A stretch of DNA of 64,000 bases from a virus, in the IMG/VR virus record IMGVR_UViG_3300042260_000483, positions 22,090-86,089 of that record. The stretch is one strand, 5' to 3'. Positions 1-64,000 of this stretch are shown in pieces. Positions within the stretch are counted from its first letter, which is position 1. Every line of letters begins with the position of its first letter. The position numbers and the translations under genes were made by a program. Under the pieces are notes generated by a model. The model had not been told where the DNA came from and did not search any database. It was given only the letters and a program-made list of their open reading frames with translations.

Positions 1-219
1 CGCAGGTTGTAATGAGTGTCCACATTCATGTAAAAGAGCAAATAACCCGTTATTGGTTAAATCGTAATTGTGATGAATATTAATCACACGAGTAAAGTGT
101 CCCATAAAACAAGTAGATTGCGATAATTGAACCTCAATACCTTTTCTGATTTTGATGTAATCCACAACTTTCTGAAATTGTTTTGGAAACTTACGATTTT
201 TGAATTTGTATCTGCTCAT
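1..219 (-). CDS. Partial HExxH metallopeptidase-like protein (runs off window start)
   Basis: Manual translation from ATG at 219: MSRYKFKNRK...LFALLHECGHSLQPA; preceded by a promoter at 241-272. Confidence 0.65.
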   Translation of the reverse strand, partial: MSRYKFKNRKFPKQFQKVVDYIKIRKGIEVQLSQSTCFMGHFTRVINIHHNYDLTNNGLFALLHECGHSLQPA

Positions 220-240
220 ATCTTATCTTTTATTACATAG

Positions 241-272
241 CAAATATACGAAATGTTTTTCATTTTTCCTAA
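241..272 (-). promoter_or_regulatory. Bacteroidota-type housekeeping-sigma promoter (TTAG-N20-TATATTTG)
   Basis: Matches -33 TTTG / -7 TAnnTTTG consensus with one mismatch and a 20-nt spacer. Confidence 0.7.
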
Positions 273-514
273 TTATTTGCAATATATTTTCCTCTTAAAT
301 CGTTTAATCTTTTTTGCATACTACTATCATAGGTATCAACTCCATTACGCCAGAGTGAATATATAAATTCATAATCGGCTATGGAGATATCACTGCGAAA
401 TCCTATTATAAAATTAGGGTCTGTATTTTGCATTGATTTCCAATACCATTCCATAAACTTTATAAGGAATTCCTTGTGTTGATCTTTAAATGTATTATAT
501 TCAATATTACTCAT
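269..514 (-). CDS. Hypothetical protein
   Basis: 81-aa ORF on the coding strand. Confidence 0.65.
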   Translation of the reverse strand: MSNIEYNTFKDQHKEFLIKFMEWYWKSMQNTDPNFIIGFRSDISIADYEFIYSLWRNGVDTYDSSMQKRLNDLRGKYIANN

Positions 515-526
515 TGCGGATTGATT

Positions 527-557
527 AAAAAAGGGATAAGATTGACTCCCATCCCTT
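527..557 (-). terminator. Intrinsic terminator after the AAA ATPase
   Basis: Stem AAGGGAT/ATCCCTT followed by a T-tract on the minus strand. Confidence 0.6.
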
Positions 558-578
558 AATTTAGATAAACATTAAACA

Positions 579-1790
579 TTAAAACATTGGAATTTCATCA
601 ACTTCTTCTTCTTTTTGTTCTGTGAAGAGTTTTTCATTTGATTCATCTTTCACATACTTTTGAACTAATTGTTTTACATAAGTTCGTTCTGAATCTACAC
701 CACCATCATTTGAGAAGAATGGGAAGATTGAAATCTCAGCAGCTTCGAACAAATCAAACCCATCGTAAATCAACCCAGCCATTTCAACACTAGCACGAGT
801 CGATACCATTGCGGTAACCTTACCAGAATCACTTAGTGATTGAACTCGTGTGTGATGTGCAATCTCAGCAATTGCTCGTAGATTATCTTCAGAAACTTCT
901 GGAAACATATAGGTTAATAATCCTAATTCTTGTTCATCGTTTAGAACATCCATTTCAATGGTTACGAAACGGTCTAAGATTGCTCGGTCCATAACTCGAG
1001 TTGATGTATATTCATTACCTATGTTAGCAGTTGCGATGAATGTAACACCTTCTGCAACCTTAACAATTGGTGAACCATCTGCCTCATCTAAACGTAGGTA
1101 ACGTTGACCACCATCTAAAACGGTCATTAAGATATTCCAAGCATCAGGGTGAGCACGGCTCATCTCATCTAATAAGATAACTGCGTTTGGGGTTTTGATT
1201 GCCGAAACGAATGCTGATTGAGAGAAGAACGTTCCCTTATTTTTATCGAAGTGAGTGTTACCGATTAAAGTAGCACGAGGGTCTTGTGTTGCTCCTAAGT
1301 TGAAGTAGAAATCAGGTCTATCTAATGCCTTAACCAACGCTTTTGCAGCCATTGTTTTACCACAACCAGCAGGACCAGTCATCATAATGTTTTTAGCACG
1401 AACTGCTGAACGAATTAAGTATTTCCACTTAAGGTCGGTCATTACCATCTCGCGAGGTTTTAATGATACCGAACTATTGTGGATGAAATCCTTAACAGCA
1501 GAGTGGTCTAAATTATTTTCCATTTGAACCTTACCATTATCCGTATCCATCGGAGCTACTAAATTATTATACACATCCATACTAACTTTTCGGAAGGTCT
1601 TTTTACCATTTTTATTTACATAAGCTTGAACAGCTTTACCTTCATTGAAGGCATCTTTACGAGTCATAGTTGTTGCACCTAAAGTTCCAACTTTATTACC
1701 TTTGGTATCAATTAACTTAAATGAATTACCAAACGCTTCTACTTTGTAAACCTCATTAGCAACCAATCCTAAATTTAAATCCTTTTTCAT
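579..1790 (-). CDS. MoxR/CbbQ/CobS-like AAA+ ATPase
   Basis: Walker A GPAGCGKT, Walker B ILLDE, ATAN sensor and DRAILDRF arginine finger; adjacent to a VWA gene. Confidence 0.9.
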   Translation of the reverse strand: MKKDLNLGLVANEVYKVEAFGNSFKLIDTKGNKVGTLGATTMTRKDAFNEGKAVQAYVNKNGKKTFRKVSMDVYNNLVAPMDTDNGKVQMENNLDHSAVKDFIHNSSVSLKPREMVMTDLKWKYLIRSAVRAKNIMMTGPAGCGKTMAAKALVKALDRPDFYFNLGATQDPRATLIGNTHFDKNKGTFFSQSAFVSAIKTPNAVILLDEMSRAHPDAWNILMTVLDGGQRYLRLDEADGSPIVKVAEGVTFIATANIGNEYTSTRVMDRAILDRFVTIEMDVLNDEQELGLLTYMFPEVSEDNLRAIAEIAHHTRVQSLSDSGKVTAMVSTRASVEMAGLIYDGFDLFEAAEISIFPFFSNDGGVDSERTYVKQLVQKYVKDESNEKLFTEQKEEEVDEIPMF

Positions 1791-1837
1791 AATGTTTTAT
1801 TGTTTATATGTTATAATGTTTATCTCTTATTACTTAG

Positions 1838-1869
1838 CTAATATACGAATAATTGCTGAATTATCCAAA
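1838..1869 (-). promoter_or_regulatory. Promoter TTTG-N20-TATATTAG
   Basis: Recurrent motif with exact 20-nt spacer. Confidence 0.7.
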
Positions 1870-1889
1870 TTATTTTTCACTTTTTTTCA

Positions 1890-1955
1890 TTAATATCCCA
1901 ACATTTTTAAAACCCGAAATCCCAACATCATTAAATCAAAAATCATATATTTCAT
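1890..1955 (-). CDS. Possible 21-aa peptide MKYMIFDLMMLGFRVLKMLGY
   Basis: ATG follows the same promoter plus AAGAATGAGAGATATG leader as the ORF starting at 19756. Confidence 0.3.
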   Translation of the reverse strand: MKYMIFDLMMLGFRVLKMLGY

Positions 1956-1974
1956 ATCTCTCATTCTTATAAAG

Positions 1975-2006
1975 CTAATATAGGGCTTTTTTCCGAATTA
2001 TCCAAA
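1975..2006 (-). promoter_or_regulatory. Promoter TTTG-N20-TATATTAG
   Basis: Recurrent motif. Confidence 0.7.
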
Positions 2007-2034
2007 CAATTAATCAATTATTTTTCACTTTTTT

Positions 2035-2070
2035 TAAAAAAAAATAACTCATTGGAAACCAATGAGTTAT
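2035..2070 (-). terminator. Intrinsic terminator
   Basis: Perfect 12-bp stem ATAACTCATTGG-AAA-CCAATGAGTTAT plus a long T-tract, downstream of the VWA gene. Confidence 0.8.
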
Positions 2071-2091
2071 AAGTTATTGAGTATCAATTCC

Positions 2092-4194
2092 TTATTTTGA
2101 AAGGAATAGTTCGTTCATTGTTTTAGTAATCTGTGCCACGTTGGTTACATCAATTGATTTAGCACCATTGCCATACATTTTACGGAAACCTCTAGATGGT
2201 TCGGTTGTATATCCACCTTCTGCTACAAAGTATGAAAGAGTTTTAATCCCAAGTCCTTCGATTTGTTTGATGGTTTTTGCAGTATGGTTAAACGCAGCCT
2301 CACCTTGATAAACAAACCCAACTCCTTCGAAATAAGGTTCACCATCTGAAACGTTTAAGAAGTAAGAATCAAAATCATTTCCAGCAGAGATGAATTTGTT
2401 AATGATTGCTTCAAAACATAATCCTTCAGGAGTAGTTCCACCAGGAGTTACACAAGTGAAAACCTCTTTAGCTTTTGAAATCTTATCAACTCGAGAATCA
2501 TACGCCATAACGATGTAAGGAACTGAATTTGAATTGGTAGTTCTGATTGAAACCTGAACTGAAAGGTTTTGAATCATATCAACTGCTTTACACAATGCCA
2601 TTGTATTAACAACCGTTTGTCTCCATTTTTCACCACTCATTGAACCAGATGCATCTAATGAAATATGTAAATTGGCTTTCTTATATGAATCAGTTTCGAA
2701 GATACTAAAGACGTTTTCGTTACCGAATCCTAATGATGAAATTAAACGTTTATCAATTTTACCAACTCTTTGTCTGTTATAGACAGTGGTACGAGATTCA
2801 CTTCGTACCTGAAGTTTCTTTCCTAAGATAGTTCCAATTTGAATACCCTTAGCAACTTCAGATTCGTATTGTCTACGGGCTTCTTTAGTTTGCCAATCGA
2901 TGTATGTTAATGGGAAAATATCGGAGTTTAAAAGTGTTTTAGTCAATTTATTAACAACTACACAGCCAATACCTTTCTGATATCTACCATTTGGATTTTG
3001 AACTTCATTACCAACGTTCTTAATTTCAGAACCAGATTCTTCAATTGCTTCTAATGATTTTTCTTCGTTCTTAGTGATTGTTTTTTTAGTAACATCACCA
3101 TTCATAAACTTTCGTTGGTTTTGAATTTTCTTTTTAAGTAAATCCTTTTGTTTAGTAGAGAGGTCAGATGTGTTACTACCTTTGGTATTTGAGTTAGTTT
3201 CTTTACCACCCATAGTTGGTGCATCACCTGCATCCATTGAAGAACCACCACCATCATTTTCATCAGAATCACCACTCATTTCAGAAGAGCCATTTCCGTT
3301 TGAATCAGCCGGAGAATCTTCATTATCTTCGTTTGATTCACCACCACCATTTTGTGATTCAGTTGAGTCATCATCACCTTCTCCACTTCCATCACCTTCA
3401 CCTTCACCTTCATTTTCATTTTCATCTTGTTGTGGAATCGGTGTTAAATTATTTAACATCACATTGAATACATCTAAAGCAACATCAAACGTATCTTGTG
3501 AAGATTTTAATCGGTCAATCTTACCCAACCCAATTAATTTATAAATCTCACGTAATCCTTTTAATTTTGAAAGGTCAGTATTTTTGTTGTGAAGGTTGAT
3601 AATTCGAAACATATAAGATTCGATTGTTTCTTCAGTATATTCATCGGATAATAAACCTTTATCAATAATCGGGTCATTGAAGTATTTATCATACATAGAA
3701 CGATAATACTCACGATAGCCAGGAGCTGAATTAAATACGAAGTTATCAATTCGTCTATCTTCAACATAATTCCAAACATCTTTGATGATTGAGATTGGGT
3801 TCATAATACCCATTTTGATTGATTTTTCAGTAACCGAATTGGGAACTAAATTGTAAATATTACCTAATAATTTGAAATCAGAAAGTTTAATGTGAGAACC
3901 TTCGTGAAGTGCCAATCCTACTGCAACATCAAAATCTTTCGGTTCGATTACATTAGCACCGATAACCACTGTCTTACCATCGGTGTAAGAATTTCCGCGG
4001 GAGTTAAATCTAACAGGAATTTGTTGGTTAGTTACGATATTTACGAAGTTAGAAATAGCACGTTGAACACCAGACATTTTATAAAGGTCATGTGTTTTAC
4101 GTTCTGTTTCATTAAAATTGTTTGAAATGATATCGTCATCTTCCCAATCTTGTAACCAGTAAGAGGAATGTGATTTGTTTGAATATTGTTTCAT
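2092..4194 (-). CDS. VWA-domain protein (CobT/MoxR partner) with N-terminal HExxH region and acidic linker
   Basis: ALHEGSH motif, EDRRID, G/S/D/E-rich linker, MIDAS motif DASGSMS...GGTT...SDGEP. Confidence 0.85.
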   Translation of the reverse strand: MKQYSNKSHSSYWLQDWEDDDIISNNFNETERKTHDLYKMSGVQRAISNFVNIVTNQQIPVRFNSRGNSYTDGKTVVIGANVIEPKDFDVAVGLALHEGSHIKLSDFKLLGNIYNLVPNSVTEKSIKMGIMNPISIIKDVWNYVEDRRIDNFVFNSAPGYREYYRSMYDKYFNDPIIDKGLLSDEYTEETIESYMFRIINLHNKNTDLSKLKGLREIYKLIGLGKIDRLKSSQDTFDVALDVFNVMLNNLTPIPQQDENENEGEGEGDGSGEGDDDSTESQNGGGESNEDNEDSPADSNGNGSSEMSGDSDENDGGGSSMDAGDAPTMGGKETNSNTKGSNTSDLSTKQKDLLKKKIQNQRKFMNGDVTKKTITKNEEKSLEAIEESGSEIKNVGNEVQNPNGRYQKGIGCVVVNKLTKTLLNSDIFPLTYIDWQTKEARRQYESEVAKGIQIGTILGKKLQVRSESRTTVYNRQRVGKIDKRLISSLGFGNENVFSIFETDSYKKANLHISLDASGSMSGEKWRQTVVNTMALCKAVDMIQNLSVQVSIRTTNSNSVPYIVMAYDSRVDKISKAKEVFTCVTPGGTTPEGLCFEAIINKFISAGNDFDSYFLNVSDGEPYFEGVGFVYQGEAAFNHTAKTIKQIEGLGIKTLSYFVAEGGYTTEPSRGFRKMYGNGAKSIDVTNVAQITKTMNELFLSK

Positions 4195-4233
4195 ATGTTT
4201 AAGTTTTAAATGTTATCTCTCAATCTTATACAG

Positions 4234-4265
4234 CTAATATACGACATTTTTCTGATATATCCAAA
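4234..4265 (-). promoter_or_regulatory. Promoter TTTG-N20-TATATTAG
   Basis: Recurrent motif. Confidence 0.7.
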
Positions 4266-4276
4266 TATTTTACCCA

Positions 4277-4414
4277 TTATTTTGAATAAAATTTATCAAT
4301 TTCTGCTTCAGCTTTTTTTAATACTTTTTTAGATTCTGATTTTTTACCACTAAAAAGTAGTTCCATAGATTGGATTAATAATTGTCTGTGCTTAGGGAGG
4401 GTTTGTTTTTTCAT
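4277..4414 (-). CDS. Small hypothetical protein (45 aa, MKKQTLPKHRQ...)
   Basis: Manual translation; has its own promoter and AAGAGATATG leader. Confidence 0.55.
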   Translation of the reverse strand: MKKQTLPKHRQLLIQSMELLFSGKKSESKKVLKKAEAEIDKFYSK

Positions 4415-4434
4415 ATCTCTTATTGTTTATATAG

Positions 4435-4466
4435 CTAATATAGACATAATAATTGATATTACCAAA
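4435..4466 (-). promoter_or_regulatory. Promoter TTTG-N20-TATATTAG
   Basis: Recurrent motif. Confidence 0.7.
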
Positions 4467-4470
4467 TATT

Positions 4471-5793
4471 TTAGTATAAAGTTTTGAAGTTTTTTTCGTT
4501 TGGATTTTTTAGTTTTTGTCTGATACGTTCATCTGATAAATTGAAGTATTTGGCTGCATCCTTAATTGATTGAAACTCAATACCTTCGCAAGAAATCGTT
4601 GGTAAATCTAAACGTATATTATTTTCCCACATAGATTTCATATCGGTATAACTAATATTTGTAATATCTACCCTTTTCCAATGTCTGTATTGTGGGTTAT
4701 TCGATTCTATTCGATTCCTAGCCATGGTTTCGGTGAAATCCCCACCTATCAAATCCGATATTTGTTTTGGATTTTCAAATGGAATACCATCGACTTCATA
4801 TTTTATATGCGGGTTCGTTTCTTCACCAATAATTTGCCAATCTTTGTATTTGGATTTGGTTGATTTACATCTACGTTCAACTTCGGTTGCAACCAATTCA
4901 TTCGGATTAATTGATATTGCTGCTTCTCTAAAAGAACGATATTGAATTCCATCAATTGAACAAATAAAATTATCCCCATTGGTAATCAGTTCCGTTGCTA
5001 TATCGGGGTTTCCTTTGACAAAAATTAAAATGTTTTGGTGTATAGATGCGGTTTTTCTGTTTCTATCAAAATATGTTTTGGCAACTCTACTTGCTTGATG
5101 CTGAGAGTTCATTAATATCATATCATTGTAAAAGGATAATCCCATTTTTTCACACATCTGAATAACTGATGGAACGAATCCTTTGTATTTACCAATTTTA
5201 TAATCACCGGTTTTAGATTGTTCTCTAATTTCAGATACAACTATACCCATAAATCGATTGGATTTGAGTTTAGAAACAGATTTTGTTAATATAGATTCCA
5301 ATGATGCTAAAAACGTATCATAATCCATGTTTGATATATCATTTGGATTATCTGAATAGATTTCTAAATCGTGGTATGGAGGACAGGTGAATACAAAATC
5401 AAATTCATCATTAAGTGTATCCAATGTATCATCACTATTTCCTACAATCCAATTTGGTTTGGATGATTGTAATTGATTTGCTTGTATTTGGGTTTCGGAT
5501 ATATCAATACCGGTATAATTAAATCCTAATTCTTCGGCAACAATACCTCTAACCGAACCTCCTGCGAATGGGTCTAATATTTTACCATCTTTCGGACAAA
5601 ACCAATCATACATCAATTCACATAAGAATGGATCAAAAACCGATACGTTTGTTTCGGATTCCCAAAATATAGTTTTAGATTGAGTTTCTTCTCTACCAAG
5701 TTCAGATTGGATTTGATGAGTTTGTAACCACCAATTTTTTCTATCTTTCCATTCCTTAGTACGAGTATCCAATATGGAAAATGGATAAATCAT
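4471..5793 (-). CDS. DNA amino-methyltransferase fused to three NUMOD1-like repeats
   Basis: ILDPFAGG (motif I) and FTCPPY (motif IV); C-terminal repeats IDGIQYRSFREAA / VDGIPFENPKQIS / CEGIEFQSIKDAA. Confidence 0.8.
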   Translation of the reverse strand: MIYPFSILDTRTKEWKDRKNWWLQTHQIQSELGREETQSKTIFWESETNVSVFDPFLCELMYDWFCPKDGKILDPFAGGSVRGIVAEELGFNYTGIDISETQIQANQLQSSKPNWIVGNSDDTLDTLNDEFDFVFTCPPYHDLEIYSDNPNDISNMDYDTFLASLESILTKSVSKLKSNRFMGIVVSEIREQSKTGDYKIGKYKGFVPSVIQMCEKMGLSFYNDMILMNSQHQASRVAKTYFDRNRKTASIHQNILIFVKGNPDIATELITNGDNFICSIDGIQYRSFREAAISINPNELVATEVERRCKSTKSKYKDWQIIGEETNPHIKYEVDGIPFENPKQISDLIGGDFTETMARNRIESNNPQYRHWKRVDITNISYTDMKSMWENNIRLDLPTISCEGIEFQSIKDAAKYFNLSDERIRQKLKNPNEKNFKTLY

Positions 5794-5963
5794 TTAGATT
5801 TGTTTAGGATGTATTCTTCTATTTTTTCATCTATATAATCAATGGCTTCAGATGAACCATCGAACCCTTCGTATTTAGCATAATATTTGATATGATCTGG
5901 ATTAGTTTCTAATTCTCTTTTCAAATCTTCGATATTCGCTAAATGCTTTACAATATATGTCAT
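5790..5963 (-). CDS. Small hypothetical protein (57 aa)
   Basis: Manual translation MTYIVKHLAN...; ATGA overlap with the methyltransferase start. Confidence 0.55.
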   Translation of the reverse strand: MTYIVKHLANIEDLKRELETNPDHIKYYAKYEGFDGSSEAIDYIDEKIEEYILNKSK

Positions 5964-5964
5964 G

Positions 5965-6354
5965 TTAATTTTTTAAATCATCGGGAGTATCACGATAAAT
6001 TCGGTATGAATCTTCATCGAAGTGTTCGGTGCTTACTTCAAATATAGTAGAATTGGATTCTAATGCAGTTAGTTGATGTGGCAATCCTCTTTCAATTAAA
6101 ACAGATTCACCAACTCCAATTACTTTAGATTGTAGTTTAGCATCTTCAACATCAATCCAATCAAATTTGAATGAACCTTGTTGAACAAACCAACTTTCTT
6201 TTTTCTTTAAATGATAATGCATTGAGAACTTATCACCTTCGTTATTAAATACCAATAATTTACCACAATATTCGGCATCATTATGTATCCATAACTCATA
6301 ACCCCACTTCTTTTCTACTTTCTTTGGTAATCGTATATCTACGTTAATCTTCAT
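5965..6354 (-). CDS. Cupin-fold protein (sugar isomerase-like)
   Basis: KKWGYELWI..YCGK, SMHYH..KKESW and PHQL..EVST cupin motifs; start moved to MKINV. Confidence 0.75.
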   Translation of the reverse strand: MKINVDIRLPKKVEKKWGYELWIHNDAEYCGKLLVFNNEGDKFSMHYHLKKKESWFVQQGSFKFDWIDVEDAKLQSKVIGVGESVLIERGLPHQLTALESNSTIFEVSTEHFDEDSYRIYRDTPDDLKN

Positions 6355-6505
6355 AATCCATAAAACCATTATCTGCTCTATCTAATTCATTATAGATTTT
6401 ATCTAAAGCATCTATCATTTTTTTTACTATCTGCCAGTTTTGTTCTTCGTGTGCATCCTCTAATAAATTACAGATTCTGCCGATTTCTTCAGTTAAGTTT
6501 GTCAT
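6344..6505 (-). CDS. Small acidic hypothetical protein (53 aa)
   Basis: Manual translation MTNLTEEIGRI...; fills the intergenic gap. Confidence 0.5.
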   Translation of the reverse strand: MTNLTEEIGRICNLLEDAHEEQNWQIVKKMIDALDKIYNELDRADNGFMDYED

Positions 6506-6538
6506 ATATTCAATATAATCCTCGTTAGTTTAATATGA

Positions 6539-7462
6539 TTAAATATACTTAATTTTATTTTTAATGTTTTTTTTCTCTAAAAAATCAATTATTGATTTTC
6601 CAATATACTGATGTTGTATTAAAGTTGGATGAGCATTTTGTGTGTTTGGGAATTCATCAAGAATTCTTTTATACTGAAACGTAGATTCCCACTCTGAATA
6701 TTTTGAATACGATTTGTCATCATATCCAATTAATGGAATAACTCTTTCTAAAAAATACTCATTTTTAAATAACGATTCTCTAGCCATATTATCCCAAGAA
6801 TCAATAAAAAATACAGATACACCATCGGATTCCAACTTCTTAAAGTAAGTATCAAACAAATATTCTAAATGTATTTTTGTTTTTGAAATTTCAATGCATT
6901 TAACCGAATCAATTAATTCATCAATCGGTAATTCAAAATCAACATTGTATTTAATGGAAAATTGAGTTTTTAAGTGTTGTTGATATTCTGTTAAATTACC
7001 ATAATACATTTGATTGATAATTTGATAAATTACATCGAATGTAATTGGCCAGGATTTATCATACTTAGCACTAACTTCACATATATTACATTTGCAATTG
7101 AAATTACTAGAATCTTCTTCAAAACATATATCATTTCGATTGAATGCTGAAAATTGATATATGAGGATTTCGGGTTTGTTGATTGAATTAAATACAGAAT
7201 TTAATTTTACCATTAAACTACGAAATGATCCACCATTCTGATGATCAATTGATAAATTTGATTTGAAATGTTTAGTTACCAGATAGGGGAATCGGTTAGT
7301 TTCTCTAAACAAAATAGATTCCGAATCTTCAATTGGCTGGATTTCTTGCCAAGTTGATTTTAGATTACGTTGCGTTATCCATTTTTGATTAGATGAATAC
7401 AATTCTAACCCTTCACCCCAAGTAAAGGAATCACCGAAAAAAGCAATATTCCTATACCTCAT
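6539..7462 (-). CDS. SGNH/GDSL-like protein
   Basis: FFGDSFTWG block I and C-terminal HPT. Confidence 0.6.
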   Translation of the reverse strand: MRYRNIAFFGDSFTWGEGLELYSSNQKWITQRNLKSTWQEIQPIEDSESILFRETNRFPYLVTKHFKSNLSIDHQNGGSFRSLMVKLNSVFNSINKPEILIYQFSAFNRNDICFEEDSSNFNCKCNICEVSAKYDKSWPITFDVIYQIINQMYYGNLTEYQQHLKTQFSIKYNVDFELPIDELIDSVKCIEISKTKIHLEYLFDTYFKKLESDGVSVFFIDSWDNMARESLFKNEYFLERVIPLIGYDDKSYSKYSEWESTFQYKRILDEFPNTQNAHPTLIQHQYIGKSIIDFLEKKNIKNKIKYI

Positions 7463-7477
7463 AACTAATTTTTATTA

Positions 7478-7624
7478 TTATCTACCTTGACCTCTATAAG
7501 CCTTTTTGTAGTTTTTACTATGTTTGTGAACCGATGTTTTAGTTTTAGCGTGAACACCTGGTCTTGATACTTGTTTTGTTTTGTGTGTAGTTGAGGTAGT
7601 TGCACCACCTTTAGCTTTTGCCAT
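7478..7624 (-). CDS. Small basic protein (48 aa)
   Basis: Manual translation MAKAKGG...RPGVHAK...YKKAYRGQGR. Confidence 0.65.
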   Translation of the reverse strand: MAKAKGGATTSTTHKTKQVSRPGVHAKTKTSVHKHSKNYKKAYRGQGR

Positions 7625-7656
7625 TTAACGTAACTCTCATCGAGTCTCCTGATTGA

Positions 7657-8475
7657 TTATTTGATAATATTACTTTTCTTTAAAGCTCTTGCAGTATCAA
7701 TCCATTTCAATCCAATTTTGTTTGTAATTGGTTTTGATATAAATTTAGTAACTGCTTTTTGGACTGATGTATCAACTGATTTATATACCGTATTATCTAC
7801 GATAGCAAAATTACCACCAAATAAATTGTGGAATTTTCCTAAATTTTCTTGACAAGCCTTCCATATATCTGAAACCAATGATTCGGGAAGAGTTCTATCT
7901 CTCTTCGCGTTTCTTTCTTGTGCAACCTCCAATGATGTGTTTACGAATACCATATAACAATCGTATCCTAAACTTTCAGCATGGTCTTTTTTCTTTTTAA
8001 TCTTTGTATATTCATCACCAGTTCCATCGATAATCAATCCCAATCTACCTGCCTCATAAAATGATTGCTGTTGTTGAGTGATTTTCTTTGCTCTATCTCT
8101 AATACCATTAGGATTCTTAGTAATCATATCCCATAATGCTGGGTCTTCTTTTTCAATCTTACCTAAATCTTTTGGATTGATTCCATTTTTTTTAAGTTCA
8201 GCTTCGAAAGCAGTATCTGAATTAACTAATTTTAATCCGTATGATGAGAATGATGATGTGAATGATTTACCTACACCAAAAATTTCCTTTGCAGTAAATG
8301 ATTTACCACTACCCGGTCCTCCTGCTAAAAATACACATTTTAGGATACCAGGGTCATCTACACCTTCTAATATTAGTTGTTCTAATATAGATTCTTTAAT
8401 TGAAAACATTTCTGTTTCCAAATCAAGCATAGATTTTTCAATTTTAGCTTCAGTAAGGGTTTTCTTCTGATTCAA
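7657..8475 (-). CDS. Zeta-toxin-like/AAA_33 P-loop kinase
   Basis: FLAGGPGSGKS, VNSD, IIDGTG and RN..R lid; TTG start preceded by GGAGA. Confidence 0.75.
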   Translation of the reverse strand: MNQKKTLTEAKIEKSMLDLETEMFSIKESILEQLILEGVDDPGILKCVFLAGGPGSGKSFTAKEIFGVGKSFTSSFSSYGLKLVNSDTAFEAELKKNGINPKDLGKIEKEDPALWDMITKNPNGIRDRAKKITQQQQSFYEAGRLGLIIDGTGDEYTKIKKKKDHAESLGYDCYMVFVNTSLEVAQERNAKRDRTLPESLVSDIWKACQENLGKFHNLFGGNFAIVDNTVYKSVDTSVQKAVTKFISKPITNKIGLKWIDTARALKKSNIIK

Positions 8476-8498
8476 TTTATTCTCCGTTTTTGAAGTGA

Positions 8499-8756
8499 TT
8501 ACTTCTTTGTAGTTTTTTTACTCTTAACAGATTTAACAACTGCTTCTGCAACGTTAATAGCAGCTTCATTTTCAGTAACGATTGTTTCTGCTTGTTTAGT
8601 TGCTTTTTTAGCTTTAGCAATTCCGGCTTTAGCCTTAGTTGTTACTTTCTTAGCTTCAGGTACAATTTCTTCTACTTGTTCTACAAATGTTTCTACCGCT
8701 TCTTCAATTTGTTCAGCCTTTACAAAAAGACTTTTAATAAATGCAAATAATCCCAT
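8499..8756 (-). CDS. Ala/Lys/Glu-rich hypothetical protein
   Basis: ORF downstream of an ATATTTATA motif. Confidence 0.7.
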   Translation of the reverse strand: MGLFAFIKSLFVKAEQIEEAVETFVEQVEEIVPEAKKVTTKAKAGIAKAKKATKQAETIVTENEAAINVAEAVVKSVKSKKTTKK

Positions 8757-8784
8757 AATTTTTTGGTTTTGTTAATTAATTTAG

Positions 8785-8793
8785 TATAAATAT
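8785..8793 (-). promoter_or_regulatory. Putative late-promoter motif ATATTTATA
   Basis: Recurs in about nine intergenic gaps upstream of genes. Confidence 0.5.
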
Positions 8794-8921
8794 TGTTCCG
8801 TTAAATAAAAAGATGAATATCATCAGAATCCTCTGAATCATTTATGGATTTCATCTCTATTATTAATCGAGATGCAGGAAAATTCATAGCGTATATAAAT
8901 AATATTGAATATGCTATTTTT

Positions 8922-9188
8922 CTAATCTTCGCCATATAAACTCCACTTCTTTTCAGGTTCTGGTTCTACCAATACTTCTTCAGTATCAACCACATATACA
9001 TAACCTTCTCTAGCATCCATAAAGAATTGTGTTTTACCAGTTTTCTGATAAACGTATTCTAATACTTCAGTAAGAGATTCTAATAAAAGTGTAGTGTTGT
9101 CAAGAGGGTGCCACTTATCTCCCGGTGGCACTCTCTTTGCAACTTTAGTCTTTACTTCTTCTTCTTTAATTTGAACGGTCTTTGCCAT
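8922..9188 (-). CDS. Hypothetical protein
   Basis: ORF; start MAKTV preferred. Confidence 0.7.
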   Translation of the reverse strand: MAKTVQIKEEEVKTKVAKRVPPGDKWHPLDNTTLLLESLTEVLEYVYQKTGKTQFFMDAREGYVYVVDTEEVLVEPEPEKKWSLYGED

Positions 9189-9189
9189 T

Positions 9190-9402
9190 TTATTCAATTA
9201 CCCTAATAACTCGGGATTCCTTTGCTCCACTAACTTTGTAATCAATTTGGACACCTGCCTCTTCGAAATCTTTTACTACTCTTGCTTCTGCTTCGGTTAC
9301 CGATTGTGCATCTACTAAATAGATTTCTTTTGCTTTCTTGTCTTTACCATTTTTTTGAGTTGCTACTACGACCTCAACGATTACTTCAAAATACTTGTTC
9401 AT
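9190..9402 (-). CDS. DUF4494-like protein
   Basis: YLVDAQSVTEAEARV resembles the Bacteroidota DUF4494 motif as recalled. Confidence 0.65.
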   Translation of the reverse strand: MNKYFEVIVEVVVATQKNGKDKKAKEIYLVDAQSVTEAEARVVKDFEEAGVQIDYKVSGAKESRVIRVIE

Positions 9403-9445
9403 AACTTGTTTTTTAGATTATATTATTATATATTTATTTATTTTA

Positions 9446-9477
9446 CAAAGATACTAAAAAAATTTGAATTTACCAAA
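9446..9477 (-). promoter_or_regulatory. Promoter TTTG-N20-TATCTTTG
   Basis: Consensus match. Confidence 0.75.
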
Positions 9478-9493
9478 CTTTTTTGATTATTTT

Positions 9494-9808
9494 TTATCCA
9501 TTCCACTTCATACCATAGAATTCGTAGTTTTTACGAACCGATTCATCATTTCCTTCTACTGCAATTGCCTCTTCTTCGGTTTCAAATATAGCATCCACCG
9601 GACACTCTGGAATACATGCTCCACATAAAATACATTCATCTGGATTAATGTAGAGTTGTAATCCCTTCTTTTCCTCATCACTCATACCAAGAACTTCTTT
9701 ACCTAATCCATCGATGTTGATAGGACCATTGATAACATCTACTGGACAAACTTGCACACACGCAGTATCACAAACCCCATCACATGCTTTTCCGATTATA
9801 TAACTCAT
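9494..9808 (-). CDS. Dicluster 4Fe-4S ferredoxin
   Basis: C..VCDTACVQVCP and CILCGACIPECP cysteine motifs. Confidence 0.9.
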   Translation of the reverse strand: MSYIIGKACDGVCDTACVQVCPVDVINGPINIDGLGKEVLGMSDEEKKGLQLYINPDECILCGACIPECPVDAIFETEEEAIAVEGNDESVRKNYEFYGMKWNG

Positions 9809-9811
9809 AGT

Positions 9812-10018
9812 TTATTCTTTTAATTTTTTAATATAAAAAGTTTCGTTTTGATAAATTTTTATTTGTGCTGAATTATAGTGTCTAACTATTCCACCTTCAC
9901 ATAAAACTACACACCAAATGTCATTTTCAAATGTCCCACCACTAGTTACATAGATAGCATATCCTTCTTTAGTATCTTCTACAATTACCGGTATTGGTTT
10001 TTTAAATTCTAACATCAT
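9812..10018 (-). CDS. Hypothetical protein
   Basis: ORF; start placed downstream of the promoter at 10020-10051. Confidence 0.65.
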   Translation of the reverse strand: MMLEFKKPIPVIVEDTKEGYAIYVTSGGTFENDIWCVVLCEGGIVRHYNSAQIKIYQNETFYIKKLKE

Positions 10019-10019
10019 A

Positions 10020-10051
10020 CAAAGATACAAAAATTATTTCAAATTTCCAAA
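10020..10051 (-). promoter_or_regulatory. Promoter TTTG-N20-TATCTTTG
   Basis: Consensus match. Confidence 0.6.
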
Positions 10052-10618
10052 TTAATATTCAAATTCTTTTTTAGGACCAGTAAGATTACCATTTACTAAG
10101 AATGAACAATTGAAACATAACATTCTCAAATTATCATATAAATGATTAGTTTTATTACCATCTAAAAAATCTAATACCAATGGAACTTTATTATCAGTAA
10201 TACGTCTTTCCTCAAACCCACAATTATTACATTTTTCCAACATATACCCATTGAGTAATAATCGTTGTTTTAATTTCCAAACCGGATATTCTGGGTATTT
10301 TCCTTTTAAGATATCATCCAATGAAAATTTACCTCTTTTGATATTATATCCTTTACGAATACCAATACCATCTGGATTCTTTAAATCATCGAATATACCA
10401 TATTTACGTGCGTATTTTTTATAGGTGTTGAATGATACCCCTAAGATTCTTGCTGCTTCCATTGCGGAACGTGCCTTTTGTTGAACTGCTTTTATTTCAG
10501 ATTCCAATAAAGGTTGTGCACCCAATCCACGTTTTAATCTTCTTGATTTACTTGCTTGTGATAAATCAGATGTTGGATCGTAATTTGGGAATATTTTATC
10601 GTGTTTATTATTTTCCAT
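10052..10618 (-). CDS. HTH plus degenerate HNH zinc-finger protein
   Basis: AMEAARILGVSFNTY helix-turn-helix; CNNC...LDFLDGNKTN...NLRMLCFNC lacking the catalytic His. Confidence 0.65.
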   Translation of the reverse strand: MENNKHDKIFPNYDPTSDLSQASKSRRLKRGLGAQPLLESEIKAVQQKARSAMEAARILGVSFNTYKKYARKYGIFDDLKNPDGIGIRKGYNIKRGKFSLDDILKGKYPEYPVWKLKQRLLLNGYMLEKCNNCGFEERRITDNKVPLVLDFLDGNKTNHLYDNLRMLCFNCSFLVNGNLTGPKKEFEY

Positions 10619-10673
10619 ACTAATGTTATTTAATATAAGTATAGTATATTATAATTTTTTGATATAGTTTCCG

Positions 10674-11711
10674 TTATTTTTCATCCCTAACTACATCCAA
10701 TGTGACACAATGAGGTCCTCCACTAAACGTTCGTGCATGTCTCATCTTTGTTGGAATAGATTCAATTCCCCACTTTTTCAATTCCATCATTAAAAGAGTT
10801 TGGTGTTCTTCTACCATACAAAGTTTATCGTTTATTGGTAAAATATTCATTCCTAACCAGGGTGATGCAGGACACCAATCTTCTAATACTTGTGTTGGAT
10901 ATGGTTCGGGTGCCCAAATCTTATCGAAATCTTTTAAAAATTCGGGTAAGTTTTGCCATCTAACTCTAGCCGGATTCAAAAGAACCTTACCTTCACCTAA
11001 AAATACAAAGGTAGTATCGATGTGTATATATGCGTAAACATTTTCTGCTAGATGAACATTGTATTCATTACCGAAGGTTTCTTTACAATAAATTTCTAAC
11101 CATTTTGCACCATCCTTATTACCTGTATTTGAAACTAAATAAAGAATATCATTATTATGTTTGATTACGTTCGCAGCATCAAATACTGGTTCACCATCTA
11201 ATAGAGTTGGTATTGATAAATCTTCTCTCTGATAAATTGAATCTAATAATTTTGGTTTTGGTGCATCTACCCAATGATTCGGGTCAAATAAAGGTTTACA
11301 AGTCTCTGCTTCATTTGAACGATGGCGTAGTGTCATGGGTGTTGCAATTACCTTATCATTTACCACAAACATTGAATCTCTTGGACAATAATTGTAATAA
11401 CCATCTACTTCCCAATTTTCAGTTATAATCGGTTGTGAGAAATCTCTAACCTCTGGTCTATGAACTTTTACTCCTAATGAACGAAGTGTATTCGCTATCC
11501 CATCTAAATCTTCGCGAGTTTCATCTATTAATTTTTGAGGATATACCCCACTTGGTCTATTAGCAAATTCTTCATCGGATAAATGTGCGTAATCAATTGA
11601 ATGTAAACACTTATCTCCTTTAGTTGGTACCTGTGCATAATCTGCAGTTCCTACTATAATTTCTCTTAATTGTCCCCATTCATTTCGGACATTCGGTTTT
11701 ATCAATTCCAT
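10674..11711 (-). CDS. Amidinotransferase (glycine/inosamine-phosphate amidinotransferase family)
   Basis: NEWGQLREIIVG, CPRD, FDAA, HIDTT and GGPHCVTLD catalytic motifs. Confidence 0.9.
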   Translation of the reverse strand: MELIKPNVRNEWGQLREIIVGTADYAQVPTKGDKCLHSIDYAHLSDEEFANRPSGVYPQKLIDETREDLDGIANTLRSLGVKVHRPEVRDFSQPIITENWEVDGYYNYCPRDSMFVVNDKVIATPMTLRHRSNEAETCKPLFDPNHWVDAPKPKLLDSIYQREDLSIPTLLDGEPVFDAANVIKHNNDILYLVSNTGNKDGAKWLEIYCKETFGNEYNVHLAENVYAYIHIDTTFVFLGEGKVLLNPARVRWQNLPEFLKDFDKIWAPEPYPTQVLEDWCPASPWLGMNILPINDKLCMVEEHQTLLMMELKKWGIESIPTKMRHARTFSGGPHCVTLDVVRDEK

Positions 11712-11714
11712 AAC

Positions 11715-12593
11715 TTATATAACTTTTGGTATAATATATTTTGTGTTTTTGTAGGTTTCCCAATCTATTTCTTTAATTGGTGTATCCAACATTCCATCGT
11801 TTACCAATTTATTATAAATTACATTTGCAATCAGTTTATTACCCTTTAACCCAATGTGCATATCGTTTGATTGATGACCAGTTTCATCTTTAATTGTTAA
11901 TTTATTTACAAATGAAAAATCCATCATATCTTTTGTTTGTTGAAAATATTTTCCATCTCCGAATAATAATTCACATGATTTTCGATACTCATGATTCTGT
12001 GGTGTCATTGTAAAATAATAATTTATATTTTTGGATTCTAAATATGCAAGAAACAAATCTACCATTCTTCTATGTTCATCAACTTCATTTTTAATATCAA
12101 AAAAATCAGTTAAATAAGTTTCAAAAAAAGGGTCATAGGTTTCTAATAATTTAATAGTTTCATCCGAATCATAATTGTAATGATTTGCAGTTGCTAAGAA
12201 AACTGCTTTATCATTTTCATCAATCTGATAATTACAAATTATATAATCATTTATTTTCTTAAAGAAAAATTCTCTTCTACCTAATCCAGTAATTTCAAAT
12301 ATAAAAATATGTTCATCTTTATTAAAACCATGTGAATCAATAATTTCATATGATTTTCTAATTACTCTTTCATTACCACATCCTTGTTTTCCAAAATTAT
12401 TAACCTTTACATTTTTTGAAACTAACTTTTGTATTTGTCCTGGATATGAAAAGTTAAAAATGGTTTTTTCTTCGTTTGTTATATGGCCATACAATTTATT
12501 AATGAACCACCCTTGTGTAGGTGAATCGAATTCGAAACCACCTCCAGCAGTGTTTGATGTTCCAAAACAATTTATGTATTTAATTTTTGTCAT
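11715..12593 (-). CDS. SGNH/GDSL-like protein
   Basis: FGTSNTAGGG, N.G..GCGN and C-terminal DMHIG..GN. Confidence 0.6.
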   Translation of the reverse strand: MTKIKYINCFGTSNTAGGGFEFDSPTQGWFINKLYGHITNEEKTIFNFSYPGQIQKLVSKNVKVNNFGKQGCGNERVIRKSYEIIDSHGFNKDEHIFIFEITGLGRREFFFKKINDYIICNYQIDENDKAVFLATANHYNYDSDETIKLLETYDPFFETYLTDFFDIKNEVDEHRRMVDLFLAYLESKNINYYFTMTPQNHEYRKSCELLFGDGKYFQQTKDMMDFSFVNKLTIKDETGHQSNDMHIGLKGNKLIANVIYNKLVNDGMLDTPIKEIDWETYKNTKYIIPKVI

Positions 12594-12801
12594 CTTTCTT
12601 TAGACCATATTTAATCCACTTATACCATACTCGTTCATGTAGATAATATTGAATCGGTTTATACACCAATTCTGCAATACCAAACGCAGTTCCAACTTCA
12701 ATTGAACCACTTATCCACCACATCAAAAGAAACCCTACAAGGGTACTTAAAATACGATAGGAGATGGTTTTAGCAATATGACGTTTAGGTTGGACTATCA
12801 T
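12580..12801 (-). CDS. DUF2061-like small membrane protein
   Basis: RHIAKTISYR...YYLHERVW. Confidence 0.75.
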   Translation of the reverse strand: MIVQPKRHIAKTISYRILSTLVGFLLMWWISGSIEVGTAFGIAELVYKPIQYYLHERVWYKWIKYGLKKDDKN

Positions 12802-13181
12802 TATCCTTTATTTTCATCGTAGGTTAATGAACCATCTGGTTTCATATGACCAGTTCTGATTGCAGTTCCGCTAATTGATGCAATATCAGTTGGTGGTTCG
12901 TGGTATATGACATCATACCCAACTCCTCTACCATAATTTACTGATTCGATATCTGGTATGATTGAAATGTATAATCTACCCGTAGATAAATAACCTTTTA
13001 ATTCTTCTGTCAAATTATCTAATATTTCTTTTGCAGTTTTGGGATTGTTATCATCTCTATCAACATCTCTAATTGCAATCCAAACATTATTACCTTTTTG
13101 GAATTGTTGATCAATTAACCATTGATGACCAGAATGCCAGTTTTGCCATCTACCGATGTAAAGTGCGTATTTTTTATTCAT
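12801..13181 (-). CDS. Cytidylyltransferase-like (HxGH) nucleotidyltransferase
   Basis: IGRWQNWHSGH and ISGTAIR. Confidence 0.75.
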   Translation of the reverse strand: MNKKYALYIGRWQNWHSGHQWLIDQQFQKGNNVWIAIRDVDRDDNNPKTAKEILDNLTEELKGYLSTGRLYISIIPDIESVNYGRGVGYDVIYHEPPTDIASISGTAIRTGHMKPDGSLTYDENKG

Positions 13182-13651
13182 TATAATTTTTTTAATTTAT
13201 TCAAATGATTTATTAATTTTGAAAATGAAATATCCGGTGAATCTTTTGTAGTATTCACATCGATGAAATTTACTTGAGGGGATTCGTAATCTTTAACGTG
13301 GAAATGATCACGTTCTCTAGGTTCGGTTGTGTGGACGTAAATCTCAACCATATCTGGTCCGATTTTATCTTTCAACTCTTCCCGTAGTTCGATGAATGGT
13401 GCAACTAATGAAACGACAACATCACATCTATTTAAGTGTAGATATTCAACTATTGTCTGTGCAGTTCTGATATTATTCTTTCTACCTTCTTCAGAATAAT
13501 CTTTATTATTAGTAATTTCACGCAGATGATCACCATCTAAATGAAATACGTTTTTACGCCAATTGCGTTTTTCTGTTTCTAAAAACTTATGTAACTTTTT
13601 ACCTAAGACAGTTTTACCTGCTCCTGGTTGTCCTGTAAACCAATATATCAT
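13181..13651 (-). CDS. cysC: Adenylyl-sulfate kinase
   Basis: WFTGQPGAGKT, LDGD.LR, R..NI, AP and YE.P. Confidence 0.85.
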   Translation of the reverse strand: MIYWFTGQPGAGKTVLGKKLHKFLETEKRNWRKNVFHLDGDHLREITNNKDYSEEGRKNNIRTAQTIVEYLHLNRCDVVVSLVAPFIELREELKDKIGPDMVEIYVHTTEPRERDHFHVKDYESPQVNFIDVNTTKDSPDISFSKLINHLNKLKKL

Positions 13652-13673
13652 TGTGTAACTTTTTTTATTATAA

Positions 13674-15233
13674 CTACTTAGTTCGTTTTTTAATTATATT
13701 TTCAACAACTTCACTTAATCCTAATTTATCACTATAATCTGAAATTTCATAGTAATCGGAATCTTGAAGTTCTCTTTCAATTTTACTCCATGCCGAATTT
13801 GGATTTTTAGTGATAACTGCTGCTATCTTTTTTCTTCCAAACGCTCCGGCCTTTTGATATAATTTTTGAATTGCTTTAAAATGCCAATCACCCAACCCTA
13901 CTTCGTATAAATTACCATCTTCACTATCTGGATTATCAATTGCATTCTTTTCAGTTGGTGTTCCGGATAATTTATCAGAATGACGTGGTAATAAGAATGT
14001 ATCAGTTAGATTAGAACCATATTCTTTTAATTGAGATAAGAATACAGAATAATCAAAATCAATATTCTCTTCTTTAAATTGCTTAATCATATTTAAAGCA
14101 ATTTCTTTTCGATTTTCTTTATCTTTAACTTGTTTTAAAATATCAATTATACCAACAACCATTTCTCTTTCGTTATCAGAAAGTTCATCGTTTATTGATT
14201 CGGTTTTTATTTTTCTCTTTTGTTGAATGATTTGTTGAATTTGTGAAAATATAGTTTGTATATCTTTATCCAACTTTTTTTCATCTGCTGACATTGGTGA
14301 TTCAATATCTACATCTGAATATAATTTTTTCTTTTTGGCAATTAAAACATCTACTTTTTTAATTAAATCAGTTCTGACTTTATCTAAATCCTTTATAATA
14401 TCGGATGGGTTAGATGATTCGGTTACCGATTCTCTCATTTTTCCTAAATGTTTAAGTGCATCTTTTGCATTCTTCTTAAAGTAATCTTCAACTTCTTTTT
14501 TGGTATCAAATGATATTTGTCCTTTTCCTTTCTTCACATCATCTACCCAAAATGAATCAGAATCTCTATCAAATGAGTAATATCCTATAAGTTTATTATT
14601 GTATAAAACTTTACCATCCTTTATATCCCAACTTTCATTAAGTTTAGATTCTTTTACGATTTTTACTGGGTTTAAATGTGTTCCCAATTTATCACTATAA
14701 GCCATTACATAATGAGTTCCATCTTGGCCGATGTGTTTGTTAAAGTTTTTAATTTTAGACCACTCTTTTTTAGTAATGGTTTGTATTTCAGGTGCTTCGT
14801 TCATATTTTCACTTTCTAAATCTTCTTGTCCAGAATCATCTTTATCAAAATTAGTATCATCGTAATCTTCTCTAGGTGTAGTTCCTAATTGACTATGTTG
14901 GTCTGAAACTCTACCTACTAACCAATTTGCTGGAAAGTTTTCATTTACATCCATTTCATCATCGGAACGTAAAGAATCTTTAGGTGCAGAAGGTTGTGTT
15001 TGATGGTTTGGAATCATCATTGCATATTCCTTTAATCGTTTTACAATTTCTTGCTTTACCTTCTTAGGTAATCCCTTATGTTTGGTAGATGCAAAATCAT
15101 TAACATCAGATGGATTCATATCTTTTGCAACTTTCTTTAATTCAGCAGATGCATCAGATTGATTCATATCACCTTTTTGAAGTGCATGAACCATACCCAT
15201 AAATTTTTGTTGTTGTTTTGATGATGACGGCAT
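13674..15233 (-). CDS. Modular putative internal head polyprotein with N-terminal DUF3008-like domain
   Basis: MPSSSKQQQKFMG...DFASTKHKGLP; modules separated by VNE/MNE/LNE/ESVTE/ESIND/LKE. Confidence 0.6.
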   Translation of the reverse strand: MPSSSKQQQKFMGMVHALQKGDMNQSDASAELKKVAKDMNPSDVNDFASTKHKGLPKKVKQEIVKRLKEYAMMIPNHQTQPSAPKDSLRSDDEMDVNENFPANWLVGRVSDQHSQLGTTPREDYDDTNFDKDDSGQEDLESENMNEAPEIQTITKKEWSKIKNFNKHIGQDGTHYVMAYSDKLGTHLNPVKIVKESKLNESWDIKDGKVLYNNKLIGYYSFDRDSDSFWVDDVKKGKGQISFDTKKEVEDYFKKNAKDALKHLGKMRESVTESSNPSDIIKDLDKVRTDLIKKVDVLIAKKKKLYSDVDIESPMSADEKKLDKDIQTIFSQIQQIIQQKRKIKTESINDELSDNEREMVVGIIDILKQVKDKENRKEIALNMIKQFKEENIDFDYSVFLSQLKEYGSNLTDTFLLPRHSDKLSGTPTEKNAIDNPDSEDGNLYEVGLGDWHFKAIQKLYQKAGAFGRKKIAAVITKNPNSAWSKIERELQDSDYYEISDYSDKLGLSEVVENIIKKRTK

Positions 15234-15259
15234 AGTATTATCAATAATTCTTTATATCA

Positions 15260-15268
15260 TATAAATAT
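15260..15268 (-). promoter_or_regulatory. Putative late-promoter motif ATATTTATA
   Basis: Recurrent motif upstream of a start codon. Confidence 0.5.
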
Positions 15269-15286
15269 ATGAATTAGAGTTTTCCG

Positions 15287-15511
15287 TTATTTAGTTTTTT
15301 CTTCGTACCAGATATTTTTAGGATTGTTCTTAAAAGTGCCATCTATTCTCCACATTATCTCATTGGAATAATATTGACCTTTTTCTGGGTTGGTGAAATG
15401 TAAGTAGATGAAGAATACATCAAATAATAATGCAAATGATATCCACATTAGTGTGAATATTGCGAATCCTTTAAATAATAACTCTGAACATTTTGTTAAA
15501 AACCTTTTCAT
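15287..15511 (-). CDS. Small membrane protein
   Basis: One hydrophobic helix; GGGAG upstream. Confidence 0.6.
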   Translation of the reverse strand: MKRFLTKCSELLFKGFAIFTLMWISFALLFDVFFIYLHFTNPEKGQYYSNEIMWRIDGTFKNNPKNIWYEEKTK

Positions 15512-15533
15512 GTATCATACTCCCTTTATTTTA

Positions 15534-15542
15534 TATAAATAT
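15534..15542 (-). promoter_or_regulatory. Putative late-promoter motif ATATTTATA
   Basis: Recurrent motif. Confidence 0.5.
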
Positions 15543-15566
15543 AAGAAAATGATTACAAAATATAAA

Positions 15567-16115
15567 TTAGTGTTTTATTTGCTGAACTCTCCACTTAACA
15601 TTCTTACTACGCAACATTTGTTTTGCTGCTTCAACATTCTTTTCGGAATCATCTGCAAAGTAAATATCATCATACCCATCGTTATCAATTTTCTTCTCAA
15701 TCCAATCTGCTTTATCTTTTGGATTATTAGAACCTAACGCAACTACAAATACTTTGTTTGAATTGATTCCAATATCTTTTAAGTAATTTTTAATTGGTTG
15801 ATATGCAGCACGGGCAGTTAAAATATACACACCTTCTCCACCACTAACTCTAATTATGTTTTTAAGAATATTTGTTATTTTAGTAATTTCTTCTGGGTTC
15901 TTAACAGATTCAAAATCTTTAAAATCATATACATCACCTGGTCTTTCAGTATAAACTGCGTATTGACCGGGAGTTAATTTAGATTTTTTACCATCTGAAT
16001 GTGTAATGTATATAAATGATGTTGTTTTTACTAGAGTATCATCAAAATCGAATATCCTCAATTTTTTTGATTCTACGAATAAACTTCTACTTATCATGTC
16101 TGTTAATTTTATCAT
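15567..16115 (-). CDS. HAD-family phosphatase with MIKL.D leader
   Basis: IFDFDDTL, ILTAR, K and FADDS. Confidence 0.8.
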   Translation of the reverse strand: MIKLTDMISRSLFVESKKLRIFDFDDTLVKTTSFIYITHSDGKKSKLTPGQYAVYTERPGDVYDFKDFESVKNPEEITKITNILKNIIRVSGGEGVYILTARAAYQPIKNYLKDIGINSNKVFVVALGSNNPKDKADWIEKKIDNDGYDDIYFADDSEKNVEAAKQMLRSKNVKWRVQQIKH

Positions 16116-16918
16116 TATAAATTGTCCAATTTCTTTTGAGCTTTTACTATATTTTGTTGAGCGGTTTTAATTGCATCTTGTTTCCAACTTATGTTTTTCT
16201 TTTTCCAAAATACTATACTATCTTCTTCCGATTGTTTCTTTTGTTGATTGTAATATTTTTCATCATTATTGTAATTTTGAGCAACACCTCTTTTAACAAT
16301 TTCTTCCCAACTTGGCCAGATGAATGGTTTCCCCGATACGTTATCACCATCATTAACCATCTTCAAAATTTGTTTATCATTGAATTTAGAATTTTTATCA
16401 ATTAAATTCTGATTTAATTCAATAACTTTTTTATTATGTTCAATTTCCTTTTGTAATTTCTCACCTTTGGATAATTTAACCAATTCAGCTTTCAACTTTT
16501 GAGTTTCAATAGATTGGCCAGTTTGTGGTAAGGTTGTTTTAGTTAAATAACGAAAGTGTAATTTCTGAATGTTATACCCACCTGCATAAATTACTTCGGT
16601 GTTGAATGGGTATTTATTACCATCTCTTTCGATTATACAACTGATTTGAAATGAACCTTTAGATGAATTTTTTACTTTAACCTCACTCATTTTATCAGTA
16701 GATAATGTATATTTTTCCAAAGCCTTAACCATATCATATTTTAAGGTGATTTCGGTGTAATATGCATCATAATCACTAAACACTTTATCTTCTTTTTTAT
16801 ACCTTTGTTTAGTATCTTCGATGATATCAGCAATTAAGGGTTTTAATTCTGCCAATAATCGTTTGATTAGTGGATTTTTAGTTTCTCCCTCATTTAGTAA
16901 ATCTCTTAATTTTATCAT
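16115..16918 (-). CDS. Hypothetical protein with MIKLRDLLNE leader
   Basis: 267-aa ORF. Confidence 0.7.
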   Translation of the reverse strand: MIKLRDLLNEGETKNPLIKRLLAELKPLIADIIEDTKQRYKKEDKVFSDYDAYYTEITLKYDMVKALEKYTLSTDKMSEVKVKNSSKGSFQISCIIERDGNKYPFNTEVIYAGGYNIQKLHFRYLTKTTLPQTGQSIETQKLKAELVKLSKGEKLQKEIEHNKKVIELNQNLIDKNSKFNDKQILKMVNDGDNVSGKPFIWPSWEEIVKRGVAQNYNNDEKYYNQQKKQSEEDSIVFWKKKNISWKQDAIKTAQQNIVKAQKKLDNL

Positions 16919-16941
16919 CTTATCTCTTAACGTTTATAAAG

Positions 16942-16973
16942 CTAATATAGTAATAATATTTGATATTACCAAA
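16942..16973 (-). promoter_or_regulatory. Promoter TTTG-N20-TATATTAG
   Basis: Recurrent motif. Confidence 0.7.
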
Positions 16974-16978
16974 TATTT

Positions 16979-17746
16979 TTAATACTTTTTTATCACTTTA
17001 TAATCAATTATTCCGGTTGGTTTTATGATAATTTCGTTCCACAGATTTGTCTTATTTTCTCTGCAATCATCTACGTTTTTACATAAGTTCGATTCTTCAT
17101 CTTGATATGCAAAACGGAATAGATTTGCTGCTCTATCACCATTATCAACTACCAATGATTTTACATCAGATTTGAATGCTGCTACTAATTTACCTTTTAT
17201 TCTTACTAAGATATTACTATCTGGTCTGAAGAATTCTTTAGCCTGAGTTGTGAAGGTTGAAATTGAAAATTGTGATTTATTCTGAATACCATCTATGATA
17301 TTTGCTAAACCCTCTTTATTTGTCCAATGTAGGGTTTTAACTATCTCATTGGTAGTTCCATAGACATCTTCAGTAAAACTCTTATCTAGGAGGATATATG
17401 GTTCAATTGCACCCCTACTATAAAAGAATGCAAACTTATCATTGTTTATATTAACGATATAATCTTTAAATTCATCTTTTAATCCCCAAACTCTATGATT
17501 TACAAAATCTTCAATGAAATCTAAAACCATTTTTTGTTTAAGTTGTGGGTATCGCTGAGTTTCTACATACAATTGAAATCCAAACCATTGATTTACTAAT
17601 GAAACTAATTGGGGATTATTATCAATCATTCCACCTCTTGTATCAAATCCTTGTTGTTCTAATGCAATGAATTGTTTGGCAATACTCTCCCACTCCGCAA
17701 TAGTTGCAAAATTCTTATATGGGTGAACGTATCCTCTTACTTCCAT
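16979..17746 (-). CDS. Hypothetical protein, possible ADP-ribosyltransferase-like C-terminal domain
   Basis: LHWT..GL..I / ISTFT / NEIII pattern; function tentative. Confidence 0.55.
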   Translation of the reverse strand: MEVRGYVHPYKNFATIAEWESIAKQFIALEQQGFDTRGGMIDNNPQLVSLVNQWFGFQLYVETQRYPQLKQKMVLDFIEDFVNHRVWGLKDEFKDYIVNINNDKFAFFYSRGAIEPYILLDKSFTEDVYGTTNEIVKTLHWTNKEGLANIIDGIQNKSQFSISTFTTQAKEFFRPDSNILVRIKGKLVAAFKSDVKSLVVDNGDRAANLFRFAYQDEESNLCKNVDDCRENKTNLWNEIIIKPTGIIDYKVIKKY

Positions 17747-17751
17747 TTTAA

Positions 17752-18111
17752 TTAATATTTCCTTTCAGGATCTGGATGGGGTGTTGTATCGATATATTGG
17801 TCTACTTCTTTTTTATCATATAGATTTTTAACAAATTCGTATCCACCATGATGTATCGAATCATGTGATTGTGGTTTACCTGCCAATTCTGCATTGTTGT
17901 GGTCAATATCATGTTGATGCATAATAGTTCCCATTTTGTGAAATGTAATTTCTTCCCAATCTTTTAATGAATCATTGAATATGTGATATAATCTACTTTT
18001 TTCCCAACCCTTAGCAATAGTTTCTTCATCTGCAAATGGCCAGTTCCACCCCACCTCACCACAATTGTAGGTAGGACTTATTTCTTGTAATATATCAACC
18101 AATTTAATCAT
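17752..18111 (-). CDS. Hypothetical protein with MIKLVDILQE leader
   Basis: His-rich ORF. Confidence 0.7.
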   Translation of the reverse strand: MIKLVDILQEISPTYNCGEVGWNWPFADEETIAKGWEKSRLYHIFNDSLKDWEEITFHKMGTIMHQHDIDHNNAELAGKPQSHDSIHHGGYEFVKNLYDKKEVDQYIDTTPHPDPERKY

Positions 18112-18458
18112 TATAATCTCTTTAATAAATCATCCATATTAATCTCAAAAGCATAACCTGCTCCACTATATGTCTTATCAAAGATGACTTTTAATTTTAA
18201 TTTTTTTTCTAATTGTTGTTTTAATAATTCCAAAAAATCAGCATCGCCACCTTTACCCATTCCTCTTTTAGCTAAGGTATATTGAGCAAGATTTCCACTT
18301 AATTTTTGTTTTATTGAATCAATTCCATCCACATCTTTCATTGATGATGGTAATAAAATAATTTTACCATTTTTTGGTATCGGTGTAAATTTTACATTTC
18401 CTGACCAATGTGGAAACTCAAACCCATTACTTTCTTTTAATATATCTTTTAATTTCAT
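18111..18458 (-). CDS. Hypothetical protein with MKLKDILKE leader
   Basis: ORF on the coding strand. Confidence 0.7.
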   Translation of the reverse strand: MKLKDILKESNGFEFPHWSGNVKFTPIPKNGKIILLPSSMKDVDGIDSIKQKLSGNLAQYTLAKRGMGKGGDADFLELLKQQLEKKLKLKVIFDKTYSGAGYAFEINMDDLLKRL

Positions 18459-18459
18459 A

Positions 18460-18786
18460 TTAGTTAATATAATAAGTTAATTCAAATTTACCACTCTCCA
18501 TTCCATATACTGAAATGTTAAGGTTTTTTCTTTGTGGTTTCCCACCTTTTAATACCCCAACACTAAATGTATTAGTTTTACCAGCACTTGGTCTTGAACG
18601 AGAATACTTACCACCTAATGCAATTTGAGTTTGCCAATCATCTTCGTTGATTTCAAATCCTCTTTTTTCTGCTGCTTTTCTAGCGTAAGAAACTGCATCG
18701 GTAAATGAGTTAAAATAGGTATCGTTGACCTCGTTAATACTTGGTGTTATTTTTGCGTTAGCAATAATTGACTTTAATGTTATCAT
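18460..18786 (-). CDS. Hypothetical protein (MITLKSII...SINE leader)
   Basis: ORF on the coding strand. Confidence 0.7.
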   Translation of the reverse strand: MITLKSIIANAKITPSINEVNDTYFNSFTDAVSYARKAAEKRGFEINEDDWQTQIALGGKYSRSRPSAGKTNTFSVGVLKGGKPQRKNLNISVYGMESGKFELTYYIN

Positions 18787-18801
18787 GATATTTAATTTTT
18801 A

Positions 18802-19362
18802 TTAAAATGGTCCGTTATATGGAAGCTGTTCACCACTTTCAGTATAAGCAAATCCATCATAAATACTAACTTTACTTTTTGGTTCTTTCATTTTTATACT
18901 AATCGATAATACCGATGGTTTACCATTTGGTAATTCGTAGTGTAGTATTCTAATGAATTTTTCTAAACCTTTGACAATTCTTTCCGTAGATACTTTATGA
19001 AAATCTGCCATTTTTTGAATAGATTTGTTATTCTTTTCTAAATGTTTCATAAAATCTCTTTTAGCATCAGCATCTTTTACGATTTTTTGAGTTGCCTCAT
19101 TTACTGATTCATTTCTTCCAAAATAAGAATGTTCGTAATGTTCTAACCCATATTTTCGAATTGTATCATCGTCCAATAAACGAGAATTTACTGTCCCTAA
19201 TCTTTTACCTTTGTAATAGACAGACCAGTTTCCTTGTGGAGATGCATCGACAGTGATATTTTTTAAATCTTTAATACCTCTATCGTGAATTTGGATAGCA
19301 TCTAAAAACTTAGCTGCCTTTGGAGTTAAACTCACTTCGTTTAAAATATCTTGTAATTTCAT
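18802..19362 (-). CDS. Two-module protein with MKLQDILNE leader and internal ESVNE
   Basis: ORF on the coding strand. Confidence 0.7.
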   Translation of the reverse strand: MKLQDILNEVSLTPKAAKFLDAIQIHDRGIKDLKNITVDASPQGNWSVYYKGKRLGTVNSRLLDDDTIRKYGLEHYEHSYFGRNESVNEATQKIVKDADAKRDFMKHLEKNNKSIQKMADFHKVSTERIVKGLEKFIRILHYELPNGKPSVLSISIKMKEPKSKVSIYDGFAYTESGEQLPYNGPF

Positions 19363-19381
19363 ATTAATTCCTTTATTATAC

Positions 19382-19390
19382 TATAAATAT
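19382..19390 (-). promoter_or_regulatory. Putative late-promoter motif ATATTTATA
   Basis: Recurrent motif heading the leader-peptide gene array. Confidence 0.55.
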
Positions 19391-19393
19391 AAA

Positions 19394-19756
19394 TTAAACA
19401 AACTTTACCCAATTTTCTTCTTCATTATATGCCTGAATCTCATATGGATGGTTATTATATCCATATCCCATTTTATAATATCTAGTCATCCAAGAGGGAG
19501 ATTGTAAGTAGTGTTGGTATTCGTGAACCATTGTTCTGATTAAAACCTCTGGAGATGGTATATTCTTCCAATACACCACAATTTCATTCATCATTGAACA
19601 ATACTCACCGATTAAATCAGGATCATCCGCATCATCATAAGGTGAATCTTCAAATACTACATATGGAATTGAGTGTTGATGATTGGATTCACCATAATGT
19701 TTGGTAATTTTTTCATAGACTTCAAACACTAATTTTTGTATTTCTTTTTGGGTCAT
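19394..19756 (-). CDS. HExxH zinc metallopeptidase-like protein
   Basis: VHEYQHYLQ...HPYEIQA; start MTQKE lies downstream of the promoter. Confidence 0.7.
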   Translation of the reverse strand: MTQKEIQKLVFEVYEKITKHYGESNHQHSIPYVVFEDSPYDDADDPDLIGEYCSMMNEIVVYWKNIPSPEVLIRTMVHEYQHYLQSPSWMTRYYKMGYGYNNHPYEIQAYNEEENWVKFV

Positions 19757-19775
19757 ATCTCTCATTCTTATAGAG

Positions 19776-19807
19776 CTAATATACAACTATTTTATGGATT
19801 TTCCAAA
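19776..19807 (-). promoter_or_regulatory. Promoter TTTG-N20-TATATTAG
   Basis: Recurrent motif. Confidence 0.7.
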
Positions 19808-19833
19808 TATTTTACCACTTATTTTTGGGCAAT

Positions 19834-19860
19834 AAAAAACCCATTGAAAATCAATGGGTT
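19834..19860 (-). terminator. Intrinsic terminator
   Basis: AACCCATTGA-AAA-TCAATGGGTT stem plus T-tract. Confidence 0.75.
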
Positions 19861-19878
19861 ATATATTATATTGTTTTT

Positions 19879-20502
19879 TTAACTTTTTAAGAATATTGAG
19901 ATGTATCCTGATAAACGATTACAACGTTCGATCAAAAATGATTTTTGTTCTATTGTTAGTTTCTTTGATGTTAGATAATCAATCCCCAATGTTCCAATGC
20001 AAATTTCAGTTTTAATATCGAATAAACCAACTGCGTATGTTGCTTTAGCACCACTTGCAACTGCTGCTTCTTTCAATCCAAATGTTGCTTGAGTTGGGTC
20101 TTCAAAATTAGATATGAATATATGACCGGAATTTAAAATTTCCTCATTTGATTTTAGGAAAAGTGATACGGGTATATTGGTAAATGTTGGGGCTATTTTT
20201 GAAACACCATTTTTGGTAGATTCATACATTATTGAAAATTTTTGGATAGATTTGTTTGAATGTAAGAAATGTCCACCATTGTGAAACATTGATACCCAAA
20301 TTCTATCTGCATTGAGATATTCTCTAATATCTTCAATATCTTCATCTATAATTTTAGCAGATTCTAACTCATTACGAATCGGGTCTGGCATTACATCTTT
20401 TTTAAGTTTAACGCGAACCCACTCTAATGTTGCCGGACCTACTACTGCGGTAATTAATGCTATTACGACTGTTGTGATTGTTTCCATATATTTTAATTCC
20501 AT
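19879..20502 (-). CDS. TM-anchored GAF-like protein (T4 holin T-like architecture)
   Basis: N-terminal TM; LNADRIWVSMFHNG...IGTLGIDY. Confidence 0.55.
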   Translation of the reverse strand: MELKYMETITTVVIALITAVVGPATLEWVRVKLKKDVMPDPIRNELESAKIIDEDIEDIREYLNADRIWVSMFHNGGHFLHSNKSIQKFSIMYESTKNGVSKIAPTFTNIPVSLFLKSNEEILNSGHIFISNFEDPTQATFGLKEAAVASGAKATYAVGLFDIKTEICIGTLGIDYLTSKKLTIEQKSFLIERCNRLSGYISIFLKS

Positions 20503-20513
20503 ATCTAACCCAC

Positions 20514-20813
20514 TTATTTGGAGTTATTATCATAGTAACCTGTATTGGCTTGGTTAATAAAATTTTGTGACTGGGATATATGGTCTTGTATCCATGCGGG
20601 GATATCTGTTTCCGTTTCTCCTATTTTTTCTTTTAACTCTGTTGCGTTTTTTATAATATCATCTAAAAGAGAGTGTCCCATAAATACTTCATGGTCTTCC
20701 TCTTCTTTCAATGGTTTAAATGCGGTATGGTATGGATTCGAATATACTTTACCTAATTCGATATTCTTACCTTCCCACTTATTTTTACTCATTATATTTC
20801 TTAAACTTATCAT
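20514..20813 (-). CDS. Hypothetical putative head protein (PLKE-EEDHEV)
   Basis: ORF with leader-like MISLRNIM. Confidence 0.65.
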   Translation of the reverse strand: MISLRNIMSKNKWEGKNIELGKVYSNPYHTAFKPLKEEEDHEVFMGHSLLDDIIKNATELKEKIGETETDIPAWIQDHISQSQNFINQANTGYYDNNSK

Positions 20814-20828
20814 TTTAATATTACTTAA

Positions 20829-22079
20829 TTAGACAAATATTCTTACGGAAAGAATTACATCATTACCGATTTTTAAATTATTTATTTTATGCTTTTCTAA
20901 ATCGTAAGATGGATTACCTATTGTGTTTGCTTTTGCAATTACACCATTCTTAATAAAATGTGGTTGTAGTCCAGAGTAATTATCATCTCTAAATATGAAT
21001 ACATCCGTTGGATTTTCTTTTGAGATTTTAATTATTTTCATCAAACCTTGTTTACCAATGAAACACCCACCTTCACATTTAGTTCCACCATAAGTTTTAC
21101 CTTTTTGGAATGCTTCGTTTACTGATTCGTTTCTTTTATCTAATGAAAAATATATTTGATTTTTAACTTTTTGAAATGAATTAACTGCTGCGGTATTATT
21201 ACCAATGAATCCCATATTCAATCCAATTTCAGATGAACGAACACCTTTTTTGGCTAATGTCATAATTTGTTTTGCAACATCTTTTGATAAAATTTCTTTG
21301 GGAGTTTCTACGTGAATCAGATGTTTTAATGATTCGTTTACTGATTCTTTGATTACAACGATTCCGTTTTCATCACCTCTCTTAGCAGTTTTGATACCGG
21401 CTTCGATTGAATCTAATTTATGTCTAACTTTAGTTGGTGAACTTACTTTTCCTGATGGGTCAGTTCTAGTCAATGTTGCAGTGGTATCATCCATATCAAC
21501 AATCTTATAGTATTTACCACCATCAATTCCTTTTAAACGAGTAAACCCTTGTCCTTTAATAACCGAACCTATTTTTAAATCAGTTGGATATTTTACTTCG
21601 TTTACGGATTCTTCAAACTCACCCTTCATATCTTTGTGTGCTTGTCTTGCTGCAGCACCACCCACTATTCTTGATGCGGGGTCTGCGTTTTTCAAAGCAG
21701 CAATCACACTAATTTGTTTTTGTAGTAAATTGTTATATAATTCAACGTATTCTTCTTTGGAAACTAATTTATTTTTCAACAAACTTAATATAAGTGCAGG
21801 TTCTTTAGTACGAATTCTATGGTCTTGTTGAATAGTTCCGTTTAATCTAGCCAAATCATTAGCAACAACTATCATCTTTTGCATTTTCTTACCATACATA
21901 GGATTACCTTTACCTGGTACTTTTGCATATGCCATTGCCAAATCTAATATTTGAACTGGTGTCATATTTCTCTTAGTATATTGCTCACTACCTAAGTTAT
22001 ATGATGCTTCTGTTAGAGATTGTTTAAATTTTTCTCTAATTGTTTCTTTTATTGCCGATTTTACTTGTGATAACTTCAT
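20829..22079 (-). CDS. Putative polyprotein with three ESVNE linkers
   Basis: EESVNEV, KESVNES and NESVNEA separate unrelated modules of about 70-130 aa. Confidence 0.7.
   Translation of the reverse strand: MKLSQVKSAIKETIREKFKQSLTEASYNLGSEQYTKRNMTPVQILDLAMAYAKVPGKGNPMYGKKMQKMIVVANDLARLNGTIQQDHRIRTKEPALILSLLKNKLVSKEEYVELYNNLLQKQISVIAALKNADPASRIVGGAAARQAHKDMKGEFEESVNEVKYPTDLKIGSVIKGQGFTRLKGIDGGKYYKIVDMDDTTATLTRTDPSGKVSSPTKVRHKLDSIEAGIKTAKRGDENGIVVIKESVNESLKHLIHVETPKEILSKDVAKQIMTLAKKGVRSSEIGLNMGFIGNNTAAVNSFQKVKNQIYFSLDKRNESVNEAFQKGKTYGGTKCEGGCFIGKQGLMKIIKISKENPTDVFIFRDDNYSGLQPHFIKNGVIAKANTIGNPSYDLEKHKINNLKIGNDVILSVRIFV
21114..21611. repeat. Dispersed 15-bp repeat TTCGTTTAC(T/G)GATTC encoding ESVNE
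   Basis: Copies at 21114-21128 and 21333-21347 (identical) and 21597-21611 (1 mismatch); related copies at 19096-19110 and 14418-14432. Confidence 0.75.
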
Positions 22080-22114
22080 AATTTGTTCCTTTGTATTCTC
22101 TATATTTTAACTTA

Positions 22115-22123
22115 TATAAATAT
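22115..22123 (-). promoter_or_regulatory. Putative late-promoter motif ATATTTATA
   Basis: Recurrent motif. Confidence 0.55.
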
Positions 22124-22143
22124 AGAAATGTTTATTTATAGGT

Positions 22144-22713
22144 TTATTTACCTAACAATTTTTTAATATTATCGTAGATATATTCATTACCTTTATCAGT
22201 TAAATGATTGGTATAGCCTCGATGTTTTAAAAATATTTCTTCGAATTTGATTACTTTATCTGAATAAAATGAATCAAAGAAGGTTATATGTGTTGCTGAT
22301 GGGATTTCTTTGTATATCTTATCAAAAATCAAATCATTAATAAATACAAAATAATCTGCGTAAAATATTTCAGAATAAAAATCATATGCAGTTTTCATTA
22401 TTGGATTTTCTAAATGTTCTTTGACATCTGAAAAGATAATATCACAATCATTATGAAGTGAATCACCCTTATGAATAGGATGTTCTTCGATTGGTATTCT
22501 GTATGCTGATGTATGTGATACAATTATATGGTCATAGTTTTTGGGATTCACCGATTGTAATTGTAAATACAATTTATATTCACTAACTCCTGCTTGTGCT
22601 AAATTAGTTACATCGTAATCAAATTCTAATTTATTTACCCAACCCAACGAGTTTGATTTACTACTCCAATCAGCAGCAAAACTATCTCCAATTATTAAGA
22701 GTGTTTCTTTCAT
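22144..22713 (-). CDS. SGNH-like protein
   Basis: IIGDSFA, NLAQAGVS and NHLT..GN. Confidence 0.65.
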   Translation of the reverse strand: MKETLLIIGDSFAADWSSKSNSLGWVNKLEFDYDVTNLAQAGVSEYKLYLQLQSVNPKNYDHIIVSHTSAYRIPIEEHPIHKGDSLHNDCDIIFSDVKEHLENPIMKTAYDFYSEIFYADYFVFINDLIFDKIYKEIPSATHITFFDSFYSDKVIKFEEIFLKHRGYTNHLTDKGNEYIYDNIKKLLGK

Positions 22714-23488
22714 CTATGTAACTTTTTAGTATTTCAAATATTTTATTATGGCCATTTAACGATGGGTGTAATTCTTTCATAGTTGGTGGTAATGGAAATT
22801 TATCAATCCACTTAAATTCATCATGAATTATGTTTTTATTTTCAATTAAATATTTTTCAACTAAAATATTAGTTTCATCGTTTAGTAGAGGAAATTTTAC
22901 AATATGTTTTTCTAAAAATTGTAAATTTATATTGGTAAAATCTAAAACATCTCTCCAAATTAGTATTGAAAATTTTATATGTGAATTTGCATTTATAAAA
23001 TCGTTGAGTTTTATAAAAACTGCATTCATAAATTCACGCGGATTATAGTTTATAATCCATTCGATAATTTTGTTTTTTATTTCGGTATTATCATTTTTAT
23101 TATTAGTTAAAAATGATTCAATTTCAGATGGTGTTCTTGGTATTTTTTCTGATGCAGTAGAATTAGCATGAAAAAATCTATCAAAGTAGTTGTAAATGCC
23201 AGATAATTCAAATACTATGTATTCAACATCAGATAAATCTTCTTGTGAAAGTAAATATAACGCTTCTGCAGGAGAACCACCTGCTCTAGAGAGATTTATT
23301 TCTTCAACATTTAAATATTTTGAAAGTTGTTTTGAAAATCGATTTTCTTCTATGAATATGGTATCTTCGATGCTAGGGTCGAATGGAAATCGGAAATCTA
23401 TATTTTCTTCAAATTCATATACATCTCTAAACCAATGTAACCCAACCCCATGTGTATTTGATGCTCCTAAAAATATTGCTTTTTTCAT
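22682..23488 (-). CDS. SGNH-like protein
   Basis: FLGASNTHG, NLSRAGGS and HPS..GH. Confidence 0.65.
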   Translation of the reverse strand: MKKAIFLGASNTHGVGLHWFRDVYEFEENIDFRFPFDPSIEDTIFIEENRFSKQLSKYLNVEEINLSRAGGSPAEALYLLSQEDLSDVEYIVFELSGIYNYFDRFFHANSTASEKIPRTPSEIESFLTNNKNDNTEIKNKIIEWIINYNPREFMNAVFIKLNDFINANSHIKFSILIWRDVLDFTNINLQFLEKHIVKFPLLNDETNILVEKYLIENKNIIHDEFKWIDKFPLPPTMKELHPSLNGHNKIFEILKSYIDERNTLNNWR

Positions 23489-23519
23489 TATAAACGTAAC
23501 TATCTTTTATTTAAGTATA

Positions 23520-24953
23520 TTATAAATTAATTTTTGATCCAATAATAAATGAATTTATCAATGGTAACATTTCATTTGTGGATTTTATACCCGTCCAATT
23601 GAAATTTACTATAAAACGTTTGGTTAATTGTATAGTAAACCCGTTTGATGATATAAACATAACATCTCCATTAAATTCTTGCATTTGATTTACTGCGTTA
23701 ACGGGTGTGTTGGTTACGATAAAAGCTGGAGAATATGTTATGTTCTTTCCTACTTTAAATGAGTTTGTGTATAATGCATTCCAACCAATTGTATATGTTC
23801 CATAATCCAACATTTCACCCCATACTGCAGAACCATTGAATCCAATACCAAATGTTCCTTTTCTACCACTCATTGGTTCTATCCAACTCATTGATATCGA
23901 TGTTGCATTTGTGCCGAAATTGTTTGAGTATGATGCTGAAATAGATTCAATCCCACTTACTTTATAATCAGATGTCATATAAATTTTAGCAGTTGATGCG
24001 GATAAACTGAATTGTCTTAGGTTAGACCAAATCATTGTTCCTGCGTTATAACTTCTATCACCAAATATTGATGATTTAGATACCCCAACGGAAAGAACTG
24101 CATCGATTCCACCTGTTAAACTTTGCATACCAATCATATCACCACTTACCATCATTGGTGGTGCAGATGCACGTTTTTGTTGTTTTTCTTTTTTCTTATC
24201 TTCTTTTTTCTTATCGTCTTCTTTCTTTTTCTCTTCCTTAGTTTCCTCTTTTTTCTCTTCCTTTTTTTCTTCTTTAGTTTCCGATTTAGATTCTTCTTTC
24301 TTTTCCTCACTCTTACTTTCAGATTTACTTTCTGATTTAGATTCGGATTTAGTTTCACTCTTCGTTTCCGATTTTGAAGATGAACTACCCTCACTTTGTG
24401 ACGAAGATGAAGAAGAATTACCCTCACTTTGTGACGAAGATGAAGAAGAACTACTACTTGATGAAGATGATGAACTACCCCCACTTTGTGCAGGAGGTGG
24501 TGAAGAACTATTACTTGCAGGTGGTGGAGGTGGTGGTGTATTAACTACCGGAACTGATGGAATGTTTGAAGTTGCAGATGCTGCTTGAGATGCAGCACTT
24601 GCAGCCTGTGATGCTGCTTGAGATGCGGTTTGAGCTGCTTGTTGTGCTTGTTGTGCAGTTTGTTGGGCTTGTTGTGCTTGTTGAGTTGCAACCGAACATG
24701 GTGAAAGTGCATACCACCAATTATAAGTTTCGGTTAACCACATTTGAAGTGTTCCGTTTGTAACTTCTTGTTGAGTAAATACTCTAATTCGATTATAAAA
24801 TGCAACGGTTGCTCTACCATTTACAAATGTTGCCGTAACTACCTTTACATCACCCGTGCATCTATCAACAAAGGTTTGAGTGAACGTAGTTTGACCGTAT
24901 CCACTCAAACCTATGAAGGTTAGTAGTAATATGAATAATAATTTTTTTATCAC
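23520..24953 (-). CDS. Secreted/outer-membrane protein with low-complexity stalk and C-terminal beta-barrel-like domain
   Basis: Signal peptide, Q/A, P, S and E/K tracts, amphipathic beta strands ending GSKINL. Confidence 0.6.
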   Translation of the reverse strand: MIKKLLFILLLTFIGLSGYGQTTFTQTFVDRCTGDVKVVTATFVNGRATVAFYNRIRVFTQQEVTNGTLQMWLTETYNWWYALSPCSVATQQAQQAQQTAQQAQQAAQTASQAASQAASAASQAASATSNIPSVPVVNTPPPPPPASNSSSPPPAQSGGSSSSSSSSSSSSSSSQSEGNSSSSSSQSEGSSSSKSETKSETKSESKSESKSESKSEEKKEESKSETKEEKKEEKKEETKEEKKKEDDKKKEDKKKEKQQKRASAPPMMVSGDMIGMQSLTGGIDAVLSVGVSKSSIFGDRSYNAGTMIWSNLRQFSLSASTAKIYMTSDYKVSGIESISASYSNNFGTNATSISMSWIEPMSGRKGTFGIGFNGSAVWGEMLDYGTYTIGWNALYTNSFKVGKNITYSPAFIVTNTPVNAVNQMQEFNGDVMFISSNGFTIQLTKRFIVNFNWTGIKSTNEMLPLINSFIIGSKINL

Positions 24954-24955
24954 AT

Positions 24956-25672
24956 TTAGTTAGGAAATACACCTTTTTTAATTAATCTACTTACAATGCG
25001 TGCAGATGCAGTTTCTAATGCTTTACGAGTAGTTACTCCGATTGCAGATTGTCTAAATTTAATTTCTTCAACATCTAACCCCAATAATCCTTCTTGAGTT
25101 TTGACTGTATTTGCTTCACCTAATCCAGAACCTACGAAATAAGTTCCATCAATTGCATTAGTGAAACGAACCTGAAGACCTAAACGAGTTGTTTGAGTTT
25201 GTTTAGAACCTTCCTTTAAAGAAAGAACTTCATCCTCTGATACTGAAAAATCATAAATTTCAATTGTGACAAAATAATTTGCTAATTTGATTTTACCAAA
25301 CCCATAAACCTCATTTTCGGATACACCTTTCTTAGATGCTTTCCATTGGTCTTTCATTCTGTTTTTAATTTCAGATTTTTCTTCTACGAATTGAAATCTG
25401 TTAGTATATTCTAAATACTCAATTACCATATTAGTTACACCTAATCCAATTCTAGCATCTTTTAAATCTGGCCACATTTGATATACTTCATCTGTTGCGG
25501 AAATGTTTAAGAGAGCAATTGGGATTGGTTTACCATCATAATCCGAAACATCTTCAATTGATTGTTTCTTCTCAAACTCTGATTGATATTTTTCTGCTTT
25601 AATAGTCCCAATCTGTGCAAATGTGATTTGAGTAAATAGTATGCATACTATTACTAATATAAGTTTTTTCAT
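24956..25672 (-). CDS. CsgG/HfaB-family protein
   Basis: Signal peptide; IALLN...GLGVTNMVIEYLEYTNRFQFVEE...ANYFV..IYDFS...LGLQVRF pattern typical of CsgG-like folds. Confidence 0.7.
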   Translation of the reverse strand: MKKLILVIVCILFTQITFAQIGTIKAEKYQSEFEKKQSIEDVSDYDGKPIPIALLNISATDEVYQMWPDLKDARIGLGVTNMVIEYLEYTNRFQFVEEKSEIKNRMKDQWKASKKGVSENEVYGFGKIKLANYFVTIEIYDFSVSEDEVLSLKEGSKQTQTTRLGLQVRFTNAIDGTYFVGSGLGEANTVKTQEGLLGLDVEEIKFRQSAIGVTTRKALETASARIVSRLIKKGVFPN

Positions 25673-25688
25673 GTAGTATCCTTTATTC

Positions 25689-25919
25689 TTAACTATGTGT
25701 ATCTTTTATATCTTTAGGAAGTTTCCAACCTTTTTTATTAGCAACATATGAATACCAACCAGCCAATCCAAAAAATTGAACTAACCATATAATTGGTAAC
25801 CAATATATAGTTCTCATTTGTTCTTCTAAAATAATAAAAAACCCATTTAGATATATTATCATTAACAAGAAAGCCAACCATTGCTGGTTGTCTTTCCAAT
25901 ATTGTAGTAACGTTTTCAT
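25689..25919 (-). CDS. Small two-TM membrane protein
   Basis: Two hydrophobic segments. Confidence 0.6.
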   Translation of the reverse strand: MKTLLQYWKDNQQWLAFLLMIIYLNGFFIILEEQMRTIYWLPIIWLVQFFGLAGWYSYVANKKGWKLPKDIKDTHS

Positions 25920-25924
25920 ATTAA

Positions 25925-26182
25925 TTATCCTAATTCTTCTTCATTAGAATCGGATTCTTTTTTACCACCAAAAACTTTACCAGCCTCAGCGATACCAAAT
26001 GAACCTAATGTGATTATTACAAATGAATTGAAAATAGTATCACTAATTTCCAATGTCTGTCCCATAATACCCGTTACTATATCTGCAGCTGCAAATACTA
26101 CCATTACTGCGAATGATGCGAATCCAACGATTGATTTTTCGTTATATTCATTGTTGTCTTTAAAAATGTCTTTAAATGCCAT
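25925..26182 (-). CDS. Holin-like two-TM protein
   Basis: Two TMs, charged tail, near the endolysin; AAGGAG upstream of MAFKD. Confidence 0.55.
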   Translation of the reverse strand: MAFKDIFKDNNEYNEKSIVGFASFAVMVVFAAADIVTGIMGQTLEISDTIFNSFVIITLGSFGIAEAGKVFGGKKESDSNEEELG

Positions 26183-26256
26183 TATTTGTTTCTCCTTTTT
26201 TTGGTTTACCATAACTCCTCTATGAAACAATTAATACAACCTTTATTTTTTATTTT

Positions 26257-26562
26257 CTACCACTCCTCATCTTCTTTTTCTTTTGGCTTTGGTTTTGCCT
26301 GTGGTTGTGGTTGTGAACCGCTAGATGCAGGAACTGCTTTTTCTTTGATAATCACTGTCTTTCCAGCAGATTGTTGTTGTGTTTGATTTTGTGTAATGTT
26401 AATTACCGGTGCTGCTTGTTGTACCGGAGCTGGTTCTGCATCACCTTCGCCTGTTAATTTGTTAGTGATAAACCCACCTACACCTAATGTAATTGTGCTT
26501 ACTAATCCAATTAAAATACTTTTAATTGATGTTCCTGCTGATTCTTCTTTTTCTTCTGCCAT
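26257..26562 (-). CDS. Single-TM protein with Pro/Gln-rich tail
   Basis: One TM; AAGGAG upstream. Confidence 0.65.
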   Translation of the reverse strand: MAEEKEESAGTSIKSILIGLVSTITLGVGGFITNKLTGEGDAEPAPVQQAAPVINITQNQTQQQSAGKTVIIKEKAVPASSGSQPQPQAKPKPKEKEDEEW

Positions 26563-26575
26563 TTTGATTTTCTCC

Positions 26576-27430
26576 TTATGCTAATAAATGATAATATTCT
26601 TTGAAATGTTTAATTCTATCTGGTAAACCAATTGTTCCACCATTTACTCTTTTTGTGATTTTAGTTACAACTACATCACTTGCACCTTCATCTGCAATCT
26701 TATGTAATCCGTTCTTAGAAAAGAACCATGCTGCTGATGCTAATGCATATTTAGAGGCTACTAAATCTGGGTTGTTTGGAATATCTACACCGATTGATTT
26801 ACCGAATGCAGTATAGTTTTCTTTGCCTGTCAATTGGATATATCCCCTACCTCTGAATTTGTATCCATCTCCACTTGCTTCCGAACCATTTGCCATACGA
26901 TTTGCATAAACTTTGTTTGCAATCTTTTGTGGATTTCGTTGATATGCATTTGCAATTGCATCAGTTGGGAAATATTTTTTAAAGATACCTCTCAATCCCT
27001 TTGCCGAATAATTTAGATTTTCAGATGTTACTTTGAATCCACCACTCTCATGTCCACATTGTGCTAAAAAATGTGCAACTCTTAATGGAGTATTGATTCC
27101 AAACTTAATTGCAACTTCTGGAATTGAATCTATTACTATTTGAGGAACGTGTCCTTTAAGTTTATCCAATTTCAATCCTGCAACTTGCGGGGTTGGAGTT
27201 GATACTACGGGTTGTGGAGTTGCTACGATTGGTTGCGGTGTAGGAGTTGTTCCCATAATCTTACCCCACGTCCCATCACCTACAATACCATCTGCAGTTA
27301 ATCCATTTTTCTTTTGAAATGCTTTTACAGCTTCTTCGGTTTTTGGTCCGAAATTACCTACTGGTTCTAATCCGAGTTTTGTTTGTAATAATTTTACATT
27401 CTCGTTATTATCTCCTTTTTTTAGTAACAT
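26576..27430 (-). CDS. Endolysin: peptidoglycan-binding domain plus GH19 catalytic domain
   Basis: FGPKTEEAVKAFQ..GL..DGIVG; HFLAQCGHESGGF, RGRGYIQLTGKENY and TKRVNGG. Confidence 0.93.
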   Translation of the reverse strand: MLLKKGDNNENVKLLQTKLGLEPVGNFGPKTEEAVKAFQKKNGLTADGIVGDGTWGKIMGTTPTPQPIVATPQPVVSTPTPQVAGLKLDKLKGHVPQIVIDSIPEVAIKFGINTPLRVAHFLAQCGHESGGFKVTSENLNYSAKGLRGIFKKYFPTDAIANAYQRNPQKIANKVYANRMANGSEASGDGYKFRGRGYIQLTGKENYTAFGKSIGVDIPNNPDLVASKYALASAAWFFSKNGLHKIADEGASDVVVTKITKRVNGGTIGLPDRIKHFKEYYHLLA

Positions 27431-27453
27431 AATTTTATTCCTTCATTTTTAAA

Positions 27454-27822
27454 TTATAGTTTGTTAAAATCCGTAACCCCTAATTGTTTACCACTTGCAT
27501 CGAATAATCCAATTCTATATGCAGATGATGGTAATGCAGTTGTATATACTTTAAGCACATTATCTCCTGCTACTACATTCATAGTTTCTTTAGATACTAC
27601 TCTGTTAGCAATATCAAATATTTTTATTGTTACCGAACCTGCCGTTTCAGTTTTCACATTCATTGCAACTTCAGAAGTTACAAATGGTGTTTGTAATTTA
27701 ATACCTACTGAACTTGTCATTTTAAGTTCTTCGGATGCAGATTCCGGCATTGGTATGAAATCTTCTTTACTACATCCTACTAATAAAGTAGTAAATAATA
27801 CTAATATAAATATTTTTTTCAT
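27454..27822 (-). CDS. Lipoprotein with T9SS C-terminal-domain-like Ig fold
   Basis: LVGC lipobox; VTIKIFDIANRVV...GDN...LPSSAYRI. Confidence 0.6.
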   Translation of the reverse strand: MKKIFILVLFTTLLVGCSKEDFIPMPESASEELKMTSSVGIKLQTPFVTSEVAMNVKTETAGSVTIKIFDIANRVVSKETMNVVAGDNVLKVYTTALPSSAYRIGLFDASGKQLGVTDFNKL

Positions 27823-27830
27823 CGGTTCTC

Positions 27831-28175
27831 CTAATTGATTATTATCGTTGTTTTACTTATTTCTTTTTTAGTAACATCTTCCAATAACAAATATAAGTAT
27901 TTAACCGAAATTGATTTAGTGTATATTTTCTTTACATTTTCACCATATTGACCTGTGAATTTTTCTCTACTTATCACTTGTCCACTTTCTTTATCAATTA
28001 AAGTTAGATAATATACTCCTGCAGTGGGTAAATCAAAGTGTATAGATTGACCATTTGAAACATTACTTTCAGTTACACTAAATATATCATCTTTAGCCAT
28101 AACTTCTGGAAATGGTATTTCTGGTTTACTACAACCCCACATTAAAATTATACATATAAATAGTATTTTTTTCAT
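27831..28175 (-). CDS. Lipoprotein, paralog with T9SS-CTD-like domain
   Basis: MWGC lipobox; LTLIDKESGQVIS..GENVKKIYT. Confidence 0.55.
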   Translation of the reverse strand: MKKILFICIILMWGCSKPEIPFPEVMAKDDIFSVTESNVSNGQSIHFDLPTAGVYYLTLIDKESGQVISREKFTGQYGENVKKIYTKSISVKYLYLLLEDVTKKEISKTTIIIN

Positions 28176-30463
28176 TAGTTTACCTTTATTTTTAATTGTG
28201 TTCCACTTTTATTAACTGCATCTGTTGCTGATATTGATGATAATCCCAATACACTACCCAATCCTATTTTTGGTAAAAATGTTATTTTATATTCTGTTGT
28301 CTTATCTAATAAAGTTGAACCATCGGTAATCAACGAACCTAAAGTTATATAATCACCTTTATCAGTTCCAAAATTTGTAGGATTACCTTTTGTAGTGAAT
28401 TCTATTTTTTGGAATTCCAATGAAGTATTATCATAGTTTAACTTAAATTGTGTTCCAACTAATTCTTGTTGTAATGGGTCTATTGATATGGTGACAACCA
28501 ATTTACCACCAACGTTTTCACCCATAAGTGATGCGTTAATTTGATTAGAAACTGAATTTACACTTAAACTCATCGTTTTCAAACTATTAGTTGAAATGAC
28601 AGATGTAGTTTGTTGTGCTGAATGGGATAGATTTACATCACCTAACCAAGTTACATTCATATTATAGGTGTTATTCATTCCACTCAATGTGAATGGGAAT
28701 AAATTACGAGTTGAATTAAATTGAGTATTCCAATTAGATTTTGTAATAGCATCATAATCTGATTTACTATACAATTTCATCAAATAAGTTAATGCAGAAT
28801 ATTGTGTGAGAGGTTGAACACCTGTTAAATGTTGAAGAAGTTTATATGTGTCCGATTCATCAAACACACCATTACCATCCACATCTGCGTTCATATATTG
28901 TAGACCAGATGTAAATTCTAATCCACTTTGGTTTCCAAATAACCCACCATTTGCTAATTCCTTAAATGCAATGTAAACATCAGATACACCTACGATATTA
29001 CTATATAATGTATTTAATTCTGTTTGTGAATTTGGAATCAATTCGATACCATGTGGTTTATATGATTCAATTGGTGAAAATGTAAATTCTGCTCTTAATC
29101 CATATGCACCATTACCTGACCTAATAAACGATGCAAATGATGAACCACTAAAATTAAATTGAGTTGAAGTATAAACATAAACTTCTGTCCAACCATTTGG
29201 GTCATATGAATTAAATGTTACAGGTCCGTTCCATAAATCAAATAATTGTAAACTACTAATCGTAGATGGATTTGATAAAATCCCATTTACTTCCCTACTA
29301 TCAATTCCGATTCGATATCTTTGATTAATTACATCATAATCATAAATTACACACCATTCCACTCCACCGGTTGTAGTTGTTGCTCTTACTCCACCATTTG
29401 ATATTTTAGCAGTATCTAATAAACTTGTCAAATCTACTTTACCTAATCCACTCAATTGTTTAGCAGTTCCATTTACTATATTCCAATTATTGTTAGTGTA
29501 GGTGTATCCTTTTGCTGAAAATTTAGTTTCATCTACATTACCACCGAAATCAATATTGAATTTTGCAGATAAAACTTCTCCATTTGAATGAGATACACTA
29601 TTGGTATAAAATTCCGTAAATGTTGCATCATCTGGATTAGACCAAGTTCCGAATTCAACTACATATGCACAACTAAAATTATTTGGTAAATCATTCCATT
29701 GAGACCCACCTCCCCATTTTGTTACTGCATAATCTTCATTACCACTATTATTTGGCTCACCACCTGCCCAATTATTATATTGACCTACTATATTTCCACT
29801 AAGTTGTCCGTTTGAGGTTTTTATTAAAGTTCCTGCTTCAGGACCTGCATCAATTCTCCATTGACCTTCGGTTAATTCATCAGTTAATGCAAACCAAATA
29901 CTAGCTTGTGGGACGTTTGCATATATAAAAGCATCTTCCGAAGCAGATGTTATTGTTACCAAATATCCTTGCTGACCTTTGAATGTTTGTTGTGATGATA
30001 ATAACTTTGCATTAGAATAAGTTGCTCCACTTGATATTGGTCTATAAAAGTGTCCATTAACACCATTGTAAAAATAACCAACAGGGTTTACAGTTGCTGC
30101 TATGGATAATTGAACACTTCCTACTACCGAACCCGTATTTATCTTTAAAGATGATAATGCAGTGTTGATATTATCCATCGTACCAGATACCACTAAACGA
30201 GTTTTATTGCCATTTAAGGTAAATCCACTTGCTGCAGTTAAACCTGTTGTTGTATTTAATACGAATGTTGTACCTGAAGGTGGATTTACTAAACTGATTG
30301 ATGCTAATAAAGTTGATGTTGAACTAAACCCACTCAATACGAATCCACTTGCATCTTGTCCATTAGTGGATTGTGTAAATGATTTAGAGTCCGGAGCAGA
30401 TACACTCTGTCCGAACCCTAAAAATGATGTTAATAATAATAATGTAACTAATATTTTTTTCAT
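28175..30463 (-). CDS. Secreted adhesin: C-type lectin, dockerin-like and cohesin-like domains
   Basis: Signal peptide; GHFY...YLVTITS..E, WAGGEPNN and QWNDL (CTLD); ADVDGNGVFDESD (dockerin EF loop); GTQFKLNYDNTSLEF (cohesin-like). Confidence 0.75.
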   Translation of the reverse strand: MKKILVTLLLLTSFLGFGQSVSAPDSKSFTQSTNGQDASGFVLSGFSSTSTLLASISLVNPPSGTTFVLNTTTGLTAASGFTLNGNKTRLVVSGTMDNINTALSSLKINTGSVVGSVQLSIAATVNPVGYFYNGVNGHFYRPISSGATYSNAKLLSSQQTFKGQQGYLVTITSASEDAFIYANVPQASIWFALTDELTEGQWRIDAGPEAGTLIKTSNGQLSGNIVGQYNNWAGGEPNNSGNEDYAVTKWGGGSQWNDLPNNFSCAYVVEFGTWSNPDDATFTEFYTNSVSHSNGEVLSAKFNIDFGGNVDETKFSAKGYTYTNNNWNIVNGTAKQLSGLGKVDLTSLLDTAKISNGGVRATTTTGGVEWCVIYDYDVINQRYRIGIDSREVNGILSNPSTISSLQLFDLWNGPVTFNSYDPNGWTEVYVYTSTQFNFSGSSFASFIRSGNGAYGLRAEFTFSPIESYKPHGIELIPNSQTELNTLYSNIVGVSDVYIAFKELANGGLFGNQSGLEFTSGLQYMNADVDGNGVFDESDTYKLLQHLTGVQPLTQYSALTYLMKLYSKSDYDAITKSNWNTQFNSTRNLFPFTLSGMNNTYNMNVTWLGDVNLSHSAQQTTSVISTNSLKTMSLSVNSVSNQINASLMGENVGGKLVVTISIDPLQQELVGTQFKLNYDNTSLEFQKIEFTTKGNPTNFGTDKGDYITLGSLITDGSTLLDKTTEYKITFLPKIGLGSVLGLSSISATDAVNKSGTQLKIKVN

Positions 30464-30466
30464 ATC

Positions 30467-32119
30467 TTATTCAACTATTAAGTCAATTTTGTTACCCTTT
30501 GAATCTACTGCATCTGAAAGAACGAAGTAGAATAATCCTGCAGTATTTGTTAAAGGTGTTTTTGGTGTAAAAATCAATTTGTAAGGAGTCCCTACTTTAA
30601 TTCTTGCAGTTTTTAATTGGTCAATAGAACCAAACGTTAATCTACCATTTTCATGTGTAGAGAAATTAGTGATGGTATTACCTGTATCAAATATTACATT
30701 ATCCAATGTTAATTTAGATTCATCATAATTCATTACGACTTGTAAACCTGCTAATTCTGTTTTTGTTAATTTAGTAGTTAATACAACTTTACCACCTTCC
30801 AATGTAGATGATATACCCAATGTTGCTTTTTCAACTGCTAAAGTTTGATAAGCCATTGTTGTATTACTCATTGATTTGATTGAGTTTACTTGTTTACTAC
30901 TCACTGCGTTTGTATATTGTCCAGCACTTATTTTAGTTGCTATTACTGATGGGTCTGATGAATGTGACCAGTTCAAATCACCACCCCAAGCAAATACTGC
31001 ATAAACTTCTTTAATTGGAGTATCAATCAATACTCTGTTTTTAACAATACCATCTAACCAATTTTGATTCAATAAACCACTATACCATCTTACTGATGTT
31101 GAAGTGTTAGTAGGAATCATTGCAGTTGATGATACATCTTGTCCCATTATGTGTGCAAATAAAGCGTAAGAATCACCTTCACCGAATGCGTTATTATTAG
31201 TAGTTACTTTACCAATTTTCTTTTCCAATGTAGGTAAAGTAAAGTAGTTTCCAGTTCCACTAATATCAGTTTGTGAATGACCTAAGAATGCTTTGTATGC
31301 ATCCGATACGGTTACAATATCATTCATCCATGCTTTTTGGAATGCCGGTCCAACAAATACACCAACTGAATCTCCTACTTTAACTTGAGTTGTGAATAGT
31401 GCCTCACCACTACCATCCAATGGTAATTGTGCAATAGGTTGTTGAGACCAATCAATAGTGCCACTGCCATCTGATTTTAATCTCATCAATTGAACGTTAT
31501 GATCTGTGATGTTATATCCTTGTGGAAATAAAACTTTTACTTTGAATTGAGATGTATTACCCGTTACGTTATTTAAAGATGATGAACCACCGCCATAAAT
31601 AGTTCCCACATTCGAACCATCAATATCAGTACCAGTTGCTAAATCTAATTTGAAAATATTGTTGTAAGTATTTTGGTCTTTTAGAATGTATTTTTGAGTA
31701 GCAATCAATCCACTAATAGATGCATCTGCACGTTGAATAGTCAATTGACCAACATTCCAATCTACATTTGATTGATAATTCCACGGAGTTAACCCATACT
31801 GAACGTTCAAATCATTATCACTTGCACCACCATTGAATATAAACTTATAGTTATTCCAACCAGTATAGAAAGTTTGAGTAGATGAACCCTGATTAAATGT
31901 AGTTGAAACATATGTCAACGCTTTGTTGTTATATTGATATCTAAACCAAAGATAACGTGGATTCTTAATCACTTGTCCTTTTGATAATGTATATTTGACA
32001 GTGATGGTATCTCCAACTTTTAACCCAGTTGCAGGTGTTAAGGACTGACTAATAGTTAGTTGTCCAAATGATGTAAGTGATATTAAAAATATCCCCAAAA
32101 ATGTTAATAGTTTTTTCAT
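30467..32119 (-). CDS. Secreted cohesin/dockerin-like protein, C-terminal half paralogous to the neighbouring adhesin
   Basis: Signal peptide; VGDTITV..YQYNNKAL; VTVSDAY; GDLNWSHS; GLQVVMNYDESKL. Confidence 0.65.
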   Translation of the reverse strand: MKKLLTFLGIFLISLTSFGQLTISQSLTPATGLKVGDTITVKYTLSKGQVIKNPRYLWFRYQYNNKALTYVSTTFNQGSSTQTFYTGWNNYKFIFNGGASDNDLNVQYGLTPWNYQSNVDWNVGQLTIQRADASISGLIATQKYILKDQNTYNNIFKLDLATGTDIDGSNVGTIYGGGSSSLNNVTGNTSQFKVKVLFPQGYNITDHNVQLMRLKSDGSGTIDWSQQPIAQLPLDGSGEALFTTQVKVGDSVGVFVGPAFQKAWMNDIVTVSDAYKAFLGHSQTDISGTGNYFTLPTLEKKIGKVTTNNNAFGEGDSYALFAHIMGQDVSSTAMIPTNTSTSVRWYSGLLNQNWLDGIVKNRVLIDTPIKEVYAVFAWGGDLNWSHSSDPSVIATKISAGQYTNAVSSKQVNSIKSMSNTTMAYQTLAVEKATLGISSTLEGGKVVLTTKLTKTELAGLQVVMNYDESKLTLDNVIFDTGNTITNFSTHENGRLTFGSIDQLKTARIKVGTPYKLIFTPKTPLTNTAGLFYFVLSDAVDSKGNKIDLIVE

Positions 32120-32616
32120 TTTGTTAAATCCTTTACTATGCTTTCACATACTTTTTTAAGTGCTATACTTGCGGTTTGTTGATTAAACGAACCATCTTCT
32201 GCAACCACCAAAGTAGAAGTTGAAATTTCTTTACTTTGACCTTTCTGTATTGTCTTTTTTACAACTTTACCATTTCTTCGTAATTCACCAATAGCAATGA
32301 TTTCAGTCAAAGACACATCATTGTGATAAATACCGATATTTTGACCGATATTTTTTACATCAAAAAATACTAAACGGATTGTTATTTCTTCCTCCGCATC
32401 GGGAGTTAATTGATAATCTAAATCTTGAAATAATTCTTCTAAGATATTCTTTACACCCACTGCCATATTTCTTTGGCCAGCAAATGGTCCTAATCGAATT
32501 TCATTAGTTATTTCACCGATTTTAATTTTTTTGTCTTCTTGAGATGAATCTGATACAAATACTAATATTGTGCAGATACAAAAAATCTTAATTAAATTTA
32601 ATAGACCGTATTTCAC
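32116..32616 (-). CDS. Exported protein, possibly CsgG-like
   Basis: N-terminal hydrophobic segment; MAVGVKNILEE and SIALKK echo the CsgG-like ORF; AGGAGG before the GTG start. Confidence 0.55.
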   Translation of the reverse strand: MKYGLLNLIKIFCICTILVFVSDSSQEDKKIKIGEITNEIRLGPFAGQRNMAVGVKNILEELFQDLDYQLTPDAEEEITIRLVFFDVKNIGQNIGIYHNDVSLTEIIAIGELRRNGKVVKKTIQKGQSKEISTSTLVVAEDGSFNQQTASIALKKVCESIVKDLTK

Positions 32617-32688
32617 GTTACCTCCTGGTTTGGATTTAGGTAACCTTAATTTATGAAACTGATTTGTATAACATTTAAAATTTGTAAA

Positions 32689-32696
32689 TATAAATA
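32689..32696 (-). promoter_or_regulatory. Putative late-promoter motif TATTTATA heading the envelope/lysis operon
   Basis: Recurrent motif. Confidence 0.5.
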
Positions 32697-32710
32697 CGAG
32701 ACTAAAAACA

Positions 32711-32734
32711 AAAAACTCACTATTAAGTGAGTTT
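32711..32734 (-). terminator. Intrinsic terminator ending the glycosyltransferase island
   Basis: AAACTCACT-ATTA-AGTGAGTTT stem plus T-rich tail. Confidence 0.65.
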
Positions 32735-33616
32735 ATTGTATTCTTCTGTTAATTTGGAGGTAGCAATTTTTTTAAATTCATCCTTTCGATTGTAAATACT
32801 CATATGATTTATATAGTGTCCTTGATTTCGATATCGATAATTTTCACAAACAACTATGTTTTTTAACTTAAATTGTTTGACAGGATTATTATCCAATCTC
32901 GAGATTTTTTCAGAAGCCCACATAATGTAAGTATCATCTGCAGGACCATAATGACCAAAGGATTCTGGTATACCGATTCGATTTAATAATTTAGCACTAA
33001 TACACGTAAACCATCCTCCTGCGAATTTGTAAGTTGGTTGTTCTGGTATCGTATTTACAACCGATTCAACTGATACCTCGCCTTTAATTCCACTATCTTT
33101 ATATGGATTATTAGTTAGATGATAATTTAATGGTTTATCTAAAAATGATTCATTAACTAAACAATCCCACGTATCATCCCATAATTTTACAATTTCGGGA
33201 GTGATGATAGTATAATCATATTCAGATAAAGCTGATAAACTACTTACCATATAAGGTAAAGTTCGTTCATCGAATACAATATCACTATCTAACCAAATAA
33301 AATAATCAGCATCTTCATATCTTTCTAAGACATCTCTTTTATGTGAGATACATCCTTTAATTGTTTCACTTGCATTGAAAGTTTTACTACACCAATCCAC
33401 ATCAGTAGATAATTTTAACAATTTATCTAAAAAATATGATTTTGGTAATGATGATTTTTTCCAATCAATCATATCATCTGCTATAGTCATTGCCACATCG
33501 ATTGTAAAATCAATTTTAGAATCTAATAAGAGAGATGATTTTTTTAATTGCAAAAGAATTTGCTCTAAATCATCAATCTCATGTGGTAATATAAATGTTG
33601 ATAAAACTATATTCAT
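32723..33616 (-). CDS. GT-A (GT2-like) glycosyltransferase
   Basis: IWLDSD DxD motif and YGPADDT. Confidence 0.65.
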   Translation of the reverse strand: MNIVLSTFILPHEIDDLEQILLQLKKSSLLLDSKIDFTIDVAMTIADDMIDWKKSSLPKSYFLDKLLKLSTDVDWCSKTFNASETIKGCISHKRDVLERYEDADYFIWLDSDIVFDERTLPYMVSSLSALSEYDYTIITPEIVKLWDDTWDCLVNESFLDKPLNYHLTNNPYKDSGIKGEVSVESVVNTIPEQPTYKFAGGWFTCISAKLLNRIGIPESFGHYGPADDTYIMWASEKISRLDNNPVKQFKLKNIVVCENYRYRNQGHYINHMSIYNRKDEFKKIATSKLTEEYNKLT

Positions 33617-34404
33617 TTGTATTTTGTTTTTATTAAGTTTTTAAGTGTATCATCCCTATCATACTGATGCACGATTGTAAATAATTCACCATTTGAAGTT
33701 TTTATCAAATCACCATCGATTGTAGCAAGTTCTTCACTACAAAGATGTTGTTTATCAAATCTAATTTTCAAATGTAATTGTGCAGCAAAACCTTCTTGTT
33801 GTTTTACAAACTGAACCTTATCTTTGAATTGATGTAATCTCAATAATATATTATATGCTGCTTGGTCTGCTAATTGTCCTGGATTTGAAGTTGTTAATGA
33901 CCATCTGTAAATATCGATGAATAAATCTTTAATAGCATCTTTTTTACCAACAATCGTTCCTGCACAATAAATTTCTTCGTTCTTCAACCATTCCCATTCA
34001 ATTGGAAATGATGTTCCTGCATTAATATGTGCCCAACTATCGTGATCAAAAATCAATGATTCAGAAAAAGCAAGGATATCACCTTTCATATTCTTATCTA
34101 ACCATTCAGTTGGATTTTTTTGAAATACAATATCTTTCACATCACACCATATAATAACATCAGTTTGTAAAGATTGTAATAAAACATACATATCTCTAAA
34201 TCTCTGAACTATTATATGTTGTTGTAATTCTGAACCATATAAACTCCATCCTTTACTTTTAAGATACTCAATCGTATCATTTGATATTTCATATACCAAC
34301 ATCAATTTCTCGCCGGTATATCCACTTTGTTCGATAGATTCTACAAATGGTTTTATATCTTCAATTCCGTATTTTGTTATACAACCTACTATTGTGTAAT
34401 TCAT
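33613..34404 (-). CDS. Glycosyltransferase-like protein
   Basis: DVKDIVFQ.NP, ADQAAYN and VHQYDR. Confidence 0.65.
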   Translation of the reverse strand: MNYTIVGCITKYGIEDIKPFVESIEQSGYTGEKLMLVYEISNDTIEYLKSKGWSLYGSELQQHIIVQRFRDMYVLLQSLQTDVIIWCDVKDIVFQKNPTEWLDKNMKGDILAFSESLIFDHDSWAHINAGTSFPIEWEWLKNEEIYCAGTIVGKKDAIKDLFIDIYRWSLTTSNPGQLADQAAYNILLRLHQFKDKVQFVKQQEGFAAQLHLKIRFDKQHLCSEELATIDGDLIKTSNGELFTIVHQYDRDDTLKNLIKTKYK

Positions 34405-35144
34405 TATTTTCCGTATTTTTTCCAATCGTTGTGTTTGAATAATCCTTCATTGTGTCCAACTTTGAAATCTTGTCTTGGCCACCAATATGCAATCTTTCTT
34501 TCCAAATCAATACCCTCACCCATAAATGGTTCGATTGCATCTAAATAAAATTGTTTTTTATATAAACAAGGATTGTTTGTCCAATTCCCATAACGAGATG
34601 TGGTGTAAAACATATCTTCACTTTTCTTAATTTGTTCTGGAAACTCAATATCAGGTTCACACCAATGAACTGAATCTAATAGATGTGGTGATGTAAGTTC
34701 GTGCCAATCATCATAGTATTCTAATTCTCTACCTTTATATTGAAATGAAAAATGTGGATGACCGGGTTCTCTTCTATGTCTTAAACGAACTACATCCAAT
34801 CCCATTTCTAATGCCTGATAACTTTTCTGTAATCTTAAAAATGTAGTTTCTTCGTTTTCGATTAGATTCCAATCATGCTCTAAAATAAGAACATAATCTG
34901 TTTGTGCATTTTCAGTTAAACGTTTGAATGCTTTACCAATTCCAATATTTTTTTGTAAACCAATACAATCAATACCAAAATGTGATGCAATTTTAATATC
35001 CTCCTCCGTTACTTCTTGAAAAAGAATAGTAACATCGTTTACCATATCGAATAACCCATTGTGGTAATATGTTGTCAGAGTGTCTACCAGAACTTGACCT
35101 GAATGCCATGCAAGTATTCCTACACTAATTGGTAGTTTTTTCAT
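34404..35144 (-). CDS. GT2-like glycosyltransferase
   Basis: NIGIG, LILEHDW and WTNNP. Confidence 0.6.
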   Translation of the reverse strand: MKKLPISVGILAWHSGQVLVDTLTTYYHNGLFDMVNDVTILFQEVTEEDIKIASHFGIDCIGLQKNIGIGKAFKRLTENAQTDYVLILEHDWNLIENEETTFLRLQKSYQALEMGLDVVRLRHRREPGHPHFSFQYKGRELEYYDDWHELTSPHLLDSVHWCEPDIEFPEQIKKSEDMFYTTSRYGNWTNNPCLYKKQFYLDAIEPFMGEGIDLERKIAYWWPRQDFKVGHNEGLFKHNDWKKYGK

Positions 35145-35868
35145 AGTAATTTTTTATATGATTCCAAATTTGTCTTATAATATTTCTTTTGTTAGTATGT
35201 CCACCCATCTTAGGACCAGTAAAGTGCCAGATATATGAATCATTTACAAACGAACCATCCTCATACTCATGCATGACCATATTATTCCAAATATATTCTA
35301 AATGATGAATTTCAGTTGGAAACAATTCATATGCTATAATATTAACAGGAGTTTGTTCACAAGCATTTGGTCCTTGTGGTCCGATTTTGTAAAAGAATGA
35401 CCAATAATCATAATACTTAGGCATCTGTTCTCTAATTGCTAAATATTTTTTCTTTGATAAAAATACAAATCCCGTATTAAAGTATTTATCTGCCGGAGTT
35501 TTTATATCAGGGTTAATTCTAATCCATTGTTGTAAATGACGATGTCCAGAAAATTCTCCACCTGCATCTGCTACAACACACATTTCATAATCTTTAGCAA
35601 CTTCGAATATATTTGGGGTATCCCATCTAACCATAGTATCTGCATCTACGATTAAAACTTTATCATATTCCAAATCAACTAAACGATTATCAAACCAGGG
35701 TTCAAAACATCCGTTTCCCCATGGCTCGAAATCATATACTTTTTTTTCATTTGCAATAATCAATTCAATATTCCACTTATTGCAATACCATTTCCAGGAT
35801 TCAATACATTCTGGTAATTGAGTATTAAATCCATTATACGCAGGTATAAAGATTATATTTTTACTCAT
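35125..35868 (-). CDS. GT8-like glycosyltransferase
   Basis: VDADT, YFNTGF, EQTPVN and WHFTG; start MSKNII. Confidence 0.7.
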   Translation of the reverse strand: MSKNIIFIPAYNGFNTQLPECIESWKWYCNKWNIELIIANEKKVYDFEPWGNGCFEPWFDNRLVDLEYDKVLIVDADTMVRWDTPNIFEVAKDYEMCVVADAGGEFSGHRHLQQWIRINPDIKTPADKYFNTGFVFLSKKKYLAIREQMPKYYDYWSFFYKIGPQGPNACEQTPVNIIAYELFPTEIHHLEYIWNNMVMHEYEDGSFVNDSYIWHFTGPKMGGHTNKRNIIRQIWNHIKNYYEKTTN

Positions 35869-36497
35869 CTCTGAATTGTTTCGTAATAATCGTTTTGTTT
35901 TTCCTGTCTTTGAATTTCTTTTGGATGGTATAAACACCAATCTTCTTCAGTTGGGAAATTTGAAAATGTGGTGTAACCTGTGATGGTTTCGTGAACTTTA
36001 TTCATCCACACAACGTCATCGGTTCTTTTGTAAATTCTCAATTGGTAATCGGGAAAATTTACCCAACCTTTTTCATTTACATTCCATCCCCATTTTTTAA
36101 TGTGAGATTCGGTTAATCCTTCAACGGTATTGATACGTGGAACGAATACTACATCTACTGGGTTGGATTCTAATACTTGAGGTAAATACTCAATTAATGT
36201 CTGATGTGGAATTTCATCTGCATCAATTTGAAAAATATAATCCTTACTACAATGTGATTTTAGATTATTTTTAAAAGTTGCAAAATCATTATTAAGTGGA
36301 AATGAAATAAGTGTATGATTATCTTGCATCATATCCATTACATTCAAATATTCTTTGACTTCTTGAGTAGCAGATGTTGAATCATATTGAATTACAACTT
36401 CATCTTCTGGTCTTATATGTAATTGTAAAAAGTTTAGTAATTTAACTATTTCTTCTAATTCATTACAAACCGTTATTGCGTAACTTATACTAATCAT
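35865..36497 (-). CDS. GT2 glycosyltransferase
   Basis: ITVCNE, FQIDADE, PDYQ.R and VHE. Confidence 0.8.
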   Translation of the reverse strand: MISISYAITVCNELEEIVKLLNFLQLHIRPEDEVVIQYDSTSATQEVKEYLNVMDMMQDNHTLISFPLNNDFATFKNNLKSHCSKDYIFQIDADEIPHQTLIEYLPQVLESNPVDVVFVPRINTVEGLTESHIKKWGWNVNEKGWVNFPDYQLRIYKRTDDVVWMNKVHETITGYTTFSNFPTEEDWCLYHPKEIQRQEKQNDYYETIQR

Positions 36498-37251
36498 TTT
36501 TTTTAATTTCTTTGTAAATACTATTTGCTATTATGTGATGACCTTCTAAAATTAAATGATTATCACCTTTATTTAAATTCTTATCAGAAAAATAATTTTC
36601 AATAACCAACAACGGATGATTTTCACTCAAATCATCGGTTGATGTGTATTCGTTTTCTTTATATTTTAAGGTTACAAAGTTTGAATATAATTTATGAGTT
36701 TTTAAAACTTCAACTGAATCTTTGGGGTATGCTATTATATAAACTAATACTCCATTTGATTCTAAAAAAGTTTTAAATTCATATAATTTATCATAGAAAT
36801 AAGTGTATGAATCTTTAAGAATAGTATCATTATCCAACCCAAGCACTTGTCTTTCATATTCCAACGTAGAATAATCAGTTTTTTCTAATATCTCACCCGA
36901 TGGTAATTTAAATATAAATGGGTCTCTAGAAAATTCTGTAAGTTGAAATACGCAAATTTTATAATTTTCTAAATTAGAAGGATTGTTATAGAATTCAGTA
37001 GCAAAAGTTAATGATTCCATATTAGAACCACCATTTCTTGATTTAGTAATATATTCAACTCCTAATTGGTTAGCCAATAAAGCAGGCCAACGATTTTGGT
37101 ATATAAAATTTAATTGAGCATCATCTAATGTTTTAAGTGAATCTGGAAACTGAGGTCTATCCTGTTTCCATACCACCGAATCTAAACCTGAAAAGAATTG
37201 TAATGATTCTCCCCAAGTGAATGAACATCCTAATGCTAGTATATTATTCAT
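36490..37251 (-). CDS. SGNH-like protein
   Basis: LGCSFTWG, NGGSN and DNHL..GH. Confidence 0.65.
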   Translation of the reverse strand: MNNILALGCSFTWGESLQFFSGLDSVVWKQDRPQFPDSLKTLDDAQLNFIYQNRWPALLANQLGVEYITKSRNGGSNMESLTFATEFYNNPSNLENYKICVFQLTEFSRDPFIFKLPSGEILEKTDYSTLEYERQVLGLDNDTILKDSYTYFYDKLYEFKTFLESNGVLVYIIAYPKDSVEVLKTHKLYSNFVTLKYKENEYTSTDDLSENHPLLVIENYFSDKNLNKGDNHLILEGHHIIANSIYKEIKKND

Positions 37252-37768
37252 TTACTCCCTTTTCTGCAACTTCAGTTTGAATCGTATCTCTTTGAGTTGT
37301 GGTAGTTCCACCCTCTTTAAATAACGTTCGTAAAAATCCTTCTTCAAATCTAATCTCCCAAACATTCTGAATATTATCTAAAATATAAGTTCTATAATTA
37401 GCCATTTTAGATGAATATACTTTTGAATTCGTTTTTATATAAGTTTCAAATAATTGTTTACCATCGTTTGAAAATAATTTTAACAATTCTTCTAATGCTT
37501 GATCTGATTTTATGGGGATTCGTTTATCTCTTAATTTATTTATAAGATTTGTAAAATCAATTGGTTTAACATCATTTAATTTAATACAATGTATTTTACC
37601 ATCAATTTTACCAATAACAAATACATAACGAGATTGATCACCAACTTTAGTAGGAGGTGTTCCACCTGCATAAGTAGAAATTCGATAAATGTTTCTGGGT
37701 TTTATCTCACCTTTACTTACCCTAACTTCCGGTTTTAAAAATTGTTTATACTGACCTGTGTATGCCAT
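37244..37768 (-). CDS. Hypothetical protein
   Basis: ORF; start MAYTG preferred. Confidence 0.7.
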   Translation of the reverse strand: MAYTGQYKQFLKPEVRVSKGEIKPRNIYRISTYAGGTPPTKVGDQSRYVFVIGKIDGKIHCIKLNDVKPIDFTNLINKLRDKRIPIKSDQALEELLKLFSNDGKQLFETYIKTNSKVYSSKMANYRTYILDNIQNVWEIRFEEGFLRTLFKEGGTTTTQRDTIQTEVAEKGVNE

Positions 37769-37769
37769 T

Positions 37770-39032
37770 TTATAATTTTTTAATTTCAGGTAATTTAAGT
37801 TCAACTTTCTGTTTTATCGTTACATATTTATCAAATACATTTTTCATTACTTCATGCATCTTTGATAAAGAAAACTTATTTACAATATTAGTTTTCAATC
37901 CTGCAGATTTCTTTAAATGTTTATTGTAGTTTTTATGTAAATCTAAAATTGATTGTGCTGCTTTTGTATAATCGACTGAAAACCATTTTGATTCTTTTAG
38001 TAAAAATTGATTAGATGCAGATTGATGCACCGGTGTTAATTCACCTTCTAAATATATTGTATTTTCTGCTGGTAAGAAATCAATCAATCCACTCCAATTT
38101 GAAACTAAAATTGGTTTACCCGTAGTTGCAAATTCTGCAAGAGGTCTTCCATACCCTTCACCTTTAGTAAATGAAATCATCGCCTTTACTTTTGGGTGAT
38201 GATATAAATCACTCATATTTGATTCGGATAAATCACCGAATAACAAATAAATTGGAGGACACTTATCACCAAATTCTTTAGTAAGTTGGTTAATTTTATT
38301 TGCAACGATTTCTCTATCTCCTACCGAAAATCCTGCCATTGAGGTTTTCAAAATAAGACCAGGTTGTTTATCTTTAGCAACATTTTTAAAGACGGTGCAG
38401 AATGTTTTTATCATCATACCCACATCTTTTCTATCTTGTCCTAAATCACCTTGTAACCAATGACCTACATACAAATAATTAAAATCAGTTTTAATATCAG
38501 ATAAAACATCTACATCTGATGTTGGAGTTAAAAACGTATCTAAATCGACACCTTCAAATACAACTTCAATTGGAGTAGATACTTTAATATCTCTAATTTT
38601 TTGTTTTGTTTGGTTATTTACTTCGGTGAATGTAGTAGTTTCTAATACTTGTTTTGTAAATTCTGATGGAACTAAAACTAAATCCATTAAATTACACCCA
38701 TCGATAAATTCTTTAGGTGCTATTGTAGTTTCTACACCCGCAGTTACTCCAATATTATATTTACCAACTTTTTTGAATTCATTTGCAACTGAAACTTGCA
38801 CAAATACATCGGGTTGTCTATCCAATGTAACTGCAATATTTTGTAGTATTTTTTGACCAAATTCGGTTGATGGGTCTAATTGATTTTGTGGGGTTGTTCC
38901 CCATCTTGTTGGAACAATTTTCACATCAAATTTATCCATTGCAAATATAGATTTTAATAAATCTCTAGAATGGTCTCCATAACCACTACGGGTTGCAATT
39001 GGTGCTTGAAATAACAATAATGGTTTATTCAT
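37770..39032 (-). CDS. GT-B (GT4-like) glycosyltransferase
   Basis: RSGYG, RKDVG and GEGYGRPLAEF. Confidence 0.85.
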   Translation of the reverse strand: MNKPLLLFQAPIATRSGYGDHSRDLLKSIFAMDKFDVKIVPTRWGTTPQNQLDPSTEFGQKILQNIAVTLDRQPDVFVQVSVANEFKKVGKYNIGVTAGVETTIAPKEFIDGCNLMDLVLVPSEFTKQVLETTTFTEVNNQTKQKIRDIKVSTPIEVVFEGVDLDTFLTPTSDVDVLSDIKTDFNYLYVGHWLQGDLGQDRKDVGMMIKTFCTVFKNVAKDKQPGLILKTSMAGFSVGDREIVANKINQLTKEFGDKCPPIYLLFGDLSESNMSDLYHHPKVKAMISFTKGEGYGRPLAEFATTGKPILVSNWSGLIDFLPAENTIYLEGELTPVHQSASNQFLLKESKWFSVDYTKAAQSILDLHKNYNKHLKKSAGLKTNIVNKFSLSKMHEVMKNVFDKYVTIKQKVELKLPEIKKL

Positions 39033-39300
39033 TTTCTTCTCTTTTTCTTTGTTCTTCTTCTTGTCTTAAACACCTTTCGATGGATAATTCAATTAACTTT
39101 GTAATATTTTCTAATTTATCAGGTTCATTTGGTGCGTTATACATCTCAAATACAGTCGATTCAACTTCTCTATCCGCAAGAACCATTACATGGTAATCTT
39201 CACATAATTCTCTATTTTTGTAAATAGCCTCACGAGATGATTCGATTTGTTGAGGTGACCAAGTTCCTGGCATTCTAATGATGAATATTGGTTTACTCAT
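39025..39300 (-). CDS. Hypothetical protein
   Basis: ORF overlapping its neighbours. Confidence 0.65.
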   Translation of the reverse strand: MSKPIFIIRMPGTWSPQQIESSREAIYKNRELCEDYHVMVLADREVESTVFEMYNAPNEPDKLENITKLIELSIERCLRQEEEQRKREENE

Positions 39301-40691
39301 TATCTTAGTTTATATAAGTTATATCTATCTTTTGGTTTCCAATTTTTCATTGCGGTTTCCATACCATCAACTAATGTTTTACACATATTAGTATTTGATA
39401 ACCCACCTTCGTTCAACATCCACTCTCTACCTTTCAATCCTGCTTGTTGACGTTCTTCTGGTGTTTTTTCATACCAATATCTCATTGCATCTGCAACTTC
39501 GTAAATATCCACCTTATCATCGATAATATATGGAGTTGGAACTGAACCTACTAATGTTTGAACTTTTGGGAATACTGGTTTAACCCATTCACCATGTGTA
39601 ACTTTAGATGCCCATTTTCTCCAATCATGCAATGAACCATGTTCTACATAATCATCTGCAGTGAATTCTTTACCATTTAGTTTAAATCCACACTGGTCTT
39701 GTAATCCACCTGTTACGTTTACAATAATAGGAGTTCCTGCCATTACAGATTCTGCAGTAACCAATCCAAATCCCTCATTACCTGCAATGTTAATTGTAAC
39801 ATCGGCAAGATTGTGAATTAAATTTAATTGATCTTGATTAACTCTGTTTGTTGAGAAAACTACATCATAATCTGGGCAAATGGTTTCTTTTACTGCATAT
39901 AAATCAGTTCCGTTTTCATCCACCGGTTGAGTATGCATTAATAAACATACTTTATCACGTTTTTCTTTTGGTAATCCATCTACGAATCTCTTATATGCCC
40001 AAATTACATCGGATGGTTGTTTACGTCTGATATTTCGGTTCATCCAAAATAAAACAAAATCGTATTCTTTATCTCCAAATAATTCTTTTTTAAATTCAGT
40101 AGGAACTTCAACTGGTTTGAATGTTTCTGAATTGATACCATGAGGAACATACGAAACTTGCCAATCTTCTAATGGTTTAGTGGTTGGAGTTTTAATTGCA
40201 CCTACGCGTTTTACAATACCATATGTTTGTTTTGAAATACATCCTAACCAATCACAACTTTCGTAATAATCTCTGTTGTATTTCGGGTCTGGCAAATCAT
40301 CCCAAATATGATAGAAGAAAATAGGAATGTTTTGTCTTAATTCTGCTTCCATTTCATATAACCATCTCCAATATCTCGGGTCTGTAAAATGAAGGATTGC
40401 ATCTGGTTGATGTTTCATTATAAGTTCTCTTAAAATGTTAGCATCACCATAACCACTCCACGGAACAATTTTAAGGGATGCATCTTCAACACCACTTATT
40501 TTACGTGCATCATCACCTAAATCAAGTTCTTTACCTTTGTCGGGGTGATTTATTGCGGCTCCCAATTGAACCCAATCGTATTTGTCAAATGTGCCAAAAA
40601 CTAATTCTTTTGATACGGTTGCGATACCAGATGACATTCTTAAGTCATCGGATAGTAAAAGAATCTTTTTTTTCTTTCTTACTTCTGTCAT
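39300..40691 (-). CDS. GT-B (GT4-like) glycosyltransferase
   Basis: SGIA, PHGIN, RNIRRK and NEGFGLVTAESVMAGTP. Confidence 0.88.
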   Translation of the reverse strand: MTEVRKKKKILLLSDDLRMSSGIATVSKELVFGTFDKYDWVQLGAAINHPDKGKELDLGDDARKISGVEDASLKIVPWSGYGDANILRELIMKHQPDAILHFTDPRYWRWLYEMEAELRQNIPIFFYHIWDDLPDPKYNRDYYESCDWLGCISKQTYGIVKRVGAIKTPTTKPLEDWQVSYVPHGINSETFKPVEVPTEFKKELFGDKEYDFVLFWMNRNIRRKQPSDVIWAYKRFVDGLPKEKRDKVCLLMHTQPVDENGTDLYAVKETICPDYDVVFSTNRVNQDQLNLIHNLADVTINIAGNEGFGLVTAESVMAGTPIIVNVTGGLQDQCGFKLNGKEFTADDYVEHGSLHDWRKWASKVTHGEWVKPVFPKVQTLVGSVPTPYIIDDKVDIYEVADAMRYWYEKTPEERQQAGLKGREWMLNEGGLSNTNMCKTLVDGMETAMKNWKPKDRYNLYKLR

Positions 40692-40700
40692 TTAATTTAA

Positions 40701-40907
40701 TTAAAATTGTGAACCACTAGCGTGTAATTCGTTGTAACTATTAATTTCGTTTCTAAATTGTTCATCTTCGGTATATTTTTCCAAAGAACGATTAACTAAT
40801 TTTTGTAAGGTAATGTTTGAATCGAATGAAACTTTTTTAAATTTTGCATAAACATCGTGAATGATTTTCACCGTTGTTAATTTTGTGTTTGTGTTTGGGT
40901 TTGCCAT
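40701..40907 (-). CDS. Small ribbon-helix-helix-like DNA-binding protein
   Basis: LTTVKI strand followed by two predicted helices. Confidence 0.55.
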   Translation of the reverse strand: MANPNTNTKLTTVKIIHDVYAKFKKVSFDSNITLQKLVNRSLEKYTEDEQFRNEINSYNELHASGSQF

Positions 40908-40935
40908 AACTCTCTCTCTTGTTTTTTGTTATGTA

Positions 40936-40944
40936 TATAAATAT
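40936..40944 (-). promoter_or_regulatory. Putative late-promoter motif ATATTTATA heading the glycosyltransferase island
   Basis: Recurrent motif. Confidence 0.5.
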
Positions 40945-40966
40945 ATACAAATATAAAAAAGAGAAA

Positions 40967-41824
40967 TTATTTCCAAAGAGGACAAAGTTTTCGTGTCTTA
41001 AATTCACACCAATCACATGCTTTTCCCTTATTAGTTGGGAAATCGGTAGTCTTAATTAAACCACCATCATCATATACAGAATCAACAAATTCCATAAACC
41101 CTTTCCATGCAGCATTAACTGAAGGTTTACCATGGGGAGGAATGAATTTAGAAATGCGTGGGATTGGGTATTCAAAATCTTCGTTAATCTTACGTTTAAG
41201 AATTTGATACTCTACTTTGATTTTGTCTAATGAAACGTTGTATTTTTCTGAATAGAATTTTTTATACAACAACATTTGAGATGTTTTTACTTTATCATTC
41301 TTTTGATATTTTGACCAACCAGATGTTGATGTTTTTAAATCCACAATGATAATATCACCTGATGATAAATCTTTCAACACAATATCAATAAATCCAATGA
41401 AATGAACACCGGGTTTTACTTCTGCGTTCAATGCCATCTCGATTGCAACTAATTCGAATCCACTTTTAGTGTATAGTTTATCCAATTTAGTTTTAAAGTA
41501 ATGTAAGATATGTCTTCCATCTCCGAAGAATTCTTCTAACTCTTCTTTGGTACAAGGTGTTCCCTCACTCATCTTCTCCTTTTCAGCAGTAAAGTGTTCT
41601 ACCAATTTATCTTTTAACATTGTTTCTAAATCCAATGTTAATGCCTGTTTTTTAGATACACCATACATTACACTTAAAAAATGTTGAATGGTTTCGTGCA
41701 TCGCAGAACCAAAGATTGTGTGAATGTTCGCTGAACTTTCTCCTAACTTGTCAATATAGTTCAATTTAAATTGTTGAGGACATGAACTCCACATACCATA
41801 TTGAGAATAACTTACTCTTGCCAT
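40967..41824 (-). CDS. PD-(D/E)xK exonuclease (RecB/AddB/Cas4-like, Fe-S staple)
   Basis: SYS...CP, FGSAMH, GFID...VDLKT, Q..LY and C-terminal CDWC...C. Confidence 0.85.
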   Translation of the reverse strand: MARVSYSQYGMWSSCPQQFKLNYIDKLGESSANIHTIFGSAMHETIQHFLSVMYGVSKKQALTLDLETMLKDKLVEHFTAEKEKMSEGTPCTKEELEEFFGDGRHILHYFKTKLDKLYTKSGFELVAIEMALNAEVKPGVHFIGFIDIVLKDLSSGDIIIVDLKTSTSGWSKYQKNDKVKTSQMLLYKKFYSEKYNVSLDKIKVEYQILKRKINEDFEYPIPRISKFIPPHGKPSVNAAWKGFMEFVDSVYDDGGLIKTTDFPTNKGKACDWCEFKTRKLCPLWK

Positions 41825-41842
41825 AACTTTATTTTTATACTA

Positions 41843-41874
41843 CAAATATACGAATAATATTTGTAAATTCCTAA
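41843..41874 (-). promoter_or_regulatory. Promoter TTAG-N20-TATATTTG
   Basis: Recurrent motif. Confidence 0.65.
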
Positions 41875-41875
41875 T

Positions 41876-43135
41876 TTATTCCGAAAAAGATTCTACAAGC
41901 ATACTATCAAAATCAATCCCATTTAAACTATTAGCATTGGTTTTAAATAGGTCATCTAATTTTTTAGTAAATCCCACTACCATTTCAATTGGGTTATCAA
42001 TATTTTGGTCTGAATTGATAAAATTGATTAAGTTGTTTAACTCATCTATGGTTTTATTACTTGTTATAGTTTCCATGCCATCTTTTAAAAACTTAATAAC
42101 TCGTTCTTTTTCAGATTTACTGATATTATTTAAGGAAACGTTTACTGGGTTCCATGCATAATAAAAATCTATATGTTCGGTTGAAGTAATAAATTTATTA
42201 TCTGTCATAAATTTAATAAAATCAAATATATGATATACGTTCCAAATAGTAGTTGTGTATTGAAAATTATATTGCATTCCCATACCACCTGCGTAAGGTG
42301 ATTGTGGTGTAAAATACTTTTGTATTGTTTTTAAATTTTCTACAAATCTGTTATGCTGGAATCCTACTCTTTGATATTCACCAACTTCACCAATTCCATC
42401 ACAAGAGATTGAAAGAAATACTCTATCAAATCCTTCCCATAGTTCTACCAAACTTTGTTCATCATAGGTGATTACTGAAAGATTGGTATTATAGTGAATA
42501 CTTAAATGACGTTTATCACCCCAATGTTGTTCAATTACCGGCATATTATCATAAAGATGTTTCAATACCTTATAATGTTCCGGCATGATTAAAGGTTCTC
42601 CACCTGCAAAATAAAAACTTTTAATATTTTTTAAATGGGGAATTAAATCTTCAACAATAGTATCAGATACTTTCATCACCTTTGGTTTACCATTAGTATA
42701 ACCGGGTGATATTTTCCCATAATCTTCGAACCAATTTGATGAAAATTCATGACTACACATTCTACATTTGAAATTACATAGATTAGAAAATCTAATATCA
42801 ATATGTTGAAATTGAGTTTCTACTGAATAATCCTCATTTACATTTGGTAATTCCCATAAAGTATTATTGTTGAAATCATTACGAGGTGATACTCCGTTTA
42901 AATCTTCTTTTTTGTAGCAGACATCACAAACTTTATTACGTTTACCTTCTAACATATCTTTACGCAATTTCTTCATTTGAGGTGAATTAAATGCTCCATC
43001 GATTGTTAGTTGTTTCAAATCCAACGGCGTTTCAAACCCTCCTGCAATACAACATGGCTTCATCTCCCCCTTCGGTTCTGAATAGAGGTGAATGAATGGT
43101 AATATGCAGAATGTTTCCGTTTGTGGATTTTGCAT
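41876..43135 (-). CDS. Radical SAM protein with N-terminal SPASM/twitch-like domain
   Basis: CNFKCRMC and GGEP; N-terminal C..P...PCC...C..C. Confidence 0.88.
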   Translation of the reverse strand: MQNPQTETFCILPFIHLYSEPKGEMKPCCIAGGFETPLDLKQLTIDGAFNSPQMKKLRKDMLEGKRNKVCDVCYKKEDLNGVSPRNDFNNNTLWELPNVNEDYSVETQFQHIDIRFSNLCNFKCRMCSHEFSSNWFEDYGKISPGYTNGKPKVMKVSDTIVEDLIPHLKNIKSFYFAGGEPLIMPEHYKVLKHLYDNMPVIEQHWGDKRHLSIHYNTNLSVITYDEQSLVELWEGFDRVFLSISCDGIGEVGEYQRVGFQHNRFVENLKTIQKYFTPQSPYAGGMGMQYNFQYTTTIWNVYHIFDFIKFMTDNKFITSTEHIDFYYAWNPVNVSLNNISKSEKERVIKFLKDGMETITSNKTIDELNNLINFINSDQNIDNPIEMVVGFTKKLDDLFKTNANSLNGIDFDSMLVESFSE

Positions 43136-43389
43136 TATTCTTCTACTTTGAAACCAGGAACTAATAAATCTTCCAATACTTCACCGCAATCTCCACATAA
43201 AAATAATTCAACAGGAATTACTTCATCTTTTGGTTTTTTGGTTAATATTTTTGAAATTTTTCTAAATGCAAATCCTTGTACAAAAATTTCACCGCCACAT
43301 TTTTTACATGCAATTGCTTCTGTTTTTGTTAAATCAATTGGTTCTTGTGGATTTAATTGATTACCACCTTGTCCTAAAATTTGTGCCAT
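43135..43389 (-). CDS. Zinc-ribbon protein
   Basis: CKKCG...CGDCG. Confidence 0.7.
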   Translation of the reverse strand: MAQILGQGGNQLNPQEPIDLTKTEAIACKKCGGEIFVQGFAFRKISKILTKKPKDEVIPVELFLCGDCGEVLEDLLVPGFKVEE

Positions 43390-43392
43390 AAT

Positions 43393-43875
43393 TTATTTTT
43401 TATTTTTTTTATTCTTTTTCTTATCAACTTTTGAATTACGTTTTCCATATTCATCGAACTCACCATCGATATTGTATTTCTCTACCTCTTCTGGTGTTGC
43501 AAATGGTTCGGATGGTTGTTCGTTCCAAAATTGAGTTTCCAATTCATCGTTCCATTCATCTTCATTATGTTCTGCAAGAGCTTCATCAATTTGTTGTTCA
43601 CTCATAAGTCTAACATACTCTTCTGCTGCTCTTCGTAACTCAGCGTTTGGTTCGTACATTGCTTCCTCATCAGCCTCTTCTTTATATTCTTCTGCTTTAT
43701 CTACAACGCATTGTTTCCAAGATGATTCATCATATCCTAATCCAATACAAATGGTTTGGAATGCATCAAATAATTCAGTTATGTCAGTATCACTATGGTC
43801 TATTTCAACTGAAACTTTTGTTCCGTATTGTTGACCAGTTATTAAAGTTGGTTTTAATATATTACTATAACTCAT
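43393..43875 (-). CDS. Acidic hypothetical protein
   Basis: ORF on the coding strand. Confidence 0.7.
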   Translation of the reverse strand: MSYSNILKPTLITGQQYGTKVSVEIDHSDTDITELFDAFQTICIGLGYDESSWKQCVVDKAEEYKEEADEEAMYEPNAELRRAAEEYVRLMSEQQIDEALAEHNEDEWNDELETQFWNEQPSEPFATPEEVEKYNIDGEFDEYGKRNSKVDKKKNKKNKK

Positions 43876-43885
43876 TTTATTTATT

Positions 43886-44095
43886 TTAATCGAACCATTG
43901 AGTTCGGTTTGTTTTTACATTTTTTACACCATTCTTTTTAAGAATTTCGTGTCCTTTCTTTTTCCACTCACCTACTATCTTTTTATCTTTACGTTTATAC
44001 GCAGATAATTGGTCTAAGTATGAGAAGAAATCAGTTTCAGATAATTCTTTTAAATCATCATCACTTAACGGATTCTGTGGGTCATATACTATCAT
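43886..44095 (-). CDS. Hypothetical protein
   Basis: ORF downstream of a promoter. Confidence 0.65.
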   Translation of the reverse strand: MIVYDPQNPLSDDDLKELSETDFFSYLDQLSAYKRKDKKIVGEWKKKGHEILKKNGVKNVKTNRTQWFD

Positions 44096-44114
44096 ATCTT
44101 TTATTTTTATATTA

Positions 44115-44146
44115 CAAATATACGAAATAAAAATGGATTTACCAAA
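44115..44146 (-). promoter_or_regulatory. Promoter TTTG-N20-TATATTTG
   Basis: Full consensus match. Confidence 0.75.
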
Positions 44147-44149
44147 CTT

Positions 44150-44689
44150 TTATAGTAGTATTTTCAATATATCATTGACGGTATCATCACCAACTTCAAT
44201 TATAGTATAAGGTATATTGTTGTTTATTAGGGTGTTTTCAATTGCATCATCTAATACTTTAGATTCATCTAATGTTTGATATCGTTCCTTTTCATTATAC
44301 CCCCCTTCAGTTCGTTTTAAGAGTATATTAAGAGTATCATATTGATTATGGATATCCAATACCATTTTATCAAAAGACTCCCCATATAACGTTGCTGGAT
44401 ACTCCATTCCCTTATATACTGATTTATAGACAAGTGATAATATAATTGGAGAATCTAAAATGATATAATCAACCTTACCGAAACTTTTTACAATTCCCCT
44501 ATGTTGATTTGCAAGAACATATAATTGGTCTTTAATAGCAGAATGGTTTTCATCCCATGCTAAAACTTTTGGAAACTCATACGGATTATCACACGTTATA
44601 TGTTTCTTTTTTAATTTATAAGTAAGGCCCGAAGCAATTGATGATTTACCAATGCCAGGGCCTCCAAAAAGATTTACTATTTTACTCAT
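44150..44689 (-). CDS. NadR/AAA_28-like P-loop kinase
   Basis: GGPGIGKS, E..K, DSP and R.Q. Confidence 0.7.
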   Translation of the reverse strand: MSKIVNLFGGPGIGKSSIASGLTYKLKKKHITCDNPYEFPKVLAWDENHSAIKDQLYVLANQHRGIVKSFGKVDYIILDSPIILSLVYKSVYKGMEYPATLYGESFDKMVLDIHNQYDTLNILLKRTEGGYNEKERYQTLDESKVLDDAIENTLINNNIPYTIIEVGDDTVNDILKILL

Positions 44690-44696
44690 AGTTTTT

Positions 44697-45767
44697 TTAC
44701 AATAAATGTGGTTTTGCTTCGTTAATACCCGATGTGGTTACAACTACATAAGGTGGTCTGAAATTTCGTAGAACATTAACACCTGCATATGATAAGGCAG
44801 ATTTAATACCATCTACCAAACCAGTTAAGATAAATTTTACACCACCTTTATATGGGATGGTAGTTGATTCACCTTCAATGTTTCGAACGTTCTGTCCGTT
44901 TGCTACTTTGGTTTCCAATGATGCAGAACCTCTATATCGTTTATATAAACCTTTTGGGGTTTCGATTATTTGACCGGGTGCTTCTTCAGTTCCTGCTAAG
45001 ATTGAACCTAACATTACGGAACTTGCACCTAATGATAATGCTTTTGCGATATCACCGGATGTTCTGATTCCCCCATCTGCCATTACTGGAGTTTTTGCAA
45101 CTCTGATAATATCTTCTAAACAACTTACATTTGGAACACCAAATCCAGTTTTTATTCTAGTCGTGCATAGTGAACCACCACCGATACCAACTCTCAATCC
45201 ATCTGCACCTGCATGTTCTAACATAATTGCTGCTTCTGAAGTTGCAATGTTTCCTGCAATAATATCAACGTTCTCATTTAGATTTTCCTTACACCACTTA
45301 ATCATATCTATGACATTTTTGTGGTGGCCGTGTGCAACATCTATAACTAAAATATTTGCACCTGCTTCAGTTACTCTCTTAGCTCGTTCCATATCAGAAG
45401 CCATTACTCCGATTGCAGCCATAATTGGAATTTGTTTAATTTCGGCATGCCAATCATCATACATAATTCCCCAATCTTCAAAAGGACCACCGAAACCTTC
45501 TCCGTAGATTCTATATTTTAGATTTTTGACTTGATTGACTTGTTCATCAATTGACATAAAACGATGAAGACATCCAACTCCTCCCATAAGGAACATTTTG
45601 AATGCCATTTCTTCTTCACAGACAGTATCCATTGGTGAAGCAACTAATGGATTTAATAATCCATATCTTCGAGATACCAATGTGTTTAATTTAATTGCCG
45701 TTCTTGTAGCAATTTCTGAATATTGTGGAACTAATTGGATGTCATCATAAGTGAGACTATAATTCAT
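44697..45767 (-). CDS. IMPDH/GMP reductase family protein (no CBS domain)
   Basis: SPMDTV, IDVAHGH, GIGGGSLCTT, ADGG and YRGSAS...EG. Confidence 0.88.
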   Translation of the reverse strand: MNYSLTYDDIQLVPQYSEIATRTAIKLNTLVSRRYGLLNPLVASPMDTVCEEEMAFKMFLMGGVGCLHRFMSIDEQVNQVKNLKYRIYGEGFGGPFEDWGIMYDDWHAEIKQIPIMAAIGVMASDMERAKRVTEAGANILVIDVAHGHHKNVIDMIKWCKENLNENVDIIAGNIATSEAAIMLEHAGADGLRVGIGGGSLCTTRIKTGFGVPNVSCLEDIIRVAKTPVMADGGIRTSGDIAKALSLGASSVMLGSILAGTEEAPGQIIETPKGLYKRYRGSASLETKVANGQNVRNIEGESTTIPYKGGVKFILTGLVDGIKSALSYAGVNVLRNFRPPYVVVTTSGINEAKPHLL

Positions 45768-45777
45768 ATTTTTATCT

Positions 45778-46080
45778 TTATTGTAAAATGATACCTAATA
45801 ATTCGTGTTCGTGGAATAACAAATAATCCTCACCATCTAATGGGAGTGTTTCACTTGCCATATCCTTTTTGTATAGAACTGAATCACCAATTGAAACTGT
45901 CATTCGGATACGTTCTCCAGTTTGTGAGAAAATACCATCACCAACTGCTACAACTTCTCCGGTAACCTTTTCACCTCTATTTACACTATCGGTTAGAAGA
46001 ATACCACCTGCGGATTTTTCTTCTTTCTTTTTCGGTTTAACTACTACTCTATCACCAAGTGGTTTGAAATTAATTGCCAT
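45778..46080 (-). CDS. groES: Co-chaperonin GroES
   Basis: FKPLGDRVVVK..EEKSAGGIL, GEVVAVG.G and V..GD.VLY. Confidence 0.93.
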   Translation of the reverse strand: MAINFKPLGDRVVVKPKKKEEKSAGGILLTDSVNRGEKVTGEVVAVGDGIFSQTGERIRMTVSIGDSVLYKKDMASETLPLDGEDYLLFHEHELLGIILQ

Positions 46081-46082
46081 AT

Positions 46083-46532
46083 CTATAAGTTTAATTTTAG
46101 TTTTGTAATTTGTTTTGATTCAATTCCATACATCGTGCATAACTCTTTAATTCGTTCTCTGCCTGGTTTGGTTGAATATAAAATTTTAATATAATCTTCA
46201 CTTTCTAATGTAGATGTATTATAATGTTTGGTTACTAATTCAATCAACCACTTTTCATAAACATCCTCACCTTTTGCTTTCATATATTTTAAGAAAGCAC
46301 GTGTCTTTGGTATAATATCAATTAGAGCAAGATAACAAGCTTTGGGTGGAACTTCTTGAAGATATGGTTGTAATTGTGCAACCATCGTTACCCAATCAGG
46401 GTTCATTGAAAGAAACCGAAATACCATGTAATTACTCCATGTCTTTTTATCAGATTCATCCAACTTATCCCAATACTTTTTATCTTGAGTTTGAGTAATT
46501 GCTTTGATGTGATCAAAAAGTGTAACTGCCAT
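46083..46532 (-). CDS. Clamp loader small subunit (T4 gp62-like)
   Basis: Follows the clamp-loader ATPase; LFD.I..I, YMV.RFLSM and FLKY.K. Confidence 0.65.
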   Translation of the reverse strand: MAVTLFDHIKAITQTQDKKYWDKLDESDKKTWSNYMVFRFLSMNPDWVTMVAQLQPYLQEVPPKACYLALIDIIPKTRAFLKYMKAKGEDVYEKWLIELVTKHYNTSTLESEDYIKILYSTKPGRERIKELCTMYGIESKQITKLKLNL

Positions 46533-47479
46533 TATAATAAATTGTTTATCTCAATTAAAGTTGCAGCCATTGCAATCTCTTTATCAATTGATTGGAAATG
46601 GGTAGTTTGTCCTTGTGAAAGTGCAATTACTACATTTGCAGTATTAGAAGATGCGTATTCATCTACCTTATCATATAATAAAGTAAATAAGTCTGTAAAA
46701 TCAGTTACTCTACTATCAATCAAAGTTTGTCTTAATTTCATATACCGATTTCGTTTATCGTCTGATGATTTAAGAATATCTAAGATTTTCATCTTGTAAT
46801 CATTTTCCAATAAATTTTTAGTATCTACTTGCAACGCACCTTTATGTGAGTTTAATTGACAAGTATTGATAATCTTACGAATATCTGGATATCCTGCATC
46901 AATAATTGGAACTAAATCTTTTGGTTCAAATCTAATTTCTTCCGATTTTAAAATCTTACTAATTTGAATTGCAACATCTTTTTTAGTTGGTGGAACAATT
47001 TGAAATGATTGACAACGAGATTGAATTGGTTCAATTACTTTCTCTACATAGTTACACGTTAAGATGAAACGGCAATGTTTAGAAAATGTTTCCATTAAGT
47101 TACGCAAGATTGCTTGTGCAGATTGGGACATATAATCAAACTCATCTAAGATGATAATTTTTATATCTTTAAATCCAATCGTAGAAGCAAAATTCTTAAC
47201 TTTATTACGGACAGTATCTACGTTATTTTCATCCGATGCATTGATAATCATATAATCACAATTGATTGAATTAACGATTAACTTTGCAAGTGTTGTCTTA
47301 CCAGTTCCTGCTTTACCATATAATAAAAGATGTGGCACATCTCCGTTTTCAATGTATGTTTGAACTTTTAATTTCAAATGTTCATTACCAACGTAATCTT
47401 CTAATTTAGATGGGCGATATGATTCTACCCATAAACTATTATCTTTTTCTTCTGTATTTTTATCTTCAAAAAATGCCAT
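46532..47479 (-). CDS. Clamp loader ATPase subunit (RFC/T4 gp44-like)
   Basis: LWVESYRP, GKAGTGKT, INASD, ILDEFD and SRC. Confidence 0.93.
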   Translation of the reverse strand: MAFFEDKNTEEKDNSLWVESYRPSKLEDYVGNEHLKLKVQTYIENGDVPHLLLYGKAGTGKTTLAKLIVNSINCDYMIINASDENNVDTVRNKVKNFASTIGFKDIKIIILDEFDYMSQSAQAILRNLMETFSKHCRFILTCNYVEKVIEPIQSRCQSFQIVPPTKKDVAIQISKILKSEEIRFEPKDLVPIIDAGYPDIRKIINTCQLNSHKGALQVDTKNLLENDYKMKILDILKSSDDKRNRYMKLRQTLIDSRVTDFTDLFTLLYDKVDEYASSNTANVVIALSQGQTTHFQSIDKEIAMAATLIEINNLL

Positions 47480-47495
47480 TTGTTTTATTTTTTAT

Positions 47496-47975
47496 TTACC
47501 ATTTATATCTATTATCTTTCCATGGTAACATTTGTAAGTTATTAATATTACCAATTATTTTTGGGTGTATTTTGTTTTCAAATCCATATTTTATTGAAAG
47601 AATATGGTCTACTTGATATGCACCATCTACACCACTTTTACCTCTTTTATCAAAATTTTCCATTAAATGTAATGGTTGTTTATTTGTTTCACTCCAAACC
47701 TTACCTCTGTATTTTTGGTATTCCCTATTATAATGTTCAGTATTTTTAATTTGAGAGCATGAAACACATAGTTCACCGGATTTAGAATATGCCTTTCTCC
47801 ACGTAAATACTCGCGTATCTCCACATTTATTACACACTTTAGTCCATTCCGTAATTCCAAGTGTTCCATGTCTTTTTTTAGCAGAACAATTTATACATAA
47901 TTTAGATTTGTTTGTTGAATAAATTTCTCTATCCTTATTACAATACTCACATTTAACTATTATTCTTTTTACCAT
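47496..47975 (-). CDS. HNH endonuclease with zinc ribbons
   Basis: Four CxxC pairs; VDHILSI...NINNLQML...NR.K. Confidence 0.75.
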   Translation of the reverse strand: MVKRIIVKCEYCNKDREIYSTNKSKLCINCSAKKRHGTLGITEWTKVCNKCGDTRVFTWRKAYSKSGELCVSCSQIKNTEHYNREYQKYRGKVWSETNKQPLHLMENFDKRGKSGVDGAYQVDHILSIKYGFENKIHPKIIGNINNLQMLPWKDNRYKW

Positions 47976-48096
47976 AATAATCCACCATTCTTTTTTTGTT
48001 TAGGGATTCTTTATTTTTATCATACCAACGATTCCATCTATCCTTTTTTGCTTGGAGTTTTTCTTCTTCGGTTTGGTATAATTTTTTTCTTCCCAT
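47953..48096 (-). CDS. Small basic protein (47 aa, MGRKKLYQTEEEK...)
   Basis: Manual translation; overlaps the HNH start. Confidence 0.55.
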   Translation of the reverse strand: MGRKKLYQTEEEKLQAKKDRWNRWYDKNKESLNKKRMVDYYGKKNNS

Positions 48097-48099
48097 AAC

Positions 48100-48108
48100 T
48101 ATAAATAT
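48100..48108 (-). promoter_or_regulatory. Putative late-promoter motif ATATTTATA
   Basis: Recurrent motif. Confidence 0.4.
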
Positions 48109-48150
48109 AAAAGTTTGATAAAAAAAGTTTGATAAATTGATATTTCTTAA

Positions 48151-49785
48151 TTAAGGGCGGTAGAATACAAATATCGGTTCGTATTTATAAGCTTTCCCAT
48201 TATGTTTAACAGAATTCTTAATACCACTTTTAGTTGGGTCTAATCCCACCATTCGTGTCATTAGCATTTTCAGTTTTCCTTTATACTCACACCCTAATTC
48301 TAATAATATTTTTTTAGAATCCTCTTCAAGTTCAAAATAAGTATCCTTACCCACTTTTATTGAGGCAATATTCCAAAGGATGTATCTATCATTCTTTGTG
48401 TATTCGAAGATGGTAGTTAAAGTTGGACGTAAAAAGTTTTCTCTCCAATCTTCATATTCACCATATGCTTTGAATGATTGTTTTTCATCTTGAGAATATT
48501 GTTCTCTGTTGAAGTATGGTGGAGATGTAAATGATAAATCTAATTTACCATTATATTTTTGAAATTTAGGATTGTGTTGAATTAACTCTGAACCATCTTG
48601 AAACAATTCATATGTATTACCTTGTTTGGTTACATCGAAGAACTTAGCAAATGAATCTGAAAAATCATCTACACATCTATCGTTGTAAAACTTAGCAACG
48701 TATTCATATCGAGATATACCTAACTCTGGAATAAAGTTATCAGGGTTCGGGTCTGTTCCAATATAGTGAGTTTTCTTACGAGAACTCATTGCACCTAATA
48801 TTCTACCACCCCATCCACTTGATGAATCATAAATATGAAGAGGTTCATCTTGTTCAATATGTGATGTGTAATTTTCGTAAATCCACTTTGCAGTTAATGC
48901 AGGGAAATTTACAGCAGGTTGGCCACATGATAATCTAAATACCTGTAATATCTTTGGAAAAATACCATCTGATTTATCATACCAACGAATTAGATAAAAG
49001 AATTTCTTAACTTTACCATCTGCCATTGTATAATCATCATCGATAGATTTTACGTTTGACATTTGTGTTGGAGTTAAAAATCCTTTATCAACACATTCTC
49101 TTAGTTGTTCTGCAGTTAAATACAGATTACCAAATCCAATATACTCATCATTGATAGTTCCGTAATTATCTAAAGTATCTTCTTTAACTTTAGCAATCAC
49201 AATATCATTATCAGACCATTTGCCTGTAAATACCTTGCCTTCTGAAACTTTTTGTATAAACTCTACACCATTTTCACCATCCCAAAATTCGTTTTCATCT
49301 TTCTTATTTACAATAGAACGTGACCAGGAATACATTGAATCCCTCTTCACTGCTCTTCTCATAATTTTAACAAATTGTTCTTCTAAATTCGGGTCAGCAA
49401 AATGGTCATAAATAGATAACCCACCATCTGCTGATTTACCAATTGAAATTTTGGTTTTCAACATAGTAGGAAAAAACTGATTTACAACCGATGCATCTTT
49501 ATTAAAGTTCTGAATGATTCCTAATGATTCATCATCACCACTTAAATCCTTTTCCCAAAAATTACAATCATTACCTTTTAGTTTTTTGAACGAATCGATA
49601 ATACCACTTTCATCTCTACCAATTACAGGTGGAGTTCCGGTTGTATCCCATTGCTCAGTAACTTCTTTGCGTAATAATCTAGCCCAATCCGTAAACTCAT
49701 CATCAGTCATAGATAATAACTGATGATAAGTTGTATTGGACTTGAATTCGGAAAACTTGCTTCGTTCGTAAAAGTATTTCGTCAT
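48151..49785 (-). CDS. DNA amino-methyltransferase-like protein
   Basis: YDSSSGWGGR, GTDPN and FTSPPYF. Confidence 0.8.
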   Translation of the reverse strand: MTKYFYERSKFSEFKSNTTYHQLLSMTDDEFTDWARLLRKEVTEQWDTTGTPPVIGRDESGIIDSFKKLKGNDCNFWEKDLSGDDESLGIIQNFNKDASVVNQFFPTMLKTKISIGKSADGGLSIYDHFADPNLEEQFVKIMRRAVKRDSMYSWSRSIVNKKDENEFWDGENGVEFIQKVSEGKVFTGKWSDNDIVIAKVKEDTLDNYGTINDEYIGFGNLYLTAEQLRECVDKGFLTPTQMSNVKSIDDDYTMADGKVKKFFYLIRWYDKSDGIFPKILQVFRLSCGQPAVNFPALTAKWIYENYTSHIEQDEPLHIYDSSSGWGGRILGAMSSRKKTHYIGTDPNPDNFIPELGISRYEYVAKFYNDRCVDDFSDSFAKFFDVTKQGNTYELFQDGSELIQHNPKFQKYNGKLDLSFTSPPYFNREQYSQDEKQSFKAYGEYEDWRENFLRPTLTTIFEYTKNDRYILWNIASIKVGKDTYFELEEDSKKILLELGCEYKGKLKMLMTRMVGLDPTKSGIKNSVKHNGKAYKYEPIFVFYRP

Positions 49786-49786
49786 A

Positions 49787-50500
49787 TTATGATTGAATCT
49801 CCACTAAGTAATAATCGGATGTATATTCATCTACCTCAAAGTGGATGTGAGATAAACCTTGTGTTGAAATGTTAAGAGTTGCATCAGATGCCTCTTTGTT
49901 TGCTACTAAGATTTCTTTCAAATAAGTTGCAGAGAATGAAATTGCATCTACATCACCATTAACCGTTGCATCTACATCAATTGTAATTCTGTTTGTGTTG
50001 ATGTTTGAATGGCCTAAGATGATTTGTGATTTACCATTCTTAGAGGTGAATGTAAAATTGTTTTCATCTGCCAATGCACCCTTTGCACGAATGAACTTTG
50101 AAATGAAGTTAGAATCTAATTTGATTTCTACATCAAAGTTAGGTAATTGTTTCAAATCTGGTACGTTTGGAATAACTGATAAATCAGCCAACATATAATT
50201 TACAGATGTTGATCCATCTTTAAATTTTAATGATACTGCTTTACCTTCAATGTCAGAGATTGAAAAATCTACTGCATCACCTAATACTGATAACATTTTT
50301 GTTAATTTGGTTGTATCATATACACCAAATGATGAATCTGAATTATCGAATTCTTTCATTGATACACTACCCAATACAGATTTATCATCTGAAATGAATG
50401 AGGTGTTTAATGAACCATTCTTTGATTCCCACTTTACTGATTCGACTAATCCTGCAAGATTATACTTACTTACGAAACGATTTAATTTTTGTTTTTCCAT
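49787..50500 (-). CDS. Sliding clamp (T4 gp45/PCNA-like)
   Basis: 237 aa; FGVYD...L..LSV and SATYLKEIL; near the clamp loader and polymerase. Confidence 0.75.
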   Translation of the reverse strand: MEKQKLNRFVSKYNLAGLVESVKWESKNGSLNTSFISDDKSVLGSVSMKEFDNSDSSFGVYDTTKLTKMLSVLGDAVDFSISDIEGKAVSLKFKDGSTSVNYMLADLSVIPNVPDLKQLPNFDVEIKLDSNFISKFIRAKGALADENNFTFTSKNGKSQIILGHSNINTNRITIDVDATVNGDVDAISFSATYLKEILVANKEASDATLNISTQGLSHIHFEVDEYTSDYYLVEIQS

Positions 50501-50529
50501 TTTATTTATTGATTTTAAATTTATTTATA

Positions 50530-50561
50530 CAAATATACGACTATTTTCTGAATATTCCAAA
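50530..50561 (-). promoter_or_regulatory. Promoter TTTG-N20-TATATTTG
   Basis: Full consensus match. Confidence 0.75.
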
Positions 50562-50580
50562 TATTGTTCCATTTATTTTT

Positions 50581-52224
<1,644 letters not shown>

Positions 52225-52286
52225 TTATTTTTGTTTTATCTATTATATTCAATTTTAATACCACATTTCATTATACTGACACATTG

Positions 52287-52631
52287 TCATACTAAATAAT
52301 GTTTTAGTAAAATACATAATGAAATTCCAATCCATATTGTATTAAATAAAATGAGAGTTGGTAAACTTTTTTTCATACTTGCCCATATCAATAAGGAACT
52401 CGTTAAAAGTGTTATCCAATGACCCCACCATAATTCAATTCCAAATATTAAACCAGGAATAATGATGATTGCCTTTGCCATCCATGCTGAAAATTCTATA
52501 AAATTATAATCAGTCCAATATGTTTTATTGAAAAACATTTGGTATCTTTCTAAGATTCTATTAATTCCAACTACCTTATACAATCCAATAATGAATCCTA
52601 CAAATACTACTAACCAATAACCTACTATCAT
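52287..52631 (-). CDS. Multi-TM membrane protein
   Basis: Four hydrophobic segments. Confidence 0.65.
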   Translation of the reverse strand: MIVGYWLVVFVGFIIGLYKVVGINRILERYQMFFNKTYWTDYNFIEFSAWMAKAIIIIPGLIFGIELWWGHWITLLTSSLLIWASMKKSLPTLILFNTIWIGISLCILLKHYLV

Positions 52632-52641
52632 ACTTTTTTAT

Positions 52642-55149
52642 TTAGAAACTAAAGAATTTTTCAGCAGTTTTTTGTTCACTCATTACCTCACCCCAACTTA
52701 ATGCATTGTAAAAATCTTGTAATTTACCTTTTAATTCTGCTTCGAAGATTCGATTATGATCTACATAAGTTGAAATGAAATCAACAATTTCTTTAGGGTC
52801 TTCGTAACCAGTAAATCCTAAACCATCAATTCCTAATGGATTGTTTTTAAGATACACCCACTTAATTTTATCACCATCCTTCATCGGTGAATATTTAAAT
52901 GGAGCGTTAAAATGTTTCAAACAATCATTGTAAAGAATTGCTGCTTTAACGTGTGCAGGAACTCCTTTTTCTAATTGAAATAATTGTCTTTTCTTTGGTA
53001 GATACTTTGATAAGTTTTTAACTGCAGAGTTCTTTGCAATTTCACTAACCGGTCTTTCCATCATACTCTTTTTGAATGCAAGAATAAATGCTGTGATTTC
53101 TTCCTCTGGTTTACTTCGTAGAATATCAATTAAGACAGTTCCCATACATTCCTGAAATGCTTTAGGGAATGATGAACGTTTAACATCCAATCCTTTAACA
53201 TCTAATTTATCAGTTGCAATACCATTGTTTGAAATAATCCATTGTGCATATCGTTTCTTTGCAATCCAAATACCTGCACGAGCAACGTATTCTTTTTTAA
53301 TTTCTAATCGGTGATTTTGAACATTAAAGAATTTATCACATAAAATATCGTAAAATTGATTTAGGTAATCTTGAACTTCACCTGCAATACCATCTACCAA
53401 CACAGCAACTTCACTATCTGGCATCTGTTTCCAATCTTTATGTCTATGGTCTAAAAGTGGAACTGCCGAGAAGAATACAGAATCGGTATCAATATAGATG
53501 TTTGAATCCACATCTTTCGTTCCTAATTCTTTGTTGTATTTGATGTTCCCCATATTCGCCGTGTTCTTAATAACCGTTTGGCCCGTAGTTGTAACTGCCT
53601 CCGCATTATCAACATCGTAAAACCGAAAGGCAGGAAGGCCAAGAACACCATAAAGAGAGTTAAGAAGAATTTTTTGAACCAACTGTCTTTTTCCGTAAAA
53701 GGCATATTTTTCTTTATCACCCTCCTGACCGTATTTCTTTTCCAATTTTCTAAATTCAACCCTTTCATTAAACCAAATATCTAATATCTCGGGAATACAT
53801 CCCATTTTGTCTTTACGATATAAAACTCCGTTTGATGATATTGTTAAATCACCTTCTTTAATATATCTATCTAAATTATCTCTGGAAATTCTATCATCAC
53901 CCATTTGGTAATAATCAACTTCTTTTTTCATAAACTTCTGCACATCCCAATCCTCAACTTTATTAACCTTAGTTTCAGGTGAAATGTTTAAGGTCATAAT
54001 GATTGATGGATATAGTGAGGTTAAGTCCAAGTCATACACCCAATCATATTTACCCACAATCGGGTCTTTTACATACGCACCGATAAACTTTTCTTCTCCT
54101 GCCTCTTTTAATGCTGCAAGTTTTTCTTTTCTATCTGCCGGTTTGTTTGGTGCAACCAATCCTTTACGTTTAAGAAAACATAACAATGCACCCTCCAAAT
54201 ATTTTGAAGAATATACGAAATCCTCATATGGAACGTGTCCTGCATGACATATACCTCGACATAAATCAATGAATTGTAATTTCTTATCTAACTCTACTAC
54301 GATTTCAACATCGACTAAGTTATACTCAATGAACTTTTCAATATCTTCATTAAATAAATCATCCAATGAACCTTGATACTCAATCTTACCTTTACCTAAT
54401 TCAATCGTTCCGATAGTATCCAAACGATAATTCGGTAATTCGTTATAGTTAAATTTCTTATATAATTCTAAATAATCTAAACAACTTACACCTGCAAAGA
54501 ACCAACGATTACGATATGGTGAATAGAACGCTTGGCCAATTGGTGATAATCTTTTTGCGTGTTGTTCTCCTAAGATACGTTTGATACGATTAAAAAGATA
54601 GGGAATATCGAAATTATCAATATTCCAACCAGTTAAAACATCGGGAGCAATTCCTTCATAAAGTTCTAAGAACTTCATACACAAATCTCTCTCATCTTTA
54701 AATGGTAAAATGATTGCCTTATCCGTTTTACGTTCGGTCATCTTACCTTTTTTATCCATAATCAATACCCAATACTGATTAGTGATATTATCTTGTAAAC
54801 CGATTGCAGTTAATTCATTCTTAGCTTCTTCAACATTCGGTAGACCAGATTCCATCTCAACCTCAATATCGAATGTCATTGTTACGATACCTTCAGATGG
54901 TAAATCAGATTCGGTATAAGTATCTACCAATACTCTGGTAGTTTCAGGTACATCTGATTCAAATAAATTAGGATCATCTCCTTTAAATTTGTAGATTTTG
55001 GTAAGTTTATCACCATAGATAGAACGGAATGTTCCATTCGTTGCAGGTTCATATGCGTAACGAGTGTATGGAAATGTTCTGTATCCTAAATGATCATCCC
55101 ATAAATGGACAGTATTTTTCTCTCGTTGAAAATAGACGTTTTTATACAA
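52642..55149 (-). CDS. Family B DNA polymerase
   Basis: Exo DIE, GWN..FD and YN..D; polymerase DLTSLYPS, KILLNSLYG, YIDTDS and KKRY. Confidence 0.97.
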   Translation of the reverse strand: MYKNVYFQREKNTVHLWDDHLGYRTFPYTRYAYEPATNGTFRSIYGDKLTKIYKFKGDDPNLFESDVPETTRVLVDTYTESDLPSEGIVTMTFDIEVEMESGLPNVEEAKNELTAIGLQDNITNQYWVLIMDKKGKMTERKTDKAIILPFKDERDLCMKFLELYEGIAPDVLTGWNIDNFDIPYLFNRIKRILGEQHAKRLSPIGQAFYSPYRNRWFFAGVSCLDYLELYKKFNYNELPNYRLDTIGTIELGKGKIEYQGSLDDLFNEDIEKFIEYNLVDVEIVVELDKKLQFIDLCRGICHAGHVPYEDFVYSSKYLEGALLCFLKRKGLVAPNKPADRKEKLAALKEAGEEKFIGAYVKDPIVGKYDWVYDLDLTSLYPSIIMTLNISPETKVNKVEDWDVQKFMKKEVDYYQMGDDRISRDNLDRYIKEGDLTISSNGVLYRKDKMGCIPEILDIWFNERVEFRKLEKKYGQEGDKEKYAFYGKRQLVQKILLNSLYGVLGLPAFRFYDVDNAEAVTTTGQTVIKNTANMGNIKYNKELGTKDVDSNIYIDTDSVFFSAVPLLDHRHKDWKQMPDSEVAVLVDGIAGEVQDYLNQFYDILCDKFFNVQNHRLEIKKEYVARAGIWIAKKRYAQWIISNNGIATDKLDVKGLDVKRSSFPKAFQECMGTVLIDILRSKPEEEITAFILAFKKSMMERPVSEIAKNSAVKNLSKYLPKKRQLFQLEKGVPAHVKAAILYNDCLKHFNAPFKYSPMKDGDKIKWVYLKNNPLGIDGLGFTGYEDPKEIVDFISTYVDHNRIFEAELKGKLQDFYNALSWGEVMSEQKTAEKFFSF

Positions 55150-55172
55150 AATTATTTATTTTTATTGTTCTA

Positions 55173-55204
55173 CAAAGATACGAAAAAGATTTCGTATTTC
55201 CAAA
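55173..55204 (-). promoter_or_regulatory. Promoter TTTG-N20-TATCTTTG
   Basis: Consensus match. Confidence 0.75.
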
Positions 55205-55217
55205 TGATTTTGATGAT

Positions 55218-56708
55218 TTAATTATCAAAATCATTTTCATCAAATTCATCTAAAGTTATTTCATTTTCATTCAATGGTTTATCATTTTCATGAACTTCCT
55301 TATGACATGGTTTGTGTAATATAACCATATTGGCAACTTCGTTTGGACCTCCTTTAGAATATTTTTTAAGGTGGTGAGCCTCATCTCCAATATAAACTCT
55401 CTTACCACAATGAGGACAGATTGAATCCTGATTTAATAATACCTCCCAACGTTGTAATTTATTTATATTTCTGCTTAATTCTCGAAGTTGAATACCAGAC
55501 GATTCATTAAATTTTTCCAAATCGCCATTGACATTCTTTAATTGCTGTTGTAAATAAAAATCTGTTTCGTTTGATAATGTAATGATAACATCTTTATCAT
55601 CTCGTCTGGCCATATCAGTAATCCACCACGATTCTTTAACTCCGATAGTAACTTTACCTTTTGATTTCATAAAATATTTATACATTGTATTAAAATATAC
55701 AAATAATTTATCATAATCAGTAATCAATACATCATACTCTTTTCGTAAATCAATTAAAATATACATTAATAAACGAATTGAACCTTTACCATATTCTTTA
55801 ACTGCAGTTGGTGGTATTGCTTCAATGAATTTATCGATATCATTTATAGTCTTAGTAAATTTTAAATCTAATGATGATTTACAAAGGGATTCCAAATCTT
55901 TTTTATTTACTTTTTTTGGACCAATTTTATAATAATAATACAATCTAAGAATTAAATCAGCTGCCGTAAATCTATTAGTTTCAATTCCAACTTTATCAAA
56001 ATTGATAGTATCATTCCATTTTCGTGCTTGTTCGTATAACGCTGATTCGGTTGCTAATAAAATTTCGATATTCACTAAATTAGTGGAACCAGTATTCAAA
56101 TCTTTAAATAATTGTCTAATTTCTTCTTCAGTTCCCTCATATAATACAACTGGTAAATATGTTGAATAAAATACATCTTCGATTAATTCCTTACCATTAG
56201 GAAGTTCTTCTACGATTTGTTTATAGGTTAATCCGGAAATATCTACTTTTAATTTAAATTTGCCGGTAATAAAAGTTCCTTTACCTAACGCAAATTCGTT
56301 TGTAATAAATTTTATTAATGTAGACCAGCGTTGTTGACCATCTATAATTTCTAAAATATCCTCTTCTCTACGATATGAAAAATATAAGGGATTTGTTAAT
56401 TGATTGTTAAATATTGCCTTAATGATTGATTGTTTACCTTTGAGGTCTTTAACAAATTTTCTTTGAAATCTAGTTGGTATTACTATTTTATTTGAAATAT
56501 TTTCAAAATTGATAGTATCAATTTTATCACACTTACCCATTGTTAAATCAGCCAAAGACATACCATTGTTTTTATTAGGCTCGCCACGATACATACGAAT
56601 ATCAAATCCTTGTTTGACTTGTAAACGTTGTCTAATTGTCTTTCCACCTACATTTAATGTTAGTTCATCTGAAGTTAAATACCCTAATCCTGTTTTAAAT
56701 TTTTCCAT
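55218..56708 (-). CDS. DUF262 (GmrS-like) plus C-terminal HNH nuclease
   Basis: FQR, IIDGQQR and F..LN.G; CPHC...AHH...KGG.N...N..ILH..CH. Confidence 0.8.
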   Translation of the reverse strand: MEKFKTGLGYLTSDELTLNVGGKTIRQRLQVKQGFDIRMYRGEPNKNNGMSLADLTMGKCDKIDTINFENISNKIVIPTRFQRKFVKDLKGKQSIIKAIFNNQLTNPLYFSYRREEDILEIIDGQQRWSTLIKFITNEFALGKGTFITGKFKLKVDISGLTYKQIVEELPNGKELIEDVFYSTYLPVVLYEGTEEEIRQLFKDLNTGSTNLVNIEILLATESALYEQARKWNDTINFDKVGIETNRFTAADLILRLYYYYKIGPKKVNKKDLESLCKSSLDLKFTKTINDIDKFIEAIPPTAVKEYGKGSIRLLMYILIDLRKEYDVLITDYDKLFVYFNTMYKYFMKSKGKVTIGVKESWWITDMARRDDKDVIITLSNETDFYLQQQLKNVNGDLEKFNESSGIQLRELSRNINKLQRWEVLLNQDSICPHCGKRVYIGDEAHHLKKYSKGGPNEVANMVILHKPCHKEVHENDKPLNENEITLDEFDENDFDN

Positions 56709-56742
56709 TTATTTTAAGTTTTATATCTCTTAATCTTATATC

Positions 56743-56774
56743 CAAATATACAAATAATTTTTTACATTTCCAAA
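56743..56774 (-). promoter_or_regulatory. Promoter TTTG-N20-TATATTTG
   Basis: Consensus match. Confidence 0.75.
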
Positions 56775-56792
56775 TAAAAAGGTATTTATTTT

Positions 56793-57632
56793 TTAAAATT
56801 TATAAATTCCACCAACATTCCAAAATAAAATAGTTCCTTCAATTTCATCAATGTTTTCTTCTAACCACTTCCATTGTTTAATATCCCAAAATTGATTACA
56901 AGGGAATGGTGCTGAATAGCCTTCCAATCTATCCTCAAAAAGATATTCTGATTTTCTTATATTTAATGGAATTGGAATACCACTTCGTTTAAGTGTTTTG
57001 TTAATTGAACTTTCAGATGATACACACGTTGTCCAAACTTTTCTCTTTACTTTTGGAAAAAATTCTTTTAATTCTTCTCTATAATAACCTCTTACTAAAC
57101 CTGCTAAGGTCACACCACTACCCGATGATACAACTAAATTATCAAAATGTGTAAATGGTTGAATTCTATCTGCAAGGTAATCTTTGTAGAAATCGTGGTC
57201 AAAAGCGTAAGGTAGCATTTGCCATCCATTTTCAGATGCTATCTTCTTTAGTGAATTATACATAATTTGCATCATATTGGGTCTGATTGGATTCATATGA
57301 ACCTTTGGAAACATTTCCTTAATCATACTCAAATATTCTTGTGAGATTTTCTTTGAATCAGGATATGATACATGAAATTCGATATCCAAATCTTCACAAA
57401 TTGCTGCTAGTGCCCAACCTGTCCAACTTCCATCTACTGAAAGGTGGGTTAATGGTTTAGATTTATCTACATACTTTTTTACTAATTCGTATAATGCTGC
57501 TACTTTTCCCCACGGAGGTAATAGTTGTCCATCACCCATCAAATCATCTCTTTTTACCCACACTTCTCTACCTTTAATATGGTAAAGTTCTAATGGAGTA
57601 TCTTCGTTCAATCCTTTCAATCCTAAATCCAT
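56793..57632 (-). CDS. PLP-dependent enzyme, fold type II (ACC deaminase/D-cysteine desulfhydrase-like)
   Basis: TPLE...VWVKRDDL...GK, SSGSGVT and LFWNVG. Confidence 0.75.
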   Translation of the reverse strand: MDLGLKGLNEDTPLELYHIKGREVWVKRDDLMGDGQLLPPWGKVAALYELVKKYVDKSKPLTHLSVDGSWTGWALAAICEDLDIEFHVSYPDSKKISQEYLSMIKEMFPKVHMNPIRPNMMQIMYNSLKKIASENGWQMLPYAFDHDFYKDYLADRIQPFTHFDNLVVSSGSGVTLAGLVRGYYREELKEFFPKVKRKVWTTCVSSESSINKTLKRSGIPIPLNIRKSEYLFEDRLEGYSAPFPCNQFWDIKQWKWLEENIDEIEGTILFWNVGGIYKF

Positions 57633-59128
57633 TGGTATATCCCTCCTGCGTTTGATGTTAATTCTCCTTTCATTTTTCTATGAGAGAATCCATGTATTTT
57701 TTCAAAATTATCACCGATAACGTTAATCATTTTTTTTCTATTCTTAAAATTGATATTCGGGTCATTTAAGATAATTTCTTCTATGTATTGTTTAAAGTTA
57801 GTTCCTTTTTGGAATGCCCTCTTTTCTTGGTCTAATATCTCATCTGGTAATTTTCCTCTAAATGCATTTGCAAGTGGTAATTTCCATTGTCCACCTTTAC
57901 AAAGAAATTCATCAGTTAAGTTCGTAGTATAGTTTAAGAAATCAGTATCAAAGAATGGACATCTTAATTCGATTGTTCCATAATTCATAAAGATAGTATT
58001 TCCTCTTAGTAAATTTCCGTAGTATTGTTTTTCAAATAATTTTTTACGGACATCACTCCAATCTGGTTTCTTACTGAACATACGAAAAGTTCCATATGAA
58101 CCATATGATTCATCACTACCCTCACCACTAAATGCTACTTTGATTCCATCACTTGCCATTTGTTCTGCAATGAATGATTGTAAAATACCTACTTCCATTT
58201 GAACGGTTGATGGGTATTCAATTACTTTAATTGAATCTAAGAATCTTTGTTTGATTATCTCATCGTTTTTAGGCACGAATACCTCAATCAATTCTACTCC
58301 TAAATACTTTGCACATACTCTTGCCTTTTGTAAATCTTTTGAGGTTTCATCAAATGCAATGGTATATGCTTTTAAGTTAGGAATTCGTTGTGAAAGTAAA
58401 TAAGTAATAACTGCAGAATCAATACCACCACTCAAAGATGTTGCAATCGGAACATCTGCCAATAATCTTTTATCTACCGCACGTTCTAATAATTTAAAAG
58501 TAGTATCTCTAACCTCATCATGTGATTCAACTTTCGTTGGTTCGGATGAAAATTGGAAATAATAATTAGAATGAATAGTAAGTTTATCAGTATCTAAATC
58601 AATTTCAACTAAACTATTTTTTGGAACAAATTTAATATCCGAAGTTTTATGCTGAGTAGTAATTGCTTTCAATTCACTTGCTACAATATATTGGTTTGTA
58701 TTATAGATGTAAAGTGGTAATTTACCAACCCAATCTCTTGATAATATCAATTTATTATTATCGTAGATGATGAATGAAAACATTCCATCTAATCTTTTTA
58801 ATTCACCTTCTTTATATAAAAATAGAATAATTTCTGAATCTGAATTAGATTTGAATACATACCCACGTTCTTCGTATTCTTTACGCAACGTTGGGTAATT
58901 CCAAATCTCACCATTTACAACTAATTGAACACCATCGTATTCCATCGGTTGATTACCTAATGGAGATGTATCATTAATTGATAAACGATTATGACCTAAA
59001 ATAATATGTTTATCTCCATACTTAAATTCTCTAATACCGCGATTATCTCTACCACGATGTTCGATAGTTTCAAGCATTTCATTGACATCTTCTTTATTAT
59101 AACCTATGGTTGCTACGATTCCACACAT
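57623..59128 (-). CDS. Asparagine synthetase B-like glutamine amidotransferase
   Basis: N-terminal MCGI, HRG.D, RLSI, NGEIWN, LSGGIDS and SGEGSDE. Confidence 0.9.
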   Translation of the reverse strand: MCGIVATIGYNKEDVNEMLETIEHRGRDNRGIREFKYGDKHIILGHNRLSINDTSPLGNQPMEYDGVQLVVNGEIWNYPTLRKEYEERGYVFKSNSDSEIILFLYKEGELKRLDGMFSFIIYDNNKLILSRDWVGKLPLYIYNTNQYIVASELKAITTQHKTSDIKFVPKNSLVEIDLDTDKLTIHSNYYFQFSSEPTKVESHDEVRDTTFKLLERAVDKRLLADVPIATSLSGGIDSAVITYLLSQRIPNLKAYTIAFDETSKDLQKARVCAKYLGVELIEVFVPKNDEIIKQRFLDSIKVIEYPSTVQMEVGILQSFIAEQMASDGIKVAFSGEGSDESYGSYGTFRMFSKKPDWSDVRKKLFEKQYYGNLLRGNTIFMNYGTIELRCPFFDTDFLNYTTNLTDEFLCKGGQWKLPLANAFRGKLPDEILDQEKRAFQKGTNFKQYIEEIILNDPNINFKNRKKMINVIGDNFEKIHGFSHRKMKGELTSNAGGIYQWI

Positions 59129-59129
59129 A

Positions 59130-59828
59130 TTATCTATTTAATACTTCTAATAACTTATGAGTTTTTTTAGTTTCATCATTCATCTTACCGATATGACAAG
59201 AACATGCTAAAACTGATACCTTTCCTAATTCCATATTACTTTCTTTCGCTAAGAATTTACCCATCTCAACTAACGCAGTATAATCTGCATAACCTGATTT
59301 CGATACTCTATTTGAACGAATGATTGATGTTAGGTAGATTTTACCATTACGAGGTTTAATATCAATTGCTAACATACAAGGTTGTGAGTATGGATTTCTA
59401 GCATCTCTACTCGGGTCAAAGATAATCAATTCACATCTTTTAACTGCTTTACCAGTTTTTAAGATTTTAATTACGTTTTCTACCTGATTGAATGTTCCTT
59501 GCCATGCAACCATTCTACCCCAATATGAATCACTCCATTTATCTTTGATAAATTTATATTCCAATCCTTCTTCTGCTTGAAAAAATGGACTATCTGAAAC
59601 AAATGGTTGTGGTTCTAAGAATGTTACGGTCTTTGCATAATCAATTCTATCATCACCCATAATTTCTCTAAAATGAGGGTCAAACCAATCATCAGATTGA
59701 AATTCTGTGATTTCAGTCATCACATTTAATTCTTCGGTTAAATCACCTACTTTTACTCCGTTTGCAATAAGATGTTTAGATACCTTTACCCATGCATCGC
59801 CGGGAGATGTTGCTTCAATTACTGTCAT
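59130..59828 (-). CDS. Thymidylate synthase/dCMP hydroxymethylase-like protein
   Basis: PC catalytic motif (QPCM), RSN.......ADY and SCHI. Confidence 0.75.
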   Translation of the reverse strand: MTVIEATSPGDAWVKVSKHLIANGVKVGDLTEELNVMTEITEFQSDDWFDPHFREIMGDDRIDYAKTVTFLEPQPFVSDSPFFQAEEGLEYKFIKDKWSDSYWGRMVAWQGTFNQVENVIKILKTGKAVKRCELIIFDPSRDARNPYSQPCMLAIDIKPRNGKIYLTSIIRSNRVSKSGYADYTALVEMGKFLAKESNMELGKVSVLACSCHIGKMNDETKKTHKLLEVLNR

Positions 59829-59858
59829 ATTATTTTATTTATAGTTTTAGTATCCTAA

Positions 59859-59890
59859 CAAAGATACTATATTTTTTTAACATTTCCAAA
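59859..59890 (-). promoter_or_regulatory. Promoter TTTG-N20-TATCTTTG heading the TS-AsnB-PLP operon
   Basis: Consensus match. Confidence 0.75.
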
Positions 59891-61063
59891 CTAAAATTGA
59901 AAAAATTTATTTAACATTTTTTTATTTACAATATTATTATTACGCATTTCTGAAATAGGTTGTAATAATTCATCATATCCTTCTATTGGGTTTCCAACAT
60001 ATTCATGACAATATGATGCTCTTAATTTCAACATTGTATATGCATTTTTTTGTAAATTTTTATCAGTTCGGATTTTACCATTAAATGGTGTTGGTTTCCA
60101 ATTTGGATTATTTTCTCTATATTCACCTAATGCAGGATTTACTGTTTTAGTATAATATTTTGCATTAGTATTTTTTATAATTCCTGCACAAAATTCAGAT
60201 ACTTTACTACCAATACCCATTCCTTGATAATCTGGATTAACTACAATCCTGCTTTCTCTAAAAGATTTTTCTACACTATTTCTACCAATATGTCTTCCAA
60301 TTACATTTATTGCAACGGGGTTACCATTCCATTCAAACAATAAAAAAATGTAAGTGTTATTTACATTTTCTGTTAGATAATGATGTTTTTTGAAGAAATC
60401 CCAAGCTTTAGGTTCAACCCTACTAATTTGAAGTTCGATGTTTGGTCTTCCTTGCCGAAGCCATTCACCTCTTTCGAGTGTGCCTCCTTTTTGGGGTGAA
60501 AGTGTCCAATCAGGCATCAACCACTGCATTATATCGTTATGACACGATGCTAGAATAATCTTTTTATTTTCTCTACGAATATATTTTTGTAATGCAAACG
60601 ACATTGCCTTTGCAACATCTCTATCTACTACTGATGTATATTCATCTATTAAAATAGTATCGCCATCTTTTGCAGAAGAAACTAAATATGCTAATTCAGC
60701 TCTATATTGTTCTCCGTTACTTAATAAGTGAAAAGGACGTAACCATGTTGGTATGGATGATAATCCCATTGATGTTAAAACCTTTCCTGCTTCACTCGGT
60801 TCTAACCAATCAAAATTTGAAATTAATGATTTTTCACTATCAAACTGAATTTTATTGATACCACCTAATTCTTTTAATATAGTAGATTTACCACTACCAC
60901 TGCTACCATAAATGACACCAATATTCCAATCAAATGAGTTTAGAGATGAAATATCCATTGGAATAATTACTCTCGTTTCCTCTTTGTTTTGAATATCAAA
61001 TGTATCATACACATATTGTGTGTATTTATCATTTTTGATTGAATGTGATAATTCTATTTGCAT
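59891..61063 (-). CDS. ABC-type ATPase fused to a GNAT acetyltransferase
   Basis: GSSGSGKST, LSNGE, IDEY and SCH; HHYL and RIVVNPDYQGMGIG. Confidence 0.85.
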   Translation of the reverse strand: MQIELSHSIKNDKYTQYVYDTFDIQNKEETRVIIPMDISSLNSFDWNIGVIYGSSGSGKSTILKELGGINKIQFDSEKSLISNFDWLEPSEAGKVLTSMGLSSIPTWLRPFHLLSNGEQYRAELAYLVSSAKDGDTILIDEYTSVVDRDVAKAMSFALQKYIRRENKKIILASCHNDIMQWLMPDWTLSPQKGGTLERGEWLRQGRPNIELQISRVEPKAWDFFKKHHYLTENVNNTYIFLLFEWNGNPVAINVIGRHIGRNSVEKSFRESRIVVNPDYQGMGIGSKVSEFCAGIIKNTNAKYYTKTVNPALGEYRENNPNWKPTPFNGKIRTDKNLQKNAYTMLKLRASYCHEYVGNPIEGYDELLQPISEMRNNNIVNKKMLNKFFQF

Positions 61064-61067
61064 TTAA

Positions 61068-62300
61068 TTACATTTTACGAAATATCCATATCGGCTCACA
61101 GAATGTTTTATCTTTGGCTTCTTCGTTCTTTTTCAATTCTTCTTCGGAATATCTTTCTTCATCACCATCTATAATCATTCCTGCCCCGGCAGAACCCGGT
61201 CTTTTGGCCATTTCCATACCCAAACACCCTTGATACTCTGCACCTTCTAAAGTGGAGATAAAATCGTTCATAGGGTTGGTAATTTCTTGTTGTCCTTTAC
61301 CATCACCTTTTGATGATGCGTAGACATCTGCAATGTTCACTGCTAAGTAACCACCTTTTTTAATAGTAGGCCAAACATTAGCAATTGTCTTATGTAAGAA
61401 GTTTTTATTCCATTCATCGATTGTTTTATATCGAACCCAACTTTGAGTATCATCGTATGAATATCTCTCTACGTTGAAATATGGAGGTGAGCTGAATACA
61501 ATATCAAAATATTCTTTATACTCACTCAAATCTAAATCTTCAGCAGGGGATTCATAAAAGGTTGATTTCTTTTTGGTTTCAAAAAATCCATTATGTTTTT
61601 CGTAAAAATCTGCTTGTTCTCTATAAATTGGATGATTTTCAGTACGAGGGTCTATACCCACAAAATGTTCTCCAAATTCAGATGCATAAAAACCACATAA
61701 TCTATCACCCCATCCTGCAGAAATATCTAATACGTTTTTTGCTTCAACGTAATCATATAATACTTTTGCAACATTTGGTTTAAATTGCGAACAAATATAC
61801 TTTCGTAGGGATAAGCAAGTTCTTAGTGTGTTTTTGGTAATTTCATCAAACTTTAAGGTATATAATCCACCCATAAGTGAGAACATAAAATCAGGGTTAT
61901 TCCAAGTACGGTATGGCCCAGGCGAGACCGTTCCATCTACACTCCAACGATTTGCTTGTTGAAAGTAATTAGATGCGGCGTTACCTGTGTTAATACGTCT
62001 TACAAATTGATTTTTTCCTTGAAATGTTAAGGGATATCGAGATTCGGCTGCCTTTCGTGGCACCCAATCACCTTCTGTAAAAAGTTCTTGCCATCTGAAA
62101 CCTTTTAGTTTAAGATATTCTTTTCTTGCTTCTTCTTCGGTGATATCAGCATATGGGATTTCATATGTTGCTGCTACTCTTGCTAGAGATTCTTTTACAT
62201 CTTCTCTATCAAATGTTTTTTTGATGTAACTCCATTCTTCTTTGTTAATATGAAGATACGGGAGCATATCATAGAATTTATCAAAGTATTCTAAATACAT
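61068..62300 (-). CDS. DNA amino-methyltransferase-like protein (paralog of 48151-49785)
   Basis: LDISAGWGDR, GIDP, FSSPPYF..E.YS and EPIW.F. Confidence 0.8.
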   Translation of the reverse strand: MYLEYFDKFYDMLPYLHINKEEWSYIKKTFDREDVKESLARVAATYEIPYADITEEEARKEYLKLKGFRWQELFTEGDWVPRKAAESRYPLTFQGKNQFVRRINTGNAASNYFQQANRWSVDGTVSPGPYRTWNNPDFMFSLMGGLYTLKFDEITKNTLRTCLSLRKYICSQFKPNVAKVLYDYVEAKNVLDISAGWGDRLCGFYASEFGEHFVGIDPRTENHPIYREQADFYEKHNGFFETKKKSTFYESPAEDLDLSEYKEYFDIVFSSPPYFNVERYSYDDTQSWVRYKTIDEWNKNFLHKTIANVWPTIKKGGYLAVNIADVYASSKGDGKGQQEITNPMNDFISTLEGAEYQGCLGMEMAKRPGSAGAGMIIDGDEERYSEEELKKNEEAKDKTFCEPIWIFRKM

Positions 62301-62325
62301 AACCTTTAATTTATTTTATATTTTA

Positions 62326-62357
62326 CAAATATACGAAAAATAATTCACATTTCCAAA
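62326..62357 (-). promoter_or_regulatory. Promoter TTTG-N20-TATATTTG
   Basis: Full consensus match. Confidence 0.75.
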
Positions 62358-62540
62358 TTAAATGTGTGTCCATGTTCTTCGTTTCACTATTTCTTCAATG
62401 TTCCATACGGAAACTTTGAAATTTCGGGCAATGACGTTAGTAGAGAACCCTTTTGAATAGAGTTCTCTTATTATCCTAACTTGTTCGTTTGTAAGTTTTG
62501 CTTTTGGATGATTCTCACCACGTCTATTTGCTATACTCAT
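62358..62540 (-). CDS. Small HTH protein resembling an HNH endonuclease C-terminal DNA-binding domain
   Basis: GENHPKAKLT..QV..IR...IA..F.VS...I..RRTW.HI. Confidence 0.65.
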   Translation of the reverse strand: MSIANRRGENHPKAKLTNEQVRIIRELYSKGFSTNVIARNFKVSVWNIEEIVKRRTWTHI

Positions 62541-62787
62541 TTAATGCGTTTACATATGCCATTTCAGATTGCACTCCGGTAAATCTTCCAATCTCAACAC
62601 CATCTTTTTCAACAATAACCGTAGGAACGGAACGGATTGAATATTTAGATGCTATTTCAAATTGTGAATCTACATCAATGTTTTCAAAATTAATATTATT
62701 AAATTTTGATTTAACATTTTCCATAATAGGTGCCAATACTCTACATGGACCACACCATGCTGCTGAGAATTTTTTTACTTCAATCAT
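62524..62787 (-). CDS. trxA: Thioredoxin
   Basis: WCGPC and SVPT. Confidence 0.92.
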   Translation of the reverse strand: MIEVKKFSAAWCGPCRVLAPIMENVKSKFNNINFENIDVDSQFEIASKYSIRSVPTVIVEKDGVEIGRFTGVQSEMAYVNALNEYSK

Positions 62788-62812
62788 TTTCGTTTCTCCT
62801 TATTTTTTTATT

Positions 62813-64000
62813 TTATCCATCGCATGAAAGACATTCAGGATCCATAGCCTTTGCTGCTATATCACCTCTCAATACTGATTCAGTTCTCATATAATACAAA
62901 GTTTTAACACCTTGTTTCCAAGCTTCTAATGTTACTTGGTTAATCCACTTAGGTTCTGCTGTTGCAGGAAATGCTAAGTTTAATGAAACTGATTGGTCAA
63001 TATATTGTTGTCTAATTCCTGCTTGTCTTACTAAATCTAGTTGATTAATTTCTTTGAATGTTTTGAATACATCCTTTACTCTAAATGTTTTAGCCGAATC
63101 TTCGATTGCAACTTCATCACATTTAACTACTTTACCATTTAGGAAACACCATTGGTCTAATTCACTAATATCCTGAATAGAACCACCATCTGCAAGGATT
63201 TTATCCCATACTTCTTTAGTGTTCAATCCAATTTTTCTTAATACTCTTTCCAATTCACCATTTCTACGGATGAATGTTCCCTTTGATGTTTGTTCGGTAA
63301 ATACATTTGCTGCCCATGGCTCGATTCCGGCAGATACATCACCACTTAATTTAGAATTTGAAACCGTTGGTGCAATTGCACGAAGGTGTGTGTTTCTAAA
63401 TCCGGTATCTTTACACCATAGTGGTTCTCCGTATTCAGTTGCCATATCTCTACTTGCTCTTTCAGATTCAATTTTTAATTGAGAGAAAATCTTACGAGTT
63501 TCAAATTGAGCAACCATACCTTCAAACGGAATACCTCTTTGTTGTAAATAGGTATGCCATCCTAATACACCCAATCCTAATGCTCTACCTTTTTCAGCAG
63601 AACGAACTGAATTTTCGAATCCTCTTAATCCTTTTGCCTTTTGAATAAATTCAGAAAGAACTCCATCTAAAAACCAAGTTGCAGTATATACTAAATCAGT
63701 ATCTTTCCACTCATCGTATTTAGCCAAATTCAATGATGATAAACAACAAACAAATGAATGTGATTCATCGGTGTGTAAAGTAATTTCAGAACAAATGTTC
63801 GTCATAAATACTTTTAAACCATTTTGTTTATATGATTCTGGGTTTTGTTTATTTACATTACCCTTAAAGAAAATATAAGGTTCTCCTGTTGCTTTTCGTT
63901 TCTGAAGTAATTTACCCCATTTTCTACGAGCAACTTCGTCACCATCTTGTAGTTTTCTCATAAACTTATCACCAATAACTGCACATTGATGTAAATTAAG
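62813..64000 (-). CDS. nrdA: Ribonucleotide reductase class I alpha subunit (5' part outside window)
   Basis: TNICSE, APTVSNS, IDQSVS, KTLYY and C-terminal CLSC; frame is open to the window end. Confidence 0.93.
   Translation of the reverse strand, partial: LNLHQCAVIGDKFMRKLQDGDEVARRKWGKLLQKRKATGEPYIFFKGNVNKQNPESYKQNGLKVFMTNICSEITLHTDESHSFVCCLSSLNLAKYDEWKDTDLVYTATWFLDGVLSEFIQKAKGLRGFENSVRSAEKGRALGLGVLGWHTYLQQRGIPFEGMVAQFETRKIFSQLKIESERASRDMATEYGEPLWCKDTGFRNTHLRAIAPTVSNSKLSGDVSAGIEPWAANVFTEQTSKGTFIRRNGELERVLRKIGLNTKEVWDKILADGGSIQDISELDQWCFLNGKVVKCDEVAIEDSAKTFRVKDVFKTFKEINQLDLVRQAGIRQQYIDQSVSLNLAFPATAEPKWINQVTLEAWKQGVKTLYYMRTESVLRGDIAAKAMDPECLSCDG

Follow-up and report, generated by a model that had tools for sequence, protein, structure and literature searches.

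The three genes at 56793-59828 of this stretch are probably part of a conserved, combinatorial phage system that hypermodifies cytosine in the phage's own DNA. This reading draws on what the sequences show: homologies, active-site residues, linked and fused genes, a separate ThyA, and no 5-HMUDK or AADT. The analyzed window is 64,000 nucleotides of an uncultured freshwater jumbo phage (positions 22,090 to 86,089 of IMG/VR record IMGVR_UViG_3300042260_000483), and dozens of relatives carry the same gene set. The open reading frame list and translations of the window verified three minus-strand genes, and their coordinates agree with the layout described in the initial annotation: the thymidylate synthase (TS)-like and AsnB genes are separated by a 1-base gap (59129), while the AsnB and PLP genes overlap by 10 bases (57623-57632). 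The proposed nearness to the DNA polymerase also held, with PolB at 52642-55149 and a single gene between it and the operon. The module is flanked by PolB on one side and by ribonucleotide reductase (RNR) and thioredoxin genes on the other; in T4, similarly, gene 42 adjoins gene 43. The identities first assigned to the three genes hold, but the functional unit appears larger than those three, extending to methyltransferase-like paralogues and a radical SAM enzyme. The features discussed here are as follows.

59130-59828, minus strand: TS-like enzyme P0001, 232 aa (Pfam, PHROGs, structure model, alignments)
57623-59128, minus strand: AsnB-type glutamine amidotransferase P0002, 501 aa (Pfam, TIGR01536, motifs)
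56793-57632, minus strand: fold-type-II PLP enzyme P0003 of the M6 gp52 family, 279 aa (PHROGs, BLASTP, hhalign)
61068-62300, minus strand: SPPY DNA-methyltransferase-like protein, 410 aa (motifs I and IV, fold, linkage)
59891-61063, minus strand: ABC-ATPase/GNAT fusion, 390 aa, between the methyltransferase-like and TS-like genes
48151-49785, minus strand: longer 544-aa protein, C-terminal half matching the methyltransferase-like profile (E 1.8e-41)
59874-59890, minus strand: promoter-like motif TTTGGAAATGTTAAAAA, then TAtcTTTG, upstream of the TS-like gene (exact match)
62341-62357, minus strand: third copy of the motif, with 2 mismatches, upstream of the methyltransferase-like gene (motif search)

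The TS-like protein scores 21.3 bits against PF00303, under the Pfam gathering cut-off of 24.3, although some relatives have a precomputed PF00303 hit, and it matches phrog_5131 in PHROGs at 1.7e-9. Its structure model is confident (pLDDT 93.6). Foldseek returned 396 matches at E <= 0.001; the ten best are all TS-fold enzymes, as are nearly all of the rows listed, one of the others being the designed serine hydrolase 4f2v. Judged by this model, the protein has the TS fold. The best structural matches are all cytosine-nucleotide enzymes, including the HY126 dCMP hydroxylase 9iqu (E 3.8e-12, TM 0.69) and the CMP hydroxymethylase MilA (TM 0.70), and T4 dCH was matched as well. MilA is also the closest solved protein by sequence profile (2.7e-16).

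Residues P150, C151, R171 and S172 are invariant in 29/29 TS-like sequences and align with their counterparts in T4 gp42 and ThyA. The catalytic cysteine is thus retained, with Cys151 at the nucleophile position by alignment. The resemblance to a T4 dCMP hydroxymethylase motif, proposed earlier, was borne out against the T4 gp42 sequence itself: RSNRVSKSGYADY aligns to RSNDVVFGFRNDY, with Asp in both at the base-selecting column. That residue, Asp182, is likewise invariant in all 29 sequences, whereas the phages' own ThyA proteins carry Asn there. PMC13326640 reports that N177D confers dCMP preference. The predicted loss of the RSxD Asp is also real: where T4 gp42 and ThyA carry the folate-site Asp, the TS-like protein has Arg174 and some relatives have Ala. 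The neighboring loop is a polar SKSGY, and the column equivalent to L143 holds Ser148 here and Ser, Gly or Lys across the family.

We compared these columns with the signatures of characterised enzymes. A ThyA identity was rejected, the family having Asp, Arg/Ala and Ser/Gly/Lys where ThyA has Asn (N177), Asp (D169) and Leu (L143). PMC13326640 identifies hydroxymethylases by N177D combined with an acidic L143 position and an unchanged Asp at D169, and names D169N as the diagnostic residue of 5-hydroxy-dCMP synthases. The family matches the dCMP/CMP hydroxymethylase signature at N177D and departs from it at both other columns; it also lacks the D169N of the synthases, with Arg174 in its place (Arg or Ala across the family). 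The designation as a dCMP-type TS therefore stands as far as the cytosine-type Asp, but since it matches the signature of neither hydroxymethylases nor hydroxylases, the chemistry implied by "dCMP hydroxymethylase-like" may be wrong. By its residues, the active site agrees with no characterised activity.

Each of the nearest known enzymes differs from the family. T4 gp42 shares the TS fold, the Cys nucleophile, the R-S-N motif and the base-selecting Asp, but it is only 17% identical, keeps the folate-site Asp and an acidic residue three positions before the Cys (Ser/Gly/Lys in the family), and has a glucosyltransferase partner that the TS-like protein lacks. The 5-hydroxy-dCMP synthases of PMC13326640 are RB69 gp48, DLP3 gp80 and HY126 AfhB (PDB 9iqu, 9iqc). 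AfhB, the best structural match, resembles the TS-like protein in its short length of ~230 aa and its base-selecting Asp; however, 9iqu shows RSQN, the TS-like protein has no equivalent of D169N or L143E, and the module's partners are not glycosyltransferases. MilA, the mildiomycin CMP 5-hydroxymethylase (PDB 5b6d, 5jnh), is cytosine-specific, as the TS-like protein is predicted to be, but retains Asp at each of the two signature columns (RAND...D; Asp three before Cys) and belongs to a bacterial antibiotic cluster. In the tree the TS-like family forms one group (100/99 support) apart from T4 gp42, RB69 gp48 and ThyA, and RB69 gp48 clusters with T4 gp42.

The second gene encodes a clear AsnB homologue, with Pfam matches to GATase_7 (1.9e-31, 109 bits against a cut-off of 25) and Asn_synthase (1.8e-41, 143 bits against 21) and an E value of 9e-41 to E. 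coli AsnB. Both the glutaminase and the synthetase motifs are retained: the N-terminus is MCGI, which gives an N-terminal Cys, the HRG.D, NGEI.N and SD.E motifs align with AsnB, and the PP-loop SGGIDS and the SGEGSDE motif align to 1ct9. The protein passes the broad TIGR01536 model (291.7 against 267.1); with the AsnB equivalog NF006949, its 257 bits fall short of the required 499. While it has both domains and the catalytic motifs in common with E. coli AsnB (PDB 1ct9), the phage homologue is embedded in a modification operon and is interchangeable with proteins that have only the Asn-synthase domain. These glutaminase-less proteins, found in 14/60 informative loci, are BLAST-dissimilar to the homologue they replace. 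The proposed use of glutamine thus suits the intact motifs of this phage, but glutamine-derived ammonia is not a fixed feature of the system, since those 14 loci lack the glutaminase half.

The third gene ties the module to a known DNA hypermodification enzyme. Its product falls under the Pfam PALP cut-off (21.8 bits against 35) and has only marginal ACC-deaminase matches in PDB and NCBIfam, but it matches phrog_7093 at 1e-23 and is 26% identical to M6 gp52 over the full length (BLASTP, E 1e-23; hhalign 99.8%, E 1.2e-29, 258 columns). Lys43, invariant in 16/16 sequences, aligns with gp52 K36, and the two proteins have the C-terminal motif PFPCN.FWD.K.W.WL in common. The link to M6 suggested earlier is upheld by this homology, and we regard the protein, on sequence grounds, as a true full-length gp52 homologue. 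In PMC8989533, gp52 is experimentally shown to decarboxylate C-alpha-glycinylthymine in DNA, with K36 as its PLP lysine; at 26% identity the same reaction type is not assured. ViI gp226 was absent among the 63 tblastn records found with the PLP enzyme.

The three genes keep company across a wide range of phages, and the module is abundant, with 228 matching protein clusters. Among 64 related IMG/VR loci, which range from 28% to 53% G+C, 42 have the TS-AsnB-PLP arrangement, 14 have TS and PLP genes with an Asn-synthase-domain-only protein, 4 have a radical SAM gene without PLP, and 4 are cut by a contig end, leaving 60 informative. One additional locus, on a metagenome-assembled genome (MAG), reads MT-TS-PPloop-rSAM and brings the related loci to 65. 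Gene order is conserved in 56/60 informative loci. Because the order recurs so often, the arrangement reflects more than chance, and the neighborhood conservation that the initial annotation offered as a check is present. Fusion of the TS-like gene to a radical SAM gene is also seen (P0130, L070); within 8 kb, L070 shows no gene for a PP-loop enzyme. The radical SAM enzyme, a B12-binding one, replaces the PLP enzyme in some loci or joins it, as in L021.

This varying gene content recalls the M6/ViI thymidine pathway, which comprises, according to PMC8989533 and PMC5889632, a TS homologue, 5-HMUDK, AADT, the radical SAM enzyme gp53 and the PLP enzymes gp52/gp226. Both systems start with a TS homologue, include a gp52-family PLP enzyme that a radical SAM enzyme may accompany, and vary combinatorially. 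In contrast to M6/ViI, however, the module's TS-like enzyme is of the cytosine type, its radical SAM enzyme is not BLAST-similar to gp53, it has an Asn-synthase-type ATP enzyme and SPPY methyltransferase-like proteins as constant partners, and it has neither a 5-hmdU DNA kinase nor an amino-acid:DNA transferase. None of five records, four of them complete genomes, matches 5-HMUDK (PF18748), AADT (PF18724) or M6 gp54/gp51. The combination of genes had been put forward as unfamiliar, and our literature search turned up no description of it.

The product we infer is a C5-modified dC bearing an amide or amine; the substrate, the final structure, the order of the steps and the level (DNA or nucleotides) at which the steps after the TS-like one take place are likewise predictions. 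Cys151 of the TS-like enzyme would attack a cytosine mononucleotide at C6, with dCMP the most likely substrate (the preference for a deoxy- over a ribonucleotide being tentative), and a C5 substituent would be added prior to replication. Given Arg or Ala in place of the folate-site Asp, and the polar SKSGY as the adjacent loop, the co-substrate is probably not used as ThyA and T4 gp42 use methylene-tetrahydrofolate. The Asn-synthase-type PP-loop enzyme may then adenylate a side-chain carboxylate to form an amide, with nitrogen from glutamine here and from free ammonia or another amine in the glutaminase-less relatives. The gp52-like enzyme would act on a side chain of the alpha-amino-acid type, with decarboxylation to an amine the most likely reaction, and the B12-type radical SAM enzyme would substitute for or join it in other lineages. 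Amidation and decarboxylation would both draw on a single alpha-carboxylate, putting the two enzymes in competition unless the side chain is dicarboxylic or the PLP reaction differs. Finally, the SPPY paralogues are predicted to act sequence-specifically on DNA, by methylating the modified cytosine at N4 or the side-chain amine, or by transferring another SAM-derived group.

The full scheme is a tentative one, to which we give somewhat less than an even chance: a folate-independent TS-like enzyme places a carboxylate- or amino-acid-type carbon on C5 of dCMP, the Asn-synthase-type enzyme amidates it, the PLP or B12-radical SAM enzyme reshapes it, and an SPPY protein adds a methyl or 3-amino-3-carboxypropyl group, all independently of kinase and AADT. 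If true, freshwater and marine jumbo phages would hold a whole family of cytosine bases that have yet to be described. To our knowledge, the pyrimidine hypermodifications described so far build on a 5-hydroxymethyl or 5-hydroxy pyrimidine, which is extended via kinases and amino-acid transferases or via glycosyltransferases; ATP-dependent amide formation and SAM-dependent DNA enzymes, as in the module, suggest a third logic, this one for cytosine. Such a system would bring new natural DNA bases, new enzymes for site-specific DNA derivatisation and a new restriction-evasion strategy, and would explain a blind spot in sequencing- and restriction-based work on environmental phages. The microcin C enzymes offer a possible analogy for the methyltransferase-like and PLP pair: MccD is a SAM 3-amino-3-carboxypropyl transferase of methyltransferase fold, and MccE is a PLP decarboxylase, of a different PLP fold. 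MccD (5fcd) is among the Foldseek matches of the methyltransferase-like protein (E 1.1e-5), equalled by dozens of generic methyltransferases.

The place of the methyltransferase-like proteins is where an alternative reading has most to offer. Of its paralogue family, the protein at 61068-62300 is the member that lies beside the TS-like gene in relatives, and one to six such paralogues accompany that gene in related loci. It could be that the three genes are a self-contained pathway and the SPPY paralogues are ordinary sequence-specific N4-cytosine/N6-adenine methyltransferases in a variable anti-restriction region; we consider this doubtful but give it real weight. Motifs I (VLDISAGWGDR) and IV (SSPPYF) are intact and typical, D192-S-x-G-W-G-D-R and S271-P-P-Y-F being invariant in 19/19 sequences, and the structure model gives a class-I methyltransferase fold for which Foldseek finds generic class-I methyltransferases only. 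The protein itself has no PF01555 hit in Pfam, but its nearest Atlas clusters are viral N6_N4_Mtase families with PF01555 in 29-90% of members. A promoter-like motif of its own precedes the gene, the copy number ranges from 1 to 7, as expected of diversifying anti-restriction genes, and although 51/60 informative loci carry the family, the other 9 have no copy in the stretch covered. Plain orphan methyltransferases could share a variable genome region in this manner. Against an ordinary role, in L048 a radical SAM enzyme is fused to an N6_N4 methyltransferase directly after the TS-like gene (this related domain does match PF01555, at 50 bits), 12/14 profile matches across four complete genomes of 276-376 kb lie <=10 kb from the TS-like gene, and the linkage persists over 34% to 98% TS-like identity and 28% to 53% G+C.

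It is unlikely that the product is instead a small molecule, a modified nucleotide or nucleoside-type compound in free form, such as an inhibitor or anti-defence compound, or a modified RNA, by a mildiomycin-like route. No solved protein is closer by sequence than MilA, enzymes of the TS fold work on mononucleotides, and nucleoside antibiotic clusters likewise contain radical SAM, PLP, amide-forming and methyltransferase classes. Nor were the helpers seen that normally serve a pre-replicative modified-dCTP route: a T4 gp1-like dNMP kinase was found in 0/5 records (a single-sequence search, hence a weak negative), thymidylate kinase in 1/5 and a dUTPase_2-type dCTPase in none (single-family searches, equally weak negatives). 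However, the PLP enzyme has clear relatives only in the gp52 family, which acts on DNA, the methyltransferase-like partners belong to DNA N6/N4 methyltransferase families, and the module sits amid RNR, thioredoxin and PolB genes. Additionally, the TS-like family is nearly confined to viral contigs, with 1 match among 185,579 species genomes, on the MAG contig.

A variant of the thymidine pathway, in which the TS-like enzyme hydroxymethylates dUMP and the PLP enzyme finishes a 5-hmdU-derived amino-acid adduct as in M6/ViI, is less probable still. The gp52 homology would suit it, and amidotransferases or amidoligases lie beside thymidine hypermodification genes in PMC8989533, but the base-selecting column holds an invariant Asp rather than Asn, the top structural matches are cytosine enzymes, and 5-HMUDK and AADT are missing from all five records. 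Although TIGR01536 is passed and database names of relatives include 'thymidylate synthase' and 'threonine dehydratase', a set of auxiliary metabolic genes with nothing to link them (for asparagine synthetase, threonine/serine dehydratase and a spare copy of thymidylate synthase) is highly improbable given the tight gene order, the exchange of AsnB for a dissimilar glutaminase-less protein, the fusion of the TS-like gene to a radical SAM enzyme, a canonical ThyA (245-316 bits) encoded elsewhere in 3/4 complete relatives, and a PLP enzyme strongly gp52-like yet under the PALP cut-off.

Of two exact copies of TTTGGAAATGT, one (59874-59890) lies upstream of the TS-like gene and the other (56758-56774) downstream of the PLP gene; the motif may be a Bacteroidota-type -33/-7 promoter. 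It is this motif that supports the single promoter proposed initially; a generic sigma-70 and terminator scan gave a signal no better than chance. In a relative, RNA-library contigs, in which DNA carry-over is possible, cover PLP-AsnB (1806 nt) and AsnB-TS-ABC/GNAT-MT (3282 nt). The ABC-ATPase/GNAT gene is accessory, not core: it was seen in 1/52 related loci (L002), and other RNA-library contigs skip it, running from 59847 straight to 61101 and from 59890 straight to 61180. The 544-aa protein, which has no Pfam match and whose C-terminal half matches the methyltransferase-like profile (G000:70252-71001), is of uncertain membership in the module; partial matches place it ~8 kb from the module, at the same relative position, in relatives. 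Holders of the module occur in freshwater and drinking-water metagenomes.

The window is the final 64 kb of a viral contig from IMG/VR that is 86 kb long (CheckV completeness 43%). Its G+C content is about 31%, and almost every long ORF is on the minus strand. ORF calls place the three genes of the module as follows:

59130-59828, minus strand, TS-like protein, 232 aa
57623-59128, minus strand, AsnB homologue, 501 aa
56793-57632, minus strand, PLP enzyme, 279 aa

As the initial annotation had described, the TS-like and AsnB genes are separated by 1 base, the AsnB and PLP genes overlap by 10 bases, and the operon lies near a DNA polymerase gene. The downstream order is a DUF262(GmrSD_N)-HNH gene, PolB and GroEL. 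This PolB is of the T4 type, and its closest cultured relative is that of Microcystis phage Mel-JY01 (51% identity). Upstream of the operon are an ABC-ATPase/GNAT fusion, a 410-aa protein, a small HTH protein, thioredoxin and RNR. A promoter-like motif recurs at three places:

62341-62357, TTTGGAAATGT with 2 mismatches, before the 410-aa gene
59874-59890, TTTGGAAATGT, exact, before the TS-like gene
56758-56774, TTTGGAAATGT, exact, after the PLP gene and before the DUF262-HNH gene, as its own copy

Judged by their positions, these copies fit three putative transcription units. A generic sigma-70 and terminator scan was uninformative, with 54 sites (46 ± 7 expected) and 1 terminator (2.8 expected). 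Metatranscriptome contigs, for which DNA carry-over is possible, cover the module in four libraries from three studies. In one RNA library, contigs from a relative span PLP to AsnB (1806 nt) and AsnB to the methyltransferase-like gene (3282 nt); positions 55200-56645, in the GmrSD-like gene, are uncovered in all four RNA-library runs. The module-bearing metagenomes come from freshwater and drinking water, complete relatives of this phage have genomes of 276-376 kb, and a search of cultured phages for near-identical copies of the operon found none.

The TS-like protein scores slightly below the Pfam TS cut-off and is matched by PHROG TS families at 1e-8 to 1e-9. Its family is small and distinct, since just 14 of 1.84 billion representatives match the profile at E <= 1e-30; 228 protein clusters match the protein at E <= 0.001, and the best 120 of these 228 reach down to 66% identity. 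A tblastn search of phages returned 16 records, each below 31% identity, and no cultured carrier. AlphaFold models the protein with confidence (pLDDT 93.6), and the top structural matches of the model are the HY126 dCMP hydroxylase AfhB, MilA and T4 dCMP hydroxymethylase, with true thymidylate synthases ranking lower; MilA is also the best match in a PDB sequence search. We then compared signature columns by aligning the protein with T4 gp42 and with canonical ThyA from two complete relatives.

Signature columns of the TS-like family
Base-selecting column N177 (E. coli numbering): ThyA, Asn; T4 gp42, Asp; TS-like family, Asp182, invariant in 29/29
Column D169 (E. coli numbering): ThyA, Asp; T4 gp42, Asp; TS-like family, Arg or Ala
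Column L143, 3 residues before the Cys: ThyA, Leu; T4 gp42, Asp; TS-like family, Ser, Gly or Lys

Both residues singled out initially, an Asp at the cytosine-selecting position and an Arg in place of a conserved Asp, thus hold in the alignment. In PMC13326640, N177D is the mark of a preference for dCMP, hydroxymethylases are recognised by an acid at L143, and D169N is diagnostic for flavin-dependent 5-hydroxy-dCMP synthases. The TS-like family carries N177D but, unlike hydroxymethylases, has no acid at L143 and, unlike 5-hydroxy-dCMP synthases, does not carry D169N. In a maximum-likelihood tree of 56 rows of our own selection, all 22 TS-like family rows form one group (100/99), apart from the group that holds T4 gp42, RB69 gp48, ThyA and P0170-type database proteins. 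The loop after R-S-N-R reads SKSGYAD in the TS-like protein; in ThyA the residues there are hydrophobic and contact folate. Because three of the four complete relatives encode a canonical ThyA (245-316 bits) in addition to the TS-like gene, the latter is not the dTMP synthase of the phage. In the closest complete relative, ThyA (L056, G001:62463-63575) has an insertion of about 35 residues relative to that of another phage genome (G002), in the strand after the catalytic Cys. The nearest relatives of the profile outside the family are proteins of 460-490 aa (P0157-P0160 and similar) with MtrA-like, TS-like and pterin-binding DUF4346 domains, an architecture scanned in P0157 and inferred in the others from length and match position.

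Both domains of the AsnB homologue far exceed their Pfam cut-offs, and the protein matches E. coli AsnB with an E value of 9e-41. The alignment shows that the N-terminal Cys and the motifs of the glutamine site are retained, along with the PP-loop SGGxDS, SGEGSDE and the R..PF.D block. Its score clears the broad TIGR01536 model but not the AsnB equivalog. It is predicted to be a competent glutamine-dependent, carboxylate-amidating enzyme. Three other schemes were considered and set aside: amination by the AsnB homologue of O4 of a uracil nucleotide, attack of a TS-like carbanion on an acyl-adenylate or a PLP-bound aminoacrylate, and lactam formation with N4.

Among 50,697 phage records, the only clear relatives of the PLP enzyme are 'threonine dehydratase' genes of 63 M6/YuA-type phages of Pseudomonas, Bordetella, Sphaerotilus and Stenotrophomonas. 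In M6 the matching protein is gp52, shown in PMC8989533 to be the PLP-dependent decarboxylase that converts C-alpha-glycinylthymine in DNA to 5-(2-aminoethyl)uracil. The suggested link to phage M6 is therefore confirmed: the two proteins share 26% identity over their full length (E 1e-23), profile comparison gives a probability of 99.8% over 258 columns, Lys43 aligns with the gp52 PLP lysine K36, and the C-terminal motif PFPCN.F.D.K.W.WL is common to both. Cellular PALP enzymes match marginally, as does the sole PDB sequence match, an ACC deaminase (E 0.34). Complex prediction for the TS-like protein and the PLP enzyme, run on alignments that we built, scored 0.00 with no verdict, which speaks neither for nor against binding.

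We compared the module across 64 loci on separate contigs, drawn from two IMG/VR scans.

Architectures of the module
TS-like + AsnB + PLP: 42 of 64 loci
TS-like + Asn-synthase-domain-only protein (about 300 aa) + PLP: 14 of 64 loci
Radical SAM enzyme, no PLP gene in the stretch: 4 of 64 loci (L048, L069, L070, L074)
Truncated by a contig end no more than 2 kb from the TS-like gene: 4 of 64 loci

The neighbourhood is thus conserved, in its two three-gene forms, across 42 + 14 loci; L109 and L113 carry the PLP gene. The Asn-synthase-domain-only proteins are related to one another, have no BLAST similarity to the AsnB C-domain, and find their nearest Atlas clusters in the viral 'asparagine synthase family'. 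They have no glutaminase domain. The glutamine-using step first proposed would therefore hold for this window, where both domains are present, and is not a fixed feature of the module; because the glutaminase is dispensable, the fixed step is the ATP-dependent one.

The module radical SAM enzyme is closest to B12-binding radical SAM families. It is fused to a TS-like domain in the database protein P0130 and in L070, and to an N6_N4 DNA methyltransferase domain in L048, whose record (79% complete) yielded no PLP gene when searched. We rejected mutual exclusion of the PLP and radical SAM enzymes, as L021 carries radical SAM, AsnB and PLP genes together and encodes a TS-like protein with 81% identity to the one studied here. 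Complete genomes of the window's type lack a module-type radical SAM gene, the one match, in G002, being weak and unrelated; the module protein has no BLAST similarity to M6 gp53. The single match among 185,579 species genomes is a MAG contig that encodes methyltransferase-like, TS-like, PP-loop and radical SAM proteins. This 44-kb contig (L120, CAIOZA010000025.1), binned in an Ignavibacteria MAG, is probably a phage contig and at best a weak hint of the host.

The 410-aa protein (61068-62300, minus strand) has a SAM motif I and a motif IV of the SPPY type, which do not vary in 19/19 paralogues, and its model has a class-I methyltransferase fold. In the Atlas it lies nearest to clusters of viral N6_N4 methyltransferases, and its methyltransferase region aligns with the counterpart in the L048 fusion. 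A PDB sequence search found nothing, and Foldseek returned only generic class-I methyltransferases, Trm11 at the top, which do not separate an N4 from an N6 enzyme, or transfer of a methyl group from that of an aminocarboxypropyl group. In 51 of 60 informative loci the TS-like gene has flanking copies, and 12 of the 14 profile matches in the four complete genomes lie within 10 kb of it; we count the protein as a fourth component because of this linkage. We retain as a rival the reading that they are standard orphan methyltransferases situated in a variable region. In the 376-kb genome (G003, the record of L050), six of seven matches are no further than 10 kb from the TS-like gene, a striking local expansion of the gene family at about 268-296 kb. 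Elsewhere in the window, 4471-5793 encodes an N6_N4 DNA methyltransferase whose C-terminal part matches the I-TevI DNA-binding domain below threshold (23.0 bits, cut-off 27; E 7.2e-5 for the whole protein).

The constant parts of the module would thus be a cytosine-type TS-fold enzyme, an ATP-dependent enzyme that activates a carboxylate and forms an amide, a tailoring enzyme (of the gp52-type PLP kind, of the B12 radical SAM kind, or one of each) and SAM-dependent DNA enzymes. Together they are the pattern of a nucleobase hypermodification cluster, and not of the known one. PMC8989533 notes amidotransferases and amidoligases of unknown role, located beside 5-HMUDK/AADT clusters; in contrast to that thymidine pathway, the contig and its four complete relatives contain nothing matching PF18748 (5-HMUDK), PF18724 (AADT), M6 gp51 or gp54. 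The initial annotation had proposed a three-gene cytosine hypermodification operon without a described pathway. The operon was observed correctly, our literature search found no description of the combination, and the interpretation survives in part, widened beyond three genes. The module is probably a new form of phage pyrimidine hypermodification, and there is a fair chance that its chemistry is new. As for helpers, single searches found no T4 gp1-like dNMP kinase or dUTPase_2-type dCTPase, and a thymidylate kinase in one of five records. A dCMP deaminase is present in three of five, and the closest complete relative has a small MazG-like gene 5 kb from the module. A pre-replicative route is left without its usual helpers, and the single-search negatives weigh little.

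Two genes beside the operon look like insertions. The ABC-ATPase/GNAT gene (59891-61063) is present in 1 of 52 related loci, and contigs join across its place without it. Its product, a fusion of a soluble ABC-type ATPase with a GNAT domain (phrog_11143, E 3.7e-126), is widespread in unrelated phages, with 92 records, including Tenacibaculum pT24 (58% identity), Lactococcus P335 and Burkholderia phiE255. The DUF262 (GmrSD_N) + HNH nuclease-like gene (55218-56708) is likewise in 1 of 52 loci (L047, 36% identity); its two readings are a mobile endonuclease and a phage-borne nuclease that senses modification. In L046 (14864-17603), the PolB match falls into two parts, residues 1-543 and 541-835, with about 180 bases between them, which may reflect a gene split in two or an intervening element. 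Pfam matches 11-17 kb from the module include a conflict-system-type GT4 glycosyltransferase (39300-40691), a GMP-reductase/IMPDH-type protein (44697-45767) and a separate radical SAM protein (41876-43135), which is unrelated to the module enzyme.
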